From Phycisphaera sp. (GTDB taxonomy: Bacteria > Planctomycetota > Phycisphaerae > Phycisphaerales > Phycisphaeraceae), in assembly GCA_028285385.1 (NCBI GenBank), contig JANQPR010000030.1, positions 1 through 47,352 on the forward strand: a stretch of 47,352 bases of DNA. The letters are read 5' to 3'. The position numbers and the translations under genes were made by a program. Of the stretch, positions 1 to 47,352 are shown piece by piece. Positions within the stretch are counted from its first letter, which is position 1, and every line of letters begins with the position of its first letter. The notes beneath the pieces were generated by a model. It searched no databases, was not told the DNA's origin, and saw only the letters and a list, made by a program, of their open reading frames with translations.

Positions 1-615
1 CTCTACCACGTCTGGCCCGATGAAACCCTCAAGCAACGCATCGACGAACTCGAACGCCTGCACGTGGACCGGCTCTACGCGGAGCCCGGCGGCATGCACC
101 TCTTCCTCACGCGCGAACTCCGACCCGTGCCCGACACCACGTCCTTCGGCCACAACGTCGAAGCCGCGCACCTGCTCCACGCCGCACACCGCGTGCTCGG
201 CCGGACCAACGATGTCCCACGCCGCCTCGTCGACCACGCGCTGCGGTTCGGGGTCGACGAACAGTTCGGCGGGCTCTTCAACGATGGCTCCGCCTTCCGG
301 CCCGCCGTGGGCCGGGACAAGGCTTGGTGGGCCCAGGCCGAGGCTCTCTATGCCTTTGCGCTGATGCACGAGCTCCACGGCCGGGACGACCCCCGGTACC
401 GCGTCGCGCTGGGAGAGGTCTGGCGCTTCATCGTCGACCACCAGCTCGACTGGGAGGACGGCAACTGGAACGCCCAGGTCTATCGCGACGGCACGCCCAA
501 GCCCGGCGAGAAGAAGGCGACACACTGGAAAGCCGCCTACCACACGACCCGCGCCCTGATCGAAACCCTGGCCTTCTTGCGCGATGGGCCCGCGGAGTCG
601 ACCAACGCGCCTTGA
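1..615 (+). CDS. N-acylglucosamine 2-epimerase (AGE) family protein, C-terminal part; 5' end lies outside the window
   Basis: The frame is open from nt 1 with no upstream stop. W-x-QAEALYAFALMHEL and HWKAAYHTTRALIETL segments resemble the (alpha/alpha)6 AGE / cellobiose 2-epimerase fold. Confidence 0.5.
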   Translation, partial: LYHVWPDETLKQRIDELERLHVDRLYAEPGGMHLFLTRELRPVPDTTSFGHNVEAAHLLHAAHRVLGRTNDVPRRLVDHALRFGVDEQFGGLFNDGSAFRPAVGRDKAWWAQAEALYAFALMHELHGRDDPRYRVALGEVWRFIVDHQLDWEDGNWNAQVYRDGTPKPGEKKATHWKAAYHTTRALIETLAFLRDGPAESTNAP

Positions 616-797
616 GTCCCTGGCCTCGTGTTCCACTGCTTCGGAGGCTCGGCCATGCGTGACGCGATGTTGTTCTTGATTCTGACGGGTGGCCCGCAAC
701 ACACCCAGAGATTCATTCAGCTTGCTCGGGGATACGGTGTCCACGTCAAGGTCTGCCTCGAGTTCTTCCGCATCATCAAGCCGCGCAGCGACACCTA

Positions 798-992
798 TTG
801 CGCGAATCGCTCACACCTCGACGTCTGCGAGGGCGGGGCGTACCAGAACATGGCGGAGCACATCGCTCGCCCTGCGGCCGAGAGCACTACGTGCAGAAGC
901 CGAGGTGGCTGGCAAAACACTTCGGCAACGAGCCGGCGGTCTTCGGCTGGGAGCCGTGGAACGAGGTCAACGCGATCGGCGGCGGCGACTGA
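798..992 (+). pseudogene. Possible glycoside-hydrolase remnant in a frame-broken 0.5-kb stretch
   Basis: The short peptide AKHFGNEPAVFGWEPWNEVN carries an NEP/WE-x-WNE glycosidase-like acid-base motif. The surrounding reading frames are fragmented, with no full-length ORF. Confidence 0.2.
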
Positions 993-1099
993 GTGCCGCG
1001 GACACGCGACATGATGGGAGAGCTTTAACGCACTTTCCCGAGAAGCCTCGCGATGCAAAGCCTCGGCAGTTTTGATCACGTACCGATGCGGGGCGCGCG

Positions 1100-3052
1100 C
1101 TAACGTCCGTTGTGCGCGGCCGATTTGGGCGGGAGTTGGAGCGTGACTCGGATACGTACCTCGCCACGGCGGTCTGCCTCCTGGCGTACACGCACGCGCA
1201 TTACGCCCGGATTGTCAGAGTCTGGCGCACCGGGCGGCGGGCTAGCCGACTCAGTGATCAGTTGAGTATCCAATGGCAGTTCGCAGCGAATCGTCATTGA
1301 TCGGTCGCCGTCTCGCAGGACCAAAGCGGCCTCCGTGTCTGCGCGTTCGATGTCCGCTCGGGTCAGCATGGCCCAATCCAGGTACTGCCCGGGCTGCAAA
1401 CCGGAGAGATGGTCTTCGATGACGACGCGACGAGCGGATGAGTCGAATGTGAACTTGCGCGTTGCTTGGCCGGCGGGCAGCCCCAGCGTGGCCGAGAGAT
1501 CGACCACGGCGACACCGGGTGTCTGTCCCGGGACCTCCGGCGAGAACGAAACGACCTCTGCTTGGCCGTCGACACGGTGGCGCTGCTCGTTGAGCGTCAA
1601 CGTGTTGTGCCAAGCGTTGTTGTTTCGTCGCAGCGACCACCGGTCGCCGTCCTGAGACCGGTCCCACAGATTCAACCCGAGTTGCTCGATGCGGTTGTAC
1701 GAGTCGTTCGGCAGGTCGATGGCCCACCGGACGCCGTCGGCGACGAACACAAAGGTGCCGTTGTCGAGGTGCGCATGGCTGAGGTTGCCCCGCCCGGCTT
1801 TGATCGCCAGGTACATAGCGTCGGGGTCGGCCCACGGGCCACGGAAGACCGCGACGTCGACCGGGCCGCGTCCGAGCCAACTGGTTGGCTGGTCCGCGGA
1901 TTTCACGCCGCCCGGATTTTTGTGTCCTGGCCACCAAAACAGGCTGAGCGGGTAGTACCGGCGTTCCCGATCCGTCTCGTCCTCGATGACGTGCTGCGCG
2001 TAGCGGCCCAGATCGAGCATGGCTGCGGAGTCGGCCGACCGGCGCGCGAGCCAGACGAGTGGCGGTAGCAAGCCGGGCCGCGCTCCAATGTCGCTGAAGT
2101 TGAACGTGAGGCCATCGGGAGCAACGGCGAACCGCATGAAGTCAAACGATTTGGCAAAGCCCGGGTAGCGCTGCAGGAGGCCCAGGTCGGTACCCAGTGC
2201 GGTATCCAGGGTATCGAAGAGGATGACCTGGTACGCGGTGCCGTAACGCCAGTATCCGGGGCCTTCGGGGTACACGCCGTCGGGTTCGTACTGTTCAAGC
2301 GTGTTGGGCGAGAACTCCTTGACGTGGCGAAGCGCCGTTTCTGCCCAGCGCGGGTCGTGATCGGCGATCGCCAGCGCCGCGACGACCTGCCCGCCGTGGC
2401 AGACCGAGTTCCAGTTGTGCTCCGCGCGTCGCCACCCGGCCTCCTCGTCGCTCAAGTGGCTGATCCCGAGCCGCAGCAGCGTTTCCACGACACGACGCCG
2501 GGTCGCTTCGTCCATTGTGTCACGGACCCAGTCGTAGCCGAGTCCGACCGCGGTCGCCATCTCCGCCACGTCCAACATGTGGCTGGGGTTCCACGATTCG
2601 AACCCGCACGCGTTCAGCAACTCCTCGGTGACACGATCTGCATAACGACGGTCGCCCGTGAACCGGTATGCAACGCCCAGCGTGGTGACCCGTTCGAGCA
2701 CACGCTTTGAGGTCGACAAGAACCGTCTCCCCTTCATCTCGGGCACGACGACCGGTTCGTCGAGCAAGAGTTCGGCTTCGCGGATGACCCAGTCGATCAG
2801 CGACGCCAGTGACTCGTCGTCCTTGGCCAGTGTTTTAACCCGACTGACCGCCTCGTCGGTCGCGATCAAGCGGGGGTGAGCCGCGAGTACGTAGTCCCCG
2901 ATGCGTTCAACGCGCGGCGTCGGCTCGGCGTGCGCAACAATCGAGACGAGCAAGAACGCGACAAATAGGCTTGCCGTTCTTGCCGCATGCCTCAGCCGGC
3001 ATGTGGGTGCCGCCGACGTCTGTTGCATCGTCCGTTGATGTAGCGCAATCAT
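1100..3052 (-). CDS. Heparinase II/III-like polysaccharide lyase, secreted
   Basis: 650-aa ORF with an N-terminal hydrophobic signal (LFVAFLLVSIVAHA). The C-terminal HAHLDNGTF...WAIDLPNDSYN motif is typical of heparinase II/III-like lyases. The true start may be the internal Met near 3028. Confidence 0.55.
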   Translation of the reverse strand: MIALHQRTMQQTSAAPTCRLRHAARTASLFVAFLLVSIVAHAEPTPRVERIGDYVLAAHPRLIATDEAVSRVKTLAKDDESLASLIDWVIREAELLLDEPVVVPEMKGRRFLSTSKRVLERVTTLGVAYRFTGDRRYADRVTEELLNACGFESWNPSHMLDVAEMATAVGLGYDWVRDTMDEATRRRVVETLLRLGISHLSDEEAGWRRAEHNWNSVCHGGQVVAALAIADHDPRWAETALRHVKEFSPNTLEQYEPDGVYPEGPGYWRYGTAYQVILFDTLDTALGTDLGLLQRYPGFAKSFDFMRFAVAPDGLTFNFSDIGARPGLLPPLVWLARRSADSAAMLDLGRYAQHVIEDETDRERRYYPLSLFWWPGHKNPGGVKSADQPTSWLGRGPVDVAVFRGPWADPDAMYLAIKAGRGNLSHAHLDNGTFVFVADGVRWAIDLPNDSYNRIEQLGLNLWDRSQDGDRWSLRRNNNAWHNTLTLNEQRHRVDGQAEVVSFSPEVPGQTPGVAVVDLSATLGLPAGQATRKFTFDSSARRVVIEDHLSGLQPGQYLDWAMLTRADIERADTEAALVLRDGDRSMTIRCELPLDTQLITESASPPPGAPDSDNPGVMRVRVRQEADRRGEVRIRVTLQLPPKSAAHNGR

Positions 3053-3094
3053 GTGGCTTCCCGTGCGTTGTGTTCAGATGGTCAGGATGAGGCG

Positions 3095-5632
3095 CTACTC
3101 CGCGACAAGCAGCGGGAAGCTCGCCCCGAGCCCTTGTCGTGGAGCATCTTCATTGTCAAGATCGATAATCTCCCCGCCGCGTTTGTTCAGTCGGACTGTG
3201 GTTAAGAACGGCTTCTTTCGGCCAACGTTCTCGTGCAGCGCGAGGCTGAGTCGGCTGCCGCCGCTCACCAAGAACATGGGTTGCGGGTAGTTGAGCCGGT
3301 TCGAGAGGACGTACGCGTAGACCTCGGAAACCCCCTTGTTGATGGTGTAGACCTTTGGTTGAAGCTGCTCTGTCTTATACCCAAGGCACCAGTACTTGCC
3401 GCCGTTGTTCAGGACGTGCGGCCTCAGGTATCCGGCTTGGGAGTCGTTGACGAAGTGTTCTGGGTTGTGTTGTCGGGCCCACACGTTCTGCCCGTTGATC
3501 GTCAGGAACGAGGTCACCGAGTCTTCGATGAACAGGTCGCCGGCACCGGGTTCGAGCGTGATGTCGTGGATCCCGACGCTGCGGACGACAAGCGGGCGTG
3601 GGCTCTGGTGGTGGATCCGGATCCGGCCGTAGATCGCGTCGATCCGTTCGATCACCAGCGGCCCGTCTTCACGGTCTCCGGCCGTGACCAGTTCAAGGCT
3701 GGTGCGGTCACGCCCGTCGTAAGCACGCAACTCGGACTCCAACCCAATGATCCGTTTGACGTGGCCGGGCACGGTGACCGTGCCATCGGCGAAGCCCCTC
3801 GTTCGAGCGGCCAGATACACCGTGGAGCGTCCGTCGTTGAGCGCAGCTTGTAGCGCGGGGGCCCAGTTAGGCTCCTCTTGGCGGGGCAGAGACGCGGGTT
3901 CGAAGTCGTGAACGCGGACCCATTCGGACAGCGGGGCAAGCGGGACTTTCGGCGCGTCGACGATCGGGAGGCGAAGTGTTCTGCCCTCGGCGTCGCCAAG
4001 TGTGATCGGTTCCCGTCCGGTCCACTCTTCCAACTCAAGACCCGACACGGCAATCCGACCGTCATGCTCGAGCAACACTCCGTACCCCTTTGCATTCACG
4101 TCACGCAGCAGAATGTTCGGCCCTCGGGCCGCGATGGCGGGTCCACCATTGCCACCTACCAAGTCCGCGGTGATCACGTTGTTGAAGACTCCGCGGAGGT
4201 CCAGAGCGAGTACCTCGTTACGGCTCTTGAAGCGGTGAAGCGTTGCCTTGTCAGTAGCGCGGAGACCGACTTCCCGTTGGTCGCGAACCAAGATGTCTTC
4301 GAGGGTGAGAGACTGCCCTCCGGCGGCAAGGACTCCGATGTCGAAGCCCTCGACCTCGACGCGTTGCACCAGCTGAGGCCCCGCGTCTCCGTGCATCAGC
4401 AACCCGATCCGACCGCTACCTTCCGGTGCGGCCGACCGGATCACCAGGTCGCTGGCGGTCCCGGAGTTGGAGGAGAAGAAATCAAGCCCCACCGCTCCGG
4501 GGTTGCCGGCACCGATCTCGATGGTGAGGTTGCGGACGCTGTTGCGGAAGGCTTGGGCCACGCCGTATGAGGTGACCAGGACAGCCCGCGGTTCGTCCGG
4601 GTTATCGAAGCCGGTCGCTCCGTCCATCAGCCGCAAGACGACGCCGTCTCGCGACTGGCCCTGAACGATGCGTCGCGACGGGGCGCTGCCACGGCGCGAC
4701 GGTGCCCGGATCTCATCGGAGATGAGGTACGTCCCGTTCGGGAAGTAGATCAATCCGGCCTTGTTGTAAGCGGCCTGAATGGCGTCGGTGTCGTCATGGA
4801 CCCCGTCGCCCTTGGCCCCGAACGCGTGAACGTTGAGAATGCCTGCGCTTGGTGGGAAGACAACCCCGCCCTCACCGCGTTCGATGACAGATTGGTTGGC
4901 GGCGAGCAGCGCTTCGGCCGAAGGGTTTGATATCACTTCACTGGCGGGCCCCGCCAGCCGGCGTTGGGCGCGGTGGGCCAACGACGTCCCGACGGCGTAG
5001 CCGCGTAGCCTCACTTCCATCCGCGTGTGGTCTTGGTACGCGGCGATGTAGAGGTGAAGCGCATCGTCGGCCTTCATCTCGACGGCAACCCCGCCCAGTT
5101 CAGCAGACTCGCTGTCGTTCAACGACCATTCGTCGATCAGCTCAAGGCGGTCGCCGCTGCGATGGATAAGCAACACCGTGGTAGGCGGCAGGCCCGGCCC
5201 TCGCCCCGTGACTTGGCCGGAGATCTGTCCGTCGATCCCGTATCGCCCCTCCTTAGGAGCGGTGAACGTCAGCGCCGCGGCTTTGAGGTGCCTTACGGTC
5301 TCCAACGGGCCCCCTACCACCCAGCGGTACTCGCCGTCAACCACGCGTACGCTCGGCATGTCTTCCTGCGCATGGTCTGTCGGCCGCCAGTCGGCGTGGG
5401 TTGGATCCCAATCCATCGGGCGATACGCGTCGGGGTTCAACGGTTCTGCAGGAAAGACCTGATCGAGACGCCAACACCAGCCTCCTGCCGATTCATGAAG
5501 GGGGTTCCCCTCGTCGCCACTCCATTGCTTCGGTGCGGCCACCGTCTCAACGCCCGCGGCCATCGCGGGCACCTGTAGCACCAACCAGCACGCCAGCGTG
5601 ATAGGACTCAAGTTCCAAAAAGCGTTGAACAA
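3095..5632 (-). CDS. Secreted right-handed beta-helix glycosidase (pectate-lyase-superfamily / GH55-like, two tandem beta-helix domains)
   Basis: 845 aa with a signal peptide. NVHAFGAKGDGVHDDTDAIQAAYNKAG is the first pectate_lyase_3-type motif, and a second ALQAALNDGRSTVYL block lies later. This gives a two-domain GH55-like architecture. Confidence 0.5.
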   Translation of the reverse strand: MFNAFWNLSPITLACWLVLQVPAMAAGVETVAAPKQWSGDEGNPLHESAGGWCWRLDQVFPAEPLNPDAYRPMDWDPTHADWRPTDHAQEDMPSVRVVDGEYRWVVGGPLETVRHLKAAALTFTAPKEGRYGIDGQISGQVTGRGPGLPPTTVLLIHRSGDRLELIDEWSLNDSESAELGGVAVEMKADDALHLYIAAYQDHTRMEVRLRGYAVGTSLAHRAQRRLAGPASEVISNPSAEALLAANQSVIERGEGGVVFPPSAGILNVHAFGAKGDGVHDDTDAIQAAYNKAGLIYFPNGTYLISDEIRAPSRRGSAPSRRIVQGQSRDGVVLRLMDGATGFDNPDEPRAVLVTSYGVAQAFRNSVRNLTIEIGAGNPGAVGLDFFSSNSGTASDLVIRSAAPEGSGRIGLLMHGDAGPQLVQRVEVEGFDIGVLAAGGQSLTLEDILVRDQREVGLRATDKATLHRFKSRNEVLALDLRGVFNNVITADLVGGNGGPAIAARGPNILLRDVNAKGYGVLLEHDGRIAVSGLELEEWTGREPITLGDAEGRTLRLPIVDAPKVPLAPLSEWVRVHDFEPASLPRQEEPNWAPALQAALNDGRSTVYLAARTRGFADGTVTVPGHVKRIIGLESELRAYDGRDRTSLELVTAGDREDGPLVIERIDAIYGRIRIHHQSPRPLVVRSVGIHDITLEPGAGDLFIEDSVTSFLTINGQNVWARQHNPEHFVNDSQAGYLRPHVLNNGGKYWCLGYKTEQLQPKVYTINKGVSEVYAYVLSNRLNYPQPMFLVSGGSRLSLALHENVGRKKPFLTTVRLNKRGGEIIDLDNEDAPRQGLGASFPLLVAE

Positions 5633-6137
5633 GGTGGAATCTCCAGTTCGCTGTGTTTCTGCGCCGGCGTGCTGCAGGGAAATCAGATGGCGTCATTCAT
5701 CAACCGAGACGAAACGGCCCAAGAAGTCCTCCCCTCCTCAACACATGAAACATCTGTAGTAGCACGTTTGCGCATCGTTGTAATGGCCGAATCGGCAGAT
5801 TGCGCTTGGTTCAAACGTCTGAACGCATGCAGAAAAGTGGCGACCCGCTTCCCACCCAGAGCTGACGATCCGCGAACGCGATACGGGCGCGTTCAACACG
5901 GCATATCCGCGTCAAGCCTTCGCCATGGGCGGAGATAGCTGTGCGCAAAAGGCCAAATGAGTTACGCAGGTCTGCTCGAGATGGTGTGGGCGTGTGCTAT
6001 TACCTGTAGTGCGTGTTGTTCTCCGCCGCGGCCTCCTGGCGGCTTTGCTCAGCGGTTTGGAAGACGCGCGCCCCGATCGCCGGCGGCGATTCACACACTG
6101 CCTCTTACTTGCCCCAGCTTCCCACCCCTTGCAGGTC

Positions 6138-9100
6138 ATGATGTCGTACCGCAGTCCCGCAGTTGTCGCCGCGATGCAACCGAGTCCTTGCCTCGAATCG
6201 CTCGAACGGCGGGTGCTATTCTCGTCTACCGTTTGGCCGTCGCTTCCGAACGGTGACCTTGATCCCGACGCCGGGGTCATCGATGTCGTCCGCGAATACG
6301 GCATCGACAACACCGACTCGGGTGATGACACCGCCCTGATCCAGCAGGCGATCCGTGACCACGTCGGGTCCAGCCGGGTGCTGTGGTTCAGGGACGGCAC
6401 GTACGTGATCTCCGACACCCTCGACTGGAAGGACAACACAAACCAGTTCCGCAGCCGGCTCACGATCCAGGGCGAGAGCGAAGCGAACACCGTGTTCGTC
6501 GTCCCCGACAACACGCCCGGCTTCGAGAACTCTAAGTCGGTCTTCCGGACCAACTCGGCCAACCCGGAGGCGGCGAACGGCGGCGGCAACCAGGCGTTCC
6601 GCAACGAGATTCTTGATCTGACGATCGATGTCGGCAACAACGCGGGCGCAATCGGGATCGACTACGTCGTCAGCAACTACGGCTCGATCGAGAACGTGAC
6701 CGTCCGTTCAGACCCCGGGGCCGGCAACACCGGCATCCGCATGGACCGGGAGTGGCCGGGCCCGGGACTCATTCAAGACGTCACCATCGACGGCTTCGAC
6801 TATGGCATGACGATGCGTTTCCACGCGCAGCTGAGCATGACGGTCGAAGACTTGACCCTTCGAAATCAAGCTGAGCGCGGCATCCTCCTGTTTCGCAACT
6901 CGCTCTATCTCAACCGCCTAACGAGTGAGAACACGGTTCCGGCGATCGAACTCCAGGACCAGTTTGGGCACGTGGTTCTGATCAACTCGTCCTTGACGGG
7001 TGGCGACGCCAACGCCGATGCGATCATCAGCGGCGGCAAGGTTTACGTCCGCGACACGGTGGTGGAAGGGTACGGCTCGGCGATCGAAGACACCCGGCCC
7101 GCGAATGCCGATGTGCCGATGAACGGCCAGGGGTCGACCACGATCGATGAGTACTACACGGACGCCGTTGAGCGTGCGTTCGTCGACGCCCCGGACTCGG
7201 CGATCGGTCTACCCGTAGAGGACATGCCGGACATCGATCTGGGCGACCCGAACGCGTGGGCCAACATCCGGGACTTTGGCGCAACCCGCAACGGCACATC
7301 GGACAACGATCGGGCGGGTATCCAGGCGGCCCTCGACTCCGGCGCCCGCGTCGTGTTCATCCCGGCGGGCCAGTACACGACGAGTGACACGCTGGTCGTC
7401 CCCGAGCACGTGGAGTACATCGTCAGCGCGAACGCGTTCATCGACCAGTGGGGCTCGGCTTTCAACTCACAGAACAGCCCACGCCCGATCTTCCGCATCG
7501 AGGGCGAGACCTCAAACCCCTTGATTATCGAGGGCCTACACGTCGGTGGGAGCTTCGGGTCGGGGACGCTGGCGGTCGAGCACGCGTCCACCCGAACGCT
7601 GGGCCTCAAGCGTTCGGAGTTTTCCAGCAACGACGAGGGGCTCGGCTACATGAATACCGTCGAGGGGGGCAAGCTCTTCCTCGAGGACGTCATTCTGCCA
7701 CGCATCCGTGTCTACGGCGATCAGTCGGTCTGGGCCCGGCAGCTCAACGCCGAGTTCGGCGAGGCCCCTCAGATCTTTAACGACGGCGGACGCGTTTGGG
7801 TGCTGGGCATGAAGACCGAGGGCACGATGACGATTGCGGAAACCCGAGGGGGTGGTCAGACGGAGATCCTCGGGGCGTTTATCTACCCCACCCGCAACGA
7901 CGCCCCCGCAGATCGTCCGCTGTTCCGCGTCGTGGACGGCAGCCTCTCCGCGACTTATGCCACCAATCAGTTCGACTACCCGATTCACTTGGAGGAAACC
8001 CGAAACGGCGTAACCGAACAGGTGACGACGGGCGAGGTTTCAGGGCGGGGCGCCGGCCTGCTGTCGGCCGGGGGTGCTGCGATCGCCGGGCGGTCGGCTG
8101 TGTTGACCGACGACGCTTATGTCCGCGGCGGTGACTTCGCCGGCACCAACTTCGGAGACGACACCAGCCTCACGATCAAAGACGTCTTAGCCAATAGCTT
8201 CGACCGCACGAGCTACTTGCGATTTGAAGTCGGCGCGACTCAACTCAGCCATGCACTCCTTCGGCTGACGCCGGTTTCGATCACAGGAGATGCACGGGGT
8301 GAGAGCTTCCGAGTTCAGCTGCTGGATGACGCGAGTGATTCCTGGAGCGAGGGAACGATCACCGGCAACACGGCCGCGGGGTTCACCGCCATTGGGCCCG
8401 CCTTGGATTTCTCGGGTAACGACGTTGACGTCGACCTACCGATGTTTTTTGACGTCACCGACTTGCTTAACCAGTCCGGCAATGCCAACGGTGTCGCCAC
8501 GTTCCGGGTCGAAATGATCGGTGAGACGGGCAACGACCCTCGGCTGCAGTTTGCATCGAAGGAACGTGAAGAAGCCGTATTCCACCCGGAGCTGACGGTG
8601 AGTTTGGCGGGTGACTACAACGGCAACGGTCAGGTCGAGCAGGGCGACCTGGACCTGGTGCTGCAGAACTGGGGAGCCGGTGTCTCGGTTCCTGGCGGGA
8701 TTAACGGCTGGGTGAACGACGCCGCGGGGATTGCGATCGTCGATCAAGACGAACTCGATCGAGTCCTTCAGAACTGGGGGCAGCAGGTGAGTGTTGCCGT
8801 TCCAGAACGGCACACCGTTCTCGCACTGACGGAACCGGTGTCGGCAACCGACTCCAGCTTGACATTCTCTGACTCGCCGGCATCCATGCTTGCCGCCACG
8901 ACGCGGCGTGGGCTGCATGCCGTTTCGCCGCCTCCGCGAGTACAGACGCTGTCCGGTCCGGCGACGATCAGGGCATCGAGTGATCCAACCTCGTTGCCCA
9001 GGCCATCGCGAATCGCGGTCGAGCCCAACGCAACACTGTTTCAAGAAGAAGCCCAAACTCAGGACGACCGCACGCGACGCGAAGTGTCTCACCGGCATCG

Positions 9101-9218
9101 GCGGATGACATGGGCCTTGTACCCCGGGCCAACGCAACGACCCGGGGCTTTATCGCCGACCGTTCGCGGGGACGGCTTCGACCCGTGGGACTGGAAAAAT
9201 GGGTCCGATCCGCGTTGA
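6138..9218 (+). CDS. Paralogous double beta-helix glycosidase (GH55-like) with C-terminal dockerin-like repeats and a low-complexity tail
   Basis: Two pectate_lyase_3-like motifs (DDTALIQQAIRD..., DNDRAGIQAALDSGARVVFIPAG) are present. The 22-aa repeat GDYNGNGQVEQGDLDLVLQNWG occurs twice near the C-terminus, followed by a tail rich in S, T, P and R. The start was chosen at ATG 6138; the ORF track opens earlier, at 5994. Confidence 0.5.
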   Translation: MMSYRSPAVVAAMQPSPCLESLERRVLFSSTVWPSLPNGDLDPDAGVIDVVREYGIDNTDSGDDTALIQQAIRDHVGSSRVLWFRDGTYVISDTLDWKDNTNQFRSRLTIQGESEANTVFVVPDNTPGFENSKSVFRTNSANPEAANGGGNQAFRNEILDLTIDVGNNAGAIGIDYVVSNYGSIENVTVRSDPGAGNTGIRMDREWPGPGLIQDVTIDGFDYGMTMRFHAQLSMTVEDLTLRNQAERGILLFRNSLYLNRLTSENTVPAIELQDQFGHVVLINSSLTGGDANADAIISGGKVYVRDTVVEGYGSAIEDTRPANADVPMNGQGSTTIDEYYTDAVERAFVDAPDSAIGLPVEDMPDIDLGDPNAWANIRDFGATRNGTSDNDRAGIQAALDSGARVVFIPAGQYTTSDTLVVPEHVEYIVSANAFIDQWGSAFNSQNSPRPIFRIEGETSNPLIIEGLHVGGSFGSGTLAVEHASTRTLGLKRSEFSSNDEGLGYMNTVEGGKLFLEDVILPRIRVYGDQSVWARQLNAEFGEAPQIFNDGGRVWVLGMKTEGTMTIAETRGGGQTEILGAFIYPTRNDAPADRPLFRVVDGSLSATYATNQFDYPIHLEETRNGVTEQVTTGEVSGRGAGLLSAGGAAIAGRSAVLTDDAYVRGGDFAGTNFGDDTSLTIKDVLANSFDRTSYLRFEVGATQLSHALLRLTPVSITGDARGESFRVQLLDDASDSWSEGTITGNTAAGFTAIGPALDFSGNDVDVDLPMFFDVTDLLNQSGNANGVATFRVEMIGETGNDPRLQFASKEREEAVFHPELTVSLAGDYNGNGQVEQGDLDLVLQNWGAGVSVPGGINGWVNDAAGIAIVDQDELDRVLQNWGQQVSVAVPERHTVLALTEPVSATDSSLTFSDSPASMLAATTRRGLHAVSPPPRVQTLSGPATIRASSDPTSLPRPSRIAVEPNATLFQEEAQTQDDRTRREVSHRHRRMTWALYPGPTQRPGALSPTVRGDGFDPWDWKNGSDPR

Positions 9219-9477
9219 CCCCAGCCAGTGAGGGAAACAGTGAGTACGAGGAAGGGCGAGCCCACGTCGTGAGGCGCGATCGCCCGGCGAGGCGATACGG
9301 GATCAATACCGACCCATGCGAACGCGAGCCGTGCTTCGCATGAACAAAAAACAATGACGCAAAAAACGCACGATGACGCGTTGATCCATGTACCTTCTAG
9401 TCAGCGATTCACGGTGAGATTCATGGACTTTTCGTTTGTTCTCGAGTTGATTCAGCATTTCAGAGGAGATCATGTAG

Positions 9478-10386
9478 ATGACTGTCAAGACCAATCTTAA
9501 AACACTGTTGGCGGCCACTCTCGCGGCTTCTGCCGTCGCTTCGACCGCGACCGCAACAACGATCGTGGTGAACGACACATTCGACGTCGGCGTCACGCCG
9601 TTCGACGACGTCAGCGACCCGCTGGACATCGGGTGGACGCCGATCAGCAACGCGCCGACCCAGGTCAACGTCAACACCATGGTCGGTGCCGTCGGCGATC
9701 CCGGGATCGTGATCGGCAGCGGGAACGTGCTCGACGAGGTGAAGAACGGCACGTTCGGCGGCATCCGCGGAGCCCTTCCCACCAACAGTTTGCTCACTCT
9801 GGGCGTGGGTGACAAAGTCACGGTGACTTTTGATTTGGCGTTGTTCGACGCCCCCGGCGGGCCGGCCACCGGCGCCGGCAACGGTGCGGGCTTCCGCTGG
9901 GGCTTCTTCGACGCTGCAGGCTACGGCGCGTTCGCCCAAACCGGCGTCGGCAGCGACGCTGCCAACAACGGTCACCGGGTCCGTCGAGACGGAATCGCCA
10001 GCCTTGACGACTTAATGGCGGGCGGCTCTTTGGCCGAATTCGATGGGCCGAACGACGTGGTCAACCTGGCGTCGATGCCCAATCCGTTGCAGGTGAACGT
10101 CGCGTACGACGCCGAGTTCATCGCGGAGCGTATTGCCCTCGATACCATGCAGTACACCGCGACGATCAACGGCACGTCCGCGATTTCGCTGGACGTCGAT
10201 GACGCCGGCGACCCCAGCGACAACCTGTTCGACTACAGCGGCGGCTTCTTCGTGATCCGCACCGGCAACGCACAGTCGGACATCCGCATCGACAACTTCA
10301 AGGTTGAGGTCGTGCCCGAACCGACTGCCGCGGTCTTCGCGGGTCTGGGCGGACTGATGCTGGTCCGTCGTCGGGCCGGTCGCTGA
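9478..10386 (+). CDS. PEP-CTERM sorting-signal secreted protein
   Basis: Signal peptide MTVKTNLKTLLAATLAASAVAS and C-terminal VPEPTAAVFAGLGGLMLVRRRAGR (PEP motif, TM helix, basic tail). A GGAG-type ribosome-binding site (RBS) lies upstream. Confidence 0.7.
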   Translation: MTVKTNLKTLLAATLAASAVASTATATTIVVNDTFDVGVTPFDDVSDPLDIGWTPISNAPTQVNVNTMVGAVGDPGIVIGSGNVLDEVKNGTFGGIRGALPTNSLLTLGVGDKVTVTFDLALFDAPGGPATGAGNGAGFRWGFFDAAGYGAFAQTGVGSDAANNGHRVRRDGIASLDDLMAGGSLAEFDGPNDVVNLASMPNPLQVNVAYDAEFIAERIALDTMQYTATINGTSAISLDVDDAGDPSDNLFDYSGGFFVIRTGNAQSDIRIDNFKVEVVPEPTAAVFAGLGGLMLVRRRAGR

Positions 10387-10551
10387 CCCCGGACTTCCTC
10401 CAAACGCCTCTCGCTCGCCCCAACGGGTGAGCGAGACCTTCGATCTCAGCTCAGCGCGGGAAACTCGGCTCCCTTGTTTGCACGCCGCGTCAGGCGCGTG
10501 CGCGAGCCAAGACACACCGCACTCGGGCCCTTTCGTCAGGAGCCTCGGACC

Positions 10552-11346
10552 ATGGCTGCTTCCCCTCGTTCCGCCTTCACGCTTATCGAACTGCTGGTGG
10601 TCATCTCGATCATCGCGTTGCTGATCGGCATCCTCTTGCCTGCCCTGGGCGCCGCGCGGGAAACCGCCCGGTCAGCGGCGTGCTCGAGCAACCTCCGTCA
10701 AATGGGCGTCGCCAATATGGCGTATGCCGCGGACCACGGAGGCGCAATCCCGATTGGCTACGACAGCACGACCAAGCGGAGCACCTACTTCCTTTACTTC
10801 CGGACGGGGGGCCCCGGGGTGGCGATTACGCAGGGCCTGCTCAACGAGGAGGGCTTTCTTGGGGCACCGGAGGCGGTCTACTGCCCGTCGGAGCAAAACG
10901 AAGGGCGGCAGTACAACACGGAGAGAAACCCGTGGCGGCTCAAGGGCGGGATCTTGCTCGACCCCGCGGGTGACAAGCTCCAGCCCACGCGCAGCGGTTA
11001 TGACTGCCGCCCCATGCGTGTGTGGCAGTTCCTTAAGCCCTACGAGACGCTTGGCGGCCGGGTGCTCTTCCCCAACATCAACGAGCAATACTTCATGGAA
11101 CGCAAGGCGATCCTGTCGGACGCGGTGGCCTTCCAGAACTCGGTGGTCAATCGCCACGAAAACGGGGTCAACTCCGTGCACAGCGACGGCAGTGTGGGTC
11201 GTACGCCGAACAAAGAAGTCGACGACATCATCGAGCAGTTGGTTGGCAGCTTCCACGACAATGAGGCGGCTTCTCAGTTGATGCTTGACGAAGACGCCGA
11301 CCCGCCCACCGGGCTCTGGATCCGGCTTGACAAGGGCGAGCGGTAA
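10552..11346 (+). CDS. DUF1559 / H-X9-DG family protein with prepilin-type N-terminal cleavage/methylation motif (Planctomycete type II pseudopilin-like)
   Basis: N-terminus [26 protein letters not shown]. An SVHSDGSV block (H-x-DG) is present and an RBS lies upstream. Confidence 0.7.
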
Positions 11347-11402
11347 CCCGGGAAAGGCGCTGCTCCGAACTTGACGACGCTTTAGTCCCGGGAACTCTTC
11401 TG

Positions 11403-13172
11403 ATGTCGCGAACCGCGACTCCTCAAACTTTGATCGCCGATGACTTGGATGCGCACCGGGCATTCTTGGCACGGTGCGGGTCCAACTTCGATGAATCCCA
11501 CATGCTGGTTGGGGAGCGTGCAAAGAGCCTCGGCTATCACTCCAGCCACGCCGACGGAACCTGGGTTCACCAGACGCGTGAGTCGTTGGACTACGCCTTG
11601 GCATTGTTGGACGGCGGGTCGGCGAATGAGATCGCGCGGGCCGAGCACATCATCAGAGCGGTGGTCGAGCTTCAAGACGTGGAACCCACCAGCCCGACGT
11701 TTGGCGTCTGGCCGTGGACCCTTGAAGAACCGCTTGCCGAGATGGACCCGCCGGACCTGAACTGGGCGGACTTCTGCGGCGCCCGACTGGTCCATGCGTT
11801 GGCATGCTTCGGGGACGCGATGACCGACGAGACGTGCCGATTGACCACCACTGCGGCCCGTCATGCTGCTTGGGCGATCTTTCGCCGCAACACGGGGCCG
11901 GACTACACCAACATCGCGATCCTGGGCGCGCTCGTCACGCTTGCGGTGGGTGAACTGGTAGACGATCCGTTGCTCGTCCGGTTCGGGCGCGACCGACTCC
12001 GTGCGGTTCGCGACCTCGCCGGCCCGGAAGGACGGTTTGCCGAGTTCAATAGCCCGACGTACACGGTGGTGGCGCTCGTCGAGTTGGACCGCCTGTGTGC
12101 GGTGGTCCATGACGACCAGGCCCTCGCGCTGGCGCGCGAGTTGCACCGAGTACTCTGGCAGATGATTGCGGAGCACTTCCACCCGCCCACGCAGCAGTGG
12201 GCCGGCCCTCACAGCCGCGCATACTCGGACTTATTGGAACCTTGGATCGCCTCTTATCTTTCGGGCGCGGTGGGTATCCCGCTTCGAGCCGTCATGCCCC
12301 GCGATCGCAACGCCGGCTCGGAGTCCGATGCGAAGGGGCCGTGGTTCGTGCCGCCGGAGCGATACAGCACCGCGCCGGTCGTCGCGTGCCCCAACGGTCT
12401 TCGCGAGAGATTCTTGTCGGCGCAGAGTGATGGCGAGCGTTGTTTTCGACGGGTCTACCAGGCACATCCCGACGGAGAACAGACCGTCGGCACGACGTGG
12501 TTTGGAGAGGACGCCTGCTTAGGAAGTGTCAATCACAGCTTCGGTTGGGTGCAACGGCGCTCCCTCTTGGGCTACTGGCCGACCCGGACCCGCGACGCCA
12601 GCGAGGGCGTCGCCGTTCTTCGGCTGCGCGCCCTCAAAGACGGCGCGGACTTCTCGGCCGTCCGATTCCGAATGAACCAACAGGGGAGGCGGGTCTTGGC
12701 GACCGCGGGCCCGGCCATCGGCACCGGAGATCATCACCCAATCCTCGGGCAGCCCGAAGGCGGGCGGTTTGCGTTCCGCGAACTGGCCGTTCGACTCGAG
12801 TTGACCGCGGCCGACGCAATGGTCGAAGACTTGGGGTGTGATCGTTTCGCTCTGCAAGCCGGTTGTTGGAAGGCCGTGCTTCACGGGGTGCCAGGGGTCT
12901 GGGACGGTCGGCCGATTCACTATGGCGCGTCTGTCGTCGCGGATGGAACCGTTGCCATCGACCTGATTCTCTACAAGGGAGAGCCACAGTGTTCGTCGAT
13001 GGCATCCGTCTTGGCTGAGGTCGGGTGGACGATCGAAGTCCTTCACGCAGACGAGGCGGTTTCCCCCGCGCCCCGTTGGGAGCGTGATTCGGATGGGCTC
13101 AAGCTGACGTGGGGCGTAGGCAGTACGCTTGCCGTGCCTGCGCTCACCGCGGCCGAGCCGCTGCGTTGGTAA
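11403..13172 (+). CDS. Hypothetical protein (589 aa), possibly a polysaccharide-active (alpha/alpha)-toroid enzyme
   Basis: Long ORF with no obvious low complexity and no recognisable catalytic motif. The gene context is glycan degradation. Confidence 0.4.
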   Translation: MSRTATPQTLIADDLDAHRAFLARCGSNFDESHMLVGERAKSLGYHSSHADGTWVHQTRESLDYALALLDGGSANEIARAEHIIRAVVELQDVEPTSPTFGVWPWTLEEPLAEMDPPDLNWADFCGARLVHALACFGDAMTDETCRLTTTAARHAAWAIFRRNTGPDYTNIAILGALVTLAVGELVDDPLLVRFGRDRLRAVRDLAGPEGRFAEFNSPTYTVVALVELDRLCAVVHDDQALALARELHRVLWQMIAEHFHPPTQQWAGPHSRAYSDLLEPWIASYLSGAVGIPLRAVMPRDRNAGSESDAKGPWFVPPERYSTAPVVACPNGLRERFLSAQSDGERCFRRVYQAHPDGEQTVGTTWFGEDACLGSVNHSFGWVQRRSLLGYWPTRTRDASEGVAVLRLRALKDGADFSAVRFRMNQQGRRVLATAGPAIGTGDHHPILGQPEGGRFAFRELAVRLELTAADAMVEDLGCDRFALQAGCWKAVLHGVPGVWDGRPIHYGASVVADGTVAIDLILYKGEPQCSSMASVLAEVGWTIEVLHADEAVSPAPRWERDSDGLKLTWGVGSTLAVPALTAAEPLRW

Positions 13173-13210
13173 CGCCTGCGCCACGACGTCATGTCTGTGT
13201 TTGCTCCGGA

Positions 13211-14377
13211 TCAAGTGACTTTGCGGTGGACGTCGCTGCGGTAGGTCGATGGCGAGCACCCCACTTCGCGCTTGAAGCTGACGGCAAAGGTGCTCTGGCT
13301 CGTGAAACCGGAGCGGATCGAAACATCGAGGATCGACATTGATGAGTTTCGGAGCAGGAGTTTCGCCCGGTCAATGCGAACCCGGCGGAGTTCTTCGGCC
13401 GGCGTGCGGCCCAGCAGCCGCGTGAACTGGATCTCAAGCCAACGGCGGGACACGGGCACCGCGTCGAGCACGTCGCGGATGTCGATGCCTTCATCCGCGT
13501 GGTCACGGATGAACTGAAGCGCATCAACCACGTGTTTGTTGTCGATCGCGAACACATCGGACGAGTGGCGGGTCACCACGCGGACCGGCGGCACCATCCG
13601 CCGTGTCCCTAGGTTCGTGTCCCCGGACATCATCTGATGCAGCAACCGCGCGGACTCGTAGCCCATTAGCTCCGAGTCGAGTTCGATGCTCGAGAGTGGT
13701 GGTGCCGTCAGTCCGCACAACACCTCGTCGTCGTCTACGCCGATCACCGCGACGTCCTCCGGGACGCGAACGCGAAACTGCCGACAGGCATCTAAGACGC
13801 CCTGAGCCTTAAGGTCGTTCTGCACGAAGACCCCGATGGGCTTCGGTAGTTCCCGCAGCCACTGGCCCAACTCCTGGATCGTGTCGGATGTCAGGTCCTC
13901 TTCCGGCAGGTCAAACCGAAACACCTGCCGACGGTGGGCCTCGGCGTACTCGTTGAATCCACGCAACCGTGGCTTGACGAACTCACGCTGCGACTCCCCG
14001 ACGCAGCCGAGATACTCAAAACCGCGCTGGACGTACTCGTGCGCCGCCATCCGGCCGACCGCGACGTGATCACACTGGATCGTTGGCAGCGCCAGGCCCT
14101 CGATTTCGCTCGCCCCGACGTTGACGACCGGCAGCCCGCTCTTGGCGATCGCACGGGCAACCCGCTCGACCGCGACCAGCGCAATCACCCCGTGCGCTTG
14201 AGAGAGGTCCGGCGGGTCCGCGTAGTGGGCCCAAGGGCTGAACCGGAAAGACCAGCGGGCGTGCTCGGTGCTGAACTGGGCGATGCCGTTGAGAATCCGG
14301 CGGTTATGGCCGCTGATGGGAGGGATCGCCAGCACAATCAGCGGTGTCGAAAAGCGGGTTCGATTGCGCTCCATCAA
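13211..14377 (-). CDS. XylR-like transcriptional regulator (periplasmic-binding-protein-like sugar-sensor domain + AraC-type HTH)
   Basis: C-terminal AraC HTH (RLLGRTPAEELRRVRIDRAKLLLRNSSMSILDVSIRSGFTSQSTFAVSFKREVG). The N-terminal domain resembles LacI/PBP sugar-binding folds. Confidence 0.7.
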   Translation of the reverse strand: MMERNRTRFSTPLIVLAIPPISGHNRRILNGIAQFSTEHARWSFRFSPWAHYADPPDLSQAHGVIALVAVERVARAIAKSGLPVVNVGASEIEGLALPTIQCDHVAVGRMAAHEYVQRGFEYLGCVGESQREFVKPRLRGFNEYAEAHRRQVFRFDLPEEDLTSDTIQELGQWLRELPKPIGVFVQNDLKAQGVLDACRQFRVRVPEDVAVIGVDDDEVLCGLTAPPLSSIELDSELMGYESARLLHQMMSGDTNLGTRRMVPPVRVVTRHSSDVFAIDNKHVVDALQFIRDHADEGIDIRDVLDAVPVSRRWLEIQFTRLLGRTPAEELRRVRIDRAKLLLRNSSMSILDVSIRSGFTSQSTFAVSFKREVGCSPSTYRSDVHRKVT

Positions 14378-14523
14378 AAAAGTATAACGCTAAAAACGAA
14401 CCACAAACCGACGCCTGCGGTACTTTCTCCGGAGTAACGAGAACTCCGGCCGCCCGTCGCACGACGAGTCCTGGTCGCGGTCGTCTCGCCCTATCCGTGT
14501 TCGGTGTCACCCAGGAGGAAACC

Positions 14524-15675
14524 ATGTCTTTGATTCTCGAAACGCCCATCCGATCCGTCCCTCTGCTTATCGCCGCGACGCTTTCGGGGCCCGCATGGGC
14601 GAACACCGTGGTCATCGACGACACGTTCGATGAGATCGTTCCCGAGGTCGCGGTCACGCCGGCCGACGATCTCGACGACCCGCTGGATGTGGCTTGGACC
14701 CCGATCAGCAACTCGGCCAGCCAAGTCCGCGTCGGCGGGCCGGACGACCTCATTGTTTTCGGCACGCCGTTGACCAGCGGCGACTGGTTGGAGGCCAGCA
14801 AGAATGGCGCATTCGGAGGGATCCGCGCGAACTTCGCGAGTGATCCGTTGCTGACGCTCGGCTCGGGCGACACGCTGACCGCAACCTTCGACCTGGTCCT
14901 GTTTGACAACCCTCTGGGCCCGCCGACTGGAGGCAATGGCTCGGGGTTCCGGTTCGGTTTCTTCGATAGCAGCGGCTACGGCGCGTTCGCCAGCGTGGGG
15001 ATCGACGGCGCATCGTCGACCGGCAACACTTCGGTCCGTATCCGCCAAGACCCCAGCCCGGATACCAACGACCTCATGGCCGGTGGTTCAGGCCTCCGGG
15101 ATTTCGAAGGTCCTAACGATGTGACGAATGCGGTGGATGCCGAAAACGGGCTCTTGATCGACGAGATCTATCAGGTCCTCCTCAGCGCGGAACGCACCGC
15201 GAACGACCGCACGCTGTACACGGTGGAGATCAACGGCGTCACAACGACGTCGCTCGACGTGGACGACCTTGACGACCCCGGCGACGCTCTGTTTGACTTC
15301 AGCGAAGGCTTCTTCGTGATCCGTACTGGCAACGATCAATCAGACCTGCGGATCGACAACTTCAAGATCGAGTCCACCGTGGTGGGGGTAGGTGTGATCA
15401 CCGGCGACTACGACGTGAGCGGACAGGTCGAGCAAGGCGACCTCGACATCGTCCTTCAGAACTGGGGAACCGGAACATTCACGGGCGACGAGGCCGCGCT
15501 CGTCGGGGGCGGGCCATTCGACGGCACCGTCGACCAGAACGAACTCGACGGCGTCCTGCAGAACTGGGGTTCGACGAGCGCTCCGAGTTTCGATGGCAGT
15601 GCCGTGCCCGAACCTGCCGCCGCCTGTGCACTGTTCGGCCTCGGTGGGCTCGCCATGTCCCGACGTCGCGCTTGA
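14524..15675 (+). CDS. PEP-CTERM protein, paralogue of 9478..10386, with two inserted dockerin-like repeats
   Basis: Signal peptide MSLILETPIRSVPLLIAATLSGPAWA. The central region is collinear with the 9478 protein. It carries GDYDVSGQVEQGDLDIVLQNWG and DGTVDQNELDGVLQNWG repeats and a C-terminal VPEPAAACALFGLGGLAMSRRRA. Confidence 0.65.
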   Translation: MSLILETPIRSVPLLIAATLSGPAWANTVVIDDTFDEIVPEVAVTPADDLDDPLDVAWTPISNSASQVRVGGPDDLIVFGTPLTSGDWLEASKNGAFGGIRANFASDPLLTLGSGDTLTATFDLVLFDNPLGPPTGGNGSGFRFGFFDSSGYGAFASVGIDGASSTGNTSVRIRQDPSPDTNDLMAGGSGLRDFEGPNDVTNAVDAENGLLIDEIYQVLLSAERTANDRTLYTVEINGVTTTSLDVDDLDDPGDALFDFSEGFFVIRTGNDQSDLRIDNFKIESTVVGVGVITGDYDVSGQVEQGDLDIVLQNWGTGTFTGDEAALVGGGPFDGTVDQNELDGVLQNWGSTSAPSFDGSAVPEPAAACALFGLGGLAMSRRRA

Positions 15676-16005
15676 TTCAACACCTCTTCATCCTCGGAAC
15701 CATCCAGCGTCGGCTGGGGGTGGTCCCCAGCCGGCGTTTTCGTGTCAGCTCAGGAAGAGCGGAGCCCCACGACTCTTTGCCGCGTGTGGGCACACACATG
15801 ACTGCTAGTGACCAGCAACTTTGGTGATGCAAAAATCGTTGAGACGTGGCTCATCGTCGTCGGAGGCGCATTTCTTGCCTACGTCCAGCGATCACTCTCC
15901 GACATCGAGTGAGTCGTGGAGACACGTTCGTTGGAGACTGCTCGGCTTCCTTCCCGCGCTCATACCGCCGATGGTGCTTCACACCGGAGATAACCTGTAG
16001 TCAGT

Positions 16006-18285
16006 TTAGTTCAGCCCGAAGTGATGCGATAGCCCATTGGCGCCCTCGACAACAGATGACGCGTCGCGAACTTCGCGGGACCCGATCCGAACGGTCTCGC
16101 CAGCATTCACGTCGAGCATGAGCACTTGATGCCGTCCAATCTCAGAAGAAACCCCGGATGTGCTCGGGAGCCGTTCCCCCGGGTAGACCACACGCAGCAT
16201 TCCGCTCGTCCCGGCGATCAGTGTGATCGACTCCACCCGCTCATCGCGGTAGATCCCGCTTACCTCGTGCCCACCCGCGATCCTGAGCCCGTTGAAGATC
16301 ACATCGGCCCAAGCCGTCGGAACGGACGTGAATACCCGCACGGTATTCGGCTCCGAGGGTGAGTGGAACGACTGTACGGTCGCCAACTCCAGCGCCGCCG
16401 AAGCCGCGTGCAGCGGCGTTTCGATCACCGGCCCGGTTTCGCGGTAGAAGGTGTTCGGCTGCGGGAACTCGTTGAAGTACTGCTGCAAAGCGGCCAACCC
16501 GCGATCACCGTCACCGAGCCTCGCGTACATCTTCGTTGCGGCCGTGTAGGTGTACCCCTTGAACCCCCAGCCCCACTGCGGCCGATCAAGCCACCGCTCG
16601 ATTGATTTCTCGACCAGTGCACGGTCTGATGGCCGATCCACGCTAAGTAGGCCAAGTGGATAGAAGGCGACCAGATGCGAGAAGTGCCGGTGCATCCAAT
16701 CCATGGTGTAGCCCTGACCCACCATTAGACCTGTTTCGGGGTCAACAAGTAGGCCGACGAGCCGACGGTTGGCGTCTCGGTACCGCGCGACCTCTCCGGA
16801 GGTGTCTTCGTAACGTTCCGCGTGCCATATCGCCTCGCCAAGAGCCCACTTCATCAACGCGATGTTGTAGTTGGTGTCTAGGATTTTGTCGGAGTGCGAT
16901 ACCCCGGCTTGATACTCCGGCGAGATGTCCGGCGGAAAATGCAGCCGGCCGTCTTCCCCCTCAACCAGATTCGCGAGGACAAAGTTGACGCCTCGTTTCA
17001 GCATGGGGTAGTAGCGTTCTTTCCTGCGCTCTTCGTCAGGGAAGTACTCAAGGAAACGGCTGTAGTTGTGCATCAACCACAGAAAGTTGCCGTACTCATA
17101 TTTGAACTCTGTCCCCGCAAACGGTGCCCATGTCCGCCCGCACGACGCGCCGTCTGCCCGGTGTTCTTCCGGAACGGCATCGATGAAATGTTGCTGATGA
17201 GTATCGATGTAGTCGAAGAGGGTGCGCGCGACATCAAGCTGATTCGATTCCCACGTGAACGGGTACGTAATTTGGAGGTTAAGATTAAGCCACATCCGAG
17301 GCCAGGGGGTCGAGCGAAACCACGGCCCCATCAAGTCAATCGGCACCGAGCCCGGCCGGGCCGCCGCCCGAATCTTGTAGAGACTCACCCAATGATTCGC
17401 TTCGATGCGCTTGTCGGGCAGCGAAACGTACGAACTCGCGAAGTACTTTTCCCAGACCGAGTAATGCGCCGCAAGGCGATCGTCGCGCGGATGAGCGGCA
17501 CGTTCTGCAATCAGGTCGGCTGACTTGAGCATGCGGTGAGAAACAGGTTCAGAATATGGCTCTGTTGTCCAGAGCAATCGCGCAGAACCATTGTCTGCCC
17601 GAAACCGATATTGCAGGACATACCCCTGCTCATCGTTGAACGGCACACTCCGAAAAGTTGAATCGCCAGCCGTGCCGTGCTCCTCATCGGCCAACTGACG
17701 CGTCGTAGGTAGATCGTCAAGGGCATCATGGACGGCAGGTGAAGCAAGGTCCCATCTTGCTTCGCGGAGTTCTTCAATCTCTCCAAGATCGTTCCAGATC
17801 CCTCGCGAACTCGCCCCGGGCATCCGTAGGTGCCGAAACGAAAGTGACTCGCGACCCGTAGTCTCGAAATGAACGTCGCAGACGTCAGCATTTGCATCTG
17901 TAAACATATGAAACGCAACACTGCCCTTGCTGGTTTCGAGTCTGCCGGTCACTTCCGAGCGATACAGGGACTGTCGCATCGAAAAGCCGAGCACCTCGCC
18001 CGATGGCCGCACTAAGAAGACACCGATCGGCGTGCGATCGGTCCCGTTGTAGATGTACGTGTCACCGATGTCGAACCGCAAGGAACCGTCGGAATGTAAT
18101 CTGATCGTGGTGCCCAACCGTCCGTTGCCGTTGAACGCTGCAGAACTCCAGGTTGTCGGAGCTTCGTCCCAGACGAGATCAAAGTTCGCGATGTACCAGG
18201 CGCGGTCGAGTGCCGACGGGTCTTGAGCCATCATCGATGTCGAGTAAAGAAGCAGACAAGCCGCGTGGGCGAACCAACTGGTCAT
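16006..18285 (-). CDS. Six-hairpin glycoside hydrolase, GH95-like (alpha-L-fucosidase family), secreted
   Basis: 759 aa with an N-terminal signal. The AAFNGNGRLGTTI motif matches the conserved GNGRLG of the GH95 N-terminal domain. Confidence 0.45.
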   Translation of the reverse strand: MTSWFAHAACLLLYSTSMMAQDPSALDRAWYIANFDLVWDEAPTTWSSAAFNGNGRLGTTIRLHSDGSLRFDIGDTYIYNGTDRTPIGVFLVRPSGEVLGFSMRQSLYRSEVTGRLETSKGSVAFHMFTDANADVCDVHFETTGRESLSFRHLRMPGASSRGIWNDLGEIEELREARWDLASPAVHDALDDLPTTRQLADEEHGTAGDSTFRSVPFNDEQGYVLQYRFRADNGSARLLWTTEPYSEPVSHRMLKSADLIAERAAHPRDDRLAAHYSVWEKYFASSYVSLPDKRIEANHWVSLYKIRAAARPGSVPIDLMGPWFRSTPWPRMWLNLNLQITYPFTWESNQLDVARTLFDYIDTHQQHFIDAVPEEHRADGASCGRTWAPFAGTEFKYEYGNFLWLMHNYSRFLEYFPDEERRKERYYPMLKRGVNFVLANLVEGEDGRLHFPPDISPEYQAGVSHSDKILDTNYNIALMKWALGEAIWHAERYEDTSGEVARYRDANRRLVGLLVDPETGLMVGQGYTMDWMHRHFSHLVAFYPLGLLSVDRPSDRALVEKSIERWLDRPQWGWGFKGYTYTAATKMYARLGDGDRGLAALQQYFNEFPQPNTFYRETGPVIETPLHAASAALELATVQSFHSPSEPNTVRVFTSVPTAWADVIFNGLRIAGGHEVSGIYRDERVESITLIAGTSGMLRVVYPGERLPSTSGVSSEIGRHQVLMLDVNAGETVRIGSREVRDASSVVEGANGLSHHFGLN

Positions 18286-19050
18286 ACTTGATTCCTCTTG
18301 GCAACGCGCCGTAAGCCACGAATCATCTTGACGGGTCTTGCAGCCACCGAGTCGAGCGCGGGCTTCTTTCTCACCCTATTCCAAGCTTGCCGCCTCTCGA
18401 CTCGGGGGGTAAATAGCGACGTCGGGTGAGATCGATCTCGAAGCCGCTATCAATCCCGAGGTACTGCGTTGGGCGCGTGTTCAACGAAACACCTGTTCCA
18501 TGATTTCGATGACGGTGAGCGAGGGTGAGCCGGATCGTCCACCGAAACACCCCACACGCCCAAGGCCGGCGTGTTACTAGGCTTGTTTGGCTTGGTCGTC
18601 TGAAGCCTGGACAACTCTTCTGTCGATTGACTGCCAGTTCGTTAAGATGAGTGTGTACTGGGGTTTAGTCATCACAGACAACCTACCGTGACTTTGTGCA
18701 GAAATTGCGTCTATTGCGATATTGGTTTTCGAATGTACGAAGCCCACGTCGTGGCGCATAAAATTGATTTGCAGGCTTGACTGCTGCTTCAAGGGAGTTG
18801 TCATGCCCTCGAGTTTTCAAAGTGACTGCCTTCGATTGCTTTTCTGAACATCCGTCGACGGCAAGACAGCAACAACGACCTGCCTGGTCCCGACGCCGTT
18901 TCCGGGTTTGGACCTCCCACTTGTCCCGGTCTTGGTCTCGGTCAACAGACTTAAAGGCTTGGGTCCTCGGAGAACGGCCGTGCGTGAACGGGTAGCTGGC
19001 TCCGCGCTTCCCTTGGCCTAGATTGTCCGCACGCCACTGCCCGTGGCAAC

Positions 19051-19185
19051 GAACCCAACCGAGCCCTATACAAACCCTGCTAGTTGATCTCAGGTCGTCC
19101 AGAGAAGAAGGCCCGCCGTAAGTGACGGGCCTTTCGTGGGTTGCAAAGTAGCGGGGGCAGGATTCGAACCTGCGACCTCCGGGTT
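19051..19185. repeat. Direct-repeat copy 1: conserved block, hairpin terminator (19108-19135), then the 3' half of a minus-strand tRNA (T-arm and acceptor, 19147-19185)
   Basis: cccaaccgagccctatacaaaccctgc ... aaggcccgccgtaagtgacgggcctttc ... agtagcgggggcaggattcgaacctgcgacctccgggtt. The copy at 29877-30010 is near-identical, with diverged spacers between the blocks. Confidence 0.7.
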
Positions 19186-19371
19186 GTAAGACGCAACCGG
19201 ATGATCGCGTAATCTCTGATTGCACTTGATTTTGCGTCGTTTTCCGGATCTGAGGGCGCGGCCGAATGAGGCAGAATGTGGTGTATCGGGAGCGCGCGGC
19301 GAGCCCGATACGAGCCTTCATTGCCAGGATGAAAGCCGGTCACCGAAGCAGGTCAGGCGACGGTGCGAGAG

Positions 19372-19581
19372 CTAGGACGCTTCGAAGTGCAACGCCCGCG
19401 CATCGGACATCAAAGCGCGTAACGCGCGGATGTGAACGGCGCCATATCGCCGGTGTCCGCCCGGCGTGCGGTGAGCCGGCGGGATCAAGCCTTGACGTTC
19501 CCACACGCGCAGCGACTCGGGCGAGACGCCGAAGCGTTTAGCAAGCTGGCCAATCCGGATCGTGTTGTGCGGCGGAATCAT
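19372..19581 (-). CDS. Small MerR-type HTH protein (excisionase/AlpA-like)
   Basis: MIPPHNTIRIGQLAKRFGVSPESLRVWERQGLIPPAHRTPGGHRRYGAVHIRAL carries a MerR-family HTH with the GHRRY signature. It is 69 aa and lies next to repeat copy 1. Confidence 0.4.
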   Translation of the reverse strand: MIPPHNTIRIGQLAKRFGVSPESLRVWERQGLIPPAHRTPGGHRRYGAVHIRALRALMSDARALHFEAS

Positions 19582-19616
19582 GTTGGCGCTCTCTTGACCG
19601 GTCTGCTCGTGTTCAA

Positions 19617-19689
19617 CGGCCCTCCCCGGACTCGAACCGGGCACCTCCGGATTCAGAGTCCGGCGTGCATCCCGTTGCACCTGAGGGCT
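19617..19689 (-). tRNA. tRNA-Gln(CTG)
   Basis: Manual fold. The D-stem is gtgc/gcac. The anticodon stem is ccgga/tccgg with loop ctctgaa. The T-arm is cccgg-ttcgagt-ccggg and the discriminator is G. Confidence 0.65.
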
Positions 19690-19704
19690 TGCTTGCATTC
19701 CAAG

Positions 19705-19787
19705 TGGGACAGGACGGAGTCGAACCGCCACAGCCTTTCGGCGGCTGGTTTACAGCCAGCTGGGCTCGCCGGTGCCCAAGCTGCCCC
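19705..19787 (-). tRNA. tRNA-Tyr(GTA), type II
   Basis: Acceptor ggggcag/ctgtccc. Anticodon stem gctgg/ccagc with loop ctgtaaa. The variable arm is 14 nt long and the T-loop is ttcgact. Confidence 0.7.
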
Positions 19788-19791
19788 GCGC

Positions 19792-19838
19792 CGGAAAGTC
19801 TTCCCGCCAATGTCGCGTTTGCAGTGAAGACTTTCCGG
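19792..19838. promoter_or_regulatory. Perfect 13-bp inverted repeat hairpin between tRNA-Ser and tRNA-Tyr
   Basis: The arms ccggaaagtcttc and gaagactttccgg are separated by a 21-nt loop. Confidence 0.5.
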
Positions 19839-19847
19839 TCAGGCGTA

Positions 19848-19934
19848 GCGGAAGGCGGAGGACTCGAACCCCAAGCGGCGTACGCTCCACCCGTTTTCGA
19901 GACGGGGGCCGCCCCGACGGCGGGCTTCACCTTC
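19848..19934 (-). tRNA. tRNA-Ser(CGA), type II
   Basis: Acceptor ggaaggt/gccttcc. Anticodon stem cccgt/acggg with loop ctcgaaa. It has a long variable arm and a ttcgagt T-loop. Confidence 0.65.
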
Positions 19935-19968
19935 CGGAATGCCGCTCGCTCCAACGCGAGCAGGGTCA

Positions 19969-20039
19969 ATACCCCGTCCGGGTTTCGATCCCGGTCCTCC
20001 GGCTTGAAAGGCCGGCGTCTCGCCATTCGACCAACGGGG
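19969..20039 (-). tRNA. tRNA-Glu(TTC) with non-canonical T-loop ATCGAAA
   Basis: Acceptor gccccgt/acggggt. Anticodon stem ccggc/gccgg with loop ctttcaa. It has a 4-nt variable loop. The T-arm is ccggg-atcgaaa-cccgg. Confidence 0.55.
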
Positions 20040-20084
20040 CGTTGTCACGAGTACTGAACAGGCACGGCTTGCGCTCCTTTTCAA

Positions 20085-20172
20085 GCGGAAGGCGGTGGGC
20101 ACGATCCACAGGCGCTCGTGCGCCCCATCCGGCTAGCAACCGGAGCGGCGGCCGGCCCGCCGTTCACCTTCC
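20085..20172 (-). tRNA. tRNA-Ser(GCT), type II, non-canonical T-loop ATCGTGC
   Basis: Acceptor ggaaggt/gccttcc, the same as in Ser-CGA. Anticodon stem tccgg/ccgga with loop ttgctag. The variable arm forms ggcgc-acga-gcgcc. Confidence 0.55.
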
Positions 20173-20180
20173 AAGTCAAG

Positions 20181-20253
20181 AGGCCGGAGCGGGAATCGAA
20201 CCCGCATCTGGCGCGGTTGCAGCGCGCCGCCTTTACCATTCAGCCACCCGGCC
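20181..20253 (-). tRNA. tRNA-Cys(GCA)
   Basis: Acceptor ggccggg/tccggcc. Anticodon stem gcgcg/cgcgc with loop ctgcaac. T-arm gcggg-ttcgatt-cccgc. Confidence 0.7.
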
Positions 20254-20286
20254 ACGTTGAAGAGCGGATCAACGCGACGGAAATCG

Positions 20287-20313
20287 TGCGGCCGGCACCT
20301 TTCCGGCCGCACG
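20287..20313. terminator. GC hairpin downstream of the 274-aa gene (minus strand), terminator-like
   Basis: gtgcggccgg-cacctttc-cggccgcac. Confidence 0.4.
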
Positions 20314-20321
20314 GGTTAGGG

Positions 20322-21143
20322 TCAGTCGAGAAACGCCACGTGGCGCATCGCCCGGGCCTCGGGCTCGGTGTTCATCACGACCTCGCACCACCCGTTGAGC
20401 CGGATGGTCTTGTGGTCGGGGTGACGCACCTTGCCTCGCACAAGCAACTTGGGGTTGCGACGCATGACCTGGAACCGCTCACGGCGGGCCTGGTCGGGGT
20501 TGCGACGCATCCAATCGCGGTACTTGTCACCGGTCAGGCCGGTCGGGTGTTGGCGGCTGACGTAGACCGTCTCGCCGCCGTGACGCACCAACTCATCGAC
20601 CCAGTGCGGCTTGCTCCCCGCGCCGCGCGAGAGCGGCTCGTTGCGGAGGATCAGACGGGGGTCGATGTTCGCATCGGGACGAGGGATGAAGAACCATTCA
20701 CCCTGACGCACGAACGCGCGGTTCTTGCGTCGTCTGCCGTCCCGCGCCTTGAGCCCGACGCGGGCTTCGGCGTCGTTTACGGCATTGGGCTTGAGGGCCT
20801 GCATCGCGGTCCGGACGTTGGAAGCGCGGGCCGCTTCGGGCACCGCCGCCACGAACCAGTGGCGCTCGTCGTGACCGCAGAGGAACTTCTGCCGGCCTTC
20901 GGTCGAGTCGCGGTGGTCTACTTGCAGCAGCAGGTGCCGCTCACGGGGACGCACGTCGGTGACGTCGACGCGTTCCAGCCGGTCCGGGGCGGCCGTCAGG
21001 TTGAAAAACTCACCACGACGGTCCTGTCCGATGTCGATGCTCAGGGCGCCGGTGCGCTGCCACCACAAATGCCGCTGGGGCGGGGTGATCACAGCGCGGG
21101 CGCCCACACGGGCGAACTTCTCGATCAGCATGTCGTTGTCCAT
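20322..21143 (-). CDS. Hypothetical protein (274 aa) embedded in the tRNA array
   Basis: The start was set at MDNDMLIEKF, because the longer ORF-track extension runs through tRNA-Gly(GCC). It contains two H-x-T-x tetrads (HPTG, HKTI) of uncertain significance. Confidence 0.5.
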   Translation of the reverse strand: MDNDMLIEKFARVGARAVITPPQRHLWWQRTGALSIDIGQDRRGEFFNLTAAPDRLERVDVTDVRPRERHLLLQVDHRDSTEGRQKFLCGHDERHWFVAAVPEAARASNVRTAMQALKPNAVNDAEARVGLKARDGRRRKNRAFVRQGEWFFIPRPDANIDPRLILRNEPLSRGAGSKPHWVDELVRHGGETVYVSRQHPTGLTGDKYRDWMRRNPDQARRERFQVMRRNPKLLVRGKVRHPDHKTIRLNGWCEVVMNTEPEARAMRHVAFLD

Positions 21144-21265
21144 GACATGTCCTTTCAGGGAAGTGCGAATGTTCAGCGTCAGCGCAGGCCGACGCTTCCA
21201 TGCTTCGAGGGGGTACTGGGTTCCATCGGGTCTCCTTGAGTGAGAGGGAAAGGGGGATTCGAGCA

Positions 21266-21336
21266 ATGCGGCCGACAGGAATCGAACCTGCTCCTCCGCC
21301 GTGGCGGGGCGGCGTTCTGCCGGCGAACTCCGGCCG
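21266..21336 (-). tRNA. tRNA-Gly(GCC) with C33
   Basis: Acceptor gcggccg/cggccgc. D-stem gttc/gaac. Anticodon stem ccgcc/ggcgg with loop ccgccac. T-arm gcagg-ttcgatt-cctgt. Confidence 0.55.
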
Positions 21337-21343
21337 CATGAAT

Positions 21344-21381
21344 CGGCGTCGGGGTCGATAGACCGCGACGCCGCTGAGTTT
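21344..21381. terminator. Hairpin plus T-tract just downstream of the SPFH gene
   Basis: Stem cggcgtcg ... cgacgccg, followed by ctgagtttt on the plus strand. Confidence 0.35.
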
Positions 21382-21407
21382 TCACAAGGTCCGTGTTGAA
21401 GCACCGG

Positions 21408-22568
21408 CTACGCCTCGTTGGACTCGTTGAGTTCATCGAGTACGCAGCCCGGCTTGTCTTCCGTGGCCGTCAGGCTTCGCACCTGCCCGAGCAGGTCGCC
21501 CTGGCCGAGCACGAACGTCGCCTTCGTGCCCCGGAGCACGTCCTGCAGCGCCTCGAGTTCCTTCATTCGGGCGAGCACCGGGTTATCCGCGAGGAGCTTG
21601 GCCGTGTTCGCCTGGCTCCGGGCGGCGGCGGTCTCTTCGCGCCGACGGATCAGGTTGGCTTCGGCCTGCTTCTGGGCGAGGATCACCTCGTTGAGGATCG
21701 CCTTCATGTCGCCCGGCAGGATCACGTCCCGCAAGCCAACGCCCAGCACCTCGACGCCGAACTCGGCCGCACGCTTCAACAGCGCGTTGCGCACCTCACC
21801 GCCGACCGCGTCCTTGTCGGCCAGCAGCTTGTCGAGCGCCCGCCCGCCGACCGCTTCCCGCAATGCGAGCTGCGCCTCCCGGTACAGCGCCTGGGTGTAG
21901 TCGGCGACCGTCTCAACGGCCTTGCGCACCTCGGCCACGCGGTACGACACGACCAGGTTGATCCGCAGCGTCACCTTGTCCGCCGTCATGATCTCCTGAC
22001 CCGCCACGTCGGCCACCTGCTCGCGCAGGTCGACCGACTTCCACGTGATCTTGCCGGCGTGCTTCCAGTACACGTGCAGCCCCGGGCCGAGCTCGCTGAC
22101 CAGCCCGCCCTCCCGGAACAGGAGCACGCGCTCGTGCGCCTCGACGCGGACGCCGTCGAGGAAGTTCGCCCCGCCGCGGAAGCCGAGAATCGCCTCGATC
22201 TTCAGGTGCGTGAAGGCGAAGTCGTTGACGTTGAACGTCTCGACTTCAAGCTCGGCCGGGCCGTCCCAGAACACATGCCGTCCCGGGCCGAGGACCCAGC
22301 CGAGCCGGCCGTCTTTCCACACGAGCGCCCGCTCGTCGTCCTTGAGGTCGACCACGCGCAGCTTCTCGAGCAGCGCCGGCTCACGCACGAGCACCTCGAG
22401 GAGCTTGTGATCAAACTTGGTCTGGGTCCGGTCGACCACCTCGACGCGGTCCTTGCGCAGCCGACGCCAAGGCAGCCGGTAGGCCCCGGGGGTCAGCACC
22501 TGCTTGAAGTCGCCGTGGCGGAACCACAGGCCGACTTCGTGCTTACGGATACGAGTCTTCGCAAACAT
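21408..22568 (-). CDS. SPFH / band-7 (stomatin-prohibitin) family membrane-associated protein
   Basis: Start at MFAKTRIRK, with AAAGGAG 7 nt upstream on the coding strand. The SPFH core is LVVSYRVAEVRKAVETVADYT...ILPGDMKAI, followed by a C-terminal coiled coil. Confidence 0.75.
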   Translation of the reverse strand: MFAKTRIRKHEVGLWFRHGDFKQVLTPGAYRLPWRRLRKDRVEVVDRTQTKFDHKLLEVLVREPALLEKLRVVDLKDDERALVWKDGRLGWVLGPGRHVFWDGPAELEVETFNVNDFAFTHLKIEAILGFRGGANFLDGVRVEAHERVLLFREGGLVSELGPGLHVYWKHAGKITWKSVDLREQVADVAGQEIMTADKVTLRINLVVSYRVAEVRKAVETVADYTQALYREAQLALREAVGGRALDKLLADKDAVGGEVRNALLKRAAEFGVEVLGVGLRDVILPGDMKAILNEVILAQKQAEANLIRRREETAAARSQANTAKLLADNPVLARMKELEALQDVLRGTKATFVLGQGDLLGQVRSLTATEDKPGCVLDELNESNEA

Positions 22569-22985
22569 GGTCTTGGCTCCTTTCTCTAGGAAAGCCGGTG
22601 AGAGACACACCGCCGTGAACACCACAGCGACAGAAGGAATCGATCGAAGACGAAAATGACGTGGGCCGGTCGCGGCGCCGGGTGGCGCGACGCCGGGTCG
22701 GCGGCGGGGCCGGGCTTGAGCCGGGGCAGGGAGCGCCGTCGTGAACCGGCCGGGACGCGCCGCCGCCTCACCCCCGCGGAGTGCGGTCGGCGCGCCGGGC
22801 CGGTTCACCGTTTGGGCCGCGATGGCCCCACGCTTTGCCCCGGCGGGATCCGCCCGGCCGCAGAGCCGAGTCGCCGGTGCCGGTCGCACGACCACCGTGA
22901 TTCCGAAAACCACGGCCGCCACACGCCGACCCGCCGCGCCGGTCGGGCCACGCCGGACCCACGTCGAGGGCAGACGCTACTCGCG

Positions 22986-23035
22986 TCCAAGGAGGGGGAT
23001 TCGAACCCCGAGGGTGGGCAAACCCTTGCCGTTCC
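22986..23035 (-). pseudogene. tRNA 3'-fragment (T-arm ggggg-ttcgaat-ccccc plus acceptor) with no matching 5' half
   Basis: gagggggattcgaacccc on the plus strand. No complementary 5' acceptor or anticodon arm was found. Confidence 0.3.
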
Positions 23036-23102
23036 AGGCAGGAATCGAACCTGCGACCGACGGATTCATCGTCCGTTGCTCTAACCGACTGAGCTACTGG
23101 TT
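23030..23102 (-). pseudogene. tRNA-like (Ile/Ala-type D-arm tagctcagtcggttagagc) with aberrant anticodon loop cgatgaa and only 4 acceptor pairs; probable pseudo-tRNA
   Basis: T-arm gcagg-ttcgatt-cctgc. Anticodon stem acgga/tccgt. The acceptor pairs caaccag with ctggaac. Confidence 0.3.
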
Positions 23103-23175
23103 GATGTCAGACCGGAGTCGAACCGGTGTCTCCGGGATAACGGTCCCAGCGCTCTTCCTGTTGAGCTACTGACGC
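23103..23175 (-). tRNA. tRNA-like with abnormal anticodon loop (6- or 8-nt; stem ctggg(a)/(t)cccgg)
   Basis: Acceptor gcgtcag/ctgacat with one mismatch. D-arm tagctcaacaggaagagc. T-arm accgg-ttcgact-ccggt. The anticodon is undetermined. Confidence 0.35.
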
Positions 23176-23268
23176 CCCCGTACAGCCCGGCAGAACCCGT
23201 GTCGCGGAACGCCGACCGCTGATCGCAAAGCGAAGCGGGTGACGCCGCCGGACGAGCCGTACGGTTAA

Positions 23269-23341
23269 CACGCGCGAAAGGACTCGAACCTCTACCTTGC
23301 GGATTTGGAATCCGCCGCTCTACCGATTGAGCTACACGCGC
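23269..23341 (-). tRNA. tRNA-Trp(CCA)
   Basis: Anticodon stem gcgga/tccgc with loop ttccaaa. D-arm tagctcaatcggtagagc. T-loop ttcgagt. Confidence 0.7.
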
Positions 23342-23364
23342 AGACAATGCGATCCCAAGCATAG

Positions 23365-23436
23365 CTGCACCGGCAGGAGTCGAACCCGCAACCCGCTCCT
23401 TAACAGGGAGCCGCACTACCGTTGTGCTGCGGTGCA
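23365..23436 (-). tRNA. tRNA-Asn(GTT)
   Basis: Acceptor tgcaccg/cggtgca. D-stem gcac/gtgc. Anticodon stem gctcc/ggagc with loop ctgttaa. Confidence 0.7.
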
Positions 23437-23602
23437 TTTGGACCGAAGTGACCGAATATTTTCGTTGACAACTCCGACATGATGGCTTTATGGTCGAGTC
23501 GGACGCGGCGCGATGTCGTACCCGTCACTGCGTGCCCACCGCGGCGATTTCGGGTGGCCGTTGGTTCATCCCAGAACCGTATTTTGGTCAAGGAGGAGTT
23601 TC

Positions 23603-24313
23603 ATGCGCTGTCTATGCTTTGCTTCTGTCGCGGTGGTGGTTTGTTTGACATCGGTTAGCTCCGCCATGGCGGCTATCGATCCGGTGGGCTCGAGCCTGAC
23701 GACGGCCACCAATGTCCGCGTGCCGACCAACAACACCCTCGACTCGGATACCGACACCGATTCCCAAGGGGCCGTGATCCTTCCGTTGGACTCGTCGGTT
23801 TCGTCGAGTTTCTCCAGTATCAACGGATCGATTCAGTCGGACGCTACGGCGAACGCGACCTGGAGCGGCCCCGGCGAAGGCAGCTTGACTTACGAGTTTG
23901 TTTCGAATGTCGAGGCCATCAATTTGAACAGCCCGGGGACCTCGTCTTCATACGAGTGGACTTACAGCTTTATCCTCGACCAACCCGCCGAACTGTCCTT
24001 CGTGGCGGAATCGGTCCTTCAGTTCAATGACAATCCGTCGCGAGTTGACCAGTTCATCTTTTTCACGATCGACGGCGTCAGGCAGGAGGCCAACGGTCCC
24101 ACGATGAGGAGTCTTGCCATCGGCGCTCATACGATTGGATTCGATAACTTCCTGGGCGTCGGTGGCGGAGGTAGTTCTACTAACGTTACTCGGCTCTCCC
24201 CCGGTTCGGTCGATTGGCGGATCACGATCGTGCCTGAGCCGGCTTCCTGTCTTGTGTTCGCCTCGATGGCTTCGGTCTTTTTGATGCCGCGTCGAATCTG
24301 TTCTTGCCGTTAG
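23603..24313 (+). CDS. PEP-CTERM secreted protein (third paralogue class), located inside the tRNA array on the opposite strand
   Basis: AAGGAGG RBS. Signal peptide MRCLCFASVAVVVCLTSVSSAMA. C-terminal IVPEPASCLVFASMASVFLMPRR. Confidence 0.6.
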   Translation: MRCLCFASVAVVVCLTSVSSAMAAIDPVGSSLTTATNVRVPTNNTLDSDTDTDSQGAVILPLDSSVSSSFSSINGSIQSDATANATWSGPGEGSLTYEFVSNVEAINLNSPGTSSSYEWTYSFILDQPAELSFVAESVLQFNDNPSRVDQFIFFTIDGVRQEANGPTMRSLAIGAHTIGFDNFLGVGGGGSSTNVTRLSPGSVDWRITIVPEPASCLVFASMASVFLMPRRICSCR

Positions 24314-24347
24314 TGGTACTTGGGCCACCGTGTTTCACGGCTATCAA

Positions 24348-24420
24348 CCGCCCCGGCGGGACTCGAACCCGCACCATCCCGTTTAGAAGACGGGTGCTCT
24401 TCCGGTTAAGCGACGGGGCA
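24348..24420 (-). tRNA. tRNA-Arg(TCT)
   Basis: Anticodon stem cccgt/acggg with loop cttctaa. T-arm gcggg-ttcgagt-cccgc. Confidence 0.65.
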
Positions 24421-24500
24421 CCCCGGAAGGGGCGTGCGTGGCGGCGGCGAGCAGTTTGGTCATGCGCCATCGCTTGCGAGAGATCCGGAGACCAAGGAGA

Positions 24501-24573
24501 AGCTGGCGGCCGGATTCGAACCGGCGTGATCCGTATTACGAGTACGGCGCTTGAGCCACTCAGCCACACCAGC
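24501..24573 (-). tRNA. tRNA-Thr(CGT)
   Basis: Acceptor gctggtg/cgccagc. Anticodon stem ccgta/tacgg with loop ctcgtaa. T-arm gccgg-ttcgaat-ccggc. Confidence 0.65.
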
Positions 24574-24584
24574 GCTGGAGTAAG

Positions 24585-24657
24585 TGACCCCCGTGGGATT
24601 CGAACCCACACCCAACGGATTAAAAGTCCGCTGCTCTGCCGATCGAGCTACGGGGTC
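24585..24657 (-). tRNA. tRNA-Lys(TTT)
   Basis: D-arm tagctcgatcggcagagc. Anticodon stem gcgga/tccgt with loop cttttaa. T-arm gtggg-ttcgaat-cccac. Confidence 0.7.
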
Positions 24658-24686
24658 GACGCCACAGATCGACAACCAACTTGGAA

Positions 24687-24760
24687 TGAAACGGGTGGGC
24701 CACGATCCCACAACCTGCCGGTTAAGAGCCGGCTGCTCTGCCTGTTTGAGCTACCGTTTC
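24687..24760 (-). tRNA. tRNA-Lys(CTT) with non-canonical T-loop ATCGTGG
   Basis: Acceptor gaaacgg/ccgtttc. Anticodon stem gccgg/ccggc with loop ctcttaa. Confidence 0.55.
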
Positions 24761-25473
24761 AGAAAAAAAGGCTTTAGCGCAAGTTCTTGCCTTCTTGCCG
24801 GTGATCGCCCGGCGGGTCTGACCCGCCGAACGCTGCACACGGGGTGGTTAGCCCCTGCACCGACTTTGCCCCTGTTGTTGCGGTGTTGGCCGCACGCAAC
24901 AGCACGCAGGTCCTGCACGGCTGTTCTGAGGTAGGTGTCGAAGGTTGGCCGACCCCGACACCGCTCCCATCCGTTTTGGACGCCTGGGACGTCCGCCGCC
25001 GATCCCTTTCGGGCAGGCGCGGCCGGGTTTCCCCTGCCGCCGTAGGCACTTCCAGACTCGTGCAGTGACGCCTTGCGCGGTCTCCCGCGCTTTCCCAGGA
25101 CCACAACCCGGCGCTCAGAGAGCTGCCTCCGGGTTTCTAGAGTGGTCGATCGGTTCCTGCGATAGGCATCCCAATCCGCAGGTTCCGCGGGCCCGCACTC
25201 CGTGGGTGGCACCACGGCTCAAGGCCCTTGGCTGCTAAGGGTTTCACGCCTGCCACGGCGCTGATCCCTCCCCGGGCGGGTCGGCATCGTTGCGGCGCTG
25301 CCACGCCGCTCAGCCGAGCCGGGTTCCCCCTATCACGCGTTCGCGTGCCCGCCGCCCCGATCAGGCAGACAGGTTTGGTTCCCGAGGGCTGGGAGAACCG
25401 ACCCGACACGCACCTCACGTGTCGGAGCCGGGTAGGAGAGAAAAAGCATTTGAAACCAACACGCCGGCCGGGC

Positions 25474-26706
25474 TCAGTCCTTGTAGGGGTCGAGCTCGTC
25501 CTCGCCCGCCATCGCCACACCGATCGGCGTGAGCGTGTGGACAATGCGCACGGTGTCGCCGTGGGCCGCGAGCACCTCGGGGAGGCGCTTGTAGCAGTGC
25601 GGCGACTCGTCGGTGCCGGCGCCGCGAAGCTCGACACCGGCCTTCTTGACCCAGGCCTTCATCATCGCCGGGGTGATCTGGCCTTCGGTCTTGCGAACAA
25701 AACCTCCGGCCTTCTTGTCCCAGCGCTTCTTGCCTGCGGCCTGGGTCCGGCTCATCACCCGCCCGGCGCCGTGGACGGTCGAGTGCAGCGTCTTGACGCC
25801 GTCCTCGCTCTCGACCCCCTCGAGGACGACCGAGATGTCGCCCATCGACCCGCCGACAAACCCGCGTTGCCCCGGGAACGCCGGCGTCGCGCCCTTGCGG
25901 ACGACCCAGACTTCGAGCTCGTGGCCGTCGATCTCTTGGGTTTCCTTCCAGGCGAAGTTGTGGTGGTTGTGAACCTCCTCCACGATCTTCGTCTTGAGGA
26001 GCCGGGCGACCTTCTGGCACACCCAGTCGCGGCCCGCATAGGCGTAGCGCCCCGCCAGGTGCATGCACCGCAGGTACGACTCGCCCAGGTGGGAGTGCTC
26101 GTGGAACAGTACCGGCGCGACGTGCATGCCGTCCGTGCCACCGCCTTTCTCCACAAAGAACTTCGCGAGCCGGTGGCCGAGGCCGCGGGAGCCAAAGTGC
26201 ACGCCGCACCACACGCGGTCTTGCTCGTCCACGAACAGGTCGACGTAGTGGTTACCCGAGCCGACGGTACCGAGCTGCTTACGGGCCAACTCTTTGAGGT
26301 TCTGTGCGCCGCGGACGCGGATGCGCAGGCCATCGACGAGGCCCCATGCTTCGTCATCGAACAGTTCGTGGTCGACGTCCTCCTGGTTCTTCCGGCCGAC
26401 GCCGAATGAGATCTCCCGGTAGATCAGGTCCATGATCTTGCCGATGCCGCGCTTGACGTCATCGGCCTTGAGGTCGAGGCGGACGGCCTTGTTGCCGCAG
26501 GCGATGTCGTAGCCCACGCCGGACGGCGAGACCATGCCGTGGTACGCCACCACGCCGCCGATCGGCATCGCGTAGCCGACGTGGTGGTCACCCATCAGTG
26601 CCCCGGCCGCCGCGTCCTTGTCGGCCAGGCAGGTCTGGATCTGACGCACGGCCTGCGCATCTGGCACGCCCCAGACCGGCACGCCTTCCATCATCGTGCA
26701 ACCCAT
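25474..26706 (-). CDS. rtcB: RNA-splicing ligase RtcB (3'-phosphate/5'-OH RNA ligase)
   Basis: The conserved RtcB blocks are full length: GYAMPIGGV, GYDIACG, GSGNHYVDL, HFGSRGLGH and GAGR. The start was set at MGCTMMEG; the ORF-track N-terminal extension overlaps tRNA-Gly(TCC). Confidence 0.85.
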   Translation of the reverse strand: MGCTMMEGVPVWGVPDAQAVRQIQTCLADKDAAAGALMGDHHVGYAMPIGGVVAYHGMVSPSGVGYDIACGNKAVRLDLKADDVKRGIGKIMDLIYREISFGVGRKNQEDVDHELFDDEAWGLVDGLRIRVRGAQNLKELARKQLGTVGSGNHYVDLFVDEQDRVWCGVHFGSRGLGHRLAKFFVEKGGGTDGMHVAPVLFHEHSHLGESYLRCMHLAGRYAYAGRDWVCQKVARLLKTKIVEEVHNHHNFAWKETQEIDGHELEVWVVRKGATPAFPGQRGFVGGSMGDISVVLEGVESEDGVKTLHSTVHGAGRVMSRTQAAGKKRWDKKAGGFVRKTEGQITPAMMKAWVKKAGVELRGAGTDESPHCYKRLPEVLAAHGDTVRIVHTLTPIGVAMAGEDELDPYKD

Positions 26707-26756
26707 GTCACACCTCGCTTCCTTTCTACGTTCTCGTGTTTCTTCTTGGTGTTCAA

Positions 26757-26830
26757 TGCGTCGTGCCGGAATCGAACCGGCGGCCTCCGGATTGGAAGTC
26801 CGGCGCTCGGCCATCGTGAGCTCACGACGC
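26757..26830 (-). tRNA. tRNA-Gly(TCC)
   Basis: Acceptor gcgtcgt/acgacgc, a perfect pair. Anticodon stem ccgga/tccgg with loop cttccaa. It lies 50 nt upstream of the rtcB start. Confidence 0.75.
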
Positions 26831-26887
26831 GGAGGGTCTGCATCCTGCCGCTCCGAGCGAATCATTCCTTAAAAGTAGTAGTCACGG

Positions 26888-27142
26888 TTAACGCCGTCGT
26901 ACCGGCCCGTCTTCATGCAGCACTTCTTGAAAGGACTTGCCGGAACCGCAGGGGCAGCGGTCGTTGCGCCCGAGCTTCTCGATCAACTCCTTGTTGCCGT
27001 GCACGACCCGGTTGCCGCGCTTGACGTTCGTTTCGGACGGGAACCCTTTCCTTCGCTTGCTGGTGACCTCAAAAATAGAACTCGTCGTACGTCTCGTTGT
27101 GTGGATGCACGGGGCACCTCCTTTCAAATGGAAAGTGATCAA
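26888..27142 (-). CDS. Small SEC-C zinc-motif protein (84 aa)
   Basis: C-terminal [14 protein letters not shown] is a SEC-C metal-binding motif. The start codon abuts the tRNA-Pro(CGG) 3' end, so the true start and expression are uncertain. Confidence 0.35.
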
Positions 27143-27143
27143 G

Positions 27144-27217
27144 TCAGGGCAGCAGGACTCGAACCTGCGACCTCCCCGATCCGAACGGGGCGCTCTGGCC
27201 GGCTGAGCTACACCCTG
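27144..27217 (-). tRNA. tRNA-Pro(CGG)
   Basis: Anticodon stem ccccg/cgggg with loop ttcggat. D-arm tagctcagccggccagagc. Confidence 0.7.
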
Positions 27218-27271
27218 GCGATGGTGTGGTGAGTCACGCGGACGACGCGCAACCTCCCATGGCTAGGCAAG

Positions 27272-27346
27272 GGTGACGGACGGGACTCGAACCCGCTTCC
27301 GCCGGGTTCACCGCCCGGCACCTCGGCCACTTCGGCTTCCGCCACC
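27272..27346 (-). tRNA. tRNA-His(GTG)-like: 8-bp acceptor stem (G-1:C73) but G33 in the anticodon loop
   Basis: Acceptor ggtggcgg/ccgtcacc. Anticodon stem (g)ccggg/cccgg(c) with loop cggtgaa. T-arm gcggg-ttcgagt-cccgt. Confidence 0.45.
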
Positions 27347-27393
27347 ATCAACCCCGGGGCGCAGTCAAGCTTCGCGGCTTACTTCCGGGGGAA

Positions 27394-27466
27394 TCAGAGC
27401 GGCAGGGTTCGAACCTGCGGCCTCCCGGTCCCAAGCCGGGCGCTCTGCCGACCGAGCTCCGCTCTG
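27394..27466 (-). tRNA. tRNA-Pro(TGG)
   Basis: Acceptor cagagcg/cgctctg (C1:G72). Anticodon stem cccgg/ccggg with loop cttggga. Confidence 0.7.
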
Positions 27467-27481
27467 TCGCGATCAACGCGG

Positions 27482-27552
27482 TGGAGAAGGCGGGACTCGA
27501 ACCCGCATCACCCGCTTGCAAGGCGGGGGCTCTTCCGTTGAGCTACATCCCC
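27482..27552 (-). tRNA. tRNA-Ala(TGC)
   Basis: The G3:U70 identity pair is present. Anticodon stem cccgc/gcggg with loop cttgcaa. Confidence 0.65.
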
Positions 27553-27564
27553 GAGACAATCGAA

Positions 27565-27638
27565 TATCGCCGGGAGGATTCGAACCTCCAACCCCCGGGA
27601 TCTCGGCCCGGGCCCTCTGCCAGTTGGGGTACGGCGAC
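27565..27638 (-). tRNA. Class-I tRNA with anticodon GAG (nominally Leu) and C33; discriminator A73
   Basis: Acceptor gtcgccg/cggcgat. D-arm ta-cccc-aactggca-gagg. Anticodon stem ccggg/cccgg with loop ccgagat. The variable loop is 5 nt. Confidence 0.45.
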
Positions 27639-27657
27639 ACGTTGGTGACACGACAAA

Positions 27658-27730
27658 TACCGCCGGCAGGATTCGAACCTGCACTGAACCGATTCTGAGT
27701 CGGTGCCCTCTTCCGTTGGGGTACGGCGGC
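27658..27730 (-). tRNA. Class-I tRNA with anticodon CAG (nominally Leu), short variable loop; discriminator A73; paralogue of the preceding gene
   Basis: Acceptor gccgccg/cggcggt. Anticodon stem accga/tcggt with loop ctcagaa. The variable loop is tcagt. Confidence 0.5.
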
Positions 27731-27751
27731 TGATCAGGCGTAAGACAGCAG

Positions 27752-27823
27752 TCACTCCGGCAAGACTCGAACTTGCAGCCTTCGGCTTCGGAAACCGATG
27801 CTCTTCCGTTGAGCTACGGAGTG
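27752..27823 (-). tRNA. tRNA-Arg(CCG)
   Basis: Acceptor cactccg/cggagtg. Anticodon stem tcggt/gccga with loop ttccgaa. Confidence 0.65.
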
Positions 27824-27866
27824 TCGTAGGTGCGATCAACCGGCAGTAACGGGCGTGCCCGATGAA

Positions 27867-27937
27867 CGAGGCCGGCGGGAGTCGAACCCGCAACCGCCGG
27901 TTCAAAGCCGGCCGCTCTGCCGTTGAGCTACGGCCCG
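27867..27937 (-). tRNA. tRNA-Gln(TTG)
   Basis: Anticodon stem gccgg/ccggc with loop ctttgaa. T-arm gcggg-ttcgact-cccgc. The 1:72 pair is a mismatch. Confidence 0.6.
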
Positions 27938-27947
27938 GTTGTCGCAG

Positions 27948-28020
27948 TCACCCCGGCAGGACTCGAACCTGCAACCGCCGGATTCGTAGTCCGGGGCTCT
28001 TCCGATTGAGCTACGAGGTG
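27948..28020 (-). tRNA. tRNA-Arg(ACG)
   Basis: Acceptor cacctcg/cggggtg. Anticodon stem ccgga/tccgg with loop ctacgaa. Confidence 0.7.
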
Positions 28021-28026
28021 ATCCAA

Positions 28027-28100
28027 CGGCACTGGCGGGCCTCGAACCCGCGACCTCTTCCGTGACAGGGAAGCGCTCTGGCCAACTGAGCTACAGCACC
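28027..28100 (-). tRNA. tRNA-Asp(GTC)
   Basis: Anticodon stem cttcc/ggaag with loop ctgtcac. D-arm tagctcagttggccagagc. Confidence 0.7.
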
Positions 28101-28185
28101 TTCGAGCCGTGCAGGGCCAAGCCCCCGTGCGTCGTCGTCCGCCTTACCGCGACGCGCGTCTATAACACGGCTCGTGGCACGCCAA

Positions 28186-28257
28186 TCGACCCGGGAGGAT
28201 TCGAACCTCCGGCCTGCCGGTTATCAGCCGGCCGCTCTGCCACTGAGCTACGGGTCA
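28186..28257 (-). tRNA. tRNA-Ile(GAT)
   Basis: Anticodon stem gccgg/ccggc with loop ctgataa. T-arm ggagg-ttcgaat-cctcc. Confidence 0.7.
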
Positions 28258-28262
28258 GTTGC

Positions 28263-28312
28263 GACGGCCCGCCGACCCCCCGGCGCCCGATTGCGCCGGG
28301 GGCGGGCCGTCG
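28263..28312. promoter_or_regulatory. Long GC-rich hairpin (~19 bp in two stem segments) inside the tRNA array
   Basis: gacggcccg...cccccggcgc-ccgattg-gcgccggggg...cgggccgtc. Confidence 0.45.
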
Positions 28313-28361
28313 TCGTTGCATTGATCCGCTCTTCACTTGTCAAAGAACTCGTCACTCGTTT

Positions 28362-28380
28362 CGCGTGAACCGTTCACGCG
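28362..28380. promoter_or_regulatory. Perfect 19-bp palindrome (operator-like) upstream of tRNA-Phe
   Basis: cgcgtgaac-c-gttcacgcg. Confidence 0.4.
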
Positions 28381-28414
28381 TTCCGTCCAACCCCCCACAT
28401 ACTTCCGGGGGCAG

Positions 28415-28486
28415 CCGCTGGTCCAGGAATCGAACCTGGGGCTCCCGCTTTTCACGCGGGCGCTTTGCCGGCTAAGCGAACCAGCG
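28415..28486 (-). tRNA. tRNA-Phe(GAA)
   Basis: Acceptor cgctggt/accagcg. Anticodon stem cccgc/gcggg with loop gtgaaaa. Confidence 0.7.
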
Positions 28487-28496
28487 TTCCGTCCAA

Positions 28497-28569
28497 TCGC
28501 CGCGGCCGGATTCGAACCGGCAGCCTCCTCGTTGTGAGCGAGGCGCTCTCGCCGTTGAGCTACGCGGCA
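28497..28569 (-). tRNA. tRNA-Val(CAC)
   Basis: Anticodon stem cctcg/cgagg with loop ctcacaa. T-arm gccgg-ttcgaat-ccggc. Confidence 0.65.
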
Positions 28570-28647
28570 GCTTTGGCACGCCGACCGCGCAGACGAACCA
28601 AGTCGTCTTCAGCGGCGCGGAAGGACGTGTCGTCGTCGGGTTGTCAG

Positions 28648-28720
28648 TAGCGGCGGCGGGATTCGAACCCGCGGTCTCGAGAACATGACTCTCGCGAGGA
28701 CTCCGCTCCTCTACGCCGCG
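28648..28720 (-). tRNA. tRNA-Met(CAT) with initiator-like traits (unpaired C1/U72, A11:U24)
   Basis: Acceptor cgcggcg/cgccgct. D-stem gagg/cctc. Anticodon stem cgaga/tctcg with loop gtcatgt. Confidence 0.55.
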
Positions 28721-28735
28721 TCCTTTCGTCGTCAG

Positions 28736-28807
28736 TCGCGATGGCTGGATTTGAACCAGCGACCTCTCCCGTATGAAGGGCGTGCTCTGCCGTTGAGCTA
28801 CATCGCG
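28736..28807 (-). tRNA. tRNA-Met or Ile2 (CAT), elongator-type
   Basis: Acceptor cgcgatg/catcgcg. Anticodon loop ttcatac. T-arm gctgg-ttcaaat-ccagc. Confidence 0.55.
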
Positions 28808-28861
28808 TGTTGGTCATGGGTTTCCTTCGTCGTGCTTCCGGCTTTGGGCTTTGCGTTCGAG

Positions 28862-28933
28862 TGGTCACGGTTGGATTCGAACCAACGACTTCCTGCTTGT
28901 CGTGCAGGCGATCTTCCGCTGATCTACGCGACC
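28862..28933 (-). tRNA. tRNA-Val(GAC) with C33
   Basis: Acceptor ggtcgcg/cgtgacc. Anticodon stem cctgc/gcagg with loop acgacaa. Confidence 0.55.
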
Positions 28934-28942
28934 GGGGCAAAG

Positions 28943-29014
28943 TGACCTTGGCGGGACTCGAACCCGCAAGCTCCGCCTTGAGAGGGCGGCGTGCTGCCGT
29001 TGCACCACAAGGCC
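28943..29014 (-). tRNA. tRNA-Glu(CTC)
   Basis: Acceptor ggccttg/caaggtc. Anticodon stem ccgcc/ggcgg with loop ctctcaa. Confidence 0.65.
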
Positions 29015-29629
29015 TTGCGTGCGAAAAGCACTTGAAAACAAGGGCCAATCGGTCGTGGTAGAAGACGAATTAGGTTGTCGGGTCGGAAGGTGGGGCGCTC
29101 AGGCGGATAGCAGGGTACCGGGTCGGGCGGCCTGCCCGTCGGTATGTCGGCCCGCCGTATCGGTGGCCGCCAACGCAACGCCGGACATGCCGGCACCGGG
29201 GTAGCGACAACCTCGCCCGGGTCGATTGGCCGGACTGCCTTGACCCGCAAAGAACGCGGGCCGGCCGAGACCGCCAGGCAACACGGGCCGGACCGCACCT
29301 TGCGTGCGTTCGGCGTGGTTCAAGTTGTGTTGCTTGATGGTCATCGGGACACTTCCTTTACACGGGCACATGCCTGTGACGCGGAAACATATCGTCACTC
29401 TGTACCACATGCAATAGAAAAACGAGATCGTCGGGAAAAATGTTTGGTTCGCGCGGCGCAAGTGATGCGTTTATAGATTCTGGAGATTGGTCCGCTAGGC
29501 GAATGGATCAAGCCGACACGGCGTCGATGTAGCTACACGGACGCGCCGATTTGTCCCCCTCTGGAAATCTTGCTCCGACCTGAGTGAGAGAATCTGACCG
29601 GCTTACGACCGGAAAGGATTCTCCGATAG

Positions 29630-29848
29630 AAGAAGCGACATTCTCCCGAGCAGATCGTGGCCAAGCTGCGTCAGGCTGACGTGGAGTTGAGCAAGGGGCT
29701 TCGAGGCACTCAGGAAAGCCGTAACCAGCAAGCGAGCCACAACCCCGCGTATGCTTTGGTGCTGAGCACTATGCGCGACGACTTCAAACCAATTAACTGT
29801 ATGTGGCGGGCGGGCAGCGATGGTTTCGCGGTTTTATCGGGGGCGTAG
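29630..29848 (+). pseudogene. Remnant ORF whose first ~23 codons resemble the N-terminus of an IS3-family OrfA transposase
   Basis: The peptide KKRHSPEQIVAKLRQADVELSKG sits immediately after an in-frame stop. Similarity is lost after that and there is no full transposase. Confidence 0.3.
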
Positions 29849-29876
29849 TCATCCCGATGCTCGGTCAGGATCGACA

Positions 29877-30010
29877 AGCCCAACCGAGCCCTATACAAGC
29901 CCTGCCGCCACCACTGAGGCGGTCGACGAAAAAAGGCCCGCCGTAAGTGGCGAGCCTTTCATCGTTTAGAAAGTAGCGGGGGCAGGATTCGAACCTGCGA
30001 CCTCCGGGTT
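29877..30010. repeat. Direct-repeat copy 2 (block, hairpin terminator 29933-29960, tRNA 3' half 29971-30010)
   Basis: aagcccaaccgagccctatacaagccctgc ... aggcccgccgtaagtggcgagcctttc ... agtagcgggggcaggattcgaacctgcgacctccgggtt. It diverges from copy 1 exactly inside the anticodon loop. Confidence 0.7.
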
Positions 30011-30135
30011 ATGAGCCCACTACTGAGGTTTCCCGCAACGTCTTGACTGAACAACTGCTGCAGTCGTCCACGAGAGTTATGGCCTCTCGACAGCCACGCC
30101 CATGTTACTCATGTAGGTCATGTTTTTCAGCTCAT

Positions 30136-30159
30136 GTGGGGCAGTTTGTGGGGCAGTTT
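30136..30159. repeat. Tandem 12-bp direct repeat (gtggggcagttt x2)
   Basis: Seen directly at the island boundary. Confidence 0.5.
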
Positions 30160-30306
30160 TCCGAGAAGGGAGCCTTCCGTTGGGCATTGAGGTGGCTTCG
30201 GTGGGGATGCAAGTCGGAGATGGAACTTCCTGCGGGTAACCTTTGATTGGCCTGAATTTGACAGCGTCGCAGGCAAGAATGAGAAGAAGATTTATCGAGC
30301 AAACTC

Positions 30307-33300
30307 TCATTCTTTCGAAGAAGCTTGCACATTCTCGAAGATCCTTTGCCAGTGCTGCAGATGGCGGCTCATCGCCGGGTCGCTGTAAAGGTGTGCGAGC
30401 GCATCCCGTCGCTGTTCACGATCAAACGGGATCACGGGGAGCTTGATGCATTGTTGCCAAACCTGACCGAGAATCGTCGCCGGCGTACTAGGGCTCGGGG
30501 CGTTCCTAGCATCGTATTCCACGATCTCCCACCCGTCGCCGGCGCCAGTTATGTCTAAGGAGTTTAGGTCAACAACCGGGTCCGACAGCGAGCCTTCGAA
30601 TTCGAACTTCGACTGCACTTGGAGCTGCATCGATCGCACCGTCATTAGTGCCTGCGCTACCGGCCGACTGCAGTATTTCCCCGATGAACGTTTGATGCCC
30701 CTGTAGATTAAATCAATAACATCGCGATAGATACGTGAGGTTTTTCTCGGATCAGTGGAGATGCTGTTGGTGAGGCGTTGAAACATCTCTTCTGCTTCAC
30801 CAATGTCGAGCCTACTTGTGGGCTCGTGTAGGTCAATTGCACCATACATGTAAATTTCCTCGATGTCGTCAAGTAGATCTTTGCGATTTAAGTAGTCAGC
30901 ATTTTGATCGTAGTACTCGATCGCCGCACGCAGATGATTTGGTTGCTGCGTGTCCATCATCAGCGAGCGCTGTAGTTCACGCGTCCGCGCCAAGTTATCG
31001 AAACTCGACCTTTGTTCGAAATCTAAAACAAGATTTTCGAGGCGTTCACGTAGGTGACTAGCAAGCTCGCGTTGGGTTTTCCGCCCAAACCGCTCTCCGA
31101 GGGCCCTCGTGAAACGTCGAACCGTGCGTTTGCTTGTGTTGTGGGCGAATTGCCAAGGAGACGAATCAAGAATCTCTGCTAGTTGATATAGCCGATGCTC
31201 ATCCTGTTCGGGTACCACAGAATGATCGACAAACGCGCCGCGACGAGACAAACTCTTCAGACCAAGTTTTTCTCGTCCAAACCAGTACGAGTTTCCTCCC
31301 ACTGCGAAAGCTTGAGTTTCCTGTCCCATGAGTTTTTCAATACGCCGAAGATCGGTGTCACTATTCACCCAAACCACTCGATCGACTTTGAGACGAGGCA
31401 TAAAGGTGGGATCCCAGACGCACGCCCCCTGAGGTGACGCTACCCAGCCGATCCCGTGGCTCTTGCTATCGATCGCAGGATGGGACTGCAACTGTTCAGG
31501 CGGCGTTACATTCATTGCGCGGGGATTGGGCGGGCCGCTCGGTGCGGCTACCGCAAGAAGAGCTGCGAGATTTCGGTAAACGTCCTCCTTTATCTCAGGC
31601 AAGAAGGAGATGCGCTCGTAATCGACGTTCAGCCGATCCAGGGTGAGCGGGAGCTTCCCATCTCTGTCAAAGACGGAGAGCGAGGGCATCGCCAACGAAG
31701 GCGGTTCCTTGTAGCCATGACCCGCTGAAATGTTGGGCGCGCTCTCAAGCGCTGGTAACCCACTCGCCTCTCGCTGGATGATAATCCCGTTGCAGACGAG
31801 CGCCGGGGCGTCGCCATAAGTCCAGCCGACGCGAAGGTAATCTTCCGGGGTGAGCCAGTGATAATCGTCGGGCGACGTATCGACCGTCGCCGGTAATTTG
31901 ACAGACTGTGGTAGCTCTTGGCCAATGGTCGAGACTCGGCGAATCGAAGGCCAGTCCAGACAGTACCAATCCCAGGATTCGGCAAGGCTTTCTTCTTGCT
32001 TCTCGCTGTTTGACTGCTGCATAAAAGCTGGCGGGCTGGTGGTGATCACTTCGACTCGTGTACCCGGTTGGTCACGCACCACGTGCTCGATCGCAAGCGG
32101 TCGGTCAGTTAATGATGCCGTGAAGGTTAGACCCCGCTCGGGTTCCGCCAGTACGTGTCGCGTTGTGACTCGGAGTTGCACCAATCGGGGGTCGTCAGCA
32201 ACCAGAAATGCGGCGAGAGCGCCGACGCCGAAGCGGCCCGATCGGAGCACAACCGATCTACCTGAGTCATCCTGGAAGCTTTTCTTCCACACCATTGAAG
32301 AACGAAACGATGCGCCCGCGTTCAGAAAGTAGCGTTGCAGGGTATCAAAGGTCATCCCCATTCCACCATCATCGATGATCAGCGACCATATGCCGTCTTC
32401 GTGTTTTTTTATCTGGACCTCGACGTGGGGCTGCCGGTCGGCGTCATTCTCGAGCCCAAGCGCTCTACGCTCGCGGACTGCATCAACTGCGTTCTGTACC
32501 AACTCGCGTACCGCGATCTCCGGGCGATCTCCGTACAACGGCTTGATGAGTAACTTAAGCAACTCGGCGTCGGCGGCGGAGAAGGTAACGCGGCAGGGCA
32601 CAAATCCCGCTTCCTTACCGAACGTATCTACATCATCAATGTTAGATCGAATCCGTCTGATGTTCAGACCCAAGAGCTTCTCTTGGTATCGCCCAAACAC
32701 CTCGCCCAGGACTGCCCATGAGGTATCGAGCTCGAACTGGATCGCATGCAGCCATTCTTGGGCCCGCAAGAAAAGCTCGATCGATGTGCGTTTGGGGTTG
32801 ATCTTGACCTCGACGACTTCGGGGTCTTCGTTTTTGTCGTAGACAATGTCCTGGACGATGTTGTGTACCCCCCACTCGACCTTACTCTTGGGGGACTTGA
32901 TACCGATGACTTTGAAAATCTGATTGGGCGCGCGATCGGACTGCAGTTGGAGGTAGTCGGCGATGCGCAACAGGACCATCAAGTACACCGTGTGTGTACC
33001 GTGGAACTCACGGACTTGGAACTTGCTGCTGAGGTAATCCAACAAGCAACGGATTGTGGTCCCGTGGCTGCGTGCGATCAAACCGGCAAGGTTGAGTTTA
33101 GGCTCGGCATCGTTGGAGCGTGGGGGGAAATCAGTTTCCGCCGACGCCAAGGCGGGCAGCCCTTTTATGGCCATTTCGTGAGCTAAGCGGTGGTGGTAGC
33201 GGCGGATGAACTCACCAATGTACGCGTGTTGGATCGGGCTCCAAGATTCTGCATTCTCAATTTCGGGCGCCTCGATCGGCTCATCAACGCCGAATAGTTC

Positions 33301-33723
33301 CATGAGCTCGCCCTGACTGAGCCGGCTCGTTTCTTGCACATAGCGAGTCCAAAGTGTGTGCCAGTTTTCTTTGTCAAGCTCTGGTATCGCTGGCTTGGCG
33401 TCTGCGTCAGACACGAGCGCGATGAAGCCGGGTCCCTGCAGGTGCATCGCGGCATCGTGCAAGACCGTCGCAATGACTAAGACTGCCGCGTCCTCAGATG
33501 TAAATAGATCAGTTGACTCATCGGTGATCAGCGCGCTAGCGGTCTCGAGCACGGCTTCAATATGGTCTGGGCCGTGGTCGGTGTACTGGCGAAAGAAGAT
33601 GACCTTATTCTGCTTGATGTACAGCGCAAACGCGTCCAGCACGTCGTGGACTAAACCGCCGATCGGCTTGTTTTCGTACAGCTTGCGAAAGAACGCTGGA
33701 ACTGTGATCGGGTATTCTGGCAT
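30307..33723 (-). CDS. HD-domain phosphohydrolase fused to a GHKL (Hsp90/MORC-like) ATPase, 1138 aa
   Basis: N-terminal H...HD signature (YTDHGPDHIEAV, VLHDAAMH). The Bergerat ATPase motifs are the N-box ELVQNAVDAV, G1 IDDGGMGM and G2 GRFGVG. A C-terminal Rx4H (RELASH) is HEPN-like. It is the last gene of a three-gene operon. Confidence 0.6.
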   Translation of the reverse strand: MPEYPITVPAFFRKLYENKPIGGLVHDVLDAFALYIKQNKVIFFRQYTDHGPDHIEAVLETASALITDESTDLFTSEDAAVLVIATVLHDAAMHLQGPGFIALVSDADAKPAIPELDKENWHTLWTRYVQETSRLSQGELMELFGVDEPIEAPEIENAESWSPIQHAYIGEFIRRYHHRLAHEMAIKGLPALASAETDFPPRSNDAEPKLNLAGLIARSHGTTIRCLLDYLSSKFQVREFHGTHTVYLMVLLRIADYLQLQSDRAPNQIFKVIGIKSPKSKVEWGVHNIVQDIVYDKNEDPEVVEVKINPKRTSIELFLRAQEWLHAIQFELDTSWAVLGEVFGRYQEKLLGLNIRRIRSNIDDVDTFGKEAGFVPCRVTFSAADAELLKLLIKPLYGDRPEIAVRELVQNAVDAVRERRALGLENDADRQPHVEVQIKKHEDGIWSLIIDDGGMGMTFDTLQRYFLNAGASFRSSMVWKKSFQDDSGRSVVLRSGRFGVGALAAFLVADDPRLVQLRVTTRHVLAEPERGLTFTASLTDRPLAIEHVVRDQPGTRVEVITTSPPAFMQQSNSEKQEESLAESWDWYCLDWPSIRRVSTIGQELPQSVKLPATVDTSPDDYHWLTPEDYLRVGWTYGDAPALVCNGIIIQREASGLPALESAPNISAGHGYKEPPSLAMPSLSVFDRDGKLPLTLDRLNVDYERISFLPEIKEDVYRNLAALLAVAAPSGPPNPRAMNVTPPEQLQSHPAIDSKSHGIGWVASPQGACVWDPTFMPRLKVDRVVWVNSDTDLRRIEKLMGQETQAFAVGGNSYWFGREKLGLKSLSRRGAFVDHSVVPEQDEHRLYQLAEILDSSPWQFAHNTSKRTVRRFTRALGERFGRKTQRELASHLRERLENLVLDFEQRSSFDNLARTRELQRSLMMDTQQPNHLRAAIEYYDQNADYLNRKDLLDDIEEIYMYGAIDLHEPTSRLDIGEAEEMFQRLTNSISTDPRKTSRIYRDVIDLIYRGIKRSSGKYCSRPVAQALMTVRSMQLQVQSKFEFEGSLSDPVVDLNSLDITGAGDGWEIVEYDARNAPSPSTPATILGQVWQQCIKLPVIPFDREQRRDALAHLYSDPAMSRHLQHWQRIFENVQASSKE

Positions 33724-33729
33724 TGGAAC

Positions 33730-34254
33730 CTACTTGATTCGAGGTAACATGCAAAACTCAATGAACATCGCCATGCTTCCGACGAACACGATTACGGCGA
33801 TTAATAGCCAAGTCTCGCACCACCGCCATAAACTCGCCAACGAAGGTCTTTTCCGGTAACCGAGGCCAATCACCTCGTCGAACAGATCACATTCTTCGTC
33901 GCGGTTATCCCACCATGAGCCAACAGACGAAACAATCGTTGCCAACATGAAAATACCGACGCCGATTAACAGCCACTGAATGGCTCGCACGGCGATCCTA
34001 GCGTCCTCGGCTTCAAGCCCGACCTTTTCCCAGCTTGAGTAAGCAGTCACTCCGGCGATGACCAAGGCGGTGGAAATGGCTTGGAAGAACGACAGTGCTT
34101 TGAAGGTGTAGTCATTAAGTGACGCTTGCCGTTTGTGTACGAACTTCAGGCGCTCGAGCTTATAACCTTCCTGAAGGCCTTTGGCTTGCTCGTCAGTTGA
34201 ATTTGGGGTCCCCGTTCGCTGAGTGTTGGGATGGTCAGAGATATGAGTTGGCAT
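33730..34254 (-). CDS. Small membrane protein (3 predicted TM helices), operon partner
   Basis: Hydrophobic segments ALSFFQAISTALVIAGVTAY, WLLIGVGIFMLATIVSSV and LLIAVIVFVGSMAMFIEF. There is a 6-nt gap to the downstream gene. Confidence 0.5.
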   Translation of the reverse strand: MPTHISDHPNTQRTGTPNSTDEQAKGLQEGYKLERLKFVHKRQASLNDYTFKALSFFQAISTALVIAGVTAYSSWEKVGLEAEDARIAVRAIQWLLIGVGIFMLATIVSSVGSWWDNRDEECDLFDEVIGLGYRKRPSLASLWRWCETWLLIAVIVFVGSMAMFIEFCMLPRIK

Positions 34255-34338
34255 TATATACCCTGCGGATTGAAAGAAGGAAGACTCGGCGGCACTGCGC
34301 CGCGGCCCTGGAAGAGTTGAAATTCGATTCGCTTGGGA

Positions 34339-36345
34339 TCATGAACATACACAAACACGAACACCTGATGGGGCCTTATTGCTGAAGTCGTGGTCCCTTA
34401 CGTGGAATTCTTTCAGGCTGGAGGCACCGCCACCGTCGGTAACCACAATGACAGAGTCGTATACCTCGAGAAGACTGGATATGGGGCCACTGAGATCCGT
34501 ATTACCACCACGGATACGAATGAGTTCCGAGATCCCAATTTCGCTCGCATTCCATTCTCCTACGATGGATGTATTAGCGGCAACGAGCCTTGAAGGCAGT
34601 TGAGATGCCACCAAGTCTCGAATGAATTCGGCCATTTCGCTTGACTGTAAACGAGCTGACATAGAACCCGACACGTCACAGAGGAGCACTTCTGAGTCGG
34701 AACTTTTTGGCGACCCATTCGGCCATCGAGAAACCGGCTCGCCGACGCAGCGTCTAGCTGCCGCCGCGAACTCGCGCCGCGCTTCTTGGTTTGATGTCGT
34801 CAGGTGGCCGATTGCGTTGCATCGATCAAGTACAGAACGCGACACTTCGTAGATGGCGTTTCCTGCCGGCCCATGATTGACAAGGAAAACTTCCGCGCAA
34901 GGAAGAGCCCGCGCGTAGTCTTCAAGAGCGGCAACAAACTTGGCCTTGGCAGAGCCTTTGTAGTGTTTGACTTCGACTGCCATTTTACAAACTTCTTTGC
35001 CGTGTTCTACGGTCCATAAACCGAAGTCTGGCTGTACGCTCTCTTTGCGTCCCTTCCCGCGTGGATTGGCGAGTTTAACACGACGCTCGCTGATCAGCCT
35101 GAATGGATCGGGCGAGGAGTGAATCGATGCAACCATCGTTTCTTTGAAAGGGAAGCCGATCCTGCCGTTGTCATGATGTACTTCAACGCTATGTCCAACT
35201 AATGCGCGGACAATCTCGGTCGCAACCCAAACGGCGTAAAGTTCGCACCGGTTCTTCCAAATCGGTAACGACAGCACCGACTCGAAGTCACCGATTGAGA
35301 CGTCGACTTCGACAGGCCTGAGGGGGAATTTGCTGGCGATTTCATTTAGGTCGGCACCTAGAGAATCTAGGTCTGCCTTGTCGAGGATTGTCGAGGCGGC
35401 AGAGAGTGCCACAACGAGTGTCCGCAACCAATAATCCGTCTCGTTATGGGCGATAGTCCAGAAATCCAGAGCATCAGATGGATCACTTCCAAGGCGGCGA
35501 TCACGGAATAGTTGTTGTCGCGTCGATGGTTTAAGGTCTAGGTCGAGAAGCATTTTGATAGCCGCAGACGCGATTGAAGCAGTAGCAGCGAGCTGTTGAG
35601 GGCAATCGGGTGGCAGAAGCGATTGGGGCAATGCGAGGTATTCATCGTTGTCGAAAGCGGCTACCCACGCGTGAACATCATCAGCAACTCTTCGAGGACG
35701 ATGTCGGAACGACCGCTGTATCTCTTCACCGACAGGGCCGTTATCCTGAAGCACATGCCACATACTCCAGACAGCTTTTGAGTCAACTGCGGGTACATAT
35801 AAGTCGGTCGTCGCCACCGCATCCCATGACGCCAGCCAATGTCGAAAGTGTTCCAGATCAAGATCCGCTCGATCAACTTGAAGAATCCACTCCGATTCTC
35901 CCTTTGTCGCGTCAGCGTGCTCGAAGAACTCGAGAATGTCGCGAAACATTTCCACGTATGGATGTAGGGAAGTGAAGAACGCCCGAGCAAAAGAGTCCAC
36001 CGTAGCGGATGCGAGCGCATCGTCGAGAGAAGCTGCTCCGGGATTCAGGCGACTTCGGATGCGTTGGTCAAGGCCTTCATCACGCCCATCAAGCTCAATG
36101 CCGCCTAAGCCGCACAGGTATCGCCATGCGGCGACAGGATCGCGATGTATCGGCGCGCTCATCGGAGTTGCGTAAAACGATAATGTCCAGCCGCCGGTGC
36201 CGCGTAACCTGCGCCCACGTCTCTTGCCACGGACTGAGATTTCCAAGCGAAAGTTCTGCTGCCTTCGAGAAGTCTGGCGAAGCGGGAGCCGGCGTTTGAA
36301 CCCGCCACGCTCCGGTGACCGGCGGGCAATGATCCGGCTAGCCAC
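34339..36345 (-). CDS. vWA-domain protein with central PD-(D/E)xK-like nuclease motif
   Basis: The C-terminal MIDAS motif is LLCDVSGSM...TDL...VVTDGGG. The central PDFGLW...MAVEVKHYK resembles a restriction-endonuclease fold. The start may be the internal Met (MSAPIHR). Confidence 0.5.
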   Translation of the reverse strand: MASRIIARRSPERGGFKRRLPLRQTSRRQQNFRLEISVRGKRRGRRLRGTGGWTLSFYATPMSAPIHRDPVAAWRYLCGLGGIELDGRDEGLDQRIRSRLNPGAASLDDALASATVDSFARAFFTSLHPYVEMFRDILEFFEHADATKGESEWILQVDRADLDLEHFRHWLASWDAVATTDLYVPAVDSKAVWSMWHVLQDNGPVGEEIQRSFRHRPRRVADDVHAWVAAFDNDEYLALPQSLLPPDCPQQLAATASIASAAIKMLLDLDLKPSTRQQLFRDRRLGSDPSDALDFWTIAHNETDYWLRTLVVALSAASTILDKADLDSLGADLNEIASKFPLRPVEVDVSIGDFESVLSLPIWKNRCELYAVWVATEIVRALVGHSVEVHHDNGRIGFPFKETMVASIHSSPDPFRLISERRVKLANPRGKGRKESVQPDFGLWTVEHGKEVCKMAVEVKHYKGSAKAKFVAALEDYARALPCAEVFLVNHGPAGNAIYEVSRSVLDRCNAIGHLTTSNQEARREFAAAARRCVGEPVSRWPNGSPKSSDSEVLLCDVSGSMSARLQSSEMAEFIRDLVASQLPSRLVAANTSIVGEWNASEIGISELIRIRGGNTDLSGPISSLLEVYDSVIVVTDGGGASSLKEFHVRDHDFSNKAPSGVRVCVCS

Positions 36346-36406
36346 AAATACCCGGTCTTGTAGTCCTGCAGTTGATCCGCTTGGTTGGGTTTGTCACACG
36401 AGAGCA

Positions 36407-37684
36407 TCACTGGGTCACCGGGTGGCGCTGTCGGAAGCCTGACAGGGCCGCCCTAGCACCCAATAGCCGTTGCTGGGCCGCTTGTTCGTACATGAATCGA
36501 GCTTGGTCCAGGTTGGGCCTTCCATCGGGTGTTCCGATTCCGCTCTCATTCATTTTTGCAAGGGTCAGTTGAGCACGCGGGTCACCCATCACGGCTGCAA
36601 GTACAAAGTACTGGTAGGCCCTCTCATACGAGAGCTCGGTACCGCCGGCGCCGTTGGCATACATGTTCGCGAGCCGGTAGGCCGCGCGACGCTTTAACAC
36701 GGGGTGAGTCTCGTCACTCCGTATGGACCTATCGAGTGAATGCGGCGTCACTTGCGCTTCCTGATCGATCCTCGATTGCAGGATCTCTTTAATGCTGTTG
36801 TGCGCATCGATCAGTTGCTGACGTGTGTTGCCCCGAAGGTTCTCGTGTTCTAAGAGCGTATCGGTTTCTCTGATCGATTCCTCTACTGCCTCCATTGCCC
36901 TTTCAAGTGAAGGCGGATGGCTTCGTTTTAGATCCGGCGTGAACTGAAGCAATTCATTCTCGTAGAGAAACAGATTTGAAATCACGGCGCCGATCGCAGG
37001 CGACCGGCCCATCTCAATCTGCTTTCGGACGGCCCATTCGTCCGCCCGACGCTCATATCTGCGTTGCTTCGCAGGCGAGGGCCTTAGTTGCCCGGTATGG
37101 ATCGCATCGTTGGCGTGGTGGCCATACTCGTGCGCCACTATGTGCGACAAGGCCGCCAGTTGCATATGACGCGACCGTCGGGCCAACTCTGGATCTGTGC
37201 GCCATATTTGGGCCTGTTGAGGCGTGAGTCGGGCGAACTTCTCGATTGGCCTAGCGGTGCCACCTTCAATCGAAAGGCGTTCGTGCGTGCTGACGATGTA
37301 CTCTTCCGCTACCCGGTTGCGACTAAACGTACTCTCGACAACGAGGGCATCACAATAGAGCTGTAGACCGATGATCAGCCCCATACCGATATCGATATGA
37401 CGCCGTCCGTCCGGTGAGATACTAGCGATAGCGTTGTGGAAAGTCGGATCGGCCACAAACCGAAAATGTATCTGTCGTAACGGATCTGCCTCCTCGTCGG
37501 GAAGTGAATCGAGGAACGAGTCTTTGACCTGCTCGGCCAGTGACCTTGCCTGCCGCGCTACTTCATTGTGCTGAGCCAATGTTGTGGGCACTGCGATGGA
37601 AAGAAAAGCGATGACAGCGAAAACGATCGATACCAGTGCGTGTTTCATTTCGGCACCTTTCGATTCAAGGAAGCTGCTGTTCAA
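36407..37684 (-). CDS. Zn-metallopeptidase (HExxH) with C-terminal Sel1/TPR-like repeats; signal/TM anchor
   Basis: N-terminal hydrophobic VSIVFAVIAFLSIAVPTTLA. HEYGHH zincin motif. Sel1-type repeats in the last 100 aa. Confidence 0.55.
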   Translation of the reverse strand: MNSSFLESKGAEMKHALVSIVFAVIAFLSIAVPTTLAQHNEVARQARSLAEQVKDSFLDSLPDEEADPLRQIHFRFVADPTFHNAIASISPDGRRHIDIGMGLIIGLQLYCDALVVESTFSRNRVAEEYIVSTHERLSIEGGTARPIEKFARLTPQQAQIWRTDPELARRSRHMQLAALSHIVAHEYGHHANDAIHTGQLRPSPAKQRRYERRADEWAVRKQIEMGRSPAIGAVISNLFLYENELLQFTPDLKRSHPPSLERAMEAVEESIRETDTLLEHENLRGNTRQQLIDAHNSIKEILQSRIDQEAQVTPHSLDRSIRSDETHPVLKRRAAYRLANMYANGAGGTELSYERAYQYFVLAAVMGDPRAQLTLAKMNESGIGTPDGRPNLDQARFMYEQAAQQRLLGARAALSGFRQRHPVTQ

Positions 37685-38492
37685 GGTACTGGTCCAGTTC
37701 TTCTCGAATACCGCGCTCTTCCCGCGAGAGTTGCGTTGGGTCTTTGTCGCGGATCTGCCAGTAAGCCTGTATCTCTTCCTGAAACTCGTGTGCGACCCAT
37801 TGGTCCCGAAGCGACTTCAGGTGATTAGCGGCCATGCTCAGCCTTCGGACATGGGCTTTCATCAGAACTTCCTGCCGTCTAACTGGGTCAACCTCGTTGT
37901 TTAGATGGGTATCGATGGCGATGACCGAATTGATGGCTTGCATGATGTCGGCTGAGGTCAGATCGGCATCCCCCCCGTAATATGACCCTTTCGTTGTACT
38001 TTCGAGAACTGAACCGAAGTGTGCCCTGCCCCTTCGACCTACTTCCCCAGGTTCTGTCTTGCCGTCGCGCATCTGCTCTCCTACTCGATCTGTGTGGCTT
38101 TCCAAACCAGTGCCGCTACCTTCATGGTGATGCTGCCCCCCATGTCTATGAACTGAGCTGAACGAGTACGTGTTTACCACACTGATGCAGAGGATCGCCG
38201 CACCAAACAACGCGAAGAAGACGCCCGGCCCGACGCGGATGAGCTTGATCTTGACTGATCCGGTCGAGAACTCCGCTTCCTGAGATTTGAAGATGCTCGC
38301 GCGAAATAGGTTCCACCCCAGAACCAGGGAAAGCCCGCCGAAAGTAACGATGAGCAGGCGCTCAATAACACGCCCATACTCAATGACAGTATTGTTGCTG
38401 TAACTGTCCGCATGCACGTTTGTTCCCACGAGCAACGTGCTAGCCAATGCAACTAGCGAGAAGCACGCGAAACCGGTGTGTAGTTGCTTCAT
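37665..38492 (-). CDS. Membrane protein of unknown function with C-terminal coiled coil
   Basis: Signal peptide plus two or more TM segments. It overlaps the downstream peptidase gene by 20 nt, which suggests an operon. Confidence 0.45.
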   Translation of the reverse strand: MKQLHTGFACFSLVALASTLLVGTNVHADSYSNNTVIEYGRVIERLLIVTFGGLSLVLGWNLFRASIFKSQEAEFSTGSVKIKLIRVGPGVFFALFGAAILCISVVNTYSFSSVHRHGGQHHHEGSGTGLESHTDRVGEQMRDGKTEPGEVGRRGRAHFGSVLESTTKGSYYGGDADLTSADIMQAINSVIAIDTHLNNEVDPVRRQEVLMKAHVRRLSMAANHLKSLRDQWVAHEFQEEIQAYWQIRDKDPTQLSREERGIREELDQYLEQQLP

Positions 38493-39015
38493 AGGAAGGA
38501 CTCGAAATCAAGCTGTAAAGGAAGATCTGAAACGGCAATTCATTCAGCAGCCACTGCTGGGCGTCGTTGTTGGGCAGGCGCTCATCTCGATGAGTACGAG
38601 TGCGAGACTAAAGCCGAGCGCTACGTTCGCAGTCCAGGCCGGTCTGAGTTTGATCCACAGGTAGGCAACATTGCTGAGTGAAAGTAGGCGAAGAGTGGAA
38701 GGTGGACGAGGCGGCTTACAACTCGCAAGACGAAGCTGCCAGAATCACTCAATAACATCGAGGAAGACAATGCGCCCGAACTCTTGCGGTTAGTGGGTGT
38801 TGACGAAGAGTCATGCCGTGGTGGTGGTTTGGTGGGCCGGACATCGCTGGCGGAAGCCGATTCAAGAGTTGGTGCATTATTTTCAGCATTGGGCTTTGGA
38901 TCAGTCATAGGAAACTTGGGCAAGTGTAGAAAGCTGGATACGCGGTAATTTATGCTTCTGACATCAATCAGTTGGGCGATCGAGAGGCCGTTCCCAAGGC
39001 TATTCTTGGTTTCAG

Positions 39016-40776
39016 CTAGAAAGGGACACGCAGGCCGATCCCAGCTGGGGGCTTAGGCCGATTACAGAAAGGTTGGTGGGCCTCGTTGTCACACAACCCG
39101 TAGCCGGCCGTGGTGTCGATGTAGTCGAGCAGGCGCCGTGTCGCGTCTTCCATCGCGTCGAGTGAGTCTTGGCTCGTAGGCGGGTAGCACGGCGGATTCA
39201 TCCCGTCGCGAAGGAGGTCCTGGAGACTCAGCTCACCGGTGCCATGTTGATCGACGTTACGCTTGAACCGGTGCAGAGACTCCATCAGGCCGGCCATGGT
39301 CGCGGTGTACCTCGCCCACCGGTGGCCGTCCCAGGACATGGGTTCCTTGCTCCGCCGCTCGCGGAACCGGTCGCACAATATGACCGCGGCGTCGCGGCCT
39401 CGTTGCGCCAACCCCTCAATGAGATCGGGGGCCATCGCGAGGTTCATGCCGCCTTCCTGGTCATTGAGCCAGACTTCGACGACCCGGTCGCGGAACATGT
39501 CCAGTTGCAGGTAGGAGCTGTCGTGCCAGTTTTGAGCGCTCGAGAAGATGCCGCCCATGGCGAGGCCGGCGAGGTCTTTGATCGTGGCCGCGGCGGGCTC
39601 GTTCACGATGTCCCGGAGGTCGCCGAACTGGCTGCCGCCCCGTTGCTGAGGCAAGTAAAGGCCGGTGTCTCGGGCCCCGCGACGCGTGATGTTGCCGTGG
39701 CGGTCGGTGTACTTCAGGTTGATGCCGAATGTGGGCCAGCGGGGAAACAGGCTGTCGAAGCGGTGCACGGGGAAGTTGCTGGTGATCCCCCCGTCGCTGA
39801 ACCAGACGCGGGACAACGGTTTTTCCGACACATCAAAGTTGACGGTGTACGCCGGGACCATCGAGAATAACAACGGGAAGCTGAGGCTCATCCGTACCGC
39901 GGCGATCACGGGCATCTCCTCGCCCATGGTCAGATACAGCTTTCCGTCTCGCGGCCACGTCTCTGACTGCCTGGCCTCGGCGTGCCGGACGAGGTGGTTG
40001 ACGACCGGGTGTGGGAAGTAGCCCCGCCACTCCTCTTCGTCGAAGCCGAATCGGTTGAACCCGTTCGGCATCTCCACGGGTCGGCCGTAGCTCAGGCACG
40101 TGGTGACCATGCGCAGGTCGATCGCGCGGTAGCCCGGCGTCGTGACCATGGCTTGGAGCGGGCCGGGAACCTTGGCGTGGTGGAGGTGGCCGAAGGTCAG
40201 CACGTCGTCGTGGTCGAGCCCGGCGGCCTCCTGCATCTGTGCGTATAGCCACGCGGTCAGCGGCGCGATTGTGCCCGCGGGCGGAGGGTTCCCGTTGGCC
40301 ATGCCGGAACAGATCCCGTAGTTGTTGGCCAGCAGCGGCTTGTGGTTCCACCAGGCACGGGTGAGCGCGGCACCGATTTTGAGGAGGCCTACTTTTATCC
40401 TCTTCTTCTTGCGACCTTCGTCTTTGGTGACATACTTCAGTAGCTGCTTGTGCAGCTTTACGGTGGAGAGGTCGGGCCGGAACAGGTCGGTGATGCGGCC
40501 GTCCTGCTTCAGATCGTCCGGGATCCCGCCCAACAACTCAAAGCCTTCGAGCGAGCCCGTTTCACGCCGCCGGTACTCGGCGGCGGCCGCGATCCCGGCG
40601 GCGATACCCCCGGCGGAGGTCCCGCCGATCCCGATGAGCGTGAACTCCTTGGCGATGTGTTCGATGGCGCGCGGGTAGACGATCCCGCTGGTGACCCCGC
40701 CCCGCATCACGAGGTCGCAGCACCGCTCTTCCCAACTCTGTTCTGGCATGTGGTTCCCCTGAAAATGGTTGCGCAT
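39016..40776 (-). CDS. Patatin-like phospholipase
   Basis: Oxyanion GGVTSG and nucleophile elbow GGTSAGG (GxSxG). 586 aa. Confidence 0.75.
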   Translation of the reverse strand: MRNHFQGNHMPEQSWEERCCDLVMRGGVTSGIVYPRAIEHIAKEFTLIGIGGTSAGGIAAGIAAAAEYRRRETGSLEGFELLGGIPDDLKQDGRITDLFRPDLSTVKLHKQLLKYVTKDEGRKKKRIKVGLLKIGAALTRAWWNHKPLLANNYGICSGMANGNPPPAGTIAPLTAWLYAQMQEAAGLDHDDVLTFGHLHHAKVPGPLQAMVTTPGYRAIDLRMVTTCLSYGRPVEMPNGFNRFGFDEEEWRGYFPHPVVNHLVRHAEARQSETWPRDGKLYLTMGEEMPVIAAVRMSLSFPLLFSMVPAYTVNFDVSEKPLSRVWFSDGGITSNFPVHRFDSLFPRWPTFGINLKYTDRHGNITRRGARDTGLYLPQQRGGSQFGDLRDIVNEPAAATIKDLAGLAMGGIFSSAQNWHDSSYLQLDMFRDRVVEVWLNDQEGGMNLAMAPDLIEGLAQRGRDAAVILCDRFRERRSKEPMSWDGHRWARYTATMAGLMESLHRFKRNVDQHGTGELSLQDLLRDGMNPPCYPPTSQDSLDAMEDATRRLLDYIDTTAGYGLCDNEAHQPFCNRPKPPAGIGLRVPF

Positions 40777-41231
40777 CTAGTACAGACGTATGGTCATCCA
40801 TTTGCTGGAAGCCTGAAGCAACGGGTCTGTTCAGCCTCTAACAGCGATCAGTCCGATCGTGCCCGAGAGCAAGTGATAGAGATGAGGATTCGGAAGACAC
40901 AGGCAGACACTGATGTTTCAATGCGCAGAGCGCGTTCTCATTGGCACACTGCTCCTTCCGGAATTCAAGTTGTTCAGTCATGCAGACGCACCGGGAGTGG
41001 AAGCGCCCCCCGCTTCGCAATCTAGGGGCTAAGGATGCGCATCGCAAGATTTTTCTTTGCTCGTATGTGATTTCCGTAGGAATCGTTCGGGTAGACACAT
41101 CGGCCAAGACTCACCAAGAGGGTTTGCCCAAGCCGCCTGAATCGGGTTTCTGTTCTGACGGGTGAATCCACGGTCAGGTTGAATGGCGATAAGATCGTTA
41201 CCCTTCATCGATCTCAGGACCTGCTTGACCC

Positions 41232-41675
41232 ATGCCCAATCTGAACAAAGTCATCGGCGAAGAAATCCGCCGCCTGGCCCGAAAAGAAGTCCGTGCCGAA
41301 CTGGCGTCGACCCAGAAAGGGCTGCGCGACGCCCGCCGGCAGATCACGTCGCTGCGTAAACAGGTGCAGGAACAGCAGCGCGACATCAAAGCGCTCACCC
41401 GCCAACTGAAACGATCCAGCGCGGCAACGCAGAGTGATGAAGCCGACACGCCGCGCCCACGGTTTTCGGCGGACTGGGTGGCCAAGCACCGCGAAAAGCT
41501 GGGCCTGTCGGCCGCGGACTACGGCCGGTTGGTCGAGGTGTCGCCGCTGACGATCTACAACTGGGAGAAGGGCGCATCGACGCCGCGCGAAGAACCGCTG
41601 CGTCGCTGGGCCCGCGTCCGCCAACTAGGAAAACGTGAAGCCCTGCGTCTGCTCGAAGAGATGGACGAGGAATGA
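41232..41675 (+). CDS. HTH DNA-binding protein with N-terminal coiled coil
   Basis: LSAADYGRLVEVSPLTIYNWEKG is an XRE-like HTH. It is transcribed divergently from the patatin gene. Confidence 0.5.
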   Translation: MPNLNKVIGEEIRRLARKEVRAELASTQKGLRDARRQITSLRKQVQEQQRDIKALTRQLKRSSAATQSDEADTPRPRFSADWVAKHREKLGLSAADYGRLVEVSPLTIYNWEKGASTPREEPLRRWARVRQLGKREALRLLEEMDEE

Positions 41676-41836
41676 GACGGCCAGATGGTAGGTGCCGCCG
41701 TGATGGTCGGGCTTATCTCGGGCCAACGCGTTTGATACGACGCGACGTGATCAGCCGCGTTCGTGACTCCGCGTGATCCACTCCACGGCCTTCTGCCCGG
41801 CGCCGGCGGCGTGGACGGCGAGGCGTTTGTCGGACT

Positions 41837-42616
41837 TCAGGGCCTTGAGCCAGCCAGCGATATAGGCGGCGTTGTTGTCATGACGGCCGGGGCGATGCCG
41901 GTGAGCGCGCATAGCCCGGCGGCGGCGAACTCGGCGACGAGCTCTTCCTTGGCGTAGTCGGGGCTGCCAAACGGGGCGATTGGATCGTCGAGCCCACGAT
42001 CCAGACGCGACGTGTGACCGGTGGAATGGGCCAGCTCATGAAACAGCGTGGCGTAGTAGGCCTCGCGGTCGACGAACCGATCGCGGTCGGGCAGCTCAAC
42101 TTCATCGAAAGCGGGGACGTAGCACGCCCGCGATTTCCCGTGAACGACGGCGGGGCCGCCGACATAGCCGTCCACCAGTCTCTCAGCGGCTTCTAGCGGC
42201 GTGAACACCACCGAGGCCCGCTGCACCTGCGGGTACGCGACCCCTTCGGTCTGTTCGGCGTTGAACACGCGGTACTGCCGCAGCACCGGCACCTTCTTGG
42301 GCTCGTTGGTGTCGGGGTCGGTGACGGTGAGTTCTTTCCAGAACACGACGGCGGTGGATTTCTCCTTGGGACGGACGTGCCCGCCGCGCTGCTGGGCCTG
42401 CTTGTAGGTCAGCCACCACGGGCTGCTGTAGCCGGCCAACCACCCGGCTAAGCCCAATAAGAAAAGATTCACCCCGCGGTAGACCTTGCCGGTGTTGAGG
42501 TTGCGGGGCAGAGTGTGCTCCCCACCCCCCAGGATCGGGTGCCGCCAGGGCACGGTGCCGCTCTCTAGGGCGGCCAGGATGGTGTCGGTGGCTTGTTGAT
42601 AGGTGTCGATGGTCAT
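41837..42616 (-). CDS. ardC: ArdC-like antirestriction protein (ssDNA-binding N-domain + zincin metalloprotease)
   Basis: N-terminal ArdC block WRHPILGG...KVYRGVNLFLLG. C-terminal FHELAHSTGH. The start was taken at MTIDTYQQ. Confidence 0.7.
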   Translation of the reverse strand: MTIDTYQQATDTILAALESGTVPWRHPILGGGEHTLPRNLNTGKVYRGVNLFLLGLAGWLAGYSSPWWLTYKQAQQRGGHVRPKEKSTAVVFWKELTVTDPDTNEPKKVPVLRQYRVFNAEQTEGVAYPQVQRASVVFTPLEAAERLVDGYVGGPAVVHGKSRACYVPAFDEVELPDRDRFVDREAYYATLFHELAHSTGHTSRLDRGLDDPIAPFGSPDYAKEELVAEFAAAGLCALTGIAPAVMTTTPPISLAGSRP

Positions 42617-42821
42617 GTCATGGGTGTCTCCTGTTGCAAACGTGAACCCCGGAAGGTGATGGGGGCGGGTGGTTCCACACCGCCGCCTTTCCCCTGTTGG
42701 CGGAGCAAAGCACCCGGCCGCGCACAGGGGGCCAGGGCCTCCGCAGGAGGGGAGCGCAGCGACGCACCCTTGCCCCCGCGCACGGACGGGTAGGCTCGGA
42801 CCCGCCGGGGAAGGCCATGGC

Positions 42822-43118
42822 CTAGCGCGACGAACGCGAGCGCCGCATGCCAAACGCCGTCAGCCGGTGCAATGTGCGTCCCCCGGAAGTGGGGTCTGAG
42901 GTAGCCAGCGCCAAGCGGCGCAGGTCACACAGACGGGCGCGGACCACATGGGGGTTGAGCCCCGTGGTCTCGGCCAGTGCCAAGCTTGCAGCACCCTCGA
43001 ACGCGACACCATGGTCACGCTCGAGACGGGCCAACGCGTTCAACACCCGTTCTGCCGTGGGCCGGAGCTTGACGCCTTCGACCCAGAGGCAGGGCGACGG
43101 TGCGGTGCGTGGTTTCAC
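42822..43118 (-). CDS. Small putative wHTH protein
   Basis: Its start overlaps the upstream gene stop in an ATGA arrangement, which suggests translational coupling. Confidence 0.3.
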   Translation of the reverse strand: MKPRTAPSPCLWVEGVKLRPTAERVLNALARLERDHGVAFEGAASLALAETTGLNPHVVRARLCDLRRLALATSDPTSGGRTLHRLTAFGMRRSRSSR

Positions 43119-43435
43119 GAACGCTGGCGAGCCCGCGCCTTGCCCACGCCGGTGATGGCAGAGGTAGCGCTGCCGCCTTCTTCACTTCCGGGGGTTTTCT
43201 CACGCTGGTCGTGCACCAGCTCTTCGATGCAGGTGTGGGCCTGGTCGGCGAGCTTGGCGAGCTTGAGCAGGTCGGCGCGGCCGAAGGATTGGGTTTCGTG
43301 CCAGTTGCCCTCGTCGTCGGTGTAGGACCGGGCAAAGGTGCAGGTGTAGAACGGGTTGGACTGGGCGTCGGTGTTCTGCCAGACGGCGGCGGAGAGGTTG
43401 CCGATGCGGAGTTTGCGGATAGGGGGTTGTGCCAT
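43115..43435 (-). CDS. Hypothetical protein (106 aa), mobile-element-associated
   Basis: Strong AAGGAGG RBS 7 nt upstream of ATG. No recognisable domain. Confidence 0.45.
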   Translation of the reverse strand: MAQPPIRKLRIGNLSAAVWQNTDAQSNPFYTCTFARSYTDDEGNWHETQSFGRADLLKLAKLADQAHTCIEELVHDQREKTPGSEEGGSATSAITGVGKARARQRS

Positions 43436-43708
43436 GAGAGGCCTCCTTGTGTTGTTGAAATCAGGCACCAGGGATGCCGGACTCGGGACAAGAAGGCAAG
43501 GGATGTCTCCGGCTAGCGCTTGTGATGAGCCCCAGAGTTCCGAGCACCTTCAAGTTCCGAAATGGGTTTGCTGGATGTTTCGGAGCGTACGTTGTTAAGC
43601 GGGGTGGCTCGATCGGTCGGTCTAGCCAAAGCGCTGACGCGGGGTTGCCGGCCGACCTGACAGCGCAGCCCGGCCTCTGTGGTGGTGCCGCTCAATAGGC
43701 GCGGGGCG

Positions 43709-46700
43709 TCAGTGAAAGTCCCGCGACCTGGGCCTGGCGCTGCCGTCGGCTGGCTGCACCGCTTCCAGATTCCGCACCAACACGTGCACCACCTGCCCGG
43801 CCAGGTCGTCGCGTTGGATCCCGCCCGTCGCCAGCAGCACCGACGCGTGCCGCGCCACCTTCCGGAACCGGTCGAAGCTCTTGGGCCACAAGATCAGGTT
43901 GGCGATCCCGGTCTCGTCTTCGAGTGTCATGAACACGACGCCCGACGCGGAGCCCGGTCGTTGCCGTACGAGAACCAGGCCGGCCACCTTGACGAGCTTG
44001 CCGTGCGGCCACGCCTTCAGGTCGGCCAGCTCGGCACACGGCGTTACCCCGCGGCGGTCGAGGTCGTCACGTAGGAACGCCATCGGGTGCTCTTTGAGCG
44101 AGAGCCCTGTGCTCGCGTAGTCGTGCACGACCCGACGGGCCGGCGTGACCGAGGGCAACGCGATCGCGGGTTCTTCCGCGGCATTCATGTCTTCGAACAA
44201 CGGCAGACGCTCATCGCTGAGTTGGCGGACCTGCCATAACGCGGCAGACCGCGACAGCCCCATCGACCCGAACGCGTCGGCTGAGGCGAGCTTCCGCAGG
44301 CTCGCCACCTTCGCCCCGCTCGCCTTCCACAGTTCCTCAATGCCCGCGAAATCACCGCGAGTCTGCACCGCTTCAACGACGGCATCGGCGTCGTCGTGAC
44401 GCAGCCCTTTCACGAGCCGCATCCCGAGCCGCAACGCCAAGCCGCCCTCCGAATCGGTGTCCGGCTCGAGCGTGCAGTCCCATGACGAGTGGTTCACGTC
44501 GACCGGTCGGGCCTTCACCCCGTGCCGCTCCGAGTCCTGGACGAGCTGGGCGGGCTGGTAGAAGCCCATCGGCTGGCTGTTGATGAGCGCGGCGCAGAAC
44601 GCGGCGGGGTGGTACCGCTTGAGCCAGGATGACGCATAGACGATGTGAGCAAAGCTGGCGGCGTGGCTCTCGGGGAACCCGTACTCGCTGAACCCCTTCA
44701 TCCGTTCGAAGCACTGTTGGGCAAACGCTTCTTCGTACCCCCGGGCCGTCATGCCCTCGACAATCTTGCGGCCGAACTCCAGGATGACCTTCTGCTTGCG
44801 CTTCCAGGCGGCGATGGCCCGGCGGAGTTGGTCGGCCTCGTCGGCGGTGAACCCGGCGCAGCGGATGGCGAGCGTCATCGCCTGTTCCTGGAACAGCGGC
44901 ACGCCCAGCGTTCGACCCAGCACTTCCTCAACGATTTTGTCGGGGTAGACGACGGGTTCTTGCCCGTGCCGCCGGCGGAGGTACGGGTGCACCATGTCGC
45001 CGACGATCGGGCCGGGCCGTACGATCGCGACTTCAATGACGAGGTCGTAGTAGCTCCGGGGGCGTAGCCGGGGCAGCATGGACATTTGCGCCCGGCTCTC
45101 GACCTGGAACACACCGACCGCGTCGGCCTCGCAGAGCATGTCGTAGACCCCCGGAAGTTCCGGGGGGATGGTGTGCAGCTCGACCTTCTCGCCGGTGTGT
45201 TGCTCGATCAGCTCGAAGCTTTTGCGCACCGCGGTGAGCATGCCCAGGCCCAGGCAGTCCACCTTCATCATGCCCACGGCCTCGATGTCGTCCTTGTCCC
45301 ACTCGATCACCGTGCGGTCGGGCATTGCCGCGTTCTCGATGGGGACGGACTCGCACAGCGGCCGGTCGGTCAGCACGAACCCGCCGACGTGCTGTGAGAG
45401 GTGGCGCGGGAACCCAAGCAACTGCGACGTGAGGCATTGCAGGTGCCGCATCGTCGGGTCGTCCGGATCGAACCCGAGTTCTTTGACTCTCTCGGGGCTC
45501 ATCTTCCGGGGGTCGAACCACTCGACGGACTTGGCGAGGCGGTCCACGGCGTCGAGCGACAAGCCCAGCGCCTTGCCGACCTCGCGGATGGCCGAGCGGG
45601 AGCGATAACTGATCACCTCAGCGGTGAGCGCCGCACGGTCCCGGCCGTACTTGCGGTAGACGTACTGGATGACCTCTTCGCGGCGCTCGTGCTCGAAGTC
45701 GATGTCGATGTCGGGGGGCTCGTGGCGTTCCCGGCTGATGAAGCGCTCGAACAGTAGATCCACCCGGGACGGATCGACCGACGTCACCCCCAGGCAGTAG
45801 CACACCGCGGAGTTGGCCGCGGCGCCGCGGCCCTGACAGAGGATGCCTTGGGATCGAGCGAAGCGCACCAGGTCGTGTACGGTCAGGAAGTAGTGCGGGT
45901 AGTCCAACTCGTCGATGAGCTGGAGTTCGTGTTCCACTCGTTGGGTCACCTTGTCGGGAACCCCGTCCGGGAAGCGGTCGACCACCCCGGTAGCGGTCAA
46001 CTCACTGAGGTGCTGGATTGCAGACCTTCCGCGGGGGCAGGTCTCGTGGGGATACTGGTAGCGGAGTTGATCGAGCGAGAAGGCCGACGCCCGGTCGACG
46101 ACCTCCACGGAACGAAACAGCGCCTCGGGATACGCCGCAAACAGCCGGTGCATCTCGTCGGGCGGCTCGAGGTGGCGTTCGGCGTTGGCCTGGAGCCGGA
46201 ACCCGGCGGTGTCGAGCGTGCGGTGTTCGCGGATGCACGTGAGTACGTCCTGCAGCGGCCGGCGTGACGGCTCGTGGTACAGCACGTCGTTCGTCGCCAC
46301 CATCGGCACCGAGAGGTGGGCGGCCAGGTCGGACCGACGCCGCAGGCGTTGTTGATCATGGCCGTCGAAGCGAACCGTAGCGGCGACGGACAGATCATCG
46401 GACCCGAACACATCACGCAAACCCCGAAGGGCGTCGAGCATCGCGTCGTCCACCATGTCCGGTGGATCGGCGACGGCGATCAGGCCGGCGCGGTGTTCGA
46501 CCAGGTCGTGGAGCGTGAGGTCGCACGAACCCTTCACGGCCCGGCGTTTGCCCAACGTGAGCAAGCGACACAGCCGGCCGTAGCTCTCGCGACAGGTGGG
46601 GTACACGAGCACGCGCAAAACCGATGTAGCCACCGGCAGCTCAAGCCGCGTGCCCACAGCGAGCGGGAAGCCGATGGCTTTGGCTGCGACGTGCGCGCGG

Positions 46701-46942
46701 ACGACGCCGGCGAACGAGTGCGTGTCGGTGATCGCCAGCCCGCGGTAGCCCAACGACGCGGCGTGCACGACGAGTTCCTCGGGATGGCTCGCCCCGTGCA
46801 GGAACGTGAAGTTGCTGGTGGCTTGAATCTCCGCATACCCCACTCCCTCTTGCGAAAGTTGAGCTTGAGGGGAGGTGAGGGTCCCGCGCTTGACGGCTTC
46901 GAGCGGGTGTGGTCGCGGCTTGTCGTGAGGGGACTTGGGCAT
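43709..46942 (-). CDS. dnaE2: Error-prone DNA polymerase DnaE2 (ImuC)
   Basis: N-terminal PHP domain (SNFTFLHGASHPEEL, LAITDTHSFAG). The pol III alpha core is present. At 1077 aa the length is typical of DnaE2. Confidence 0.85.
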   Translation of the reverse strand: MPKSPHDKPRPHPLEAVKRGTLTSPQAQLSQEGVGYAEIQATSNFTFLHGASHPEELVVHAASLGYRGLAITDTHSFAGVVRAHVAAKAIGFPLAVGTRLELPVATSVLRVLVYPTCRESYGRLCRLLTLGKRRAVKGSCDLTLHDLVEHRAGLIAVADPPDMVDDAMLDALRGLRDVFGSDDLSVAATVRFDGHDQQRLRRRSDLAAHLSVPMVATNDVLYHEPSRRPLQDVLTCIREHRTLDTAGFRLQANAERHLEPPDEMHRLFAAYPEALFRSVEVVDRASAFSLDQLRYQYPHETCPRGRSAIQHLSELTATGVVDRFPDGVPDKVTQRVEHELQLIDELDYPHYFLTVHDLVRFARSQGILCQGRGAAANSAVCYCLGVTSVDPSRVDLLFERFISRERHEPPDIDIDFEHERREEVIQYVYRKYGRDRAALTAEVISYRSRSAIREVGKALGLSLDAVDRLAKSVEWFDPRKMSPERVKELGFDPDDPTMRHLQCLTSQLLGFPRHLSQHVGGFVLTDRPLCESVPIENAAMPDRTVIEWDKDDIEAVGMMKVDCLGLGMLTAVRKSFELIEQHTGEKVELHTIPPELPGVYDMLCEADAVGVFQVESRAQMSMLPRLRPRSYYDLVIEVAIVRPGPIVGDMVHPYLRRRHGQEPVVYPDKIVEEVLGRTLGVPLFQEQAMTLAIRCAGFTADEADQLRRAIAAWKRKQKVILEFGRKIVEGMTARGYEEAFAQQCFERMKGFSEYGFPESHAASFAHIVYASSWLKRYHPAAFCAALINSQPMGFYQPAQLVQDSERHGVKARPVDVNHSSWDCTLEPDTDSEGGLALRLGMRLVKGLRHDDADAVVEAVQTRGDFAGIEELWKASGAKVASLRKLASADAFGSMGLSRSAALWQVRQLSDERLPLFEDMNAAEEPAIALPSVTPARRVVHDYASTGLSLKEHPMAFLRDDLDRRGVTPCAELADLKAWPHGKLVKVAGLVLVRQRPGSASGVVFMTLEDETGIANLILWPKSFDRFRKVARHASVLLATGGIQRDDLAGQVVHVLVRNLEAVQPADGSARPRSRDFH

Positions 46943-46954
46943 GATCGCTTCGCC

Positions 46955-47352
46955 TCAAGCCCAGATGCCGTGGACGAACCAGGAGCCACGCGGGGACTGT
47001 CCCTCGCGCTGCCCTGAACGGAACACCCACAGCCAACGGCCGTCCCGGGTGCAGACCCGGAAGTAGTCGCGTTGGCCGCAGCGACCGCGCCACCACTCGT
47101 CGGTGATGCGCTCGGGGCCGACGGACCGTGTGACGGGTTGTGAATCACCACGCCACGTGAGGCTGACCACCGGGCCGTCGGGCGTGACGGCCATGACTCG
47201 GGCCGCTTCCGGTGGGTGCAGCAAGCGGGACGGGCGTTCGAACGGCGTGACTTCGGCGACGCTATTGCTCGGGGAATCCGTGGCTGCCTGCCGGCGGTAG
47301 GCCCGCTCGGGGACGTGGCTCTCGTGCGGCGCGACCCGCATCAGGCGGCTCG
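46955..47352 (-). CDS. imuB: ImuB (Y-family polymerase-like mutasome protein), C-terminal part; N-terminus lies beyond the window
   Basis: C-terminal RITDEWWRG...DYFRVCTRDGRWLWVFR...WFVHGIWA matches the ImuB C-terminus. It sits 12 nt upstream of dnaE2. Confidence 0.7.
   Translation of the reverse strand, partial: SRLMRVAPHESHVPERAYRRQAATDSPSNSVAEVTPFERPSRLLHPPEAARVMAVTPDGPVVSLTWRGDSQPVTRSVGPERITDEWWRGRCGQRDYFRVCTRDGRWLWVFRSGQREGQSPRGSWFVHGIWA

Follow-up and report, generated by a model that had tools for sequence, protein, structure and literature searches.

The tRNA genes of this Phycisphaera sp. DNA (47,352 nucleotides, hereafter the window) probably form a supernumerary tRNA array (a "tRNA array unit" or "L-array") on a 10.8-kb insertion, serving as a back-up tRNA supply with tRNA repair. 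Such spare tRNA sets have already been described in several bacterial phyla, and the array is thus a new example and not a new phenomenon: tRNA arrays are reported in Planctomycetes, Cyanobacteria, Acidithiobacillus and other groups (Planctomycetes: PMC4758250, PMC4807772), Tran et al. 2016 list Planctomycetes among the array-bearing phyla (PMC4758250), and the planctomycete clusters described include a pair, with 23 and 28 genes, from a single genome (PMC4807772, S2 Text).

A dense tRNA array with embedded protein genes

ARAGORN called 31 tRNA genes in the window, every one of them minus-strand and within 19617-29014, and Rfam RF00005 gave 30 matches at its gathering score, with E-values of 4e-13 to 0.015 and scores as low as 30.8 (tRNA-His reached 39.9 bits in Rfam E-value mode). 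One of these 30 matches, 23034-23100 (48.9 bits), lies where ARAGORN made no call. Ser-CGA (19850-19935) was matched in Rfam solely by the class-II tRNA-Sec model (35.3 bits, E 5e-4); its cloverleaf is directly legible in the window, and ARAGORN calls Ser-CGA at the orthologous position of the related loci L004 and L010. Adding two genes from the Rfam and orthologue comparisons to the 31 of ARAGORN gives 33 tRNA or tRNA-like genes, one fewer than the roughly 34 same-strand genes claimed in an earlier sequence-only reading, whose listed anticodons were all recovered. That reading had also favoured a tRNA-array unit over a dispersed complement, and the density agrees: arrays are defined by a minimum of 20 tRNAs and a density of 2 per kb or higher (PMC4758250), and here 33 genes in 9.4 kb amount to 3.5 per kb. 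The array shows no tandem periodicity, none of its tRNA genes encodes the 3' CCA, and the suggested GC comparison did not set it apart from the host flank, whose GC content it shares.

Is this a complete tRNA set? The array holds 30 different anticodons and represents all 20 amino acids, but the "near-complete anticodon coverage" first proposed was too generous, as 13 sense codons stay unreadable even under generous wobble rules (ACC/ACT/ACA, TCT/TCC/TCA, TTA/TTG, CTA, GTA, ATA, CCC and GCC). These account for 9.6-15% of codon use in genes of the window, and ACC and TCC are used by the genes of the array itself. Thus, the array is not the only tRNA set, and another must exist.

Table 1. Features of the module, with window positions and the supporting evidence
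Feature	Position	Strand	Evidence or remark
Left (distal) direct-repeat copy	19049..19190	-	3' half of initiator tRNA-fMet gene (19190-19150)
MerR-family HTH protein, 69 aa, last gene of the module	19375..19581	-	Pfam MerR 9e-18, MerR_1 6e-14, HTH_17 1e-5
Six-tRNA block: Gln-CTG, Tyr-GTA, Ser-CGA, Glu-TTC, Ser-GCT, Cys-GCA	19617..20253	-	ARAGORN, Rfam, sequence reading, orthologues
ORF273, protein of unknown function	20322..21143	-	
tRNA-Gly-GCC, C33 instead of U33	21266..21338	-	ARAGORN, Rfam
SPFH/Band-7 (slipin/HflK-like) protein, 386 aa	21408..22568	-	Pfam Band_7 1.9e-31
Two tRNA-like elements	22950..23176	-	ARAGORN "tRNA-???"; Rfam 43.2 and 48.9 bits
tRNA-Trp-CCA, tRNA-Asn-GTT	23268..23436	-	ARAGORN, Rfam
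Window-specific insert, secreted protein, 266 aa	23513..24313	+	C-terminal PEP-CTERM-type sorting motif
tRNA-Arg-TCT, Thr-CGT, Lys-TTT, Lys-CTT	24348..24761	-	ARAGORN, Rfam
RtcB RNA ligase (3'-phosphate/5'-hydroxyl), 410 aa	25474..26706	-	Pfam RtcB 2.4e-64
tRNA-Gly-TCC	26757..26830	-	ARAGORN, Rfam
Small ORF, SEC-C metal-binding motif	26888..27142	-	Pfam SEC-C 2.1e-6
Tight 17-tRNA block: Pro-CGG, His, Pro-TGG, Ala, Leu-GAG, Leu-CAG, Arg-CCG, Gln-TTG, Arg-ACG, Asp, Ile, Phe, Val-CAC, Met-CAT x2, Val-GAC, Glu-CTC	27143..29014	-	ARAGORN, Rfam; order common to nine other loci
Conserved block upstream of first tRNA, candidate promoter/operator	29074..29103	-	Motif CnTRAG..CS..GACC..AMAAY
Right (proximal) direct-repeat copy on degraded initiator tRNA-fMet gene (30037-29974)	29874..30037	-	Rfam tRNA 28.6 bits

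Pfam- and NCBIfam-annotated ORFs lie among the tRNA blocks, confirming the interleaving of protein genes seen earlier (Table 1). The RtcB looks intact: its Pfam match spans positions 16-424 of the 426-position profile, alignment to Pyrococcus horikoshii RtcB gives E 6e-29, and the motifs GYDIxCG, GSGNH, HxGSRGLGH, HN and HGAGR are kept. The SPFH protein partly matches NCBIfam HflK, and its syntenic counterparts in L004, L006, L008, L009, L010 and L011 share 67-75% identity with it. The SEC-C ORF, whose start codon is uncertain and whose conserved part spans residues 15-83, is 66-77% identical in L004, L011 and L013 (tblastn). ORF273 belongs to a very large, chiefly planctomycetal family that recurs inside tRNA arrays. 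A MerR-type HTH gene occupies the same array end in L004, L005, L006, L010 and L011; the NCBIfam matches of the window protein are limited to the N-terminal HTH of MerR/CueR/BldC models, and it is a candidate regulator or excisionase-like factor. The 266-aa plus-strand protein, the translation of which ends in ...VPEPASCLVFASMASVFLMPRR..., has no counterpart in any other array compared. Conversely, the window array lacks the HNH gene present in most related arrays.

Of 10 arrays, 8 have a single copy of the upstream motif, 68-171 nt ahead of their first tRNA; its 3 matches in 5.2 Mb of control DNA are only indicative because the pattern was derived from the same arrays. A sigma-70 scan upstream of the array found no promoter. 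A single transcript is doubtful, since the array is broken up by the plus-strand gene and by gaps as long as 2 kb.

Initiator-tRNA repeats at the module ends and distribution of the module

Consistent with an array unit, a direct repeat of about 142 nt brackets the module, and both copies hold the 3' half of an initiator tRNA-fMet gene. The copies (repeat families D1, D7 and D12) lie 10,825 bp apart and, in pairwise alignment, share a perfect core of about 41 nt with 83-91% identity beyond. Of 120 metagenome loci, 104 match this core with a full-length initiator tRNA gene. The left copy also holds a terminator-like hairpin plus some 60 nt of further sequence, and the 5' half of the tRNA gene is not attached to it; the tRNA of the right copy, compared with intact initiator tRNAs, has a D-arm deletion and falls just short of the Rfam threshold of 29. 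Judged by its sequence, the repeat is the insertion signature of the 10.8-kb module. No integrase gene was found between the repeats, and none of the other array loci has flanking repeats. An independent assembly of the same DNA (L001) breaks inside the right repeat.

At least nine further loci from Planctomycetota hold the same syntenic module, with flanking DNA that differs from locus to locus, in the order tRNAs, (HNH), SEC-C peptide, RtcB, tRNAs, SPFH, tRNAs, (ORF273), MerR-like HTH. Homology of these arrays to the window is confined to 29032-19423, and within it the embedded protein genes are 66-86% identical across species with conserved gene order. The closest RtcB relatives (75-86% identity) sit inside the same syntenic array, whereas the RtcB of L002, 79% identical, has no tRNAs nearby, and 51 of 54 loci with more distant RtcBs have 0-2 tRNAs. 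Two MAGs carry two diverged array lineages each (L008 and L009, L012 and L013); across the two MAGs, L009 pairs most closely with L013 and L008 with L012, although co-binned strains could in principle account for two arrays per MAG. The unrelated flanks, the tRNA-free L002 and these paired copies all argue for an array unit.

Beside its array, L004 carries a canonical Glu-CTC that shares no more than 62% identity with the array copy; its sole non-array tRNA scores 60.1 bits, within the array range of about 41-74. A 20-tRNA variant without Lys, Asn, Trp and Cys lies in a 7.7-Mb contig. Other planctomycetal array families (L173, L175) carry Band_7 or HNH, and one of these arrays adjoins genes for an integrase, an excisionase-like HTH_17 protein and a DnaB helicase.

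Structure of the tRNAs and rival readings

Several members of the array depart from canonical tRNAs. The tRNA-like element at 23102-23176 has a 6-nt anticodon loop, and a composite element consists of a cloverleaf (23034-23100) with an acceptor stem of only 3 bp, followed by a hairpin and then by a second, T-arm-like hairpin; across seven loci the arms of the tRNA-like elements covary and the anticodon is not conserved. U33 is present in 249 of 282 array tRNAs, and its absence from the other 33 is concentrated in particular families and conserved across loci (Leu-GAG 9/9, also Gly-GCC, His and Val-GAC). Leu-CAG, Leu-GAG and Leu-CAA lack the long variable arm in every array and keep a 3-bp D stem and A73. 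The short-armed Leu-type tRNAs, the families without U33 and the composite element make up a conserved trio of atypical features.

The "several degenerate members" of the sequence-only reading are only partly borne out, by one member with a short anticodon loop and one lacking a proper acceptor stem, but the set as a whole is strongly compensatory. Against orthologues, pairing was kept in 722 of 833 changed stem-pair cells, and 453 of 480 double stem changes retain the base pair while 27 break it. Thus, the array is not decaying, and its tRNAs are conserved in predicted structure, not degenerate. This weighs against a selfish or near-neutral relic, a "degenerate" cluster spread horizontally with no host function, as do the conserved gene order and embedded proteins and the L004 non-array tRNA that scores within the array range. 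Low Cove scores led planctomycete clusters to be called degenerate earlier (PMC4807772 S2 Text), Acidithiobacillus and Anabaena L-arrays are poorly expressed under standard conditions (PMC8421152), some window members score low or have odd loops or stems, and host-type insertions have accumulated in this copy; even so, we regard a relic as unlikely. A tentative possibility, somewhat stronger than the relic, is that the array provides nuclease-resistant replacement tRNAs and decoys, whose atypical loops or bodies escape or soak up tRNA-cleaving toxins, with RtcB repairing the cut tRNAs. The triggers would be anticodon nucleases of toxin-antitoxin systems, defence systems or competitors, making this a narrower form of the preferred explanation in which the trigger is specified. 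The family-wise loss of U33, the short-armed Leu tRNAs, a conserved element with a freely varying anticodon and the embedded RtcB fit it; RtcB also adjoins tRNA clusters in 7 of 80 viral contigs, and a "sponge" role was suggested by the authors of PMC8421152. On the other hand, no tRNase toxin gene was identified adjoining the array, the anticodon loop is ordinary in most array tRNAs, and relaxed selection on redundant genes would explain the atypical features equally well.

Clusters of tRNA genes accompanied by RNA ligases and HNH homing endonucleases are common in phages, 7 of the 80 RtcB-bearing viral contigs have at least 8 tRNAs within 10 kb, and the neighbouring DNA has ArdC anti-restriction and defence-like genes. 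A leftover prophage or giant-phage cluster is nevertheless very improbable: 50,697 phage and 72,556 plasmid records gave no match save one of 41 nt in a plasmid, no phage structural or replication genes lie between the repeats, viral RtcBs are at most 64% identical, against 79% for a chromosomal planctomycete RtcB, and the GC content is that of the host flank. That same host-like GC content, together with the representation of all 20 amino acids and the structural constraint on the tRNAs, would suit the organism's main housekeeping tRNA operon; this is scarcely credible for an array that leaves 13 codons unread, including ACC and TCC of its own genes, is missing beside the RtcB of a relative, changes location among genomes, occurs twice in two of them and is flanked by insertion repeats.

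Known arrays and proposed function

L-arrays spread horizontally, add supernumerary genes and have HNH and rtcB genes in their neighbourhood (PMC8421152). The Anabaena trn array stays silent unless translation is stressed and shares its regulation with rtcB and with genes for an HNH endonuclease and a slipin; besides the trn operon, the TrcR regulon includes rtcB (77-fold), all8564 for HNH (17-fold) and alr0740 for slipin (42-fold) (PMC10272220). Like the trn operon of Anabaena sp. PCC 7120 (Santamaria-Gomez et al. 2021, PMC8421152), the window array is long, non-periodic, single in orientation, supernumerary and phylogenetically patchy, and each has links to an HNH endonuclease and RtcB. The slipin/SPFH, rtcB and HNH genes of Anabaena, however, lie elsewhere in the genome, whereas here RtcB and SPFH (and HNH in sister arrays) are inside the array; TrcR is a ribbon-helix-helix protein and the window candidate a MerR-type HTH; tRNA order is unrelated, and the host phylum differs.

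The clusters of Kim et al. 2016 (PMC4807772, S2 Text) come from the same phylum, reach 28 tRNA genes and in one genome occur twice; like the window array, they are linked to horizontally acquired regions and score below canonical tRNAs, and RtcB is in the genomic-island gene list of genome P3 (PMC4807772). They were treated as partly degraded and dispensable, in contrast to the strong compensatory evolution and conserved protein-gene content found here. Kim et al. emphasize tRNA-Ile-UAU, a tRNA that the window lacks and that L004 and L011 have. ICEAfe1 of Acidithiobacillus ferrooxidans (cited in PMC4758250 and PMC8421152) likewise bears an array on an inserted element, redundant with the housekeeping set, but is a conjugative element of about 300 kb with its own integration and transfer genes, none of which lie between the repeats of our module. 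Phage clusters such as the T4 tRNA region with SegB also combine tRNAs with RNA ligase and HNH/homing endonucleases and are thought, as is proposed for the window array, to offset tRNA depletion or cleavage (PMC8421152); the window has neither phage context nor similarity to phage records, and its RtcB is of planctomycete type.

What would the array do? The back-up and repair reading is modelled on the Anabaena trn array because RtcB and SPFH in the window, and HNH in its relatives, are the same kinds of genes. By this analogy, the conserved upstream block would drive transcription of the array, RNase P and RNase Z would cut the transcript, and the CCA-adding enzyme would finish the tRNAs, with the MerR-like protein controlling expression or excision. 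RtcB would re-seal ribonuclease-cut tRNAs, joining 2',3'-cyclic-phosphate or 3'-phosphate ends to 5'-OH. We thus infer, by analogy, operon transcription and a stress-induced role for the array, which would provide additional and in part atypical tRNAs upon damage to the normal pool or impairment of translation.

A co-oriented tRNA array with embedded protein genes

ARAGORN called 31 tRNA genes in the array, every one on the minus strand, and at the curated cut-off the Rfam tRNA model gave 30 matches, the best with an E-value of 4e-13. Rfam also matched a tRNA-like element absent from the ARAGORN calls and, at relaxed thresholds, scored tRNA-His at 39.9 bits. Ser-CGA was matched by the class-II tRNA-Sec model only (35.3 bits, E 5e-4), its cloverleaf and CGA anticodon are legible in the sequence, and ARAGORN called Ser-CGA at the equivalent position in two related arrays. 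Adding the Rfam and orthologue support to the ARAGORN calls, we count 33 tRNA genes, a density of 3.5 per kb over 9,398 bp. The sequence-only reading had estimated about 34 genes in a single orientation; the orientation and every anticodon that it named were correct. Its near-complete anticodon coverage held in part: 30 different anticodons represent all 20 amino acids, but 13 sense codons are left unread even under generous wobble rules. No gene of the set encodes a 3' CCA, the median pairwise identity is 0.61, and Tandem Repeats Finder detected no tandem periodicity apart from one trivial 15-nt repeat.

A tRNA array unit is defined by at least 20 tRNA genes per region and at least 2 per kb (Tran et al. 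2016, PMC4758250), and the window array exceeds both figures. L-arrays are described as having tRNA genes in the same orientation, close enough for co-transcription, supernumerary, patchy or variable in location, and non-periodic (PMC8421152); non-periodicity and patchy, variable placement both apply here, and such placement is consistent with horizontal transfer. Planctomycetes already figure among the array-bearing phyla (PMC4758250, PMC8421152), and one planctomycete genome carries clusters of 23 and 28 tRNA genes with RtcB in its island gene list (PMC4807772). Thus, the element is of a known kind, conforming to the array unit definition and to most L-array features.

As first proposed, protein genes are interleaved with the tRNAs: the SEC-C ORF, RtcB, the PEP-CTERM gene, SPFH and ORF273. 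The RtcB Pfam match spans profile positions 16–424 of 426, and an alignment with Pyrococcus horikoshii RtcB (4dwr/1uc2) shows that the motifs GYDIxCG, GSGNH, HxGSRGLGH, HN and HGAGR are kept, which we take to be the active site of those structures. The full-length domain, with the metal-binding Asp, Cys and His residues and the GMP-accepting His, places the protein in the RtcB family. The PEP-CTERM gene is a host-type insert on the opposite strand with a counterpart in no other array, and of just two sigma-70-like promoter matches in the region, one sits immediately upstream of it. The ORF273 structure model is confident (pLDDT 92), and fold searches returned no significant match to solved structures. 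Its family counts over 6,400 proteins of ~270 aa that have no annotated domain and come mostly from Planctomycetota; three of four sampled homologues lie inside tRNA arrays. Because many members sit on very short contigs, the gene may lie in repeated DNA. PADLOC gave no match for RtcB, SPFH or ORF273.

Features of the window and of related loci (window positions unless a locus is named; genes of the array in order along the minus strand)
Feature	Position	Strand	Remarks
tRNA array	19617–29014	minus	
tRNA block, 17 genes		minus	first
Small ORF, SEC-C motif		minus	second, then Gly-TCC; Pfam 2e-6
RtcB RNA ligase, full-length		minus	after Gly-TCC; Pfam 2.4e-64
Stretch of ~700 bp			after RtcB; no convincing ORF
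Lys, Lys, Thr, Arg tRNAs		minus	after the ~700-bp stretch
Secreted protein gene, PEP-CTERM motif	23513–24313	plus	between Arg and Asn tRNAs
Asn and Trp tRNAs		minus	after the PEP-CTERM gene
Two odd tRNA-like elements		minus	after Trp
SPFH/Band-7 protein		minus	then Gly-GCC; Pfam 1.9e-31
ORF273, 273 aa	20322–21143	minus	after Gly-GCC; no family match
Six tRNAs		minus	after ORF273
MerR-type HTH protein, 69 aa		minus	last; Pfam 9e-18
Ser-CGA	19850–19935	minus	
tRNA-like element, Rfam match	23034–23100		
Leu-GAG	27565–27638	minus	non-U33
Gly-GCC	21266–21338	minus	non-U33
His	27271–27345	minus	non-U33
Val-GAC	28861–28933	minus	non-U33
Short Leu-type tRNAs	27565–27730	minus	also in L004–L013 and L170
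Composite tRNA-like element	~22950–23111	minus	
Composite element, L004	12053–12216		
Composite element, L006	11852–12015		
Composite element, L008	12947–13110		
Composite element, L009	11031–11194		
Composite element, L010	12150–12313		
Composite element, L011	11913–12076		
Initiator-like CAT tRNA	28647–28720	minus	
Sigma-70-like match	23465–23494		
Conserved upstream block	29074–29103		
Direct repeat	19049–19190 and 29874–30015		10,825 bp apart
Degraded initiator tRNA-fMet gene at upstream repeat copy	30037–29974	minus	D-arm deletion
Low-GC island	30307–38492	minus	
Genes right of the island	39016–46942	minus	
ArdC-type gene	41837–42853		
ORF273 homologue, L170	6001–6825		inside tRNA array
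ORF273 homologue, L173	10001–10813		inside tRNA array
ORF273 homologue, L175	10001–10816		inside tRNA array
Array locus L173	1–12319		contig CAWLDL010000001.1, 9.1 Mb
Acidobacteriota array L018	16577–17850		
Acidobacteriota array L066	8040–11884		
Acidobacteriota array L085	5330–9413		

Related arrays and the insertion site

RtcB proteins with 75–86% identity to that of the window form a small clade, and these close relatives all come from Planctomycetota or Phycisphaeraceae MAGs. Nine loci examined from this clade all contain an array with the same order: Met, Met, Val, Phe, Ile, Asp, Arg, Gln, Arg, Leu..., Ala, the HNH gene, Pro, His, Pro, Gly, RtcB, Lys, Lys, Thr, Arg, Asn, Trp, X, SPFH, Gly, Cys, Ser, Glu, Ser, Tyr, Gln/Glu and the MerR gene. 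Eight sister arrays have the HNH gene; the ninth, L004, lacks it, as does the window. DNA similarity runs from the first tRNA (29032) to the MerR gene (19423), and the flanking DNA is unrelated in every one of the 10 loci. A shorter variant of the same family lies on a 7.7-Mb contig (L170), and two further loci, L173 and L175, represent a second array family that has its own tRNA order, the L175 array also having an HNH gene. One RtcB 79% identical to the window's lies in ordinary metabolic gene surroundings with no tRNAs nearby (L002).

Outside the clade (identity of 67% or less), 51 of 54 RtcB loci have 0–2 tRNAs. The remaining three, all Acidobacteriota, have 13, 21 and 22 tRNAs beside an RtcB 60–65% identical to the window's, and two of them (L066 and L085) carry an HNH gene 38–40% identical to the planctomycete array HNH. 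Acidobacteria have been classed as lacking L-arrays (PMC8421152). Among 80 viral contigs with RtcB, 7 have 8–32 tRNAs within 10 kb. Together, the Acidobacteriota loci and the viral contigs indicate that RtcB beside a tRNA array is a recurring arrangement. In IMG/VR contigs L113, L151, L160, L117 and L154, RtcB is 54–58% identical to the window's, with 13–32 tRNAs within 10 kb.

How did the module reach its present site? The direct repeat that brackets it consists of a perfect core of about 41 nt, with 83–91% identity over the remainder of its ~142 nt, and the core is the 3' half of a housekeeping initiator tRNA-fMet, from the anticodon loop onward. A 35-nt core query had at least 120 exact metagenome matches, 104 of 120 lying in a full-length tRNA-Met(CAT) gene; most of the matching loci contain that single tRNA only, and the most frequent of the genes have a C1 start and GGG/CCC in the anticodon stem. 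The upstream repeat copy continues into a 5' half whose D arm carries a deletion; the resulting tRNA scores 28.6 bits and goes uncalled by ARAGORN, and the proximal junction does not restore an intact target tRNA. The downstream copy is a bare 3' half. In an independent Logan assembly (L001), identical at 100% to window 29989–42712 including the low-GC island, the break falls exactly within the repeat.

Islands integrated into tRNA genes classically show this arrangement. Three features do not fit it: the missing integrase, a repeat that runs into the terminator, and other arrays without repeats. Pfam searches with E up to 1 found no integrase or transposase between the repeats, and no ORF there matches a tyrosine or serine recombinase; the one small protein present is of the MerR/HTH_17 type. 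No flanking direct repeats occur in six other arrays within 2.5 kb upstream and 3 kb downstream. As a route of insertion, either a single homologous crossover from a circular intermediate or integration by a recombinase acting in trans would fit. When the unique downstream portion of the repeat was searched for in metagenomes, nothing matched, and thus no "empty site" was found. A likeness by eye to an IS3-type transposase N-terminus (plus strand, ~29600–29700) was unconfirmed by Pfam, and we do not claim it. The L173 array, with 29 tRNAs and ORF273 and Band_7 homologues, adjoins genes for a phage-type integrase, an HTH_17 protein and a DnaB helicase as well as two 23S_rRNA_IVP genes; here an array lies on an element that does carry an integrase.

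The sequence-only reading had also likened the array to units on mobile elements and phages. The array unit stands, but these searches lend the phage likeness no support: the 11-kb region had no megablast match in 50,697 phage records, Pfam found no phage domains in the module, and viral RtcBs are at most 64% identical. Megablast against a plasmid collection gave nothing useful.

The array has the GC content of the left flank (0.59–0.70), which encodes polysaccharide lyases, GH95, a DUF1559/prepilin-type protein and PEP-CTERM proteins. The right-hand DNA at 30.3–39 kb has a GC of 0.53–0.56, and GC3 is 0.89 in array genes, 0.78 in flanking genes and 0.65 in low-GC island genes; this right-hand DNA looks like a separate acquired island. 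It lies directly upstream of the array insertion and encodes a 1138-aa HD-CE + HATPase protein, proteins of 174 and 275 aa, a 668-aa protein (in L001 called as a 607-aa gene that has a Y4bO_3rd match) and a 425-aa protein weakly matching Lit/Peptidase_U49 and Sel1, a content that looks defence-type. Further right lie genes for a 586-aa patatin-like phospholipase, an HTH_3 protein (transcribed divergently), an anti-restriction protein of the ArdC type that contains a zincin peptidase domain, and a 1077-aa DnaE-type DNA polymerase III alpha, a mix that suggests a mobile-element or mutagenesis-cassette context.

Constraint, redundancy and atypical tRNAs

Are these genes decaying? We mapped the window tRNAs onto their orthologues in other arrays, using the stems assigned by ARAGORN. 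Of the stem-pair cells that differ, 722/833 still pair; where both sides have changed, 453/480 still pair vs ~37% expected by chance, an excess that stays very large even though the cells do not change independently of one another and a few paralogues may stand among the "orthologues". Judged by these alignments, the array is not decaying, and purifying selection appears to act on its tRNA structures. The label "degenerate" (PMC4807772) reflects low model scores and not lost constraint, and the strong compensatory evolution corrects the earlier view of planctomycete clusters as decaying.

The array could be the cell's sole tRNA set or an extra one. Codons that it leaves unread make up 9.6% of codons in its own protein genes and 14–15% in flanking genes, and with 13 codons unread other tRNA genes must exist. 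Two MAGs carry two arrays each (L008 with L009, and L012 with L013); L009 is closest to L013 and L008 to L012, so that each MAG holds one member of each of two array lineages, which argues against binning error. A canonical Glu-CTC 5 kb from the L004 array is just 62% identical to the Glu-CTC within it. Higher tRNA counts, such as 96 vs 46–54, are reported for planctomycete genomes that contain large clusters (PMC4807772). All four lines point, indirectly, to a supernumerary set. The RF00005 bit score was rejected as a separator of array and housekeeping tRNAs, since the lone L004 tRNA lying outside the array, at 60.1 bits, falls within the array's range.

Several members are atypical in conserved ways. 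A 3-bp D stem, a large D loop and A73 are typical of class-II tRNA-Leu. In every array of the family, the CAG, GAG and CAA tRNAs keep these three features in 73–76 nt with a variable region of only 4–6 nt, and the long variable arm is kept by the TAA member only. Short Leu tRNAs (73–78 nt) also occur in L173, L175 and the Acidobacteriota array L018. The near-universal U33 of the anticodon loop is replaced by C or G in 33 of 282 array tRNAs; the loss is concentrated in Leu-GAG (C33 in 9/9), Gly-GCC, His and Val-GAC, and is kept within families across loci.

Seven arrays share a composite tRNA-like element between Trp and the SPFH gene. It has a cloverleaf with a 3-bp acceptor stem, covarying arms and a different "anticodon" per locus, and its 3' part is a hairpin followed by a second, T-arm-like hairpin. 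Rfam searches returned no family for it beyond the partial tRNA match. YrlA (Y-RNA-like) identity was rejected: array matches reach 25–31 bits, far under the 69-bit Rfam threshold, and are attributed to the model's tRNA-like domain hitting tandem tRNAs.

A C1/A72 mismatch is typical of bacterial initiator tRNA. One CAT tRNA of the array has this mismatch together with an unusual loop, GUCAUGU, and is without the GGG/CCC anticodon-stem pairs; a degraded initiator tRNA gene is also where the array as a whole has inserted.

Expression and comparison with the Anabaena array

Four gaps of 0.9–2 kb in the array hold protein genes, one of these on the plus strand. A sigma-70 scan upstream of the array showed no credible promoter, and terminator-like sites were fewer than in shuffled sequence. 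In 8 of 10 arrays a conserved block precedes the first tRNA by 68–171 nt, and transcription probably starts there. RNase P and RNase Z would cut the transcript, the CCA end would be added enzymatically, and the products would form a reserve tRNA pool. RtcB enzymes join 2',3'-cyclic-phosphate or 3'-phosphate ends to 5'-OH ends; the array RtcB could re-join cleaved tRNAs bearing such ends.

Long tRNA arrays are scattered across bacteria and, to our knowledge, functional data exist for the Anabaena array only. That L-array is silent until ribosome-targeting antibiotics are present, and then helps survival (PMC8421152). Its ribbon-helix-helix repressor TrcR has an 18-nt binding site upstream of the array, and TrcR loss de-represses the array and rtcB (77-fold), the HNH gene all8564 (17-fold) and the slipin gene alr0740 (42-fold) (PMC10272220). 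By analogy, Anabaena provides the strongest outside support for the reserve-pool mechanism. There, array, rtcB, HNH and slipin genes are co-regulated from separate loci, whereas in the planctomycete family RtcB and SPFH lie within the array, as does HNH in most sister arrays. The regulators also differ: no TrcR-like gene was seen among the window ORFs examined, and the sole regulator-like gene in the module is of the MerR type. We take the building of RtcB and SPFH, and of HNH in the sisters, into the array as independent evidence that these genes work together.

A bolder and rather unlikely reading makes the array family a self-contained countermeasure to tRNA damage. Atypical tRNAs (the short-arm Leu type, the C33/G33 families and the composite with its free-varying anticodon) would resist or decoy anticodon-loop ribonucleases while RtcB repairs the remaining pool, with SPFH, ORF273 and the MerR-like protein as new accessory or regulatory parts. 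The short-arm Leu tRNAs and the tRNAs without U33 offer concrete cases on which to test ideas about tRNA identity and nuclease resistance.

The array itself is unsurprising. What is added here is the protein-gene content that the array family conserves, evidence that its tRNA structures are under purifying selection, the tRNA-fMet repeats at the insertion and the conserved atypical tRNAs; for specialists, the one-cassette linkage and the odd tRNAs are worth follow-up. This linkage, found in a second phylum, supports spare tRNAs and tRNA repair as one stress module, and suggests that the SPFH protein is part of it.

Follow-up and report, generated by a model that had tools for sequence, protein, structure and literature searches.

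A long tRNA array of Phycisphaera sp. with embedded genes for RtcB, a Band-7 protein and the unannotated U274 family

What are the genes of an RNA ligase, an SPFH/Band-7 protein and a 274-aa protein (U274 hereafter) doing among the tRNA genes of a planctomycete? The question is raised by a contig of Phycisphaera sp. (GCA_028285385.1, JANQPR010000030.1:1-47352), and "the window" below means this whole stretch of 47,352 nucleotides. A first-pass annotation of the DNA pointed to tRNA arrays with their own repair enzymes as counter-defence cargo. Most of this idea is not new, since both the predicted association of RtcB with Band-7 and a tRNA-like RNA and the linkage of rtcB and HNH genes to long arrays of cyanobacteria have been published. 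The new part of the locus is the U274 family, which is unannotated.

Layout and signals of the array

The list of genes predicted by ARAGORN includes 31 tRNA genes on the minus strand, which were confirmed by Rfam models; the Rfam search also detected a class-II tRNA-like gene and, at 23034-23100, one further tRNA (Table 1). With 31-33 genes in 9.4 kb, or about 3.3-3.5 genes per kb, the array has the gene number and density of L-arrays and of tRNA array units, defined in the accessible text of Tran et al. 2015 (PMC4758250) by no fewer than 20 tRNA genes and a minimum density of 2 per kb. The clustering is not due to chance, as P for at least six tRNA genes within 20.8 kb would be about 7e-7 under random placement. 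The single orientation and the spacing are also those of an L-array, and co-transcription is predicted from this layout.

All 20 amino acids are represented in the array, its tRNAs score like normal ones (43-69 bits in Rfam), and its GC content of 0.60-0.70 is the same as that of the surrounding chromosome. The array genes are not necessarily all decoding tRNAs, since several of the "tRNA-Leu" genes belong to class I and the anticodon loops are degenerate in the tRNA-like genes that precede the Band-7 gene. The position syntenic to the class-II tRNA-like gene is occupied by tRNA-Ser in the related arrays L087 and L174. A search for att sites and an integrase at the window's array was negative, and no phage structural or integration genes lie inside it. 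The array adjoins an island of low GC content, in which ArdC, patatin and HD-CE genes are located.

Table 1. Coordinates of the main features of the locus, counted from the first nucleotide of the window
Feature	Position	Strand	Description
MerR/BldC-like HTH gene	19372..19581	-	Short, HTH domain only; Pfam MerR 3.6e-17, NCBIfam; 3' end of array
Long tRNA array	19617..29014	-	31 ARAGORN + 2 tRNA-like = 33 genes, co-oriented
Class-II tRNA-like gene	19850..19935	-	Rfam tRNA-Sec model, 35 bits, E 5e-4; missed by ARAGORN
11-bp GC hairpin	20285..20313	-	9 nt past U274 stop, -27.8 kcal/mol, z -3.1, no U-tract
U274	20322..21146	-	274 aa, basic (pI 10.8), soluble; unannotated family
tRNA-Gly(GCC)	21266..21338	-	Between SPFH gene and 274-aa gene; ARAGORN
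SPFH/Band-7 gene	21408..22571	-	387 aa; Pfam Band_7 1.9e-31, profile positions 2-175 of 176
SPFH 5' leader	22572..23033	-	Conserved, GC-rich; opens with T-arm-like half-tRNA (GGGGTTCGAATCCCC)
Two odd tRNA-like genes	23034..23176	-	Immediately upstream of SPFH leader
PEP-CTERM secreted-protein gene	23513..24313	+	Antisense to array; own promoter-like site 23465-23494
Non-coding spacer after rtcB	24762..25473	-	712 nt, ends at tRNA-Lys(CTT)
rtcB	25474..26706	-	410 aa, 3'-phosphate/5'-hydroxyl RNA ligase; Pfam RtcB 2.4e-64, phrog_1075 1.3e-69
tRNA-Gly(TCC)	26757..26830	-	50 nt upstream of rtcB start
SEC-C-motif ORF	26888..27142	-	Small, basic; Pfam SEC-C 2.1e-6
Conserved leader	29270..29344	-	SD and ATG of short ORF, then CGCAC-N5-GTGCG hairpin
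Promoter-like element	29386..29414	-	TTGCAT, 15-16 nt, CGATAT(G/A)xTT; ~370-400 nt upstream of first tRNA

The columns of the promoter-like element are invariant in an alignment of five arrays (the window, L087, L088, L089 and L001). On the strand of the array, a scan of 19372-29500 with the sigma-70 consensus, from which planctomycete signals may differ, revealed no further promoter-like site. The first ~14 codons of the leader ORF are conserved as M-N/T-x-K-Q-Q/H-N-L-N-x-x-E-R-T, and a tblastn search with the small ORFs that precede the L088 and L089 arrays gave matches at 29344-29288. The SPFH gene and the 274-aa ORF had been credited with hairpin terminators, which turned out to be only partly right. 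A GC-rich hairpin does follow each of these two genes and rtcB; in comparison with shuffled sequences, two of the three hairpins have a z of -3.1, that of U274 among them, and one has a z of -1.9. A U-tract, as in canonical terminators, is absent behind all three, and the terminator scan yielded fewer candidates (5) than the 9.9 expected from shuffles, by consensus signals that may differ from those of planctomycetes.

Beyond the first-pass annotation, the conserved promoter-like element and leader, a SEC-C ORF, an antisense PEP-CTERM gene and a 3' MerR gene were detected. Homologs of the SEC-C ORF are present in six arrays, and in the window copy the motif is degenerate in its C-terminal part. 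The PEP-CTERM gene is an insertion specific to the window array; in L087 and L089, no more than ~138 nt separate tRNA-Arg(TCT) from tRNA-Asn. MerR homologs close the 3' ends of arrays L001, L006, L087, L088 and L089.

RtcB, the Band-7 protein and its tRNA-like RNA

The rtcB gene lies between tRNA-Lys and tRNA-Gly(TCC) at the coordinates given earlier, with a 712-nt spacer on the Lys side that the earlier description lacked. As had also been noticed, tRNA-Gly(TCC) is located in the 5' leader of rtcB. A GAGG ribosome-binding site stands between this tRNA and the ATG, and the same tRNA precedes rtcB by 39-72 nt in L087, L089 and L174. The spacer includes a hairpin ~50 nt past the rtcB stop and a second stem-loop, followed by U7, beside tRNA-Lys. 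Its counterparts in syntenic arrays measure only about 58-80 nt, and the search for homologs of the spacer returned nothing except a 42-nt match in L088.

The alignment with RtcB of P. horikoshii demonstrated that the equivalents of D65, H67, D95, C98, N202/H203, H234, H329 and H404 are all conserved. The protein thus possesses an RtcB domain with the metal-binding Asp, Cys and His residues and the GMP-accepting His; its active site is intact, and ligase activity is predicted from the sequence. Among the six most similar RtcB homologs, five (76-85% identity) are encoded in syntenic arrays, so the linkage of rtcB with tRNA genes is conserved in relatives. Those five arrays share the same tRNA order, the Band-7 gene and the terminal MerR gene, and the common order reads ..Pro-His-Pro-Gly(TCC)-rtcB-Lys-Lys-Thr-Arg-Asn-Trp-[odd tRNA]-Band_7-Gly(GCC)-Cys-Ser-Tyr-Gln-MerR. 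The flanking genes are different in every syntenic relative. Related cargo was found in other phyla and in viral contigs, and the Pirellulaceae arrays look vertically retained.

Both the SPFH gene and the 274-aa ORF are flanked by tRNAs inside the array, as first described, and are co-oriented with rtcB. The start of the SPFH gene was placed at 22571 because the SD and ATG are conserved there in three arrays. Its product comprises N-terminal beta-hairpin repeats followed by a Band_7 domain, which makes it an SPFH-domain protein (stomatin, prohibitin, HflK/C type). No membrane anchor or transmembrane segment was found in it, the maximum Kyte-Doolittle value of a 19-residue window being 1.17. 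With the HflK and HflC models, its scores are far below the cut-offs. Band-7 homologs occupy the same slot in L087, L089 and L174 and are present in further arrays too.

The tRNA-like gene at 23034-23100 has G33 in place of U33 (48.9 bits in Rfam), and that at 23102-23176 has an abnormal anticodon loop. The D and T arms of the odd tRNA-like gene are conserved over five arrays, and the anticodon is a different one in each (ATG, GAT, GTC, AAG). The YrlA model matches the odd genes weakly (30 bits with a cut-off of 69, E 0.003). The leader that follows has a mean column identity of 69% in an alignment of the window, L087 and L089. The rtcB and Band-7 genes are encoded on the same strand 2.9 kb apart, and the pair recurs in L087, L089, L174 and L100. 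[quoted passage not shown]

The U274 family

The U274 ORF has its own AAGGA ribosome-binding site and lies between tRNA-Gly(GCC) and tRNA-Cys. The family comprises 6,385 homologs, none of them named, at no fewer than 561 species loci, and its universal signature consists of G-x-D-E, RQGEWFF, H181, G-x3-H-x-D-H-x-T, N-x-E and a C-terminal Asp. Structure prediction, suggested at the outset as a check, gave a confident model (pLDDT 93) with no matching fold in the PDB. No sequence or profile similarity to HNH, GIY-YIG, LAGLIDADG or PD-(D/E)xK enzymes was found for U274, and no sequence or fold match pointed to an activity.

Like rtcB and the Band-7 gene, U274 recurs in other tRNA arrays. In a scan of the genome collection, the best 80 matches gave 78 non-redundant loci, at 28 of which U274 stands inside a co-oriented array of 6-42 tRNAs; with contig look-ups and the window counted, 30 arrays hold the gene. 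At the 28 array loci, 627 of 628 tRNAs are co-oriented with U274, and the gap to the neighbouring tRNA has a median of 68 nt on the upstream side and 46 nt on the downstream side. The array copies are concentrated in one clade (27/38 versus 2/44, p = 1e-10). U274 genes with tRNA genes on both sides were found in Planctomycetota, Acidobacteriota, Verrucomicrobiota and large viral contigs. Relatives with 27-51% identity are encoded in IMG/VR contigs, about 30 of 73 of which carry 5-27 co-oriented tRNAs; these viral genes are often 6-120 nt from a tRNA and sometimes beside RtcB and RlaP. The gene order is Band_7-GNAT-RlaP-tRNA-U274-RtcB-HNH in L100 and U274-(sigma factor, opposite strand)-RtcB-metallophosphoesterase in L096. 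Other neighbours in arrays and viral loci include Ro60/TROVE, HNH and PTH2-like genes. RtcB is near U274 at only about 7 of roughly 155 loci. About 60% of the U274 genes lie outside arrays, without conserved neighbours, so the protein can do without an array.

It could be supposed that U274 is a selfish free-standing gene, a homing-type endonuclease or mobile cassette colonising tRNA spacers like SegB in the tRNA region of T4 or the HNH genes of arrays. In that case the gene would be linked to arrays through a preference for its target and not through a part in tRNA biology, with RtcB and Band-7 still forming a genuine repair module. Otherwise syntenic arrays are indeed polymorphic for the gene: U274 comes after tRNA-Gly(GCC) in the window, L001 and L006, and is missing from L087, L089 and L174, in which Gly(GCC) is followed directly by Cys. 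The slot also varies by array lineage, as U274 comes after tRNA-Arg(TCT) in Pirellulaceae arrays. The gene occurs in viral contigs, HNH genes co-occur with it in 12 arrays and 5 viral loci, and array-embedded HNH genes are documented in cyanobacteria and mycobacteria. Besides, its "DH...N..E" motif at a beta-hairpin/helix junction loosely resembles a beta-beta-alpha-metal finger. However, the profile comparison with the array HNH family returned a probability of 0.3%, and the conservation is unusually high for a homing gene, with 50-70% identity across orders, 49 invariant columns in 34 sequences and RQGEWFF invariant throughout the family. Most genomes have one or two copies, and the non-array clade sorts by taxonomy (Gemmataceae, Isosphaeraceae), as a vertical cellular gene would. 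A selfish nature of U274 is therefore regarded as unlikely.

Our best guess, from the association with tRNA genes and the conserved residues, is that U274 is a metal-dependent enzyme acting on tRNAs or their precursors in end-healing, processing or protection. It is suggested, tentatively, that U274 and its short-form viral relatives may form a new superfamily with an unseen fold, tied to the accessory arrays of bacteria and jumbo phages, which repairs, processes or shields tRNAs. If so, U274 would be a missing part of a "spare tRNAs plus RNA repair" toolkit in translation conflicts, with a housekeeping version in the planctomycete copies that stand alone.

Role of the locus and comparison with known systems

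On balance, we lean towards the interpretation of the locus as an accessory L-array operon with a single promoter, punctuated by genes of RNA repair and translation maintenance. The array would be transcribed as one long precursor, from which RNase P and RNase Z would free the tRNAs; as a proposed consequence, the mRNAs, situated ~40-70 nt from the adjacent tRNAs, would be cut out too. When toxins, anticodon nucleases or other translational stress cut tRNAs or rRNA, the spare tRNAs would top up the pool and RtcB would rejoin 2',3'-cyclic-phosphate/5'-OH breaks. The Band-7 protein and its tRNA-like RNA may serve as a scaffold or cofactor for RtcB, in parallel to Ro60 and Y RNA. U274, very basic, with invariant Asp, Glu and His and an unrecognised fold, would be a third component recurrent across lineages. 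The array with its repair genes may be counter-defence cargo; this earlier reading is partly supported and is favoured, since the rtcB/tRNA linkage proved to be conserved and the 274-aa protein, linked to arrays in many bacteria and viral contigs, has no housekeeping annotation. The predicted accessory nature of the array, judged from a window that covers 47 kb of the genome, agrees with the L-array literature and with L087, which has a stand-alone tRNA-Glu(CTC) outside its array, strongly divergent from the array's own copy.

The array might also be nothing but an operon of the organism's main set of housekeeping tRNAs, such as Firmicutes have, with protein genes inserted incidentally and functionally unrelated to the tRNAs. 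The full amino acid coverage, the normal scores and the chromosome-like GC content agree with this, as does the insertion of an unrelated host-type PEP-CTERM gene; the same U274 spacing across several Pirellulaceae genera (68 nt upstream, 42 nt downstream) suggests long vertical retention. It is nevertheless quite improbable, given the different tRNA-Glu(CTC) outside the L087 array, the differing flanks of all syntenic relatives and the same protein families in arrays of other phyla and viral contigs. Class-I tRNA-Leu and anticodon-degenerate tRNA-like genes are also atypical of such an operon, and according to published surveys supernumerary L-arrays occur in Planctomycetes, among other phyla. 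That the array and its cargo are what is left of a prophage or integrative element, in decay and out of use, might be suspected from the degenerate SEC-C motif, the 712-nt spacer without a homolog, the antisense insertion, the adjacent low-GC island and the reportedly poor expression of long arrays under standard conditions, but it is very improbable, as RtcB, Band-7 and U274 are full-length with all conserved residues kept, the promoter-like element and leader are conserved in five arrays, synteny persists at 76-85% protein identity, and phage structural and integration genes are absent from the window's array.

The accessory operon outlined above resembles several known systems. The RtcB/Band-7/b7a-tRNA repair system was predicted by Burroughs & Aravind 2016, as relayed in the accessible text of bioRxiv 10.1101/312249 and PMC7824862. 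As described there, it likewise combines RtcB and Band-7 with a non-decoder tRNA-like gene, which in the window is directly upstream of Band-7; unlike in that description, the window genes are ~2.9 kb apart, with seven normal tRNAs and the antisense gene between them, and the module is inside a 33-gene array. The rsr-yrlBA-rtcBA operon of Salmonella (Ro60, Y RNA and RtcB) likewise unites a ligase with a protein that forms a ring or scaffold and with an RNA that mimics tRNA, whereas in the window Band-7 takes the place of Ro60. Ro60 (by tblastn), RtcA and RtcR were not found in the window, which thus has no Ro60-Y RNA-RtcB operon; about 10 of the related arrays and 4 viral loci have Ro60/TROVE-vWA genes at their flanks.

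In the tRNA clusters of jumbo phages, as presented in the accessible text of Iyer et al. 2021 (PMC7824862), RtcB/Rnl ligases, TROVE proteins and phosphoesterases co-occur and are interpreted as counter-measures for when the host attacks translation. The families named in that text do not include U274, relatives of which are encoded in such clusters of IMG/VR contigs. The window, in contrast, is a bacterial chromosome segment without phage structural genes. The array units of mycobacterial linear plasmids and phages, according to the accessible texts of PMC12803027 and PMC4758250, hold over 20 tRNA genes with a density above 2 per kb, are redundant with chromosomal tRNAs, embed an HNH gene and have a proposed anti-defence role. 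The window belongs to another phylum and has other cargo; a term search of the PMC12803027 text for RtcB, "ligase" and SPFH gave no occurrence.

L-arrays are described as consisting of supernumerary genes, as spreading horizontally and as being linked to rtcB and an HNH gene or co-regulated with them, and Planctomycetes are among the phyla possessing them (PMC8421152). The trn operon of Anabaena sp. PCC 7120 (Santamaria-Gomez et al. 2021, PMC8421152), whose induction under translational stress is the sole experimental precedent for a bacterial long array, likewise has more than 20 co-oriented, non-periodic tRNA genes and a dedicated regulated promoter, to which the predicted promoter-like element of the window corresponds. 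Cyanobacterial L-arrays likewise have linked or embedded protein genes, with HNH and rtcB among the neighbours. In them, rtcB is a distant co-regulated gene, whereas in the window it lies inside the array; the HNH gene is absent there, and the cargo adds Band-7 with its tRNA-like leader and U274.

Composition and conservation of the tRNA array

Long tRNA arrays are widespread and poorly understood. An ARAGORN search of the window revealed 31 tRNA genes, every one on the minus strand, with all 20 amino acids represented. These genes were corroborated by Rfam, which also found an extra tRNA and, once its threshold was relaxed, a tRNA-like gene of class II. The earlier observation that three co-oriented protein genes, encoding RtcB, an SPFH/Band-7 protein and a 274-aa protein (hereafter U274), interrupt the array is confirmed. 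Several features had been overlooked in the first-pass annotation, namely a SEC-C-motif ORF, an antisense PEP-CTERM gene, the long spacer 3' of rtcB and a MerR/BldC-like gene that closes the array.

Features of the tRNA array and adjacent region of the window
Feature	Position	Strand	Remarks
MerR/BldC-like gene	19372-19581		69 aa
tRNA genes (31)	19617-29014	-	ARAGORN
Class-II tRNA-like gene	19850-19935		Rfam
U274 ORF	20322-21146	-	274 aa; no Pfam match
SPFH/Band-7 gene	22571-21408	-	Band_7, 1.9e-31; true start 22571, stop 21408
Extra tRNA	23034-23100		Rfam
PEP-CTERM secreted-protein gene	23513-24313	+	antisense in array; own promoter-like site TTGACA-18-TATGGT
GC-rich spacer 3' of rtcB	24762-25473		712 nt vs ~58-80 nt in syntenic arrays
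rtcB	25474-26706	-	Pfam RtcB, 2.4e-64
SEC-C-motif ORF	26888-27142		
tRNA-Leu(GAG), class I	27564-27639	-	76 nt
tRNA-Leu(CAG), class I	27658-27730	-	73 nt
Promoter-like element, leader ORF and hairpin	29270-29414	-	in five syntenic arrays
tRNA-like fragment	29974-30037	-	Rfam, 28.6 bits vs cut-off 29
Low-GC island	30307-42853		GC 0.53-0.58

The tRNA-Leu of bacteria normally belongs to class II. The tRNA-Leu(GAG) and tRNA-Leu(CAG) of the array have a variable loop of 4-5 nt and no long variable arm, and short Leu tRNAs are also found in related arrays (comparison loci L001, L004, L087-L089, L100 and L174) beside one normal 85-nt tRNA-Leu(TAA).

The alignment of the window RtcB with RtcB of P. 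horikoshii demonstrated that all metal-binding and catalytic residues are kept, including the GMP-accepting histidine. As had been noticed, tRNA-Gly(TCC) lies in the 5' leader of rtcB; it ends 50 nt before the ATG, and the gap contains a GAGG ribosome-binding site. This linkage is conserved in relatives: five of the six closest RtcB homologs that could be placed on contigs (76-85% identity) reside in arrays of 21-36 tRNAs with the window's order, ..Pro-His-Pro-Gly(TCC)-rtcB-Lys-Lys-Thr-Arg(TCT)-Asn-Trp-[odd tRNA]-Band_7-Gly(GCC)-Cys-Ser-Tyr-Gln-MerR. An HNH gene is usually present farther upstream in these syntenic arrays, and their flanking genes are different in each case. Array linkage is absent for one close homolog (79%) and one Armatimonadota homolog (69% identity). 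The long spacer 3' of rtcB has no Rfam match; among the loci retrieved for comparison, neither a protein nor a DNA homolog of it was found except for 42 nt in L088.

The window Band-7 protein lacks a hydrophobic segment. Ahead of its gene is a conserved leader, ~450 nt long, in which a tRNA-like gene comes first and a half-tRNA second. In five arrays the tRNA-like gene retains the D arm, the T arm and the anticodon stem, while the anticodon varies (ATG, GAT, GTC, AAG). The residue U33 is universal in tRNAs; in the tRNA-like gene of the window it is replaced by G33.

Three elements ~330-400 nt 5' of the first tRNA are common to the window and four syntenic arrays: the promoter-like motif TTGCAT-N15/16-CGATAT(G/A)xTT, the Shine-Dalgarno sequence and ATG of a short leader ORF with conservation over its first ~14 codons (MxxKQQNLNxxERT), and a CGCAC-N5-GTGCG hairpin. 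This leader could sense translation, in the manner of a leader peptide or by attenuation. Inside the array, a consensus scan found no further promoter-like site on the strand of the tRNA genes. The whole array would be co-transcribed from the TTGCAT...CGATAT element, and tRNA processing would set the mRNAs free from the transcript; the short distances between genes and tRNAs agree with this. The hairpin terminators ascribed earlier to the SPFH/Band-7 and U274 genes stand in part: a GC-rich hairpin follows each of the three protein genes (z = -3.1, -3.1 and -1.9), but none has a U-tract, and a terminator scan found canonical terminators in no excess over shuffles.

The PEP-CTERM gene is missing from the corresponding slot in L087 and L089; an insertion with opposite transcription is thus tolerated by the array. 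Immediately beyond CPCGSGKSF, the window SEC-C protein ceases to match its homologs from other arrays and lacks the motif's final Cys/His pair; its gene may have suffered a frameshift or be in decay. Other genes recur inside arrays of Pirellulales: an 89-aa protein without a Pfam match (MxKNVKYxQCxMRR...) is encoded in seven of them (L004, L009, L017, L023, L026, L040 and L078; for example, L017 8524-8793), and 23S_rRNA_IVP four-helix-bundle genes were likewise found.

The U274 family

The 274-aa protein remains unannotated after structure prediction, which yielded a confident model, yet one without a PDB match. No match to Pfam, NCBIfam, PHROGs, PADLOC or PDB sequences was obtained with the single sequence or with a profile, and the sole BFVD match of the model was an unnamed 424-aa viral protein (E 4e-5). 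At E ≤ 1e-3 it has 6,385 homologs, every one labelled 'hypothetical', and an exhaustive search yielded 1,541 clusters at 50% identity. The family is carried by at least 561 GTDB species genomes, mostly of Planctomycetota, where all major orders are represented, with a few Acidobacteriota and Verrucomicrobiota. U274 was absent from PLSDB plasmids and INPHARED phages. A short-form subfamily has at least 880 members, all unnamed; its profile found only unnamed metagenomic proteins, and the only matches of one member were remote ones, to Gordonia and Microbacterium phage proteins annotated as hypothetical. A search of Pfam and PHROGs with distant viral members returned only phrog_29643, annotated as of unknown function.

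An alignment of 34 sequences (51-73% identity to the query) contains 49 invariant columns. Long and short (viral-type) forms share the signature G-x-D93-E, R147-Q-G-E-W-F-F153, H181, G238-x3-H242-x-D-H245-x-T, N259-x-E261 and C-terminal D274. A relationship of U274 to the HNH family of the arrays was considered and rejected, the hhalign comparison of both families being negative.

U274 lies within an array of 6-42 tRNAs in 28 of the 78 non-redundant loci from a scan of the genome collection (best 80 kept); contig look-ups and the window bring the number of such arrays to 30. In the 28 loci, almost all array tRNAs (627/628) are co-oriented with U274, at a median gap of 68 nt to the preceding tRNA and 46 nt to the following one. 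Cultured carriers of a U274-containing array include Novipirellula sp. SH528, Roseiconus nitratireducens JC645, Stieleria sedimenti ICT_E10.1 and Rhodopirellula sallentina SM41. Most array copies belong to a single clade of a neighbour-joining tree (27/38 vs 2/44, Fisher p = 1e-10); the other clade sorts by taxonomy. The copies outside arrays have no conserved neighbours and no shared RNA family. In one Isosphaeraceae MAG (L016 6304-6668), a tmRNA gene is located ~3.3 kb from a non-array U274 on the opposite strand, which is probably a coincidence.

U274 relatives were also found on 80 IMG/VR contigs (73 once deduplicated), many of 100-530 kb, with a GC content of 0.27 to 0.66. On ~30 of the deduplicated contigs, 5-27 co-oriented tRNAs lie within 10 kb of the U274 relative, often abutting the gene directly. 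The viral status of these contigs is IMG/VR's own assignment, and at least L100 resembles a bacterial chromosome segment. Its gene order is Band_7-GNAT-RlaP(PF10127)-tRNA-Lys-U274-RtcB-HNH, and on L096 RtcB and a metallophosphoesterase come after U274. Further recurrent neighbours are HNH, Ro60/TROVE-vWA and PTH2-like genes.

The basic charge of U274, its invariant Asp, Glu and His residues, the fact that it is conserved in different phyla and in viruses, and the genes that surround it lead us to favour a candidate metal-dependent, tRNA-directed enzyme. A selfish gene of the homing type is the chief alternative. It would account for U274 being present in some syntenic arrays and absent from others, and for the HNH genes that accompany it; however, strong conservation and a non-array clade that tracks taxonomy fit it poorly, and nuclease similarity is lacking altogether.

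Genomic surroundings

DUF1559-type prepilin proteins, PEP-CTERM proteins and glycoside hydrolases give the remainder of the window the look of a planctomycete chromosome. A low-GC region, in appearance a defence or mobile island, borders the array on its upstream side. Its products are an HD-CE + HATPase protein (1138 aa), a 668-aa protein that is unannotated, a patatin-like phospholipase, an ArdC-type anti-restriction protein and a Sel1-repeat protein with a weak PADLOC match to 'Lit' peptidase (E 5e-5); an error-prone DnaE2-like polymerase gene comes after these genes. The sub-threshold tRNA-like fragment between array and island may be the leftover of a tRNA integration site. No direct repeat matching it was found, and a search for att-type direct repeats flanking the array edges gave nothing convincing.

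In L004, from a 9.1-Mb planctomycete genome, genes of a tyrosine integrase, an HTH_17 protein and a DnaB-type helicase (1-4675) are located directly upstream of a 29-tRNA array with U274 and Band_7. This module is seen at L004 alone and is absent from the window. Integrative elements may use arrays as landing pads.

Interpretation and relation to described systems

The best-supported reading of the locus is an accessory long tRNA array, organised as a single operon with RNA-repair cargo. A pure housekeeping tRNA operon is a weakened alternative, given the divergent tRNA-Glu(CTC) outside the array of L087, flanks that vary among relatives, and atypical genes such as class-I tRNA-Leu and anticodon-degenerate tRNA-like genes.

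The proposal that the array carries counter-defence cargo is supported in part, and its RtcB and Band-7 component is largely anticipated by published work; the trigger may be phage or defence conflict, or else translational stress in general. The window Band-7 gene, its tRNA-like leader and RtcB fit the predicted repair system of RtcB, Band-7 and a band-7-associated tRNA (Burroughs & Aravind, 2016, in the account cited in bioRxiv 10.1101/312249). The link of long arrays to rtcB and HNH has already been published in a study that tied them to translational stress (PMC8421152), while others proposed an anti-defence role: mycobacterial array units were described as 'putative antidefense' (PMC12803027), and phage tRNA clusters with RNA ligases are seen as countering host attacks on translation (PMC7824862). 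To these descriptions the present analysis adds a conserved planctomycete architecture, in which a fixed promoter/leader is combined with exchangeable protein slots for HNH, RtcB, Band-7 with its tRNA-like RNA, U274, the SEC-C protein and MerR. It also adds an unannotated family without a solved-structure match (~6,400 sequences of the long form, at least 880 of the short form), whose link with tRNA arrays spans bacteria and viral contigs and which is a concrete candidate for a new tRNA-directed activity.

Follow-up and report, generated by a model that had tools for sequence, protein, structure and literature searches.

Two adjacent tRNA genes on a contig of Phycisphaera sp. (Planctomycetota) carry leucine anticodons, CAG and GAG, on bodies from which the long variable arm of canonical type II tRNA-Leu, a stem-loop of more than 10 nt, is absent; both of their variable loops are 5 nt long. 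The genes lie in a large tRNA array within the 47,352-nt stretch of DNA that was analysed, hereafter the window. An earlier note, made by reading this DNA, had left three options for them: leucine tRNAs of unusual architecture, tRNAs of switched identity, or decoys. The question raised by the locus is which of these they are, and whether the array provides for leucine at all.

Results

Two intact genes with short variable loops

ARAGORN and Rfam agree on two tRNA genes with anticodons CAG and GAG, located where the earlier note had placed them (Table 1), and the Rfam tRNA model RF00005 scores the CAG gene at 52.9 bits and the GAG gene at 48.4 bits, against a gathering score of 29. The two are 74% identical to each other. 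In both, the sequence reads as a 7-bp acceptor stem starting with G1.U72, U8 together with A14 (U8:A14), an anticodon at positions 34-36 of a 7-nt loop, and the T-loop UUCGAAU; CCA is encoded in neither. The core of the CAG gene comprises G1.U72, U8, A9, the D-stem C10-C12/G23-G25 and the D-loop AACGGAAG, and its 3′ part has the anticodon loop CUCAGAA, the variable loop UCAGU and A73. The GAG gene, which also begins with G1.U72, has the same D-arm with a 9-nt D-loop, AACUGGCAG, followed by the anticodon loop CCGAGAU, in which C33 replaces U33, the variable loop GGGUU and A73. Sequence reading and RNAfold concur on perfect 5-bp anticodon stems (ACCGA/UCGGU and CCGGG/CCCGG), the MFE and centroid folds of both genes are plain cloverleaves, and no disabling mutation was seen in the sequence features or RNAfold structures of either gene.

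The earlier description of two class I tRNAs with leucine anticodons, A73, perfect anticodon stems and 5-nt variable loops is thus borne out by ARAGORN, Rfam, sequence reading and RNAfold. That description had also reckoned with a long variable arm missed on first reading. Refolding returned cloverleaves with 5-nt loops and no extra arm, and an overlooked arm is ruled out because total lengths of 73 and 74 nt, together with the folds, leave no space for one.

Anticodon-independent membership in a type I tRNA-Leu family

Relatives were sought with a pattern that specifies the D-arm and T-loop only, leaves the anticodon free and allows up to 48 nt between its parts, so that long-armed relatives could also match; it was searched in one genome per bacterial species and in IMG/VR. 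The pattern matched at least 119 genome loci and 93 viral loci. Among the matches listed, one of the six leucine anticodons was present in 122 of 123 genome tRNAs and in 88 of 99 viral-contig tRNAs, or 210 of 222 from more than 200 loci when the two are taken together, and every matching tRNA was 73-79 nt long. The exceptions are one phage clade with anticodon GTG and C73, and two single genes whose anticodons are TGG and CGC. The phage clade (IMG/VR; L125, L126, L131, L165, L174, L181, L190, L197, L207 and L210) has the type I Leu body TACCCCAAYTGGTAGAGGG and may represent a possible change of identity from Leu to His. The TGG gene (L074:3057-3129) is a stand-alone Planctomycetota gene with a type I Leu body and A73.

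Pattern matches plus other short Leu-anticodon tRNAs from the same loci gave 267 unique sequences, nearly all with A73 (265/267), C12-G23 (262/267) and C13 opposite A22 (259/267). The variable loop is 5 nt long in 240 of the 267, the D-loop has 9 nt (AAYNGGNAG) in 185 and 8 nt in 73, and 91 begin with G1.U72. The signature of the family reads U8, A9, N10-N25, C11-G24, C12-G23 and C13 followed by an extra or mismatched A22, with the D-loop AAYNGGNAG, which is Leu-like, a variable loop of 5 nt whose last residue is U48, and A73. Both window genes carry every element of this body (A9, C12-G23, C13/A22, AAYNGGNAG and A73).

In an alignment of 100 diverse family members (A1), the cloverleaf is 98.2% paired, with double-sided changes at 19 of 20 pairs. 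The same alignment corrects one detail of the earlier description, in which the D-stem had been given as cccc/gagg. In that register pairing reaches only 67.5%, and one of the pairs is formed in no sequence; the true pairs, C10-G25, C11-G24 and C12-G23, are 99.7% paired, and the 10-25 pair shows double-sided changes in 34 of the 100 sequences (CG 66, GC 24, UA 6, AU 4). C13 is either unpaired opposite A22 or paired to G21 with A22 bulged. A few sequences suggest the latter arrangement (13-21 combinations in A1: CG 95, UA 3, GC 1, GU 1), which also appears in the MFE fold.

Isotype was assessed with surrogate profiles, one per isotype, built from all tRNAs of the fetched loci except those of the window, the anticodon positions being masked. 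The type I Leu profile scored 56.0 bits on the CAG gene, with Arg next best at 30.6, and 46.5 bits on the GAG gene, with Pro next best at 22.5; these margins of about 24 bits are the widest of any tRNA in the array, and the weight of the test lies on them and on the anticodon-free pattern rather than on raw counts, since the set used for profiles and nearest neighbours was collected with a motif from the window genes, so that type I Leu is over-represented and its profile deeper. A type II Leu profile gave the window genes only 13-18 bits (nhmmer). On sequence grounds, the two genes belong to a family of bacterial type I tRNA-Leu, in which the variable loop is short. Among the three options of the earlier note, leucine tRNAs of unusual architecture are therefore favoured by family membership and leucine anticodons, the masked profiles speak against switched identity, and the decoy option found no specific support.

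The array and its surroundings

The array contains 31-33 genes in 9.4 kb, about 3.3 per kb, and covers 20 of 20 amino acids, exceeding the published thresholds for a tRNA array unit (at least 20 tRNA genes at 2 or more per kb; PMC4758250). As the earlier note had claimed for the array, type II tRNA-Leu is absent, and this extends to the whole 47-kb window, in which ARAGORN, Rfam, nhmmer with type I and type II Leu profiles, and blastn with type II Leu genes from sister arrays found neither a type II tRNA-Leu nor any Leu-anticodon tRNA beyond the two genes. Long arms are kept for Ser and Tyr and not for Leu, the only type II tRNAs of the array being Tyr(GTA), Ser(GCT) and a Ser(CGA)-like gene. 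The last was considered as a tRNA-Sec or a hidden type II Leu gene and rejected as either, for it reads Ser(CGA) with G73; a Ser(cga) gene occupies the equivalent position in sister array L081.

Table 1. Features of the window (positions on the forward strand; a dot marks a feature without strand).
Feature	Position	Strand	Remarks
Direct repeat, left copy	19049..19190	.	about 140 nt
tRNA array	19617..29014	-	one strand; ARAGORN 31 genes, Rfam adds candidates 19850-19935 and 23034-23100
tRNA-Tyr(GTA), type II	19704-19787		in array
Ser(CGA)-like tRNA, type II	19850..19935	-	G73; missed by ARAGORN; sub-threshold Rfam tRNA-Sec match, 35.3 bits
tRNA-Ser(GCT), type II	20085-20172		in array
tRNA-Gly(GCC)	21266-21338	-	loop CCGCCAC, no U33
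SPFH/Band 7 protein gene	21408..22922	-	inside array; also conserved in sister arrays L118 and L053
RtcB RNA ligase gene	25474..26865	-	inside array
tRNA-His(GTG)	27271-27345	-	loop CGGUGAA, no U33
tRNA-Leu(GAG), type I	27565..27638	-	74 nt; ARAGORN, Rfam, sequence reading, RNAfold; loop CCGAGAU, no U33
tRNA-Leu(CAG), type I	27658..27730	-	73 nt; ARAGORN, Rfam, sequence reading, RNAfold
tRNA-Val(GAC)	28861-28933	-	loop ACGACAA, no U33
Direct repeat, right copy	29874..30015	.	about 140 nt
Low-GC stretch (53-58%)	30307-42853	-	adjoins array
HD-CE + HATPase_c_3 protein	30307-33723		low-GC stretch
Sel1-repeat protein	36407-37684		low-GC stretch; weak Lit-peptidase match (PADLOC E = 5e-5)
Patatin-like protein	39016-40776		low-GC stretch
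ArdC-N + PolyVal metallopeptidase domain protein	41837-42853		low-GC stretch
DnaE-like polymerase	43709-46942		after low-GC stretch

Two adjoining calls within the array are of uncertain type: ARAGORN reads a 2-base anticodon, 'gt', at 23102-23176 (minus strand; Rfam tRNA 43 bits), and 23034-23100 (minus strand) is called by Rfam only, at 48.9 bits, with the anticodon loop CGAUGAA, which lacks U33. In sister arrays the corresponding calls are Asp(atc) or Glu(ctc).

The array is bracketed by the two copies of a direct repeat, spaced 10,825 bp apart, which share an identical 35-nt core and are 83-91% identical over the remainder. Read on the minus strand, both copies include what resembles the 3′ half of a tRNA (a CUCAUAA loop remnant, the T-arm and CCCCGCUAC), and the pair looks like the attL and attR sites of an element inserted at a tRNA 3′ end; no integrase was found. 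Because of these repeats and the adjoining low-GC island, the array is probably foreign. A GH95 ORF also flanks it; its only match is on a 3.6-kb Logan contig from SRR20820731, and exact-protein look-ups for RtcB and the DnaE-like ORF returned no record. PADLOC and PHROGs scans of neighbouring ORFs gave weak or generic matches only, and megablast of the array gave no match to phage records and only a 41-nt chance match to plasmids. Gene number and density, RtcB, the bracketing repeats and the low-GC neighbourhood together fit a tRNA array unit that looks horizontally mobile.

Sister arrays in other Planctomycetota

The earlier note had pointed to other tRNA arrays as the place to look for homologues, and there the same two genes were found, at the same positions. 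Contigs of metagenome-assembled genomes from Phycisphaeraceae and other Planctomycetota (L118, L053, L023, L049, L050, L102, L081, L091, L020 and L106) share the gene order ...Arg(acg), Gln(ttg), Arg(ccg), Leu(cag) type I, [Leu(taa) type II], [Leu(caa) type I], Leu(gag) type I, Ala(tgc)..., where brackets mark the two genes that the window lacks, and the RtcB and SPFH genes that they have in common with the window are 75-80% identical to its copies at the nucleotide level. Compared with its anticodon masked, each window gene falls closest to the genes of the same anticodon in these syntenic arrays, and the orthologues have diverged through compensatory substitutions in both the acceptor and the anticodon stem. 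This pattern, seen in at least seven diverged Planctomycetota arrays, indicates purifying selection on structure and anticodon.

Six of the sister arrays (L118, L053, L023, L049, L050 and L102) have a type II Leu(UAA) gene, usually accompanied by a type I Leu(CAA) gene, between the CAG and GAG genes. In the window this interval is a spacer of about 18 nt (27639-27657) containing neither, and the tight spacing makes loss of Leu(UAA) and Leu(CAA) from the window array the likelier explanation. With neither gene present, the window array cannot by itself read UUA, UUG or CUA.

Position 33

U33 is near-universal in tRNAs. Four tRNAs of the array lack it (Table 1), and in each the next residue is G34. 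Among unique type I Leu genes of the fetched loci, C33 is present in 20 of 48 GAG genes, 2 of 53 CAG genes and 0 of 72 CAA genes; it is kept in all seven aligned Leu(GAG) genes from the window and six sister Planctomycetota arrays, and two type II Leu(GAG) genes from phage arrays have it as well. In the GAG tRNA of the window, C33 could impair decoding.

Distribution of the family

Type I tRNA-Leu genes with all six leucine anticodons occur in several hundred loci among the matches listed. The family is found in arrays of Planctomycetota, Proteobacteria, Omnitrophota and Bacteroidales, in many viral contigs and in two cultured phages; GenBank annotates pairs of 76-77 nt tRNA-Leu genes that belong to it in the Mycobacterium abscessus prophage prophi86-1 and in Bacillus phage P59. 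There are also stand-alone chromosomal members (L005, L007, L018, L026, L038, L054, L086 and many other genome loci), among them CAA genes in many Actinomycetota and Chloroflexota, TAA genes in Coriobacteriia, Paracoccus and Tepidisphaeraceae, TAG genes in Acidimicrobiales, and a CAG and GAG pair in Actinomadura and Spirillospora. The Tepidisphaeraceae, a family of the class Phycisphaerae, to which the Phycisphaeraceae genomes with the arrays nearest to that of the window also belong, provide a chromosome on which a stand-alone type I tRNA-Leu(UAA) gene lies beside LOG and MurJ genes, in a housekeeping context.

Discussion

Function of the two tRNAs

We propose that the two genes encode leucine-accepting decoders of CUG and of CUC/CUU which belong to the type I tRNA-Leu family and form part of a mobile back-up array, a reading that we regard as probable. 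It builds on the observed integrity of the genes, their place in the family, the conservation of anticodon and position, and structural covariation. Both tRNAs would be transcribed with the rest of the array, receive CCA from a host enzyme and be charged with leucine by the host LeuRS; the CAG tRNA would then read CUG, and the GAG tRNA would read CUC and CUU. In ten Pfam-supported ORFs of the window, CTG (33%), CTC (33%) and CTT (11%) together make up 77% of leucine codons, and in two genes inside the array the three exceed 90%. The weak step is charging by the host LeuRS, which we infer from conservation across arrays, from the presence in both genes of U8:A14 and the 5-nt variable loop, elements needed for leucylation by the Streptomyces coelicolor enzyme, ScoLeuRS (PMC6614811), and from the stand-alone Tepidisphaeraceae gene.

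The probable role of the array is to sustain translation while housekeeping tRNAs are in short supply or have been cleaved, for example through toxins, defence nucleases or translational stress. In Anabaena, L-arrays and rtcB are regulated together, and arrays and rtcB have been linked to survival under translational stress (PMC8421152), while phage tRNAs have been linked to escape from tRNA-cutting defences (PMC10264068); on these precedents, we take the two genes to be, most probably, working leucine tRNAs in a mobile back-up set. An apparent anomaly of the locus is thereby removed, in that leucine is provided for in the array and nothing points to a recoding of CUN.

A more far-reaching reading is that type I tRNA-Leu represents a single old, horizontally mobile lineage that became the usual leucine adaptor of phage and mobile-element arrays in many phyla, and that the missing arm and the frequent C33 of GAG isoacceptors are anti-defence adaptations. 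If true, such tRNAs would escape toxins and nucleases that recognise type II tRNAs or the U33-G34 step, and yet stay chargeable by many LeuRS enzymes. The breadth and the signature of the family are documented above, and nuclease resistance is conjecture; we consider this extended reading rather unlikely as it stands.

Alternative readings

Intact tRNAs may also act mainly as decoys or sponges, expressed in bulk so as to soak up tRNA-targeting toxins or nucleases and to protect housekeeping tRNA-Leu while contributing little to decoding. A sponge role has been proposed for array tRNAs in a system where only array tRNAs were cleaved (Santamaria-Gomez et al.; PMC8421152), and the RtcB gene inside the array and the four array tRNAs without U33, which may decode less efficiently, are compatible with it. 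Nevertheless, a sponge would hardly account for anticodons that are conserved in each orthologous lineage across diverged arrays and match the three commonest leucine codons, or for the retention of A73, U8:A14 and the 5-nt variable loop, and bait meant for enzymes directed at type II tRNA-Leu ought to have retained the long arm. We therefore judge a predominant decoy function improbable.

The genes could instead be non-functional passengers of a horizontally acquired array, in a host whose LeuRS, like that of E. coli, cannot charge type I tRNA-Leu. Competence for this substrate varies even within Streptomyces (PMC6614811), the direct repeats and low-GC island suggest a foreign origin, and two genes known from sister arrays, type II Leu(UAA) and type I Leu(CAA), have been lost here. 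Against this, neither gene has a disabling mutation that we could see, at least seven diverged Planctomycetota arrays retain both with compensatory changes, and a chromosome of the class Phycisphaerae bears a stand-alone type I tRNA-Leu in a housekeeping context. This possibility, too, appears small. The weakest reading, that another class I isotype gained a leucine anticodon and CUN is misread as another amino acid, may be set aside as very improbable, because, even though anticodon shifts do occur on the type I Leu body (the GTG/C73 phage clade and the Planctomycetota gene with TGG), masked type I Leu profiles exceed those of any other isotype by about 24 bits for both genes, only Leu genes appear among the nearest neighbours, the D-loop is built as in type II tRNA-Leu, A73 is shared with it, and there is no G3.U70, no G-1/C73 and no other foreign identity mark.

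Comparison with known systems

The window array resembles the L-arrays and tRNA array units of bacteria, plasmids and phages in having more than 20 tRNAs at more than 2 per kb on one strand, specific for 20 amino acids, and in belonging to a class of elements that are patchily distributed, mobile and rtcB-associated (PMC4758250, PMC5966550, PMC8421152, PMC12803027); it differs from other L-arrays in its Phycisphaerae-like context, its SPFH gene and its flanking 140-nt repeats. A tRNA-Leu(TAG) with a short variable loop was remarked upon in a mycobacterial tRNA cluster (Behra et al.; PMC6582537), and type I tRNA-Leu as a general feature of arrays is not discussed in the tRNA-array literature examined.

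Type I and canonical type II tRNA-Leu are alike in A73, the length of the D-arm, a 3-bp D-stem, the D-loop AAYNGGYAG followed by A22, and A15 with U48. The 5′ consensus sequences from the same loci, GCCCCCGTACCCCAACTGGCAGAGGGA for type I and GCCCGTGTGGCGGAATTGGTAGACGCG for type II, have the same length and D-loop; type II tRNA-Leu differs in having G10-C25, G12-C23, G9 and G13 in place of the C10-G25, C12-G23, A9 and C13 of type I. The features listed for bacterial tRNA-Leu include A14, A15 with U48 and A73, as well as G1.U72, which many members have (PMC6614811), and G1.U72 is found in E. coli type II tRNALeu(UAA) (as cited in PMC6614811). The type I body thus looks like a tRNA-Leu minus its arm, and not like a recruit from another class I family.

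A bacterial tRNA-Leu with a short variable loop, which the earlier note had set against the usual long arm, is not without precedent. Of the five tRNA-Leu isoacceptors of S. coelicolor, one, tRNALeu(CAA), is of type I and has a variable loop of 5 nt (Fan et al. NAR 2019; PMC6614811), and the single LeuRS of this organism leucylates this tRNA in vitro at about half the efficiency of type II, in a reaction for which U8:A14 and the length of the 5-nt loop matter and A73 does not (PMC6614811). The gene resisted attempts at deletion, an outcome that the authors connect with how often UUG codons are used (PMC6614811). Charging of type I tRNA-Leu is decided by the leucine-specific domain of LeuRS (PMC6614811), and because the LeuRS enzymes of E. 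coli and of one other Streptomyces cannot charge the S. coelicolor tRNA (PMC6614811), chargeability depends on the host. By its published description, this tRNA is like those of the window in its leucine anticodon, 5-nt loop, U8:A14, G18G19 and A73 and in the lack of an extra arm; its variable loop, ACAGC, resembles the commonest loops of the family, ACAGU and UCAGU, and related actinomycete CAA genes share the family signature. It differs in being encoded by a single chromosomal gene that resisted deletion, and in reading UUG, whereas the window genes read CUG and CUC/CUU and reside in a mobile array of 33 genes, both with G1.U72 and one with C33. Animal mitochondrial type I tRNA-Leu is also alike by description: its variable loop is short, its discriminator is A73, and a bacterial-type LeuRS charges it. 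The S. coelicolor tRNA is a substrate of human mitochondrial LeuRS, and ScoLeuRS fails on human mitochondrial tRNA-Leu (PMC6614811), so that the identity sets of the mitochondrial and S. coelicolor types differ.

In textbooks and in the sole biochemical paper, bacterial type I tRNA-Leu is a rarity of some Streptomyces, whereas our searches find several hundred loci, among the matches listed, for which a simple sequence signature is now available. Such breadth implies that the ability of LeuRS enzymes to charge armless tRNA-Leu is far more widely distributed than has been described, and it offers a natural set of armless variants for work on LeuRS recognition and on tRNA-targeting defence. The wider pattern, with six leucine anticodons, many phyla, phages and frequent C33 in GAG isoacceptors, may merit a census and biochemistry. 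Type I tRNA-Leu as such has been described before, but its breadth seems to have been under-appreciated.

Follow-up and report, generated by a model that had tools for sequence, protein, structure and literature searches.

Fusions of a GHKL ATPase to a nuclease act in bacterial defence, as described for VcSduA (PMC12137116) and for paraMORC-HEPN proteins (PMC3710099). The 47,352-nucleotide stretch of Phycisphaera sp. DNA analysed here (contig JANQPR010000030.1, referred to as the window) encodes a 1138-aa HD-Hsp90-like protein of the HD-GHKL family that, like Shedu type I-D (VcSduA, PMC12137116), would combine a GHKL ATPase, a clamp-like middle region and a nucleic-acid-degrading effector in a single polypeptide, with the ATPase of a proposed dimer governing the effector. 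The Shedu effector, however, is a C-terminal DUF4263 PD-(D/E)xK nuclease, whereas the putative effector of the HD-Hsp90-like protein is an N-terminal HD domain; the latter protein also has a specifically Hsp90-like ATPase and, in a subset of its family, a membrane partner. With Hsp90, HtpG and TRAP1 it shares a Bergerat ATPase carrying all motifs and a middle-domain-like region, but it has an additional HD domain of 370 aa at its N-terminus and differs from them in its C-terminal region, and its family is patchy and found on mobile elements rather than being a universal housekeeping gene.

The small protein encoded beside it, with three predicted transmembrane (TM) segments, recalls the SLATT effectors of CBASS and related systems, in which the gene for a small multi-TM protein likewise adjoins that for a large cytoplasmic enzyme and is coupled to it in translation; in Pectobacterium, an HD-GHKL relative even has a true SLATT_4 member as its partner. 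In contrast, the 3-TM protein of the window matches no SLATT model, and its activation by a nucleotide signal is unlikely because no cyclase or nucleotidyltransferase is present. The third gene encodes a protein with the same three-part architecture as y4bO of Sinorhizobium fredii NGR234 (pNGR234a), a resemblance that gives a family placement without functional information. The best structural matches to its nuclease core are the CARF- or SAVED-regulated PD-(D/E)xK enzymes Can2, Cap4 and NucC, together with type II restriction enzymes, at 6-15% identity. Unlike Can2, Cap4 and NucC, the Y4bO-like protein lacks a CARF or SAVED sensor; its vWA/MIDAS domain and the helical domain at its N-terminus are the candidates for its regulation. 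Literature searches on Y4bO and on HD-CE, the HD family concerned, found nothing relevant. From comparative sequence analysis we propose, with medium confidence, that these genes form two independent, horizontally acquired candidate immunity modules placed side by side in a defence-type island.

Gene layout of the island

ORF calling placed three co-oriented minus-strand ORFs in a low-GC island, at 34339-36345 (Y4bO-like), 33730-34254 (3-TM) and 30307-33723 (HD-Hsp90-like), with spacers of 84 nt between the first two and 6 nt between the last two. The GC content falls from ~0.64 to 0.52-0.58 over roughly 29.5-39 kb, and the drop begins beside a direct repeat of ~140 nt, at its copy 2 (29874-30015); copy 1 occupies 19049-19190. 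Copy 2, which marks the island boundary, runs from a tRNA 3′ half through a terminator hairpin into a 32-nt conserved block. An initial annotation made from the sequence had already described three co-oriented, closely spaced genes on a low-GC island starting at repeat copy 2, and both descriptions hold. An ArdC-like anti-restriction gene is present in the same island.

A sequence scan found no strong promoter or terminator between the three genes, and all three may be co-transcribed in Phycisphaera sp. The 84-nt spacer carries a short GC hairpin with a T-rich tract on its 3′ side (34287-34302, minus strand), which may be a weak terminator dividing two transcription units, the site having come from a consensus scan whose site count was not above shuffle expectation. 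The presence of this hairpin in the 84-nt spacer, as against the 6-nt spacer between the 3-TM and HD-Hsp90-like genes, supports the separation of the Y4bO-like gene from the other two.

No recognised defence system was identified, in agreement with the initial annotation: PADLOC-DB 2.0 (2023) gave no match for the Y4bO-like or the 3-TM protein, and for the HD-GHKL protein only a weak match of the GHKL region to REase_II (E 1e-4), with no system and no Shedu model.

A single-gene nuclease-vWA protein of the Y4bO family

The nuclease-vWA gene had been annotated as encoding 668 aa, a form that uses an upstream GTG start at 36345. M62 is the first residue of the database protein and of 90 of 90 homologues, so that 607 aa (34339-36162, minus strand) is probably the correct length. 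The protein (P0121) and all 90 of its relatives match Pfam PF27477 (Y4bO_3rd) in precomputed annotation, and y4bO of pNGR234a is 33% identical to it over 100% of its length. Its all-helical N-terminal region (aa 1-285, 35308-36162), delimited from AF2 secondary structure, has no Pfam or PDB sequence match and no recognisable family. This is followed by a PD-(D/E)xK nuclease domain (aa ~290-475, 34738-35295) with predicted catalytic residues D379, E397 and K399, and by a vWA domain (aa ~488-607, 34342-34701) whose MIDAS comprises D496-x-S498-x-S500, T555 and D576, all on the minus strand. Both the nuclease motif QPD...EVKHYK and the MIDAS motif DxSxS...T...D vary little or not at all among 40 homologues, and the two folds are upheld by a structural model with a pLDDT of 87.8. 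The domain content proposed by the initial annotation thus stands, and only the length needs revision: the protein is a PD-(D/E)xK nuclease with a vWA domain and belongs to the Y4bO family.

No conserved partner gene accompanies the family across the loci examined. Neighbours include integrases, McrBC, AAA_21, AAA_15, AIPR, DUF4238, a type I specificity subunit, UvrD and YhcG, and y4bO itself adjoins SIR2 and TIR proteins on pNGR234a. In the closest relative (71% identity, locus L031), unrelated small ORFs come next. Judged from these neighbourhoods, the Y4bO-family gene behaves as a stand-alone module.

The HD-Hsp90-like protein

The 1138-aa protein (30307-33723, minus strand) starts 6 nt past the 3-TM stop codon, and all its domains are given here on that strand. 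Its N-terminal HD phosphohydrolase, suggested by the initial annotation, is confirmed by a match of aa 44-333 (32725-33594) to HD-CE, PF24391 (E 3.1e-42, 145.5 bits versus a cut-off of 27), and none of the residues H50, H54, H89-D90, H177, H220 and D256 varies among 36 homologues. The following Bergerat-fold (GHKL) ATPase domain (aa ~376-560, 32044-32598) was assigned by PDB profile search, NCBIfam and motifs, of which ELVQNAVDA (E407, N411, D414), DDGGMGM (D452, G454, G456) and GRFGVG (G496-G501) are invariant in the same number of homologues. Where the ATPase had been called Hsp90/MORC-type, the Hsp90 half of that description was retained. A PDB profile search matched the ATPase region to HtpG with E 3e-20, and Foldseek aligned the predicted model (pLDDT 81) with the N-terminal and middle domains of TRAP1 (4ivg) over ~500 columns (E 4e-10, probability 1.0), which also identified an Hsp90-like middle domain after the ATPase (aa ~561-830, 31234-32043, boundaries approximate). 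MORC and paraMORC were excluded: HATPase_c_3 at aa 401-510 scored 24.2 bits, below its cut-off of 25, and the top sequence and structure matches all belonged to the Hsp90 family. The protein is also no housekeeping HtpG orthologue (a housekeeping chaperone was among the refuting cases named in the initial annotation), scoring 64.1 bits with NF003555 against an equivalog cut-off of 371 and matching over aa 380-558 only.

The mostly helical C-terminal region (aa ~831-1138, 30310-31233), outlined from AF2 secondary structure and a C-terminal alignment, has no PDB sequence match; the close clade has a longer version of it than most relatives, and W1089, P1099 and R1105 are conserved in its last ~60 aa. 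A HEPN-like Rx4H motif had been read here and was rejected: R1105 is conserved, whereas only about half of the 36 homologues have a His at +5, and no HEPN Pfam model matches.

The 3-TM membrane protein

The 174-aa partner protein (33730-34254, minus strand) was assigned by hydropathy and by the adjacency of its family to HD-CE proteins in loci L034, L140 and L141. Its profile shows hydrophobic stretches near aa 51-71, 86-114 and 145-173, three in all, as the initial annotation had indicated. The family comprises 160 clusters at 50% identity and conserves W114 at the end of TM2, R118, E121, R134 and P137 in the TM2-TM3 loop, and W145 and E147 at the start of TM3. Neither the window protein nor 60 family members match any SLATT model, while one member matches DUF4231 at E 0.007, a model that the Pectobacterium SLATT_4 protein also matches weakly. 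Sub-threshold matches to 8xMP (PF24838) were found in 6 of the 60 members (best E 2.2e-5, 24.7 bits versus a cut-off of 30), and none in the window protein itself.

Genomic contexts across relatives

Neither an HD-GHKL nor a 3-TM gene was found near the Y4bO-family gene in 29 other loci with flanks of 6-10 kb, and conversely no Y4bO relative was found near HD-GHKL genes in more than 100 loci from metagenomes, IMG/VR and individual look-ups. The Y4bO gene and the 3-TM/HD-Hsp90 pair are independent of each other. Evolutionary linkage among the three is confined to the 3-TM and HD-GHKL genes.

The 3-TM family adjoins an HD-CE protein in every one of four informative contexts, those of Phycisphaera sp., Arenicella, Nonomuraea and a plasmid of Pantoea, and there is a pseudogene besides. 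In Arenicella, a 3-TM homologue of 43% identity lies 13 nt upstream of an HD-GHKL homologue, on an element with relaxase, integrase and methylase genes and no Y4bO gene beside the pair. More distant homologues, 27% identical and matched by the family HMM at E 1e-40 to 1e-55, adjoin a very divergent HD-CE protein with a 4-nt overlap and reversed gene order in Nonomuraea, and are convergent with a very divergent HD-CE gene, beside an integrase, on the Pantoea plasmid. Other membrane partners occur as well. In Pectobacterium, a SLATT_4 protein (27.9 bits versus a cut-off of 27) lies 2 nt downstream of the HD-GHKL homologue, at a locus that adjoins an integrase/AlpA/Ash/primase module and two toxin-antitoxin pairs, and Spirosoma and locus L057 have in common a third type of partner, a TM plus beta-rich protein. 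Such pairs of an HD-CE protein and a small membrane protein recur.

The 3-TM partner was present in only 1 of ~100 loci sampled with the HD-GHKL query, and is thus dispensable for most of the HD-GHKL family; most relatives have no partner. Homologues number more than 1100 across many phyla, with a patchy distribution and mostly one sequence per cluster. Relatives occur on 22 IMG/VR contigs, and at one locus two HD-GHKL paralogues occur together with a CHAT-TPR protease. The neighbours of HD-GHKL genes are mostly ordinary metabolic or housekeeping genes, with only a handful matching defence models, and many HD-GHKL genes are not on recognisable mobile elements.

Proposed mechanism and alternatives

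A defence role is the best hypothesis for each gene; that they serve immunity is inferred, as are what triggers them, what they act on and which way the signal passes between ATPase and membrane protein. Module A would be a single-gene unit, the 607-aa Y4bO-family protein, in which the vWA/MIDAS and N-terminal helical domains may bind an invader-derived or invader-modified protein; binding would free or position the central PD-(D/E)xK nuclease, which would then cut DNA. Module B would be a two-gene unit combining the 1138-aa HD-Hsp90-like protein with its 3-TM partner. Here, the Hsp90-type ATPase and middle domain may form a dimeric clamp, driven by ATP, which on sensing its trigger (perhaps a phage protein recognised as a chaperone-like client) would activate the fused HD phosphohydrolase to degrade nucleic acids or nucleotides. 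In the minority of members with a partner, the clamp would also act on a membrane protein with a membrane-damaging or membrane-gating activity, the predicted outcome being growth arrest or abortive infection. To our knowledge, nucleotide signals like those that normally gate SLATT effectors cannot be produced by an HD hydrolase, which counts against the mechanism proposed for module B.

The alternative that neither module has an immune role is unlikely, though it has several observations on its side. The HD-Hsp90-like protein might be an enzyme of stress response or signalling, such as a chaperone-coupled phosphohydrolase acting on nucleotides or second messengers, with the small protein tethering it to the membrane, and the Y4bO protein might serve DNA repair or mobile-element maintenance; the mostly housekeeping neighbourhoods, the missing PADLOC match, a similarity to Hsp90 that spans the N-terminal and middle domains, and the number and phylum breadth of the homologues would all suit such functions. 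Arguing against them are the HtpG equivalog score (64 versus 371 bits), the patchy, mostly one-per-cluster distribution, relatives on mobile elements, a plasmid and viral contigs, one of them paired with an effector-type SLATT_4 protein, and Y4bO neighbourhoods rich in restriction and abortive-infection genes.

Lower still is the probability that module B is defensive with its roles reversed, the membrane protein being a sensor or anchor that responds to envelope perturbation or phage DNA injection and the HD domain the sole effector. As most family members work without a membrane partner, the HD domain must on this reading suffice as the effector, and the conserved R118, E121, R134 and P137 of the TM2-TM3 loop would suit contact with a soluble partner. 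However, the membrane partners are unrelated and interchangeable, and include SLATT_4, otherwise classed as an effector. Partner swapping is typical of effectors rather than sensors, as in CBASS and Pycsar, and this too speaks against the reversal.

The reading of the initial annotation, in which one operon encodes a three-component defence system of nuclease-vWA protein, membrane effector and HD/GHKL ATPase, is very improbable. Co-orientation, short spacers, a common low-GC island and the lack of a strong promoter or terminator between the genes all favour it. Nevertheless, the trio was found as a unit nowhere else among the loci sampled (0 of 29 Y4bO loci, 0 of more than 100 HD-GHKL loci), so a three-gene system is not supported by the criterion of conservation that the initial annotation itself had set; moreover, the L031 relative of the Y4bO protein is followed by unrelated small ORFs, and the Arenicella pair has no Y4bO gene. 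Least probable of all is that the modules are toxin-antitoxin-like addiction devices or anti-plasmid competition devices of mobile elements rather than anti-phage systems, a use that the ArdC-like gene of the island and the toxin-antitoxin pairs, integrases and relaxases beside relatives would suit, but which is at odds with the lack of a conserved antitoxin-like small partner and with the many HD-GHKL genes off recognisable mobile elements.

Implications

Tight spacing within a defence island is not in itself evidence of a single operon-encoded system. A wider and distinctly tentative reading, which we regard as rather doubtful, is that the HD-Hsp90-like proteins (more than 1100 relatives) constitute a widespread, unrecognised immune class, whose clamp would sense phage clients and fire the HD effector, with interchangeable membrane-disrupting partners (3-TM, SLATT_4, TM plus beta-rich), and that the neighbouring Y4bO nuclease-vWA protein would be a second new, single-gene defence system. 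If the Y4bO family is immune, it would offer a rare single-gene nuclease under vWA/MIDAS control. If the HD-Hsp90-like family is immune, a SLATT-type membrane effector would operate without a nucleotide cyclase, raising the mechanistic question of how it is gated, and a chaperone-type ATPase would join the known sensors of bacterial immunity.

Gene organisation of the low-GC island

Three ORFs, all on the minus strand, were called between 30307 and 36345 of the window, as the initial annotation had reported. They lie within a region of reduced GC content (0.52-0.58 across ~29.5-39 kb versus 0.62-0.70 on either side) whose border does coincide with copy 2 (29874-30015) of a ~140-nt direct repeat, copy 1 of which is found at 19049-19190. 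The upstream ORF reaches the 668 aa originally assigned to it if read from a GTG at 36345; since the window's database protein (P0121) and all 90 homologues begin at the internal Met 62 and measure ~607 aa, that length was discarded and the Y4bO-like gene was placed at 34339-36162 (-), with M62 as the start of a 607-aa product. A spacer of 84 nt, bearing a short GC hairpin and a T-rich tail, separates it from the gene of the 174-aa 3-TM protein (33730-34254, minus strand), which is followed after a gap of 6 nt by the gene of the 1138-aa HD-GHKL protein (30307-33723, minus strand).

These genes had been read as a single three-gene operon or system. No Y4bO relative was detected in HD-GHKL loci among 80 metagenome loci, 22 IMG/VR loci, and eight individually fetched contigs, and Y4bO loci in turn lack the other island genes, so that a conserved three-gene unit was rejected; in the sampled loci, the trio does not co-occur outside the window. 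The observation behind the proposal was largely correct. The single-operon reading is not supported, and sequence comparison favors replacing it with two adjacent modules, the Y4bO-like gene by itself (module A) and the 3-TM plus HD-GHKL genes (module B).

The HD-GHKL protein

The N-terminal HD phosphohydrolase of the 1138-aa protein was confirmed by a Pfam match to HD-CE (PF24391) at aa 44-333 (E 3e-42), and its ligands H50, H54, H89-D90, H177, H220, and D256 do not vary across 36 aligned homologues; a PDB sequence search with this region returned nothing meaningful. The central Bergerat ATPase had been described as Hsp90/MORC-type, of which the Hsp90 half stands. Briefly, HATPase_c_3 is matched near threshold at aa 401-510 in Pfam, and the GHKL residues E407/N411/D414, D452/G454/G456, and G496-R-F-G-x-G501 are invariant in the same 36 homologues. 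A profile built from these sequences matched the N-terminal domains of HtpG, GRP94, TRAP1, and Hsp90 in the PDB (best E 3e-20), and the AlphaFold model (pLDDT 81) aligned with the N-terminal and middle domains of TRAP1 over ~500 columns (E 4e-10). The PDB profile matches and the structural alignment argue that the ATPase is Hsp90-like rather than MORC-like, as predicted from sequence and model, and on these results and Pfam a MORC identity was rejected. Orthology to HtpG itself was also rejected, because the match scores 64 bits and the cut-off is 371. The last ~300 residues form a largely helical C-terminal region in the AlphaFold model and gave no match in the PDB sequence search; the HEPN domain suggested there was dismissed, as R1105 of the Rx4H motif is conserved family-wide and the histidine is not. 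The protein has more than 1100 relatives, and a plasmid search recovered only housekeeping htpG and weak matches.

The 3-TM family and other membrane partners

Three hydrophobic segments bear out the 3-TM assignment of the 174-aa product. A word-indexed homology search with this protein retrieved only itself and one fragment, which made an exhaustive HMMER search necessary; the latter yielded 160 cluster representatives, mostly of 145-200 aa. Conserved residues of the family are W114 at the end of TM2, R118, E121, R134, and P137 in the TM2-TM3 loop, and W145 and E147 at the start of TM3; the alignment is too divergent for pattern scanning. Sub-threshold matches to 8xMP (Pfam) were obtained for 6 of 60 family members, and no SLATT match was seen in the 174-aa protein or the members examined. 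The closest relative (L143), a pseudogene on a contig of 1.5 kb, adds no information. One 269-aa member, P0217, carries an N-terminal extension with a sub-threshold nucleoside 2-deoxyribosyltransferase match (E 2.4e-4, 21.7 bits versus a cut-off of 28.8). Such domains are found alongside membrane effectors in conflict systems based on nucleotide signalling.

The pairing of a 3-TM protein with an HD-CE protein recurs beyond the window. In Arenicella, a 164-aa 3-TM homologue (43% identity, E 2e-47) is encoded 13 nt upstream of an HD-GHKL gene whose product is 46% identical to the 1138-aa protein, on an element also bearing a relaxase, an integrase, and a DNA methylase. A PLSDB search with the 3-TM protein gave two distant matches (27% identity), in Nonomuraea and on a Pantoea agglomerans plasmid, both recovered by the family HMM at 1e-40 to 1e-55. 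In Nonomuraea, the 3-TM gene and the stop of a gene for a 919-aa HD-CE plus HATPase protein share 4 nt, and the Pantoea gene is convergent to that of a 916-aa HD-CE protein, with an integrase adjoining. The HD-CE proteins of these distant pairs share only 20-33% identity with the window protein, over parts of their length; the pairing is therefore old, reaching across sub-families, and its gene order varies. The HMM found no further member in ~145 collected loci, and the Pantoea module had no match in an E. coli genome search.

Aside from the 3-TM family, other small membrane proteins are encoded beside HD-GHKL genes. A 167-aa 2-TM protein, encoded 2 nt after the Pectobacterium zantedeschiae HD-GHKL homologue (the pair spans 8001-11691 of locus L144), reaches the SLATT_4 gathering score (27.9 versus 27 bits). 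Upstream of the Spirosoma homologue lies the gene of a 218-aa membrane protein whose C-terminal part is beta-rich; at locus L057, a homologue of this membrane protein (E 3e-91) is encoded upstream of, and divergently from, another HD-GHKL gene. No membrane partner was found at the loci of the close relatives P0002, P0003, P0005, and P0006, and nearly all of the more distant relatives of ~950-1000 aa lack one; a universal small-TM partner was accordingly rejected. Separately, a metagenome contig (Ga0590114_0007892; L115, 1-9399) holds two HD-CE/GHKL paralogues, one on each side of a metallophosphatase and a CHAT-TPR protease, and adjoins DUF433/DUF5615 toxin-antitoxin-like pairs, a stacked arrangement that is typical of conflict loci.

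The Y4bO-like protein and its loci

The Y4bO-like protein is a member of Pfam PF27477 (Y4bO_3rd) and shares 33% full-length identity with y4bO of plasmid pNGR234a. The motifs QPD...EVKHYK and DVSGSM...GGxT...TDxDG are both conserved in the homologue alignment, in agreement with the nuclease-vWA description; a PDB sequence search with the Y4bO profile gave nothing meaningful. Across 27 genome loci with flanks of up to 10 kb, plus further contigs, tblastn with the other island proteins found no match, and clustering of neighboring ORFs revealed no conserved partner, yielding just integrases and McrB-like ATPases at occasional loci. A Pfam census of 99 neighboring ORFs recorded integrases, AAA_21, McrBC, AAA_15, AIPR, DUF4238, a type I specificity subunit, UvrD, and YhcG. 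On pNGR234a, y4bO is flanked by an S8 peptidase on one side and by SIR2 and TIR proteins on the other. Downstream of the closest relative of the window's Y4bO-like gene (71% identity), the ORFs are small and unrelated. No Y4bO relatives appeared in a scan of viral contigs.

Other features of the contig

Further genes of the minus strand accompany the two modules. At 36407-38492, the gene of a 275-aa TM protein overlaps by 20 nt the start of that of a 425-aa, membrane-anchored protein with an N-terminal TM segment, a HExxH zincin core, and C-terminal Sel1 repeats, the zincin giving weak Lit/Peptidase_U49 matches (PADLOC Lit E 5e-5); these genes may form another defence pair in the same island. 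A 586-aa patatin-like phospholipase (39016-40776; Pfam E 1e-11), with no PADLOC match, is encoded at the opposite end of the island, where GC content shifts. Beyond it are an ArdC-like anti-restriction protein with ArdcN and zincin MPTase-PolyVal domains (41837-42853) and a 1077-aa DnaE-type polymerase alpha subunit, possibly DnaE2 (43709-46942), which suggest remnants of a conjugative or integrative element. The zincin/Lit-like pair, the patatin, and the ArdC-like gene are further conflict-type genes of the island.

An array of 31 tRNA genes covering nearly all amino acids (19617-29014, minus strand) also contains an RtcB tRNA ligase (25474-26865) and an SPFH/Band7 protein (21408-22922). The 10.8-kb block is bracketed by the two copies of the direct repeat, which runs from a tRNA 3' half through a terminator hairpin to a 32-nt conserved block. 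Beyond either end the DNA is low in GC, which gives the impression of an array inserted into the island; the array could be mobile and buffer against anticodon nucleases. An ARAGORN call with a two-base anticodon left undetermined (23102-23176, minus strand) and a tRNA-like Rfam match missed by ARAGORN (23034-23100, minus strand) may be degenerate or unusual tRNAs of the array. The T-arm and acceptor 3' half are intact in both repeat copies (29971-30060 and 19146-19235, minus strand), and copy 2 also has an initiator-like anticodon stem-loop (GGGCTCATAACCC); since neither folds into a complete tRNA, the copies look like att-type remnants of a tRNA-Met gene.

Elsewhere, diverged repeats that encode dockerin-like GDYNGNGQVEQGDLDLVLQNWG motifs are common to two paralogous genes (8610-8780, 9582-10308, 14643-15570). 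These repeats, the 65% GC noted alongside them, and the closest Y4bO relatives suggest a planctomycete source.

Proposed immune function and mechanism

PADLOC 2.0 matched none of the three proteins, NCBIfam nothing beyond the GHKL region, and PHROGs gave no informative match. The literature search found no description of the HD-CE, Y4bO, or 8xMP families, nor of an Hsp90-like ATPase with HD in defence, and an HD fusion goes unmentioned in the 2008 MORC paper; PF24391 and PF27477 are catalogued as Pfam domains but uncharacterised in the sources searched. HD-GHKL neighbors, from crude longest-ORF calls of the two nearest ORFs per side (as in all neighbor censuses here), are heterogeneous, including HepT, PIN, transposases, and many metabolic genes, with few matching PADLOC models. 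The immunity case for HD-GHKL proteins is built on mobile carriage, patchy distribution, conserved catalytic residues, effector-type membrane partners, and precedents of GHKL-effector fusion in defence, namely VcSduA (PMC12137116) and paraMORC-HEPN (PMC3710099), and that for Y4bO on its defence-island neighborhoods.

In module B, the Hsp90-type N-terminal and middle domains would form a dimeric clamp, driven by ATP, that recognises a trigger and switches on the fused HD phosphohydrolase. The membrane partner, where present, would probably be a second, membrane-directed effector, since the partners are unrelated, interchangeable small membrane proteins, one of them a SLATT_4 protein. An alternative that stays in contention is the reverse polarity, in which the membrane protein would be the sensor or an anchor. 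No nucleotide cyclase being present, gating would have to proceed through protein contact or a product of the HD reaction. In module A, the PD-(D/E)xK nuclease would be controlled by a protein-binding sensor, formed by the vWA/MIDAS domain alone or jointly with the helical N-terminal domain.

Taken together, module B is a candidate effector protein under GHKL control whose membrane partner is optional, module A is a candidate stand-alone regulated nuclease, and the significance of both depends on experimental validation.
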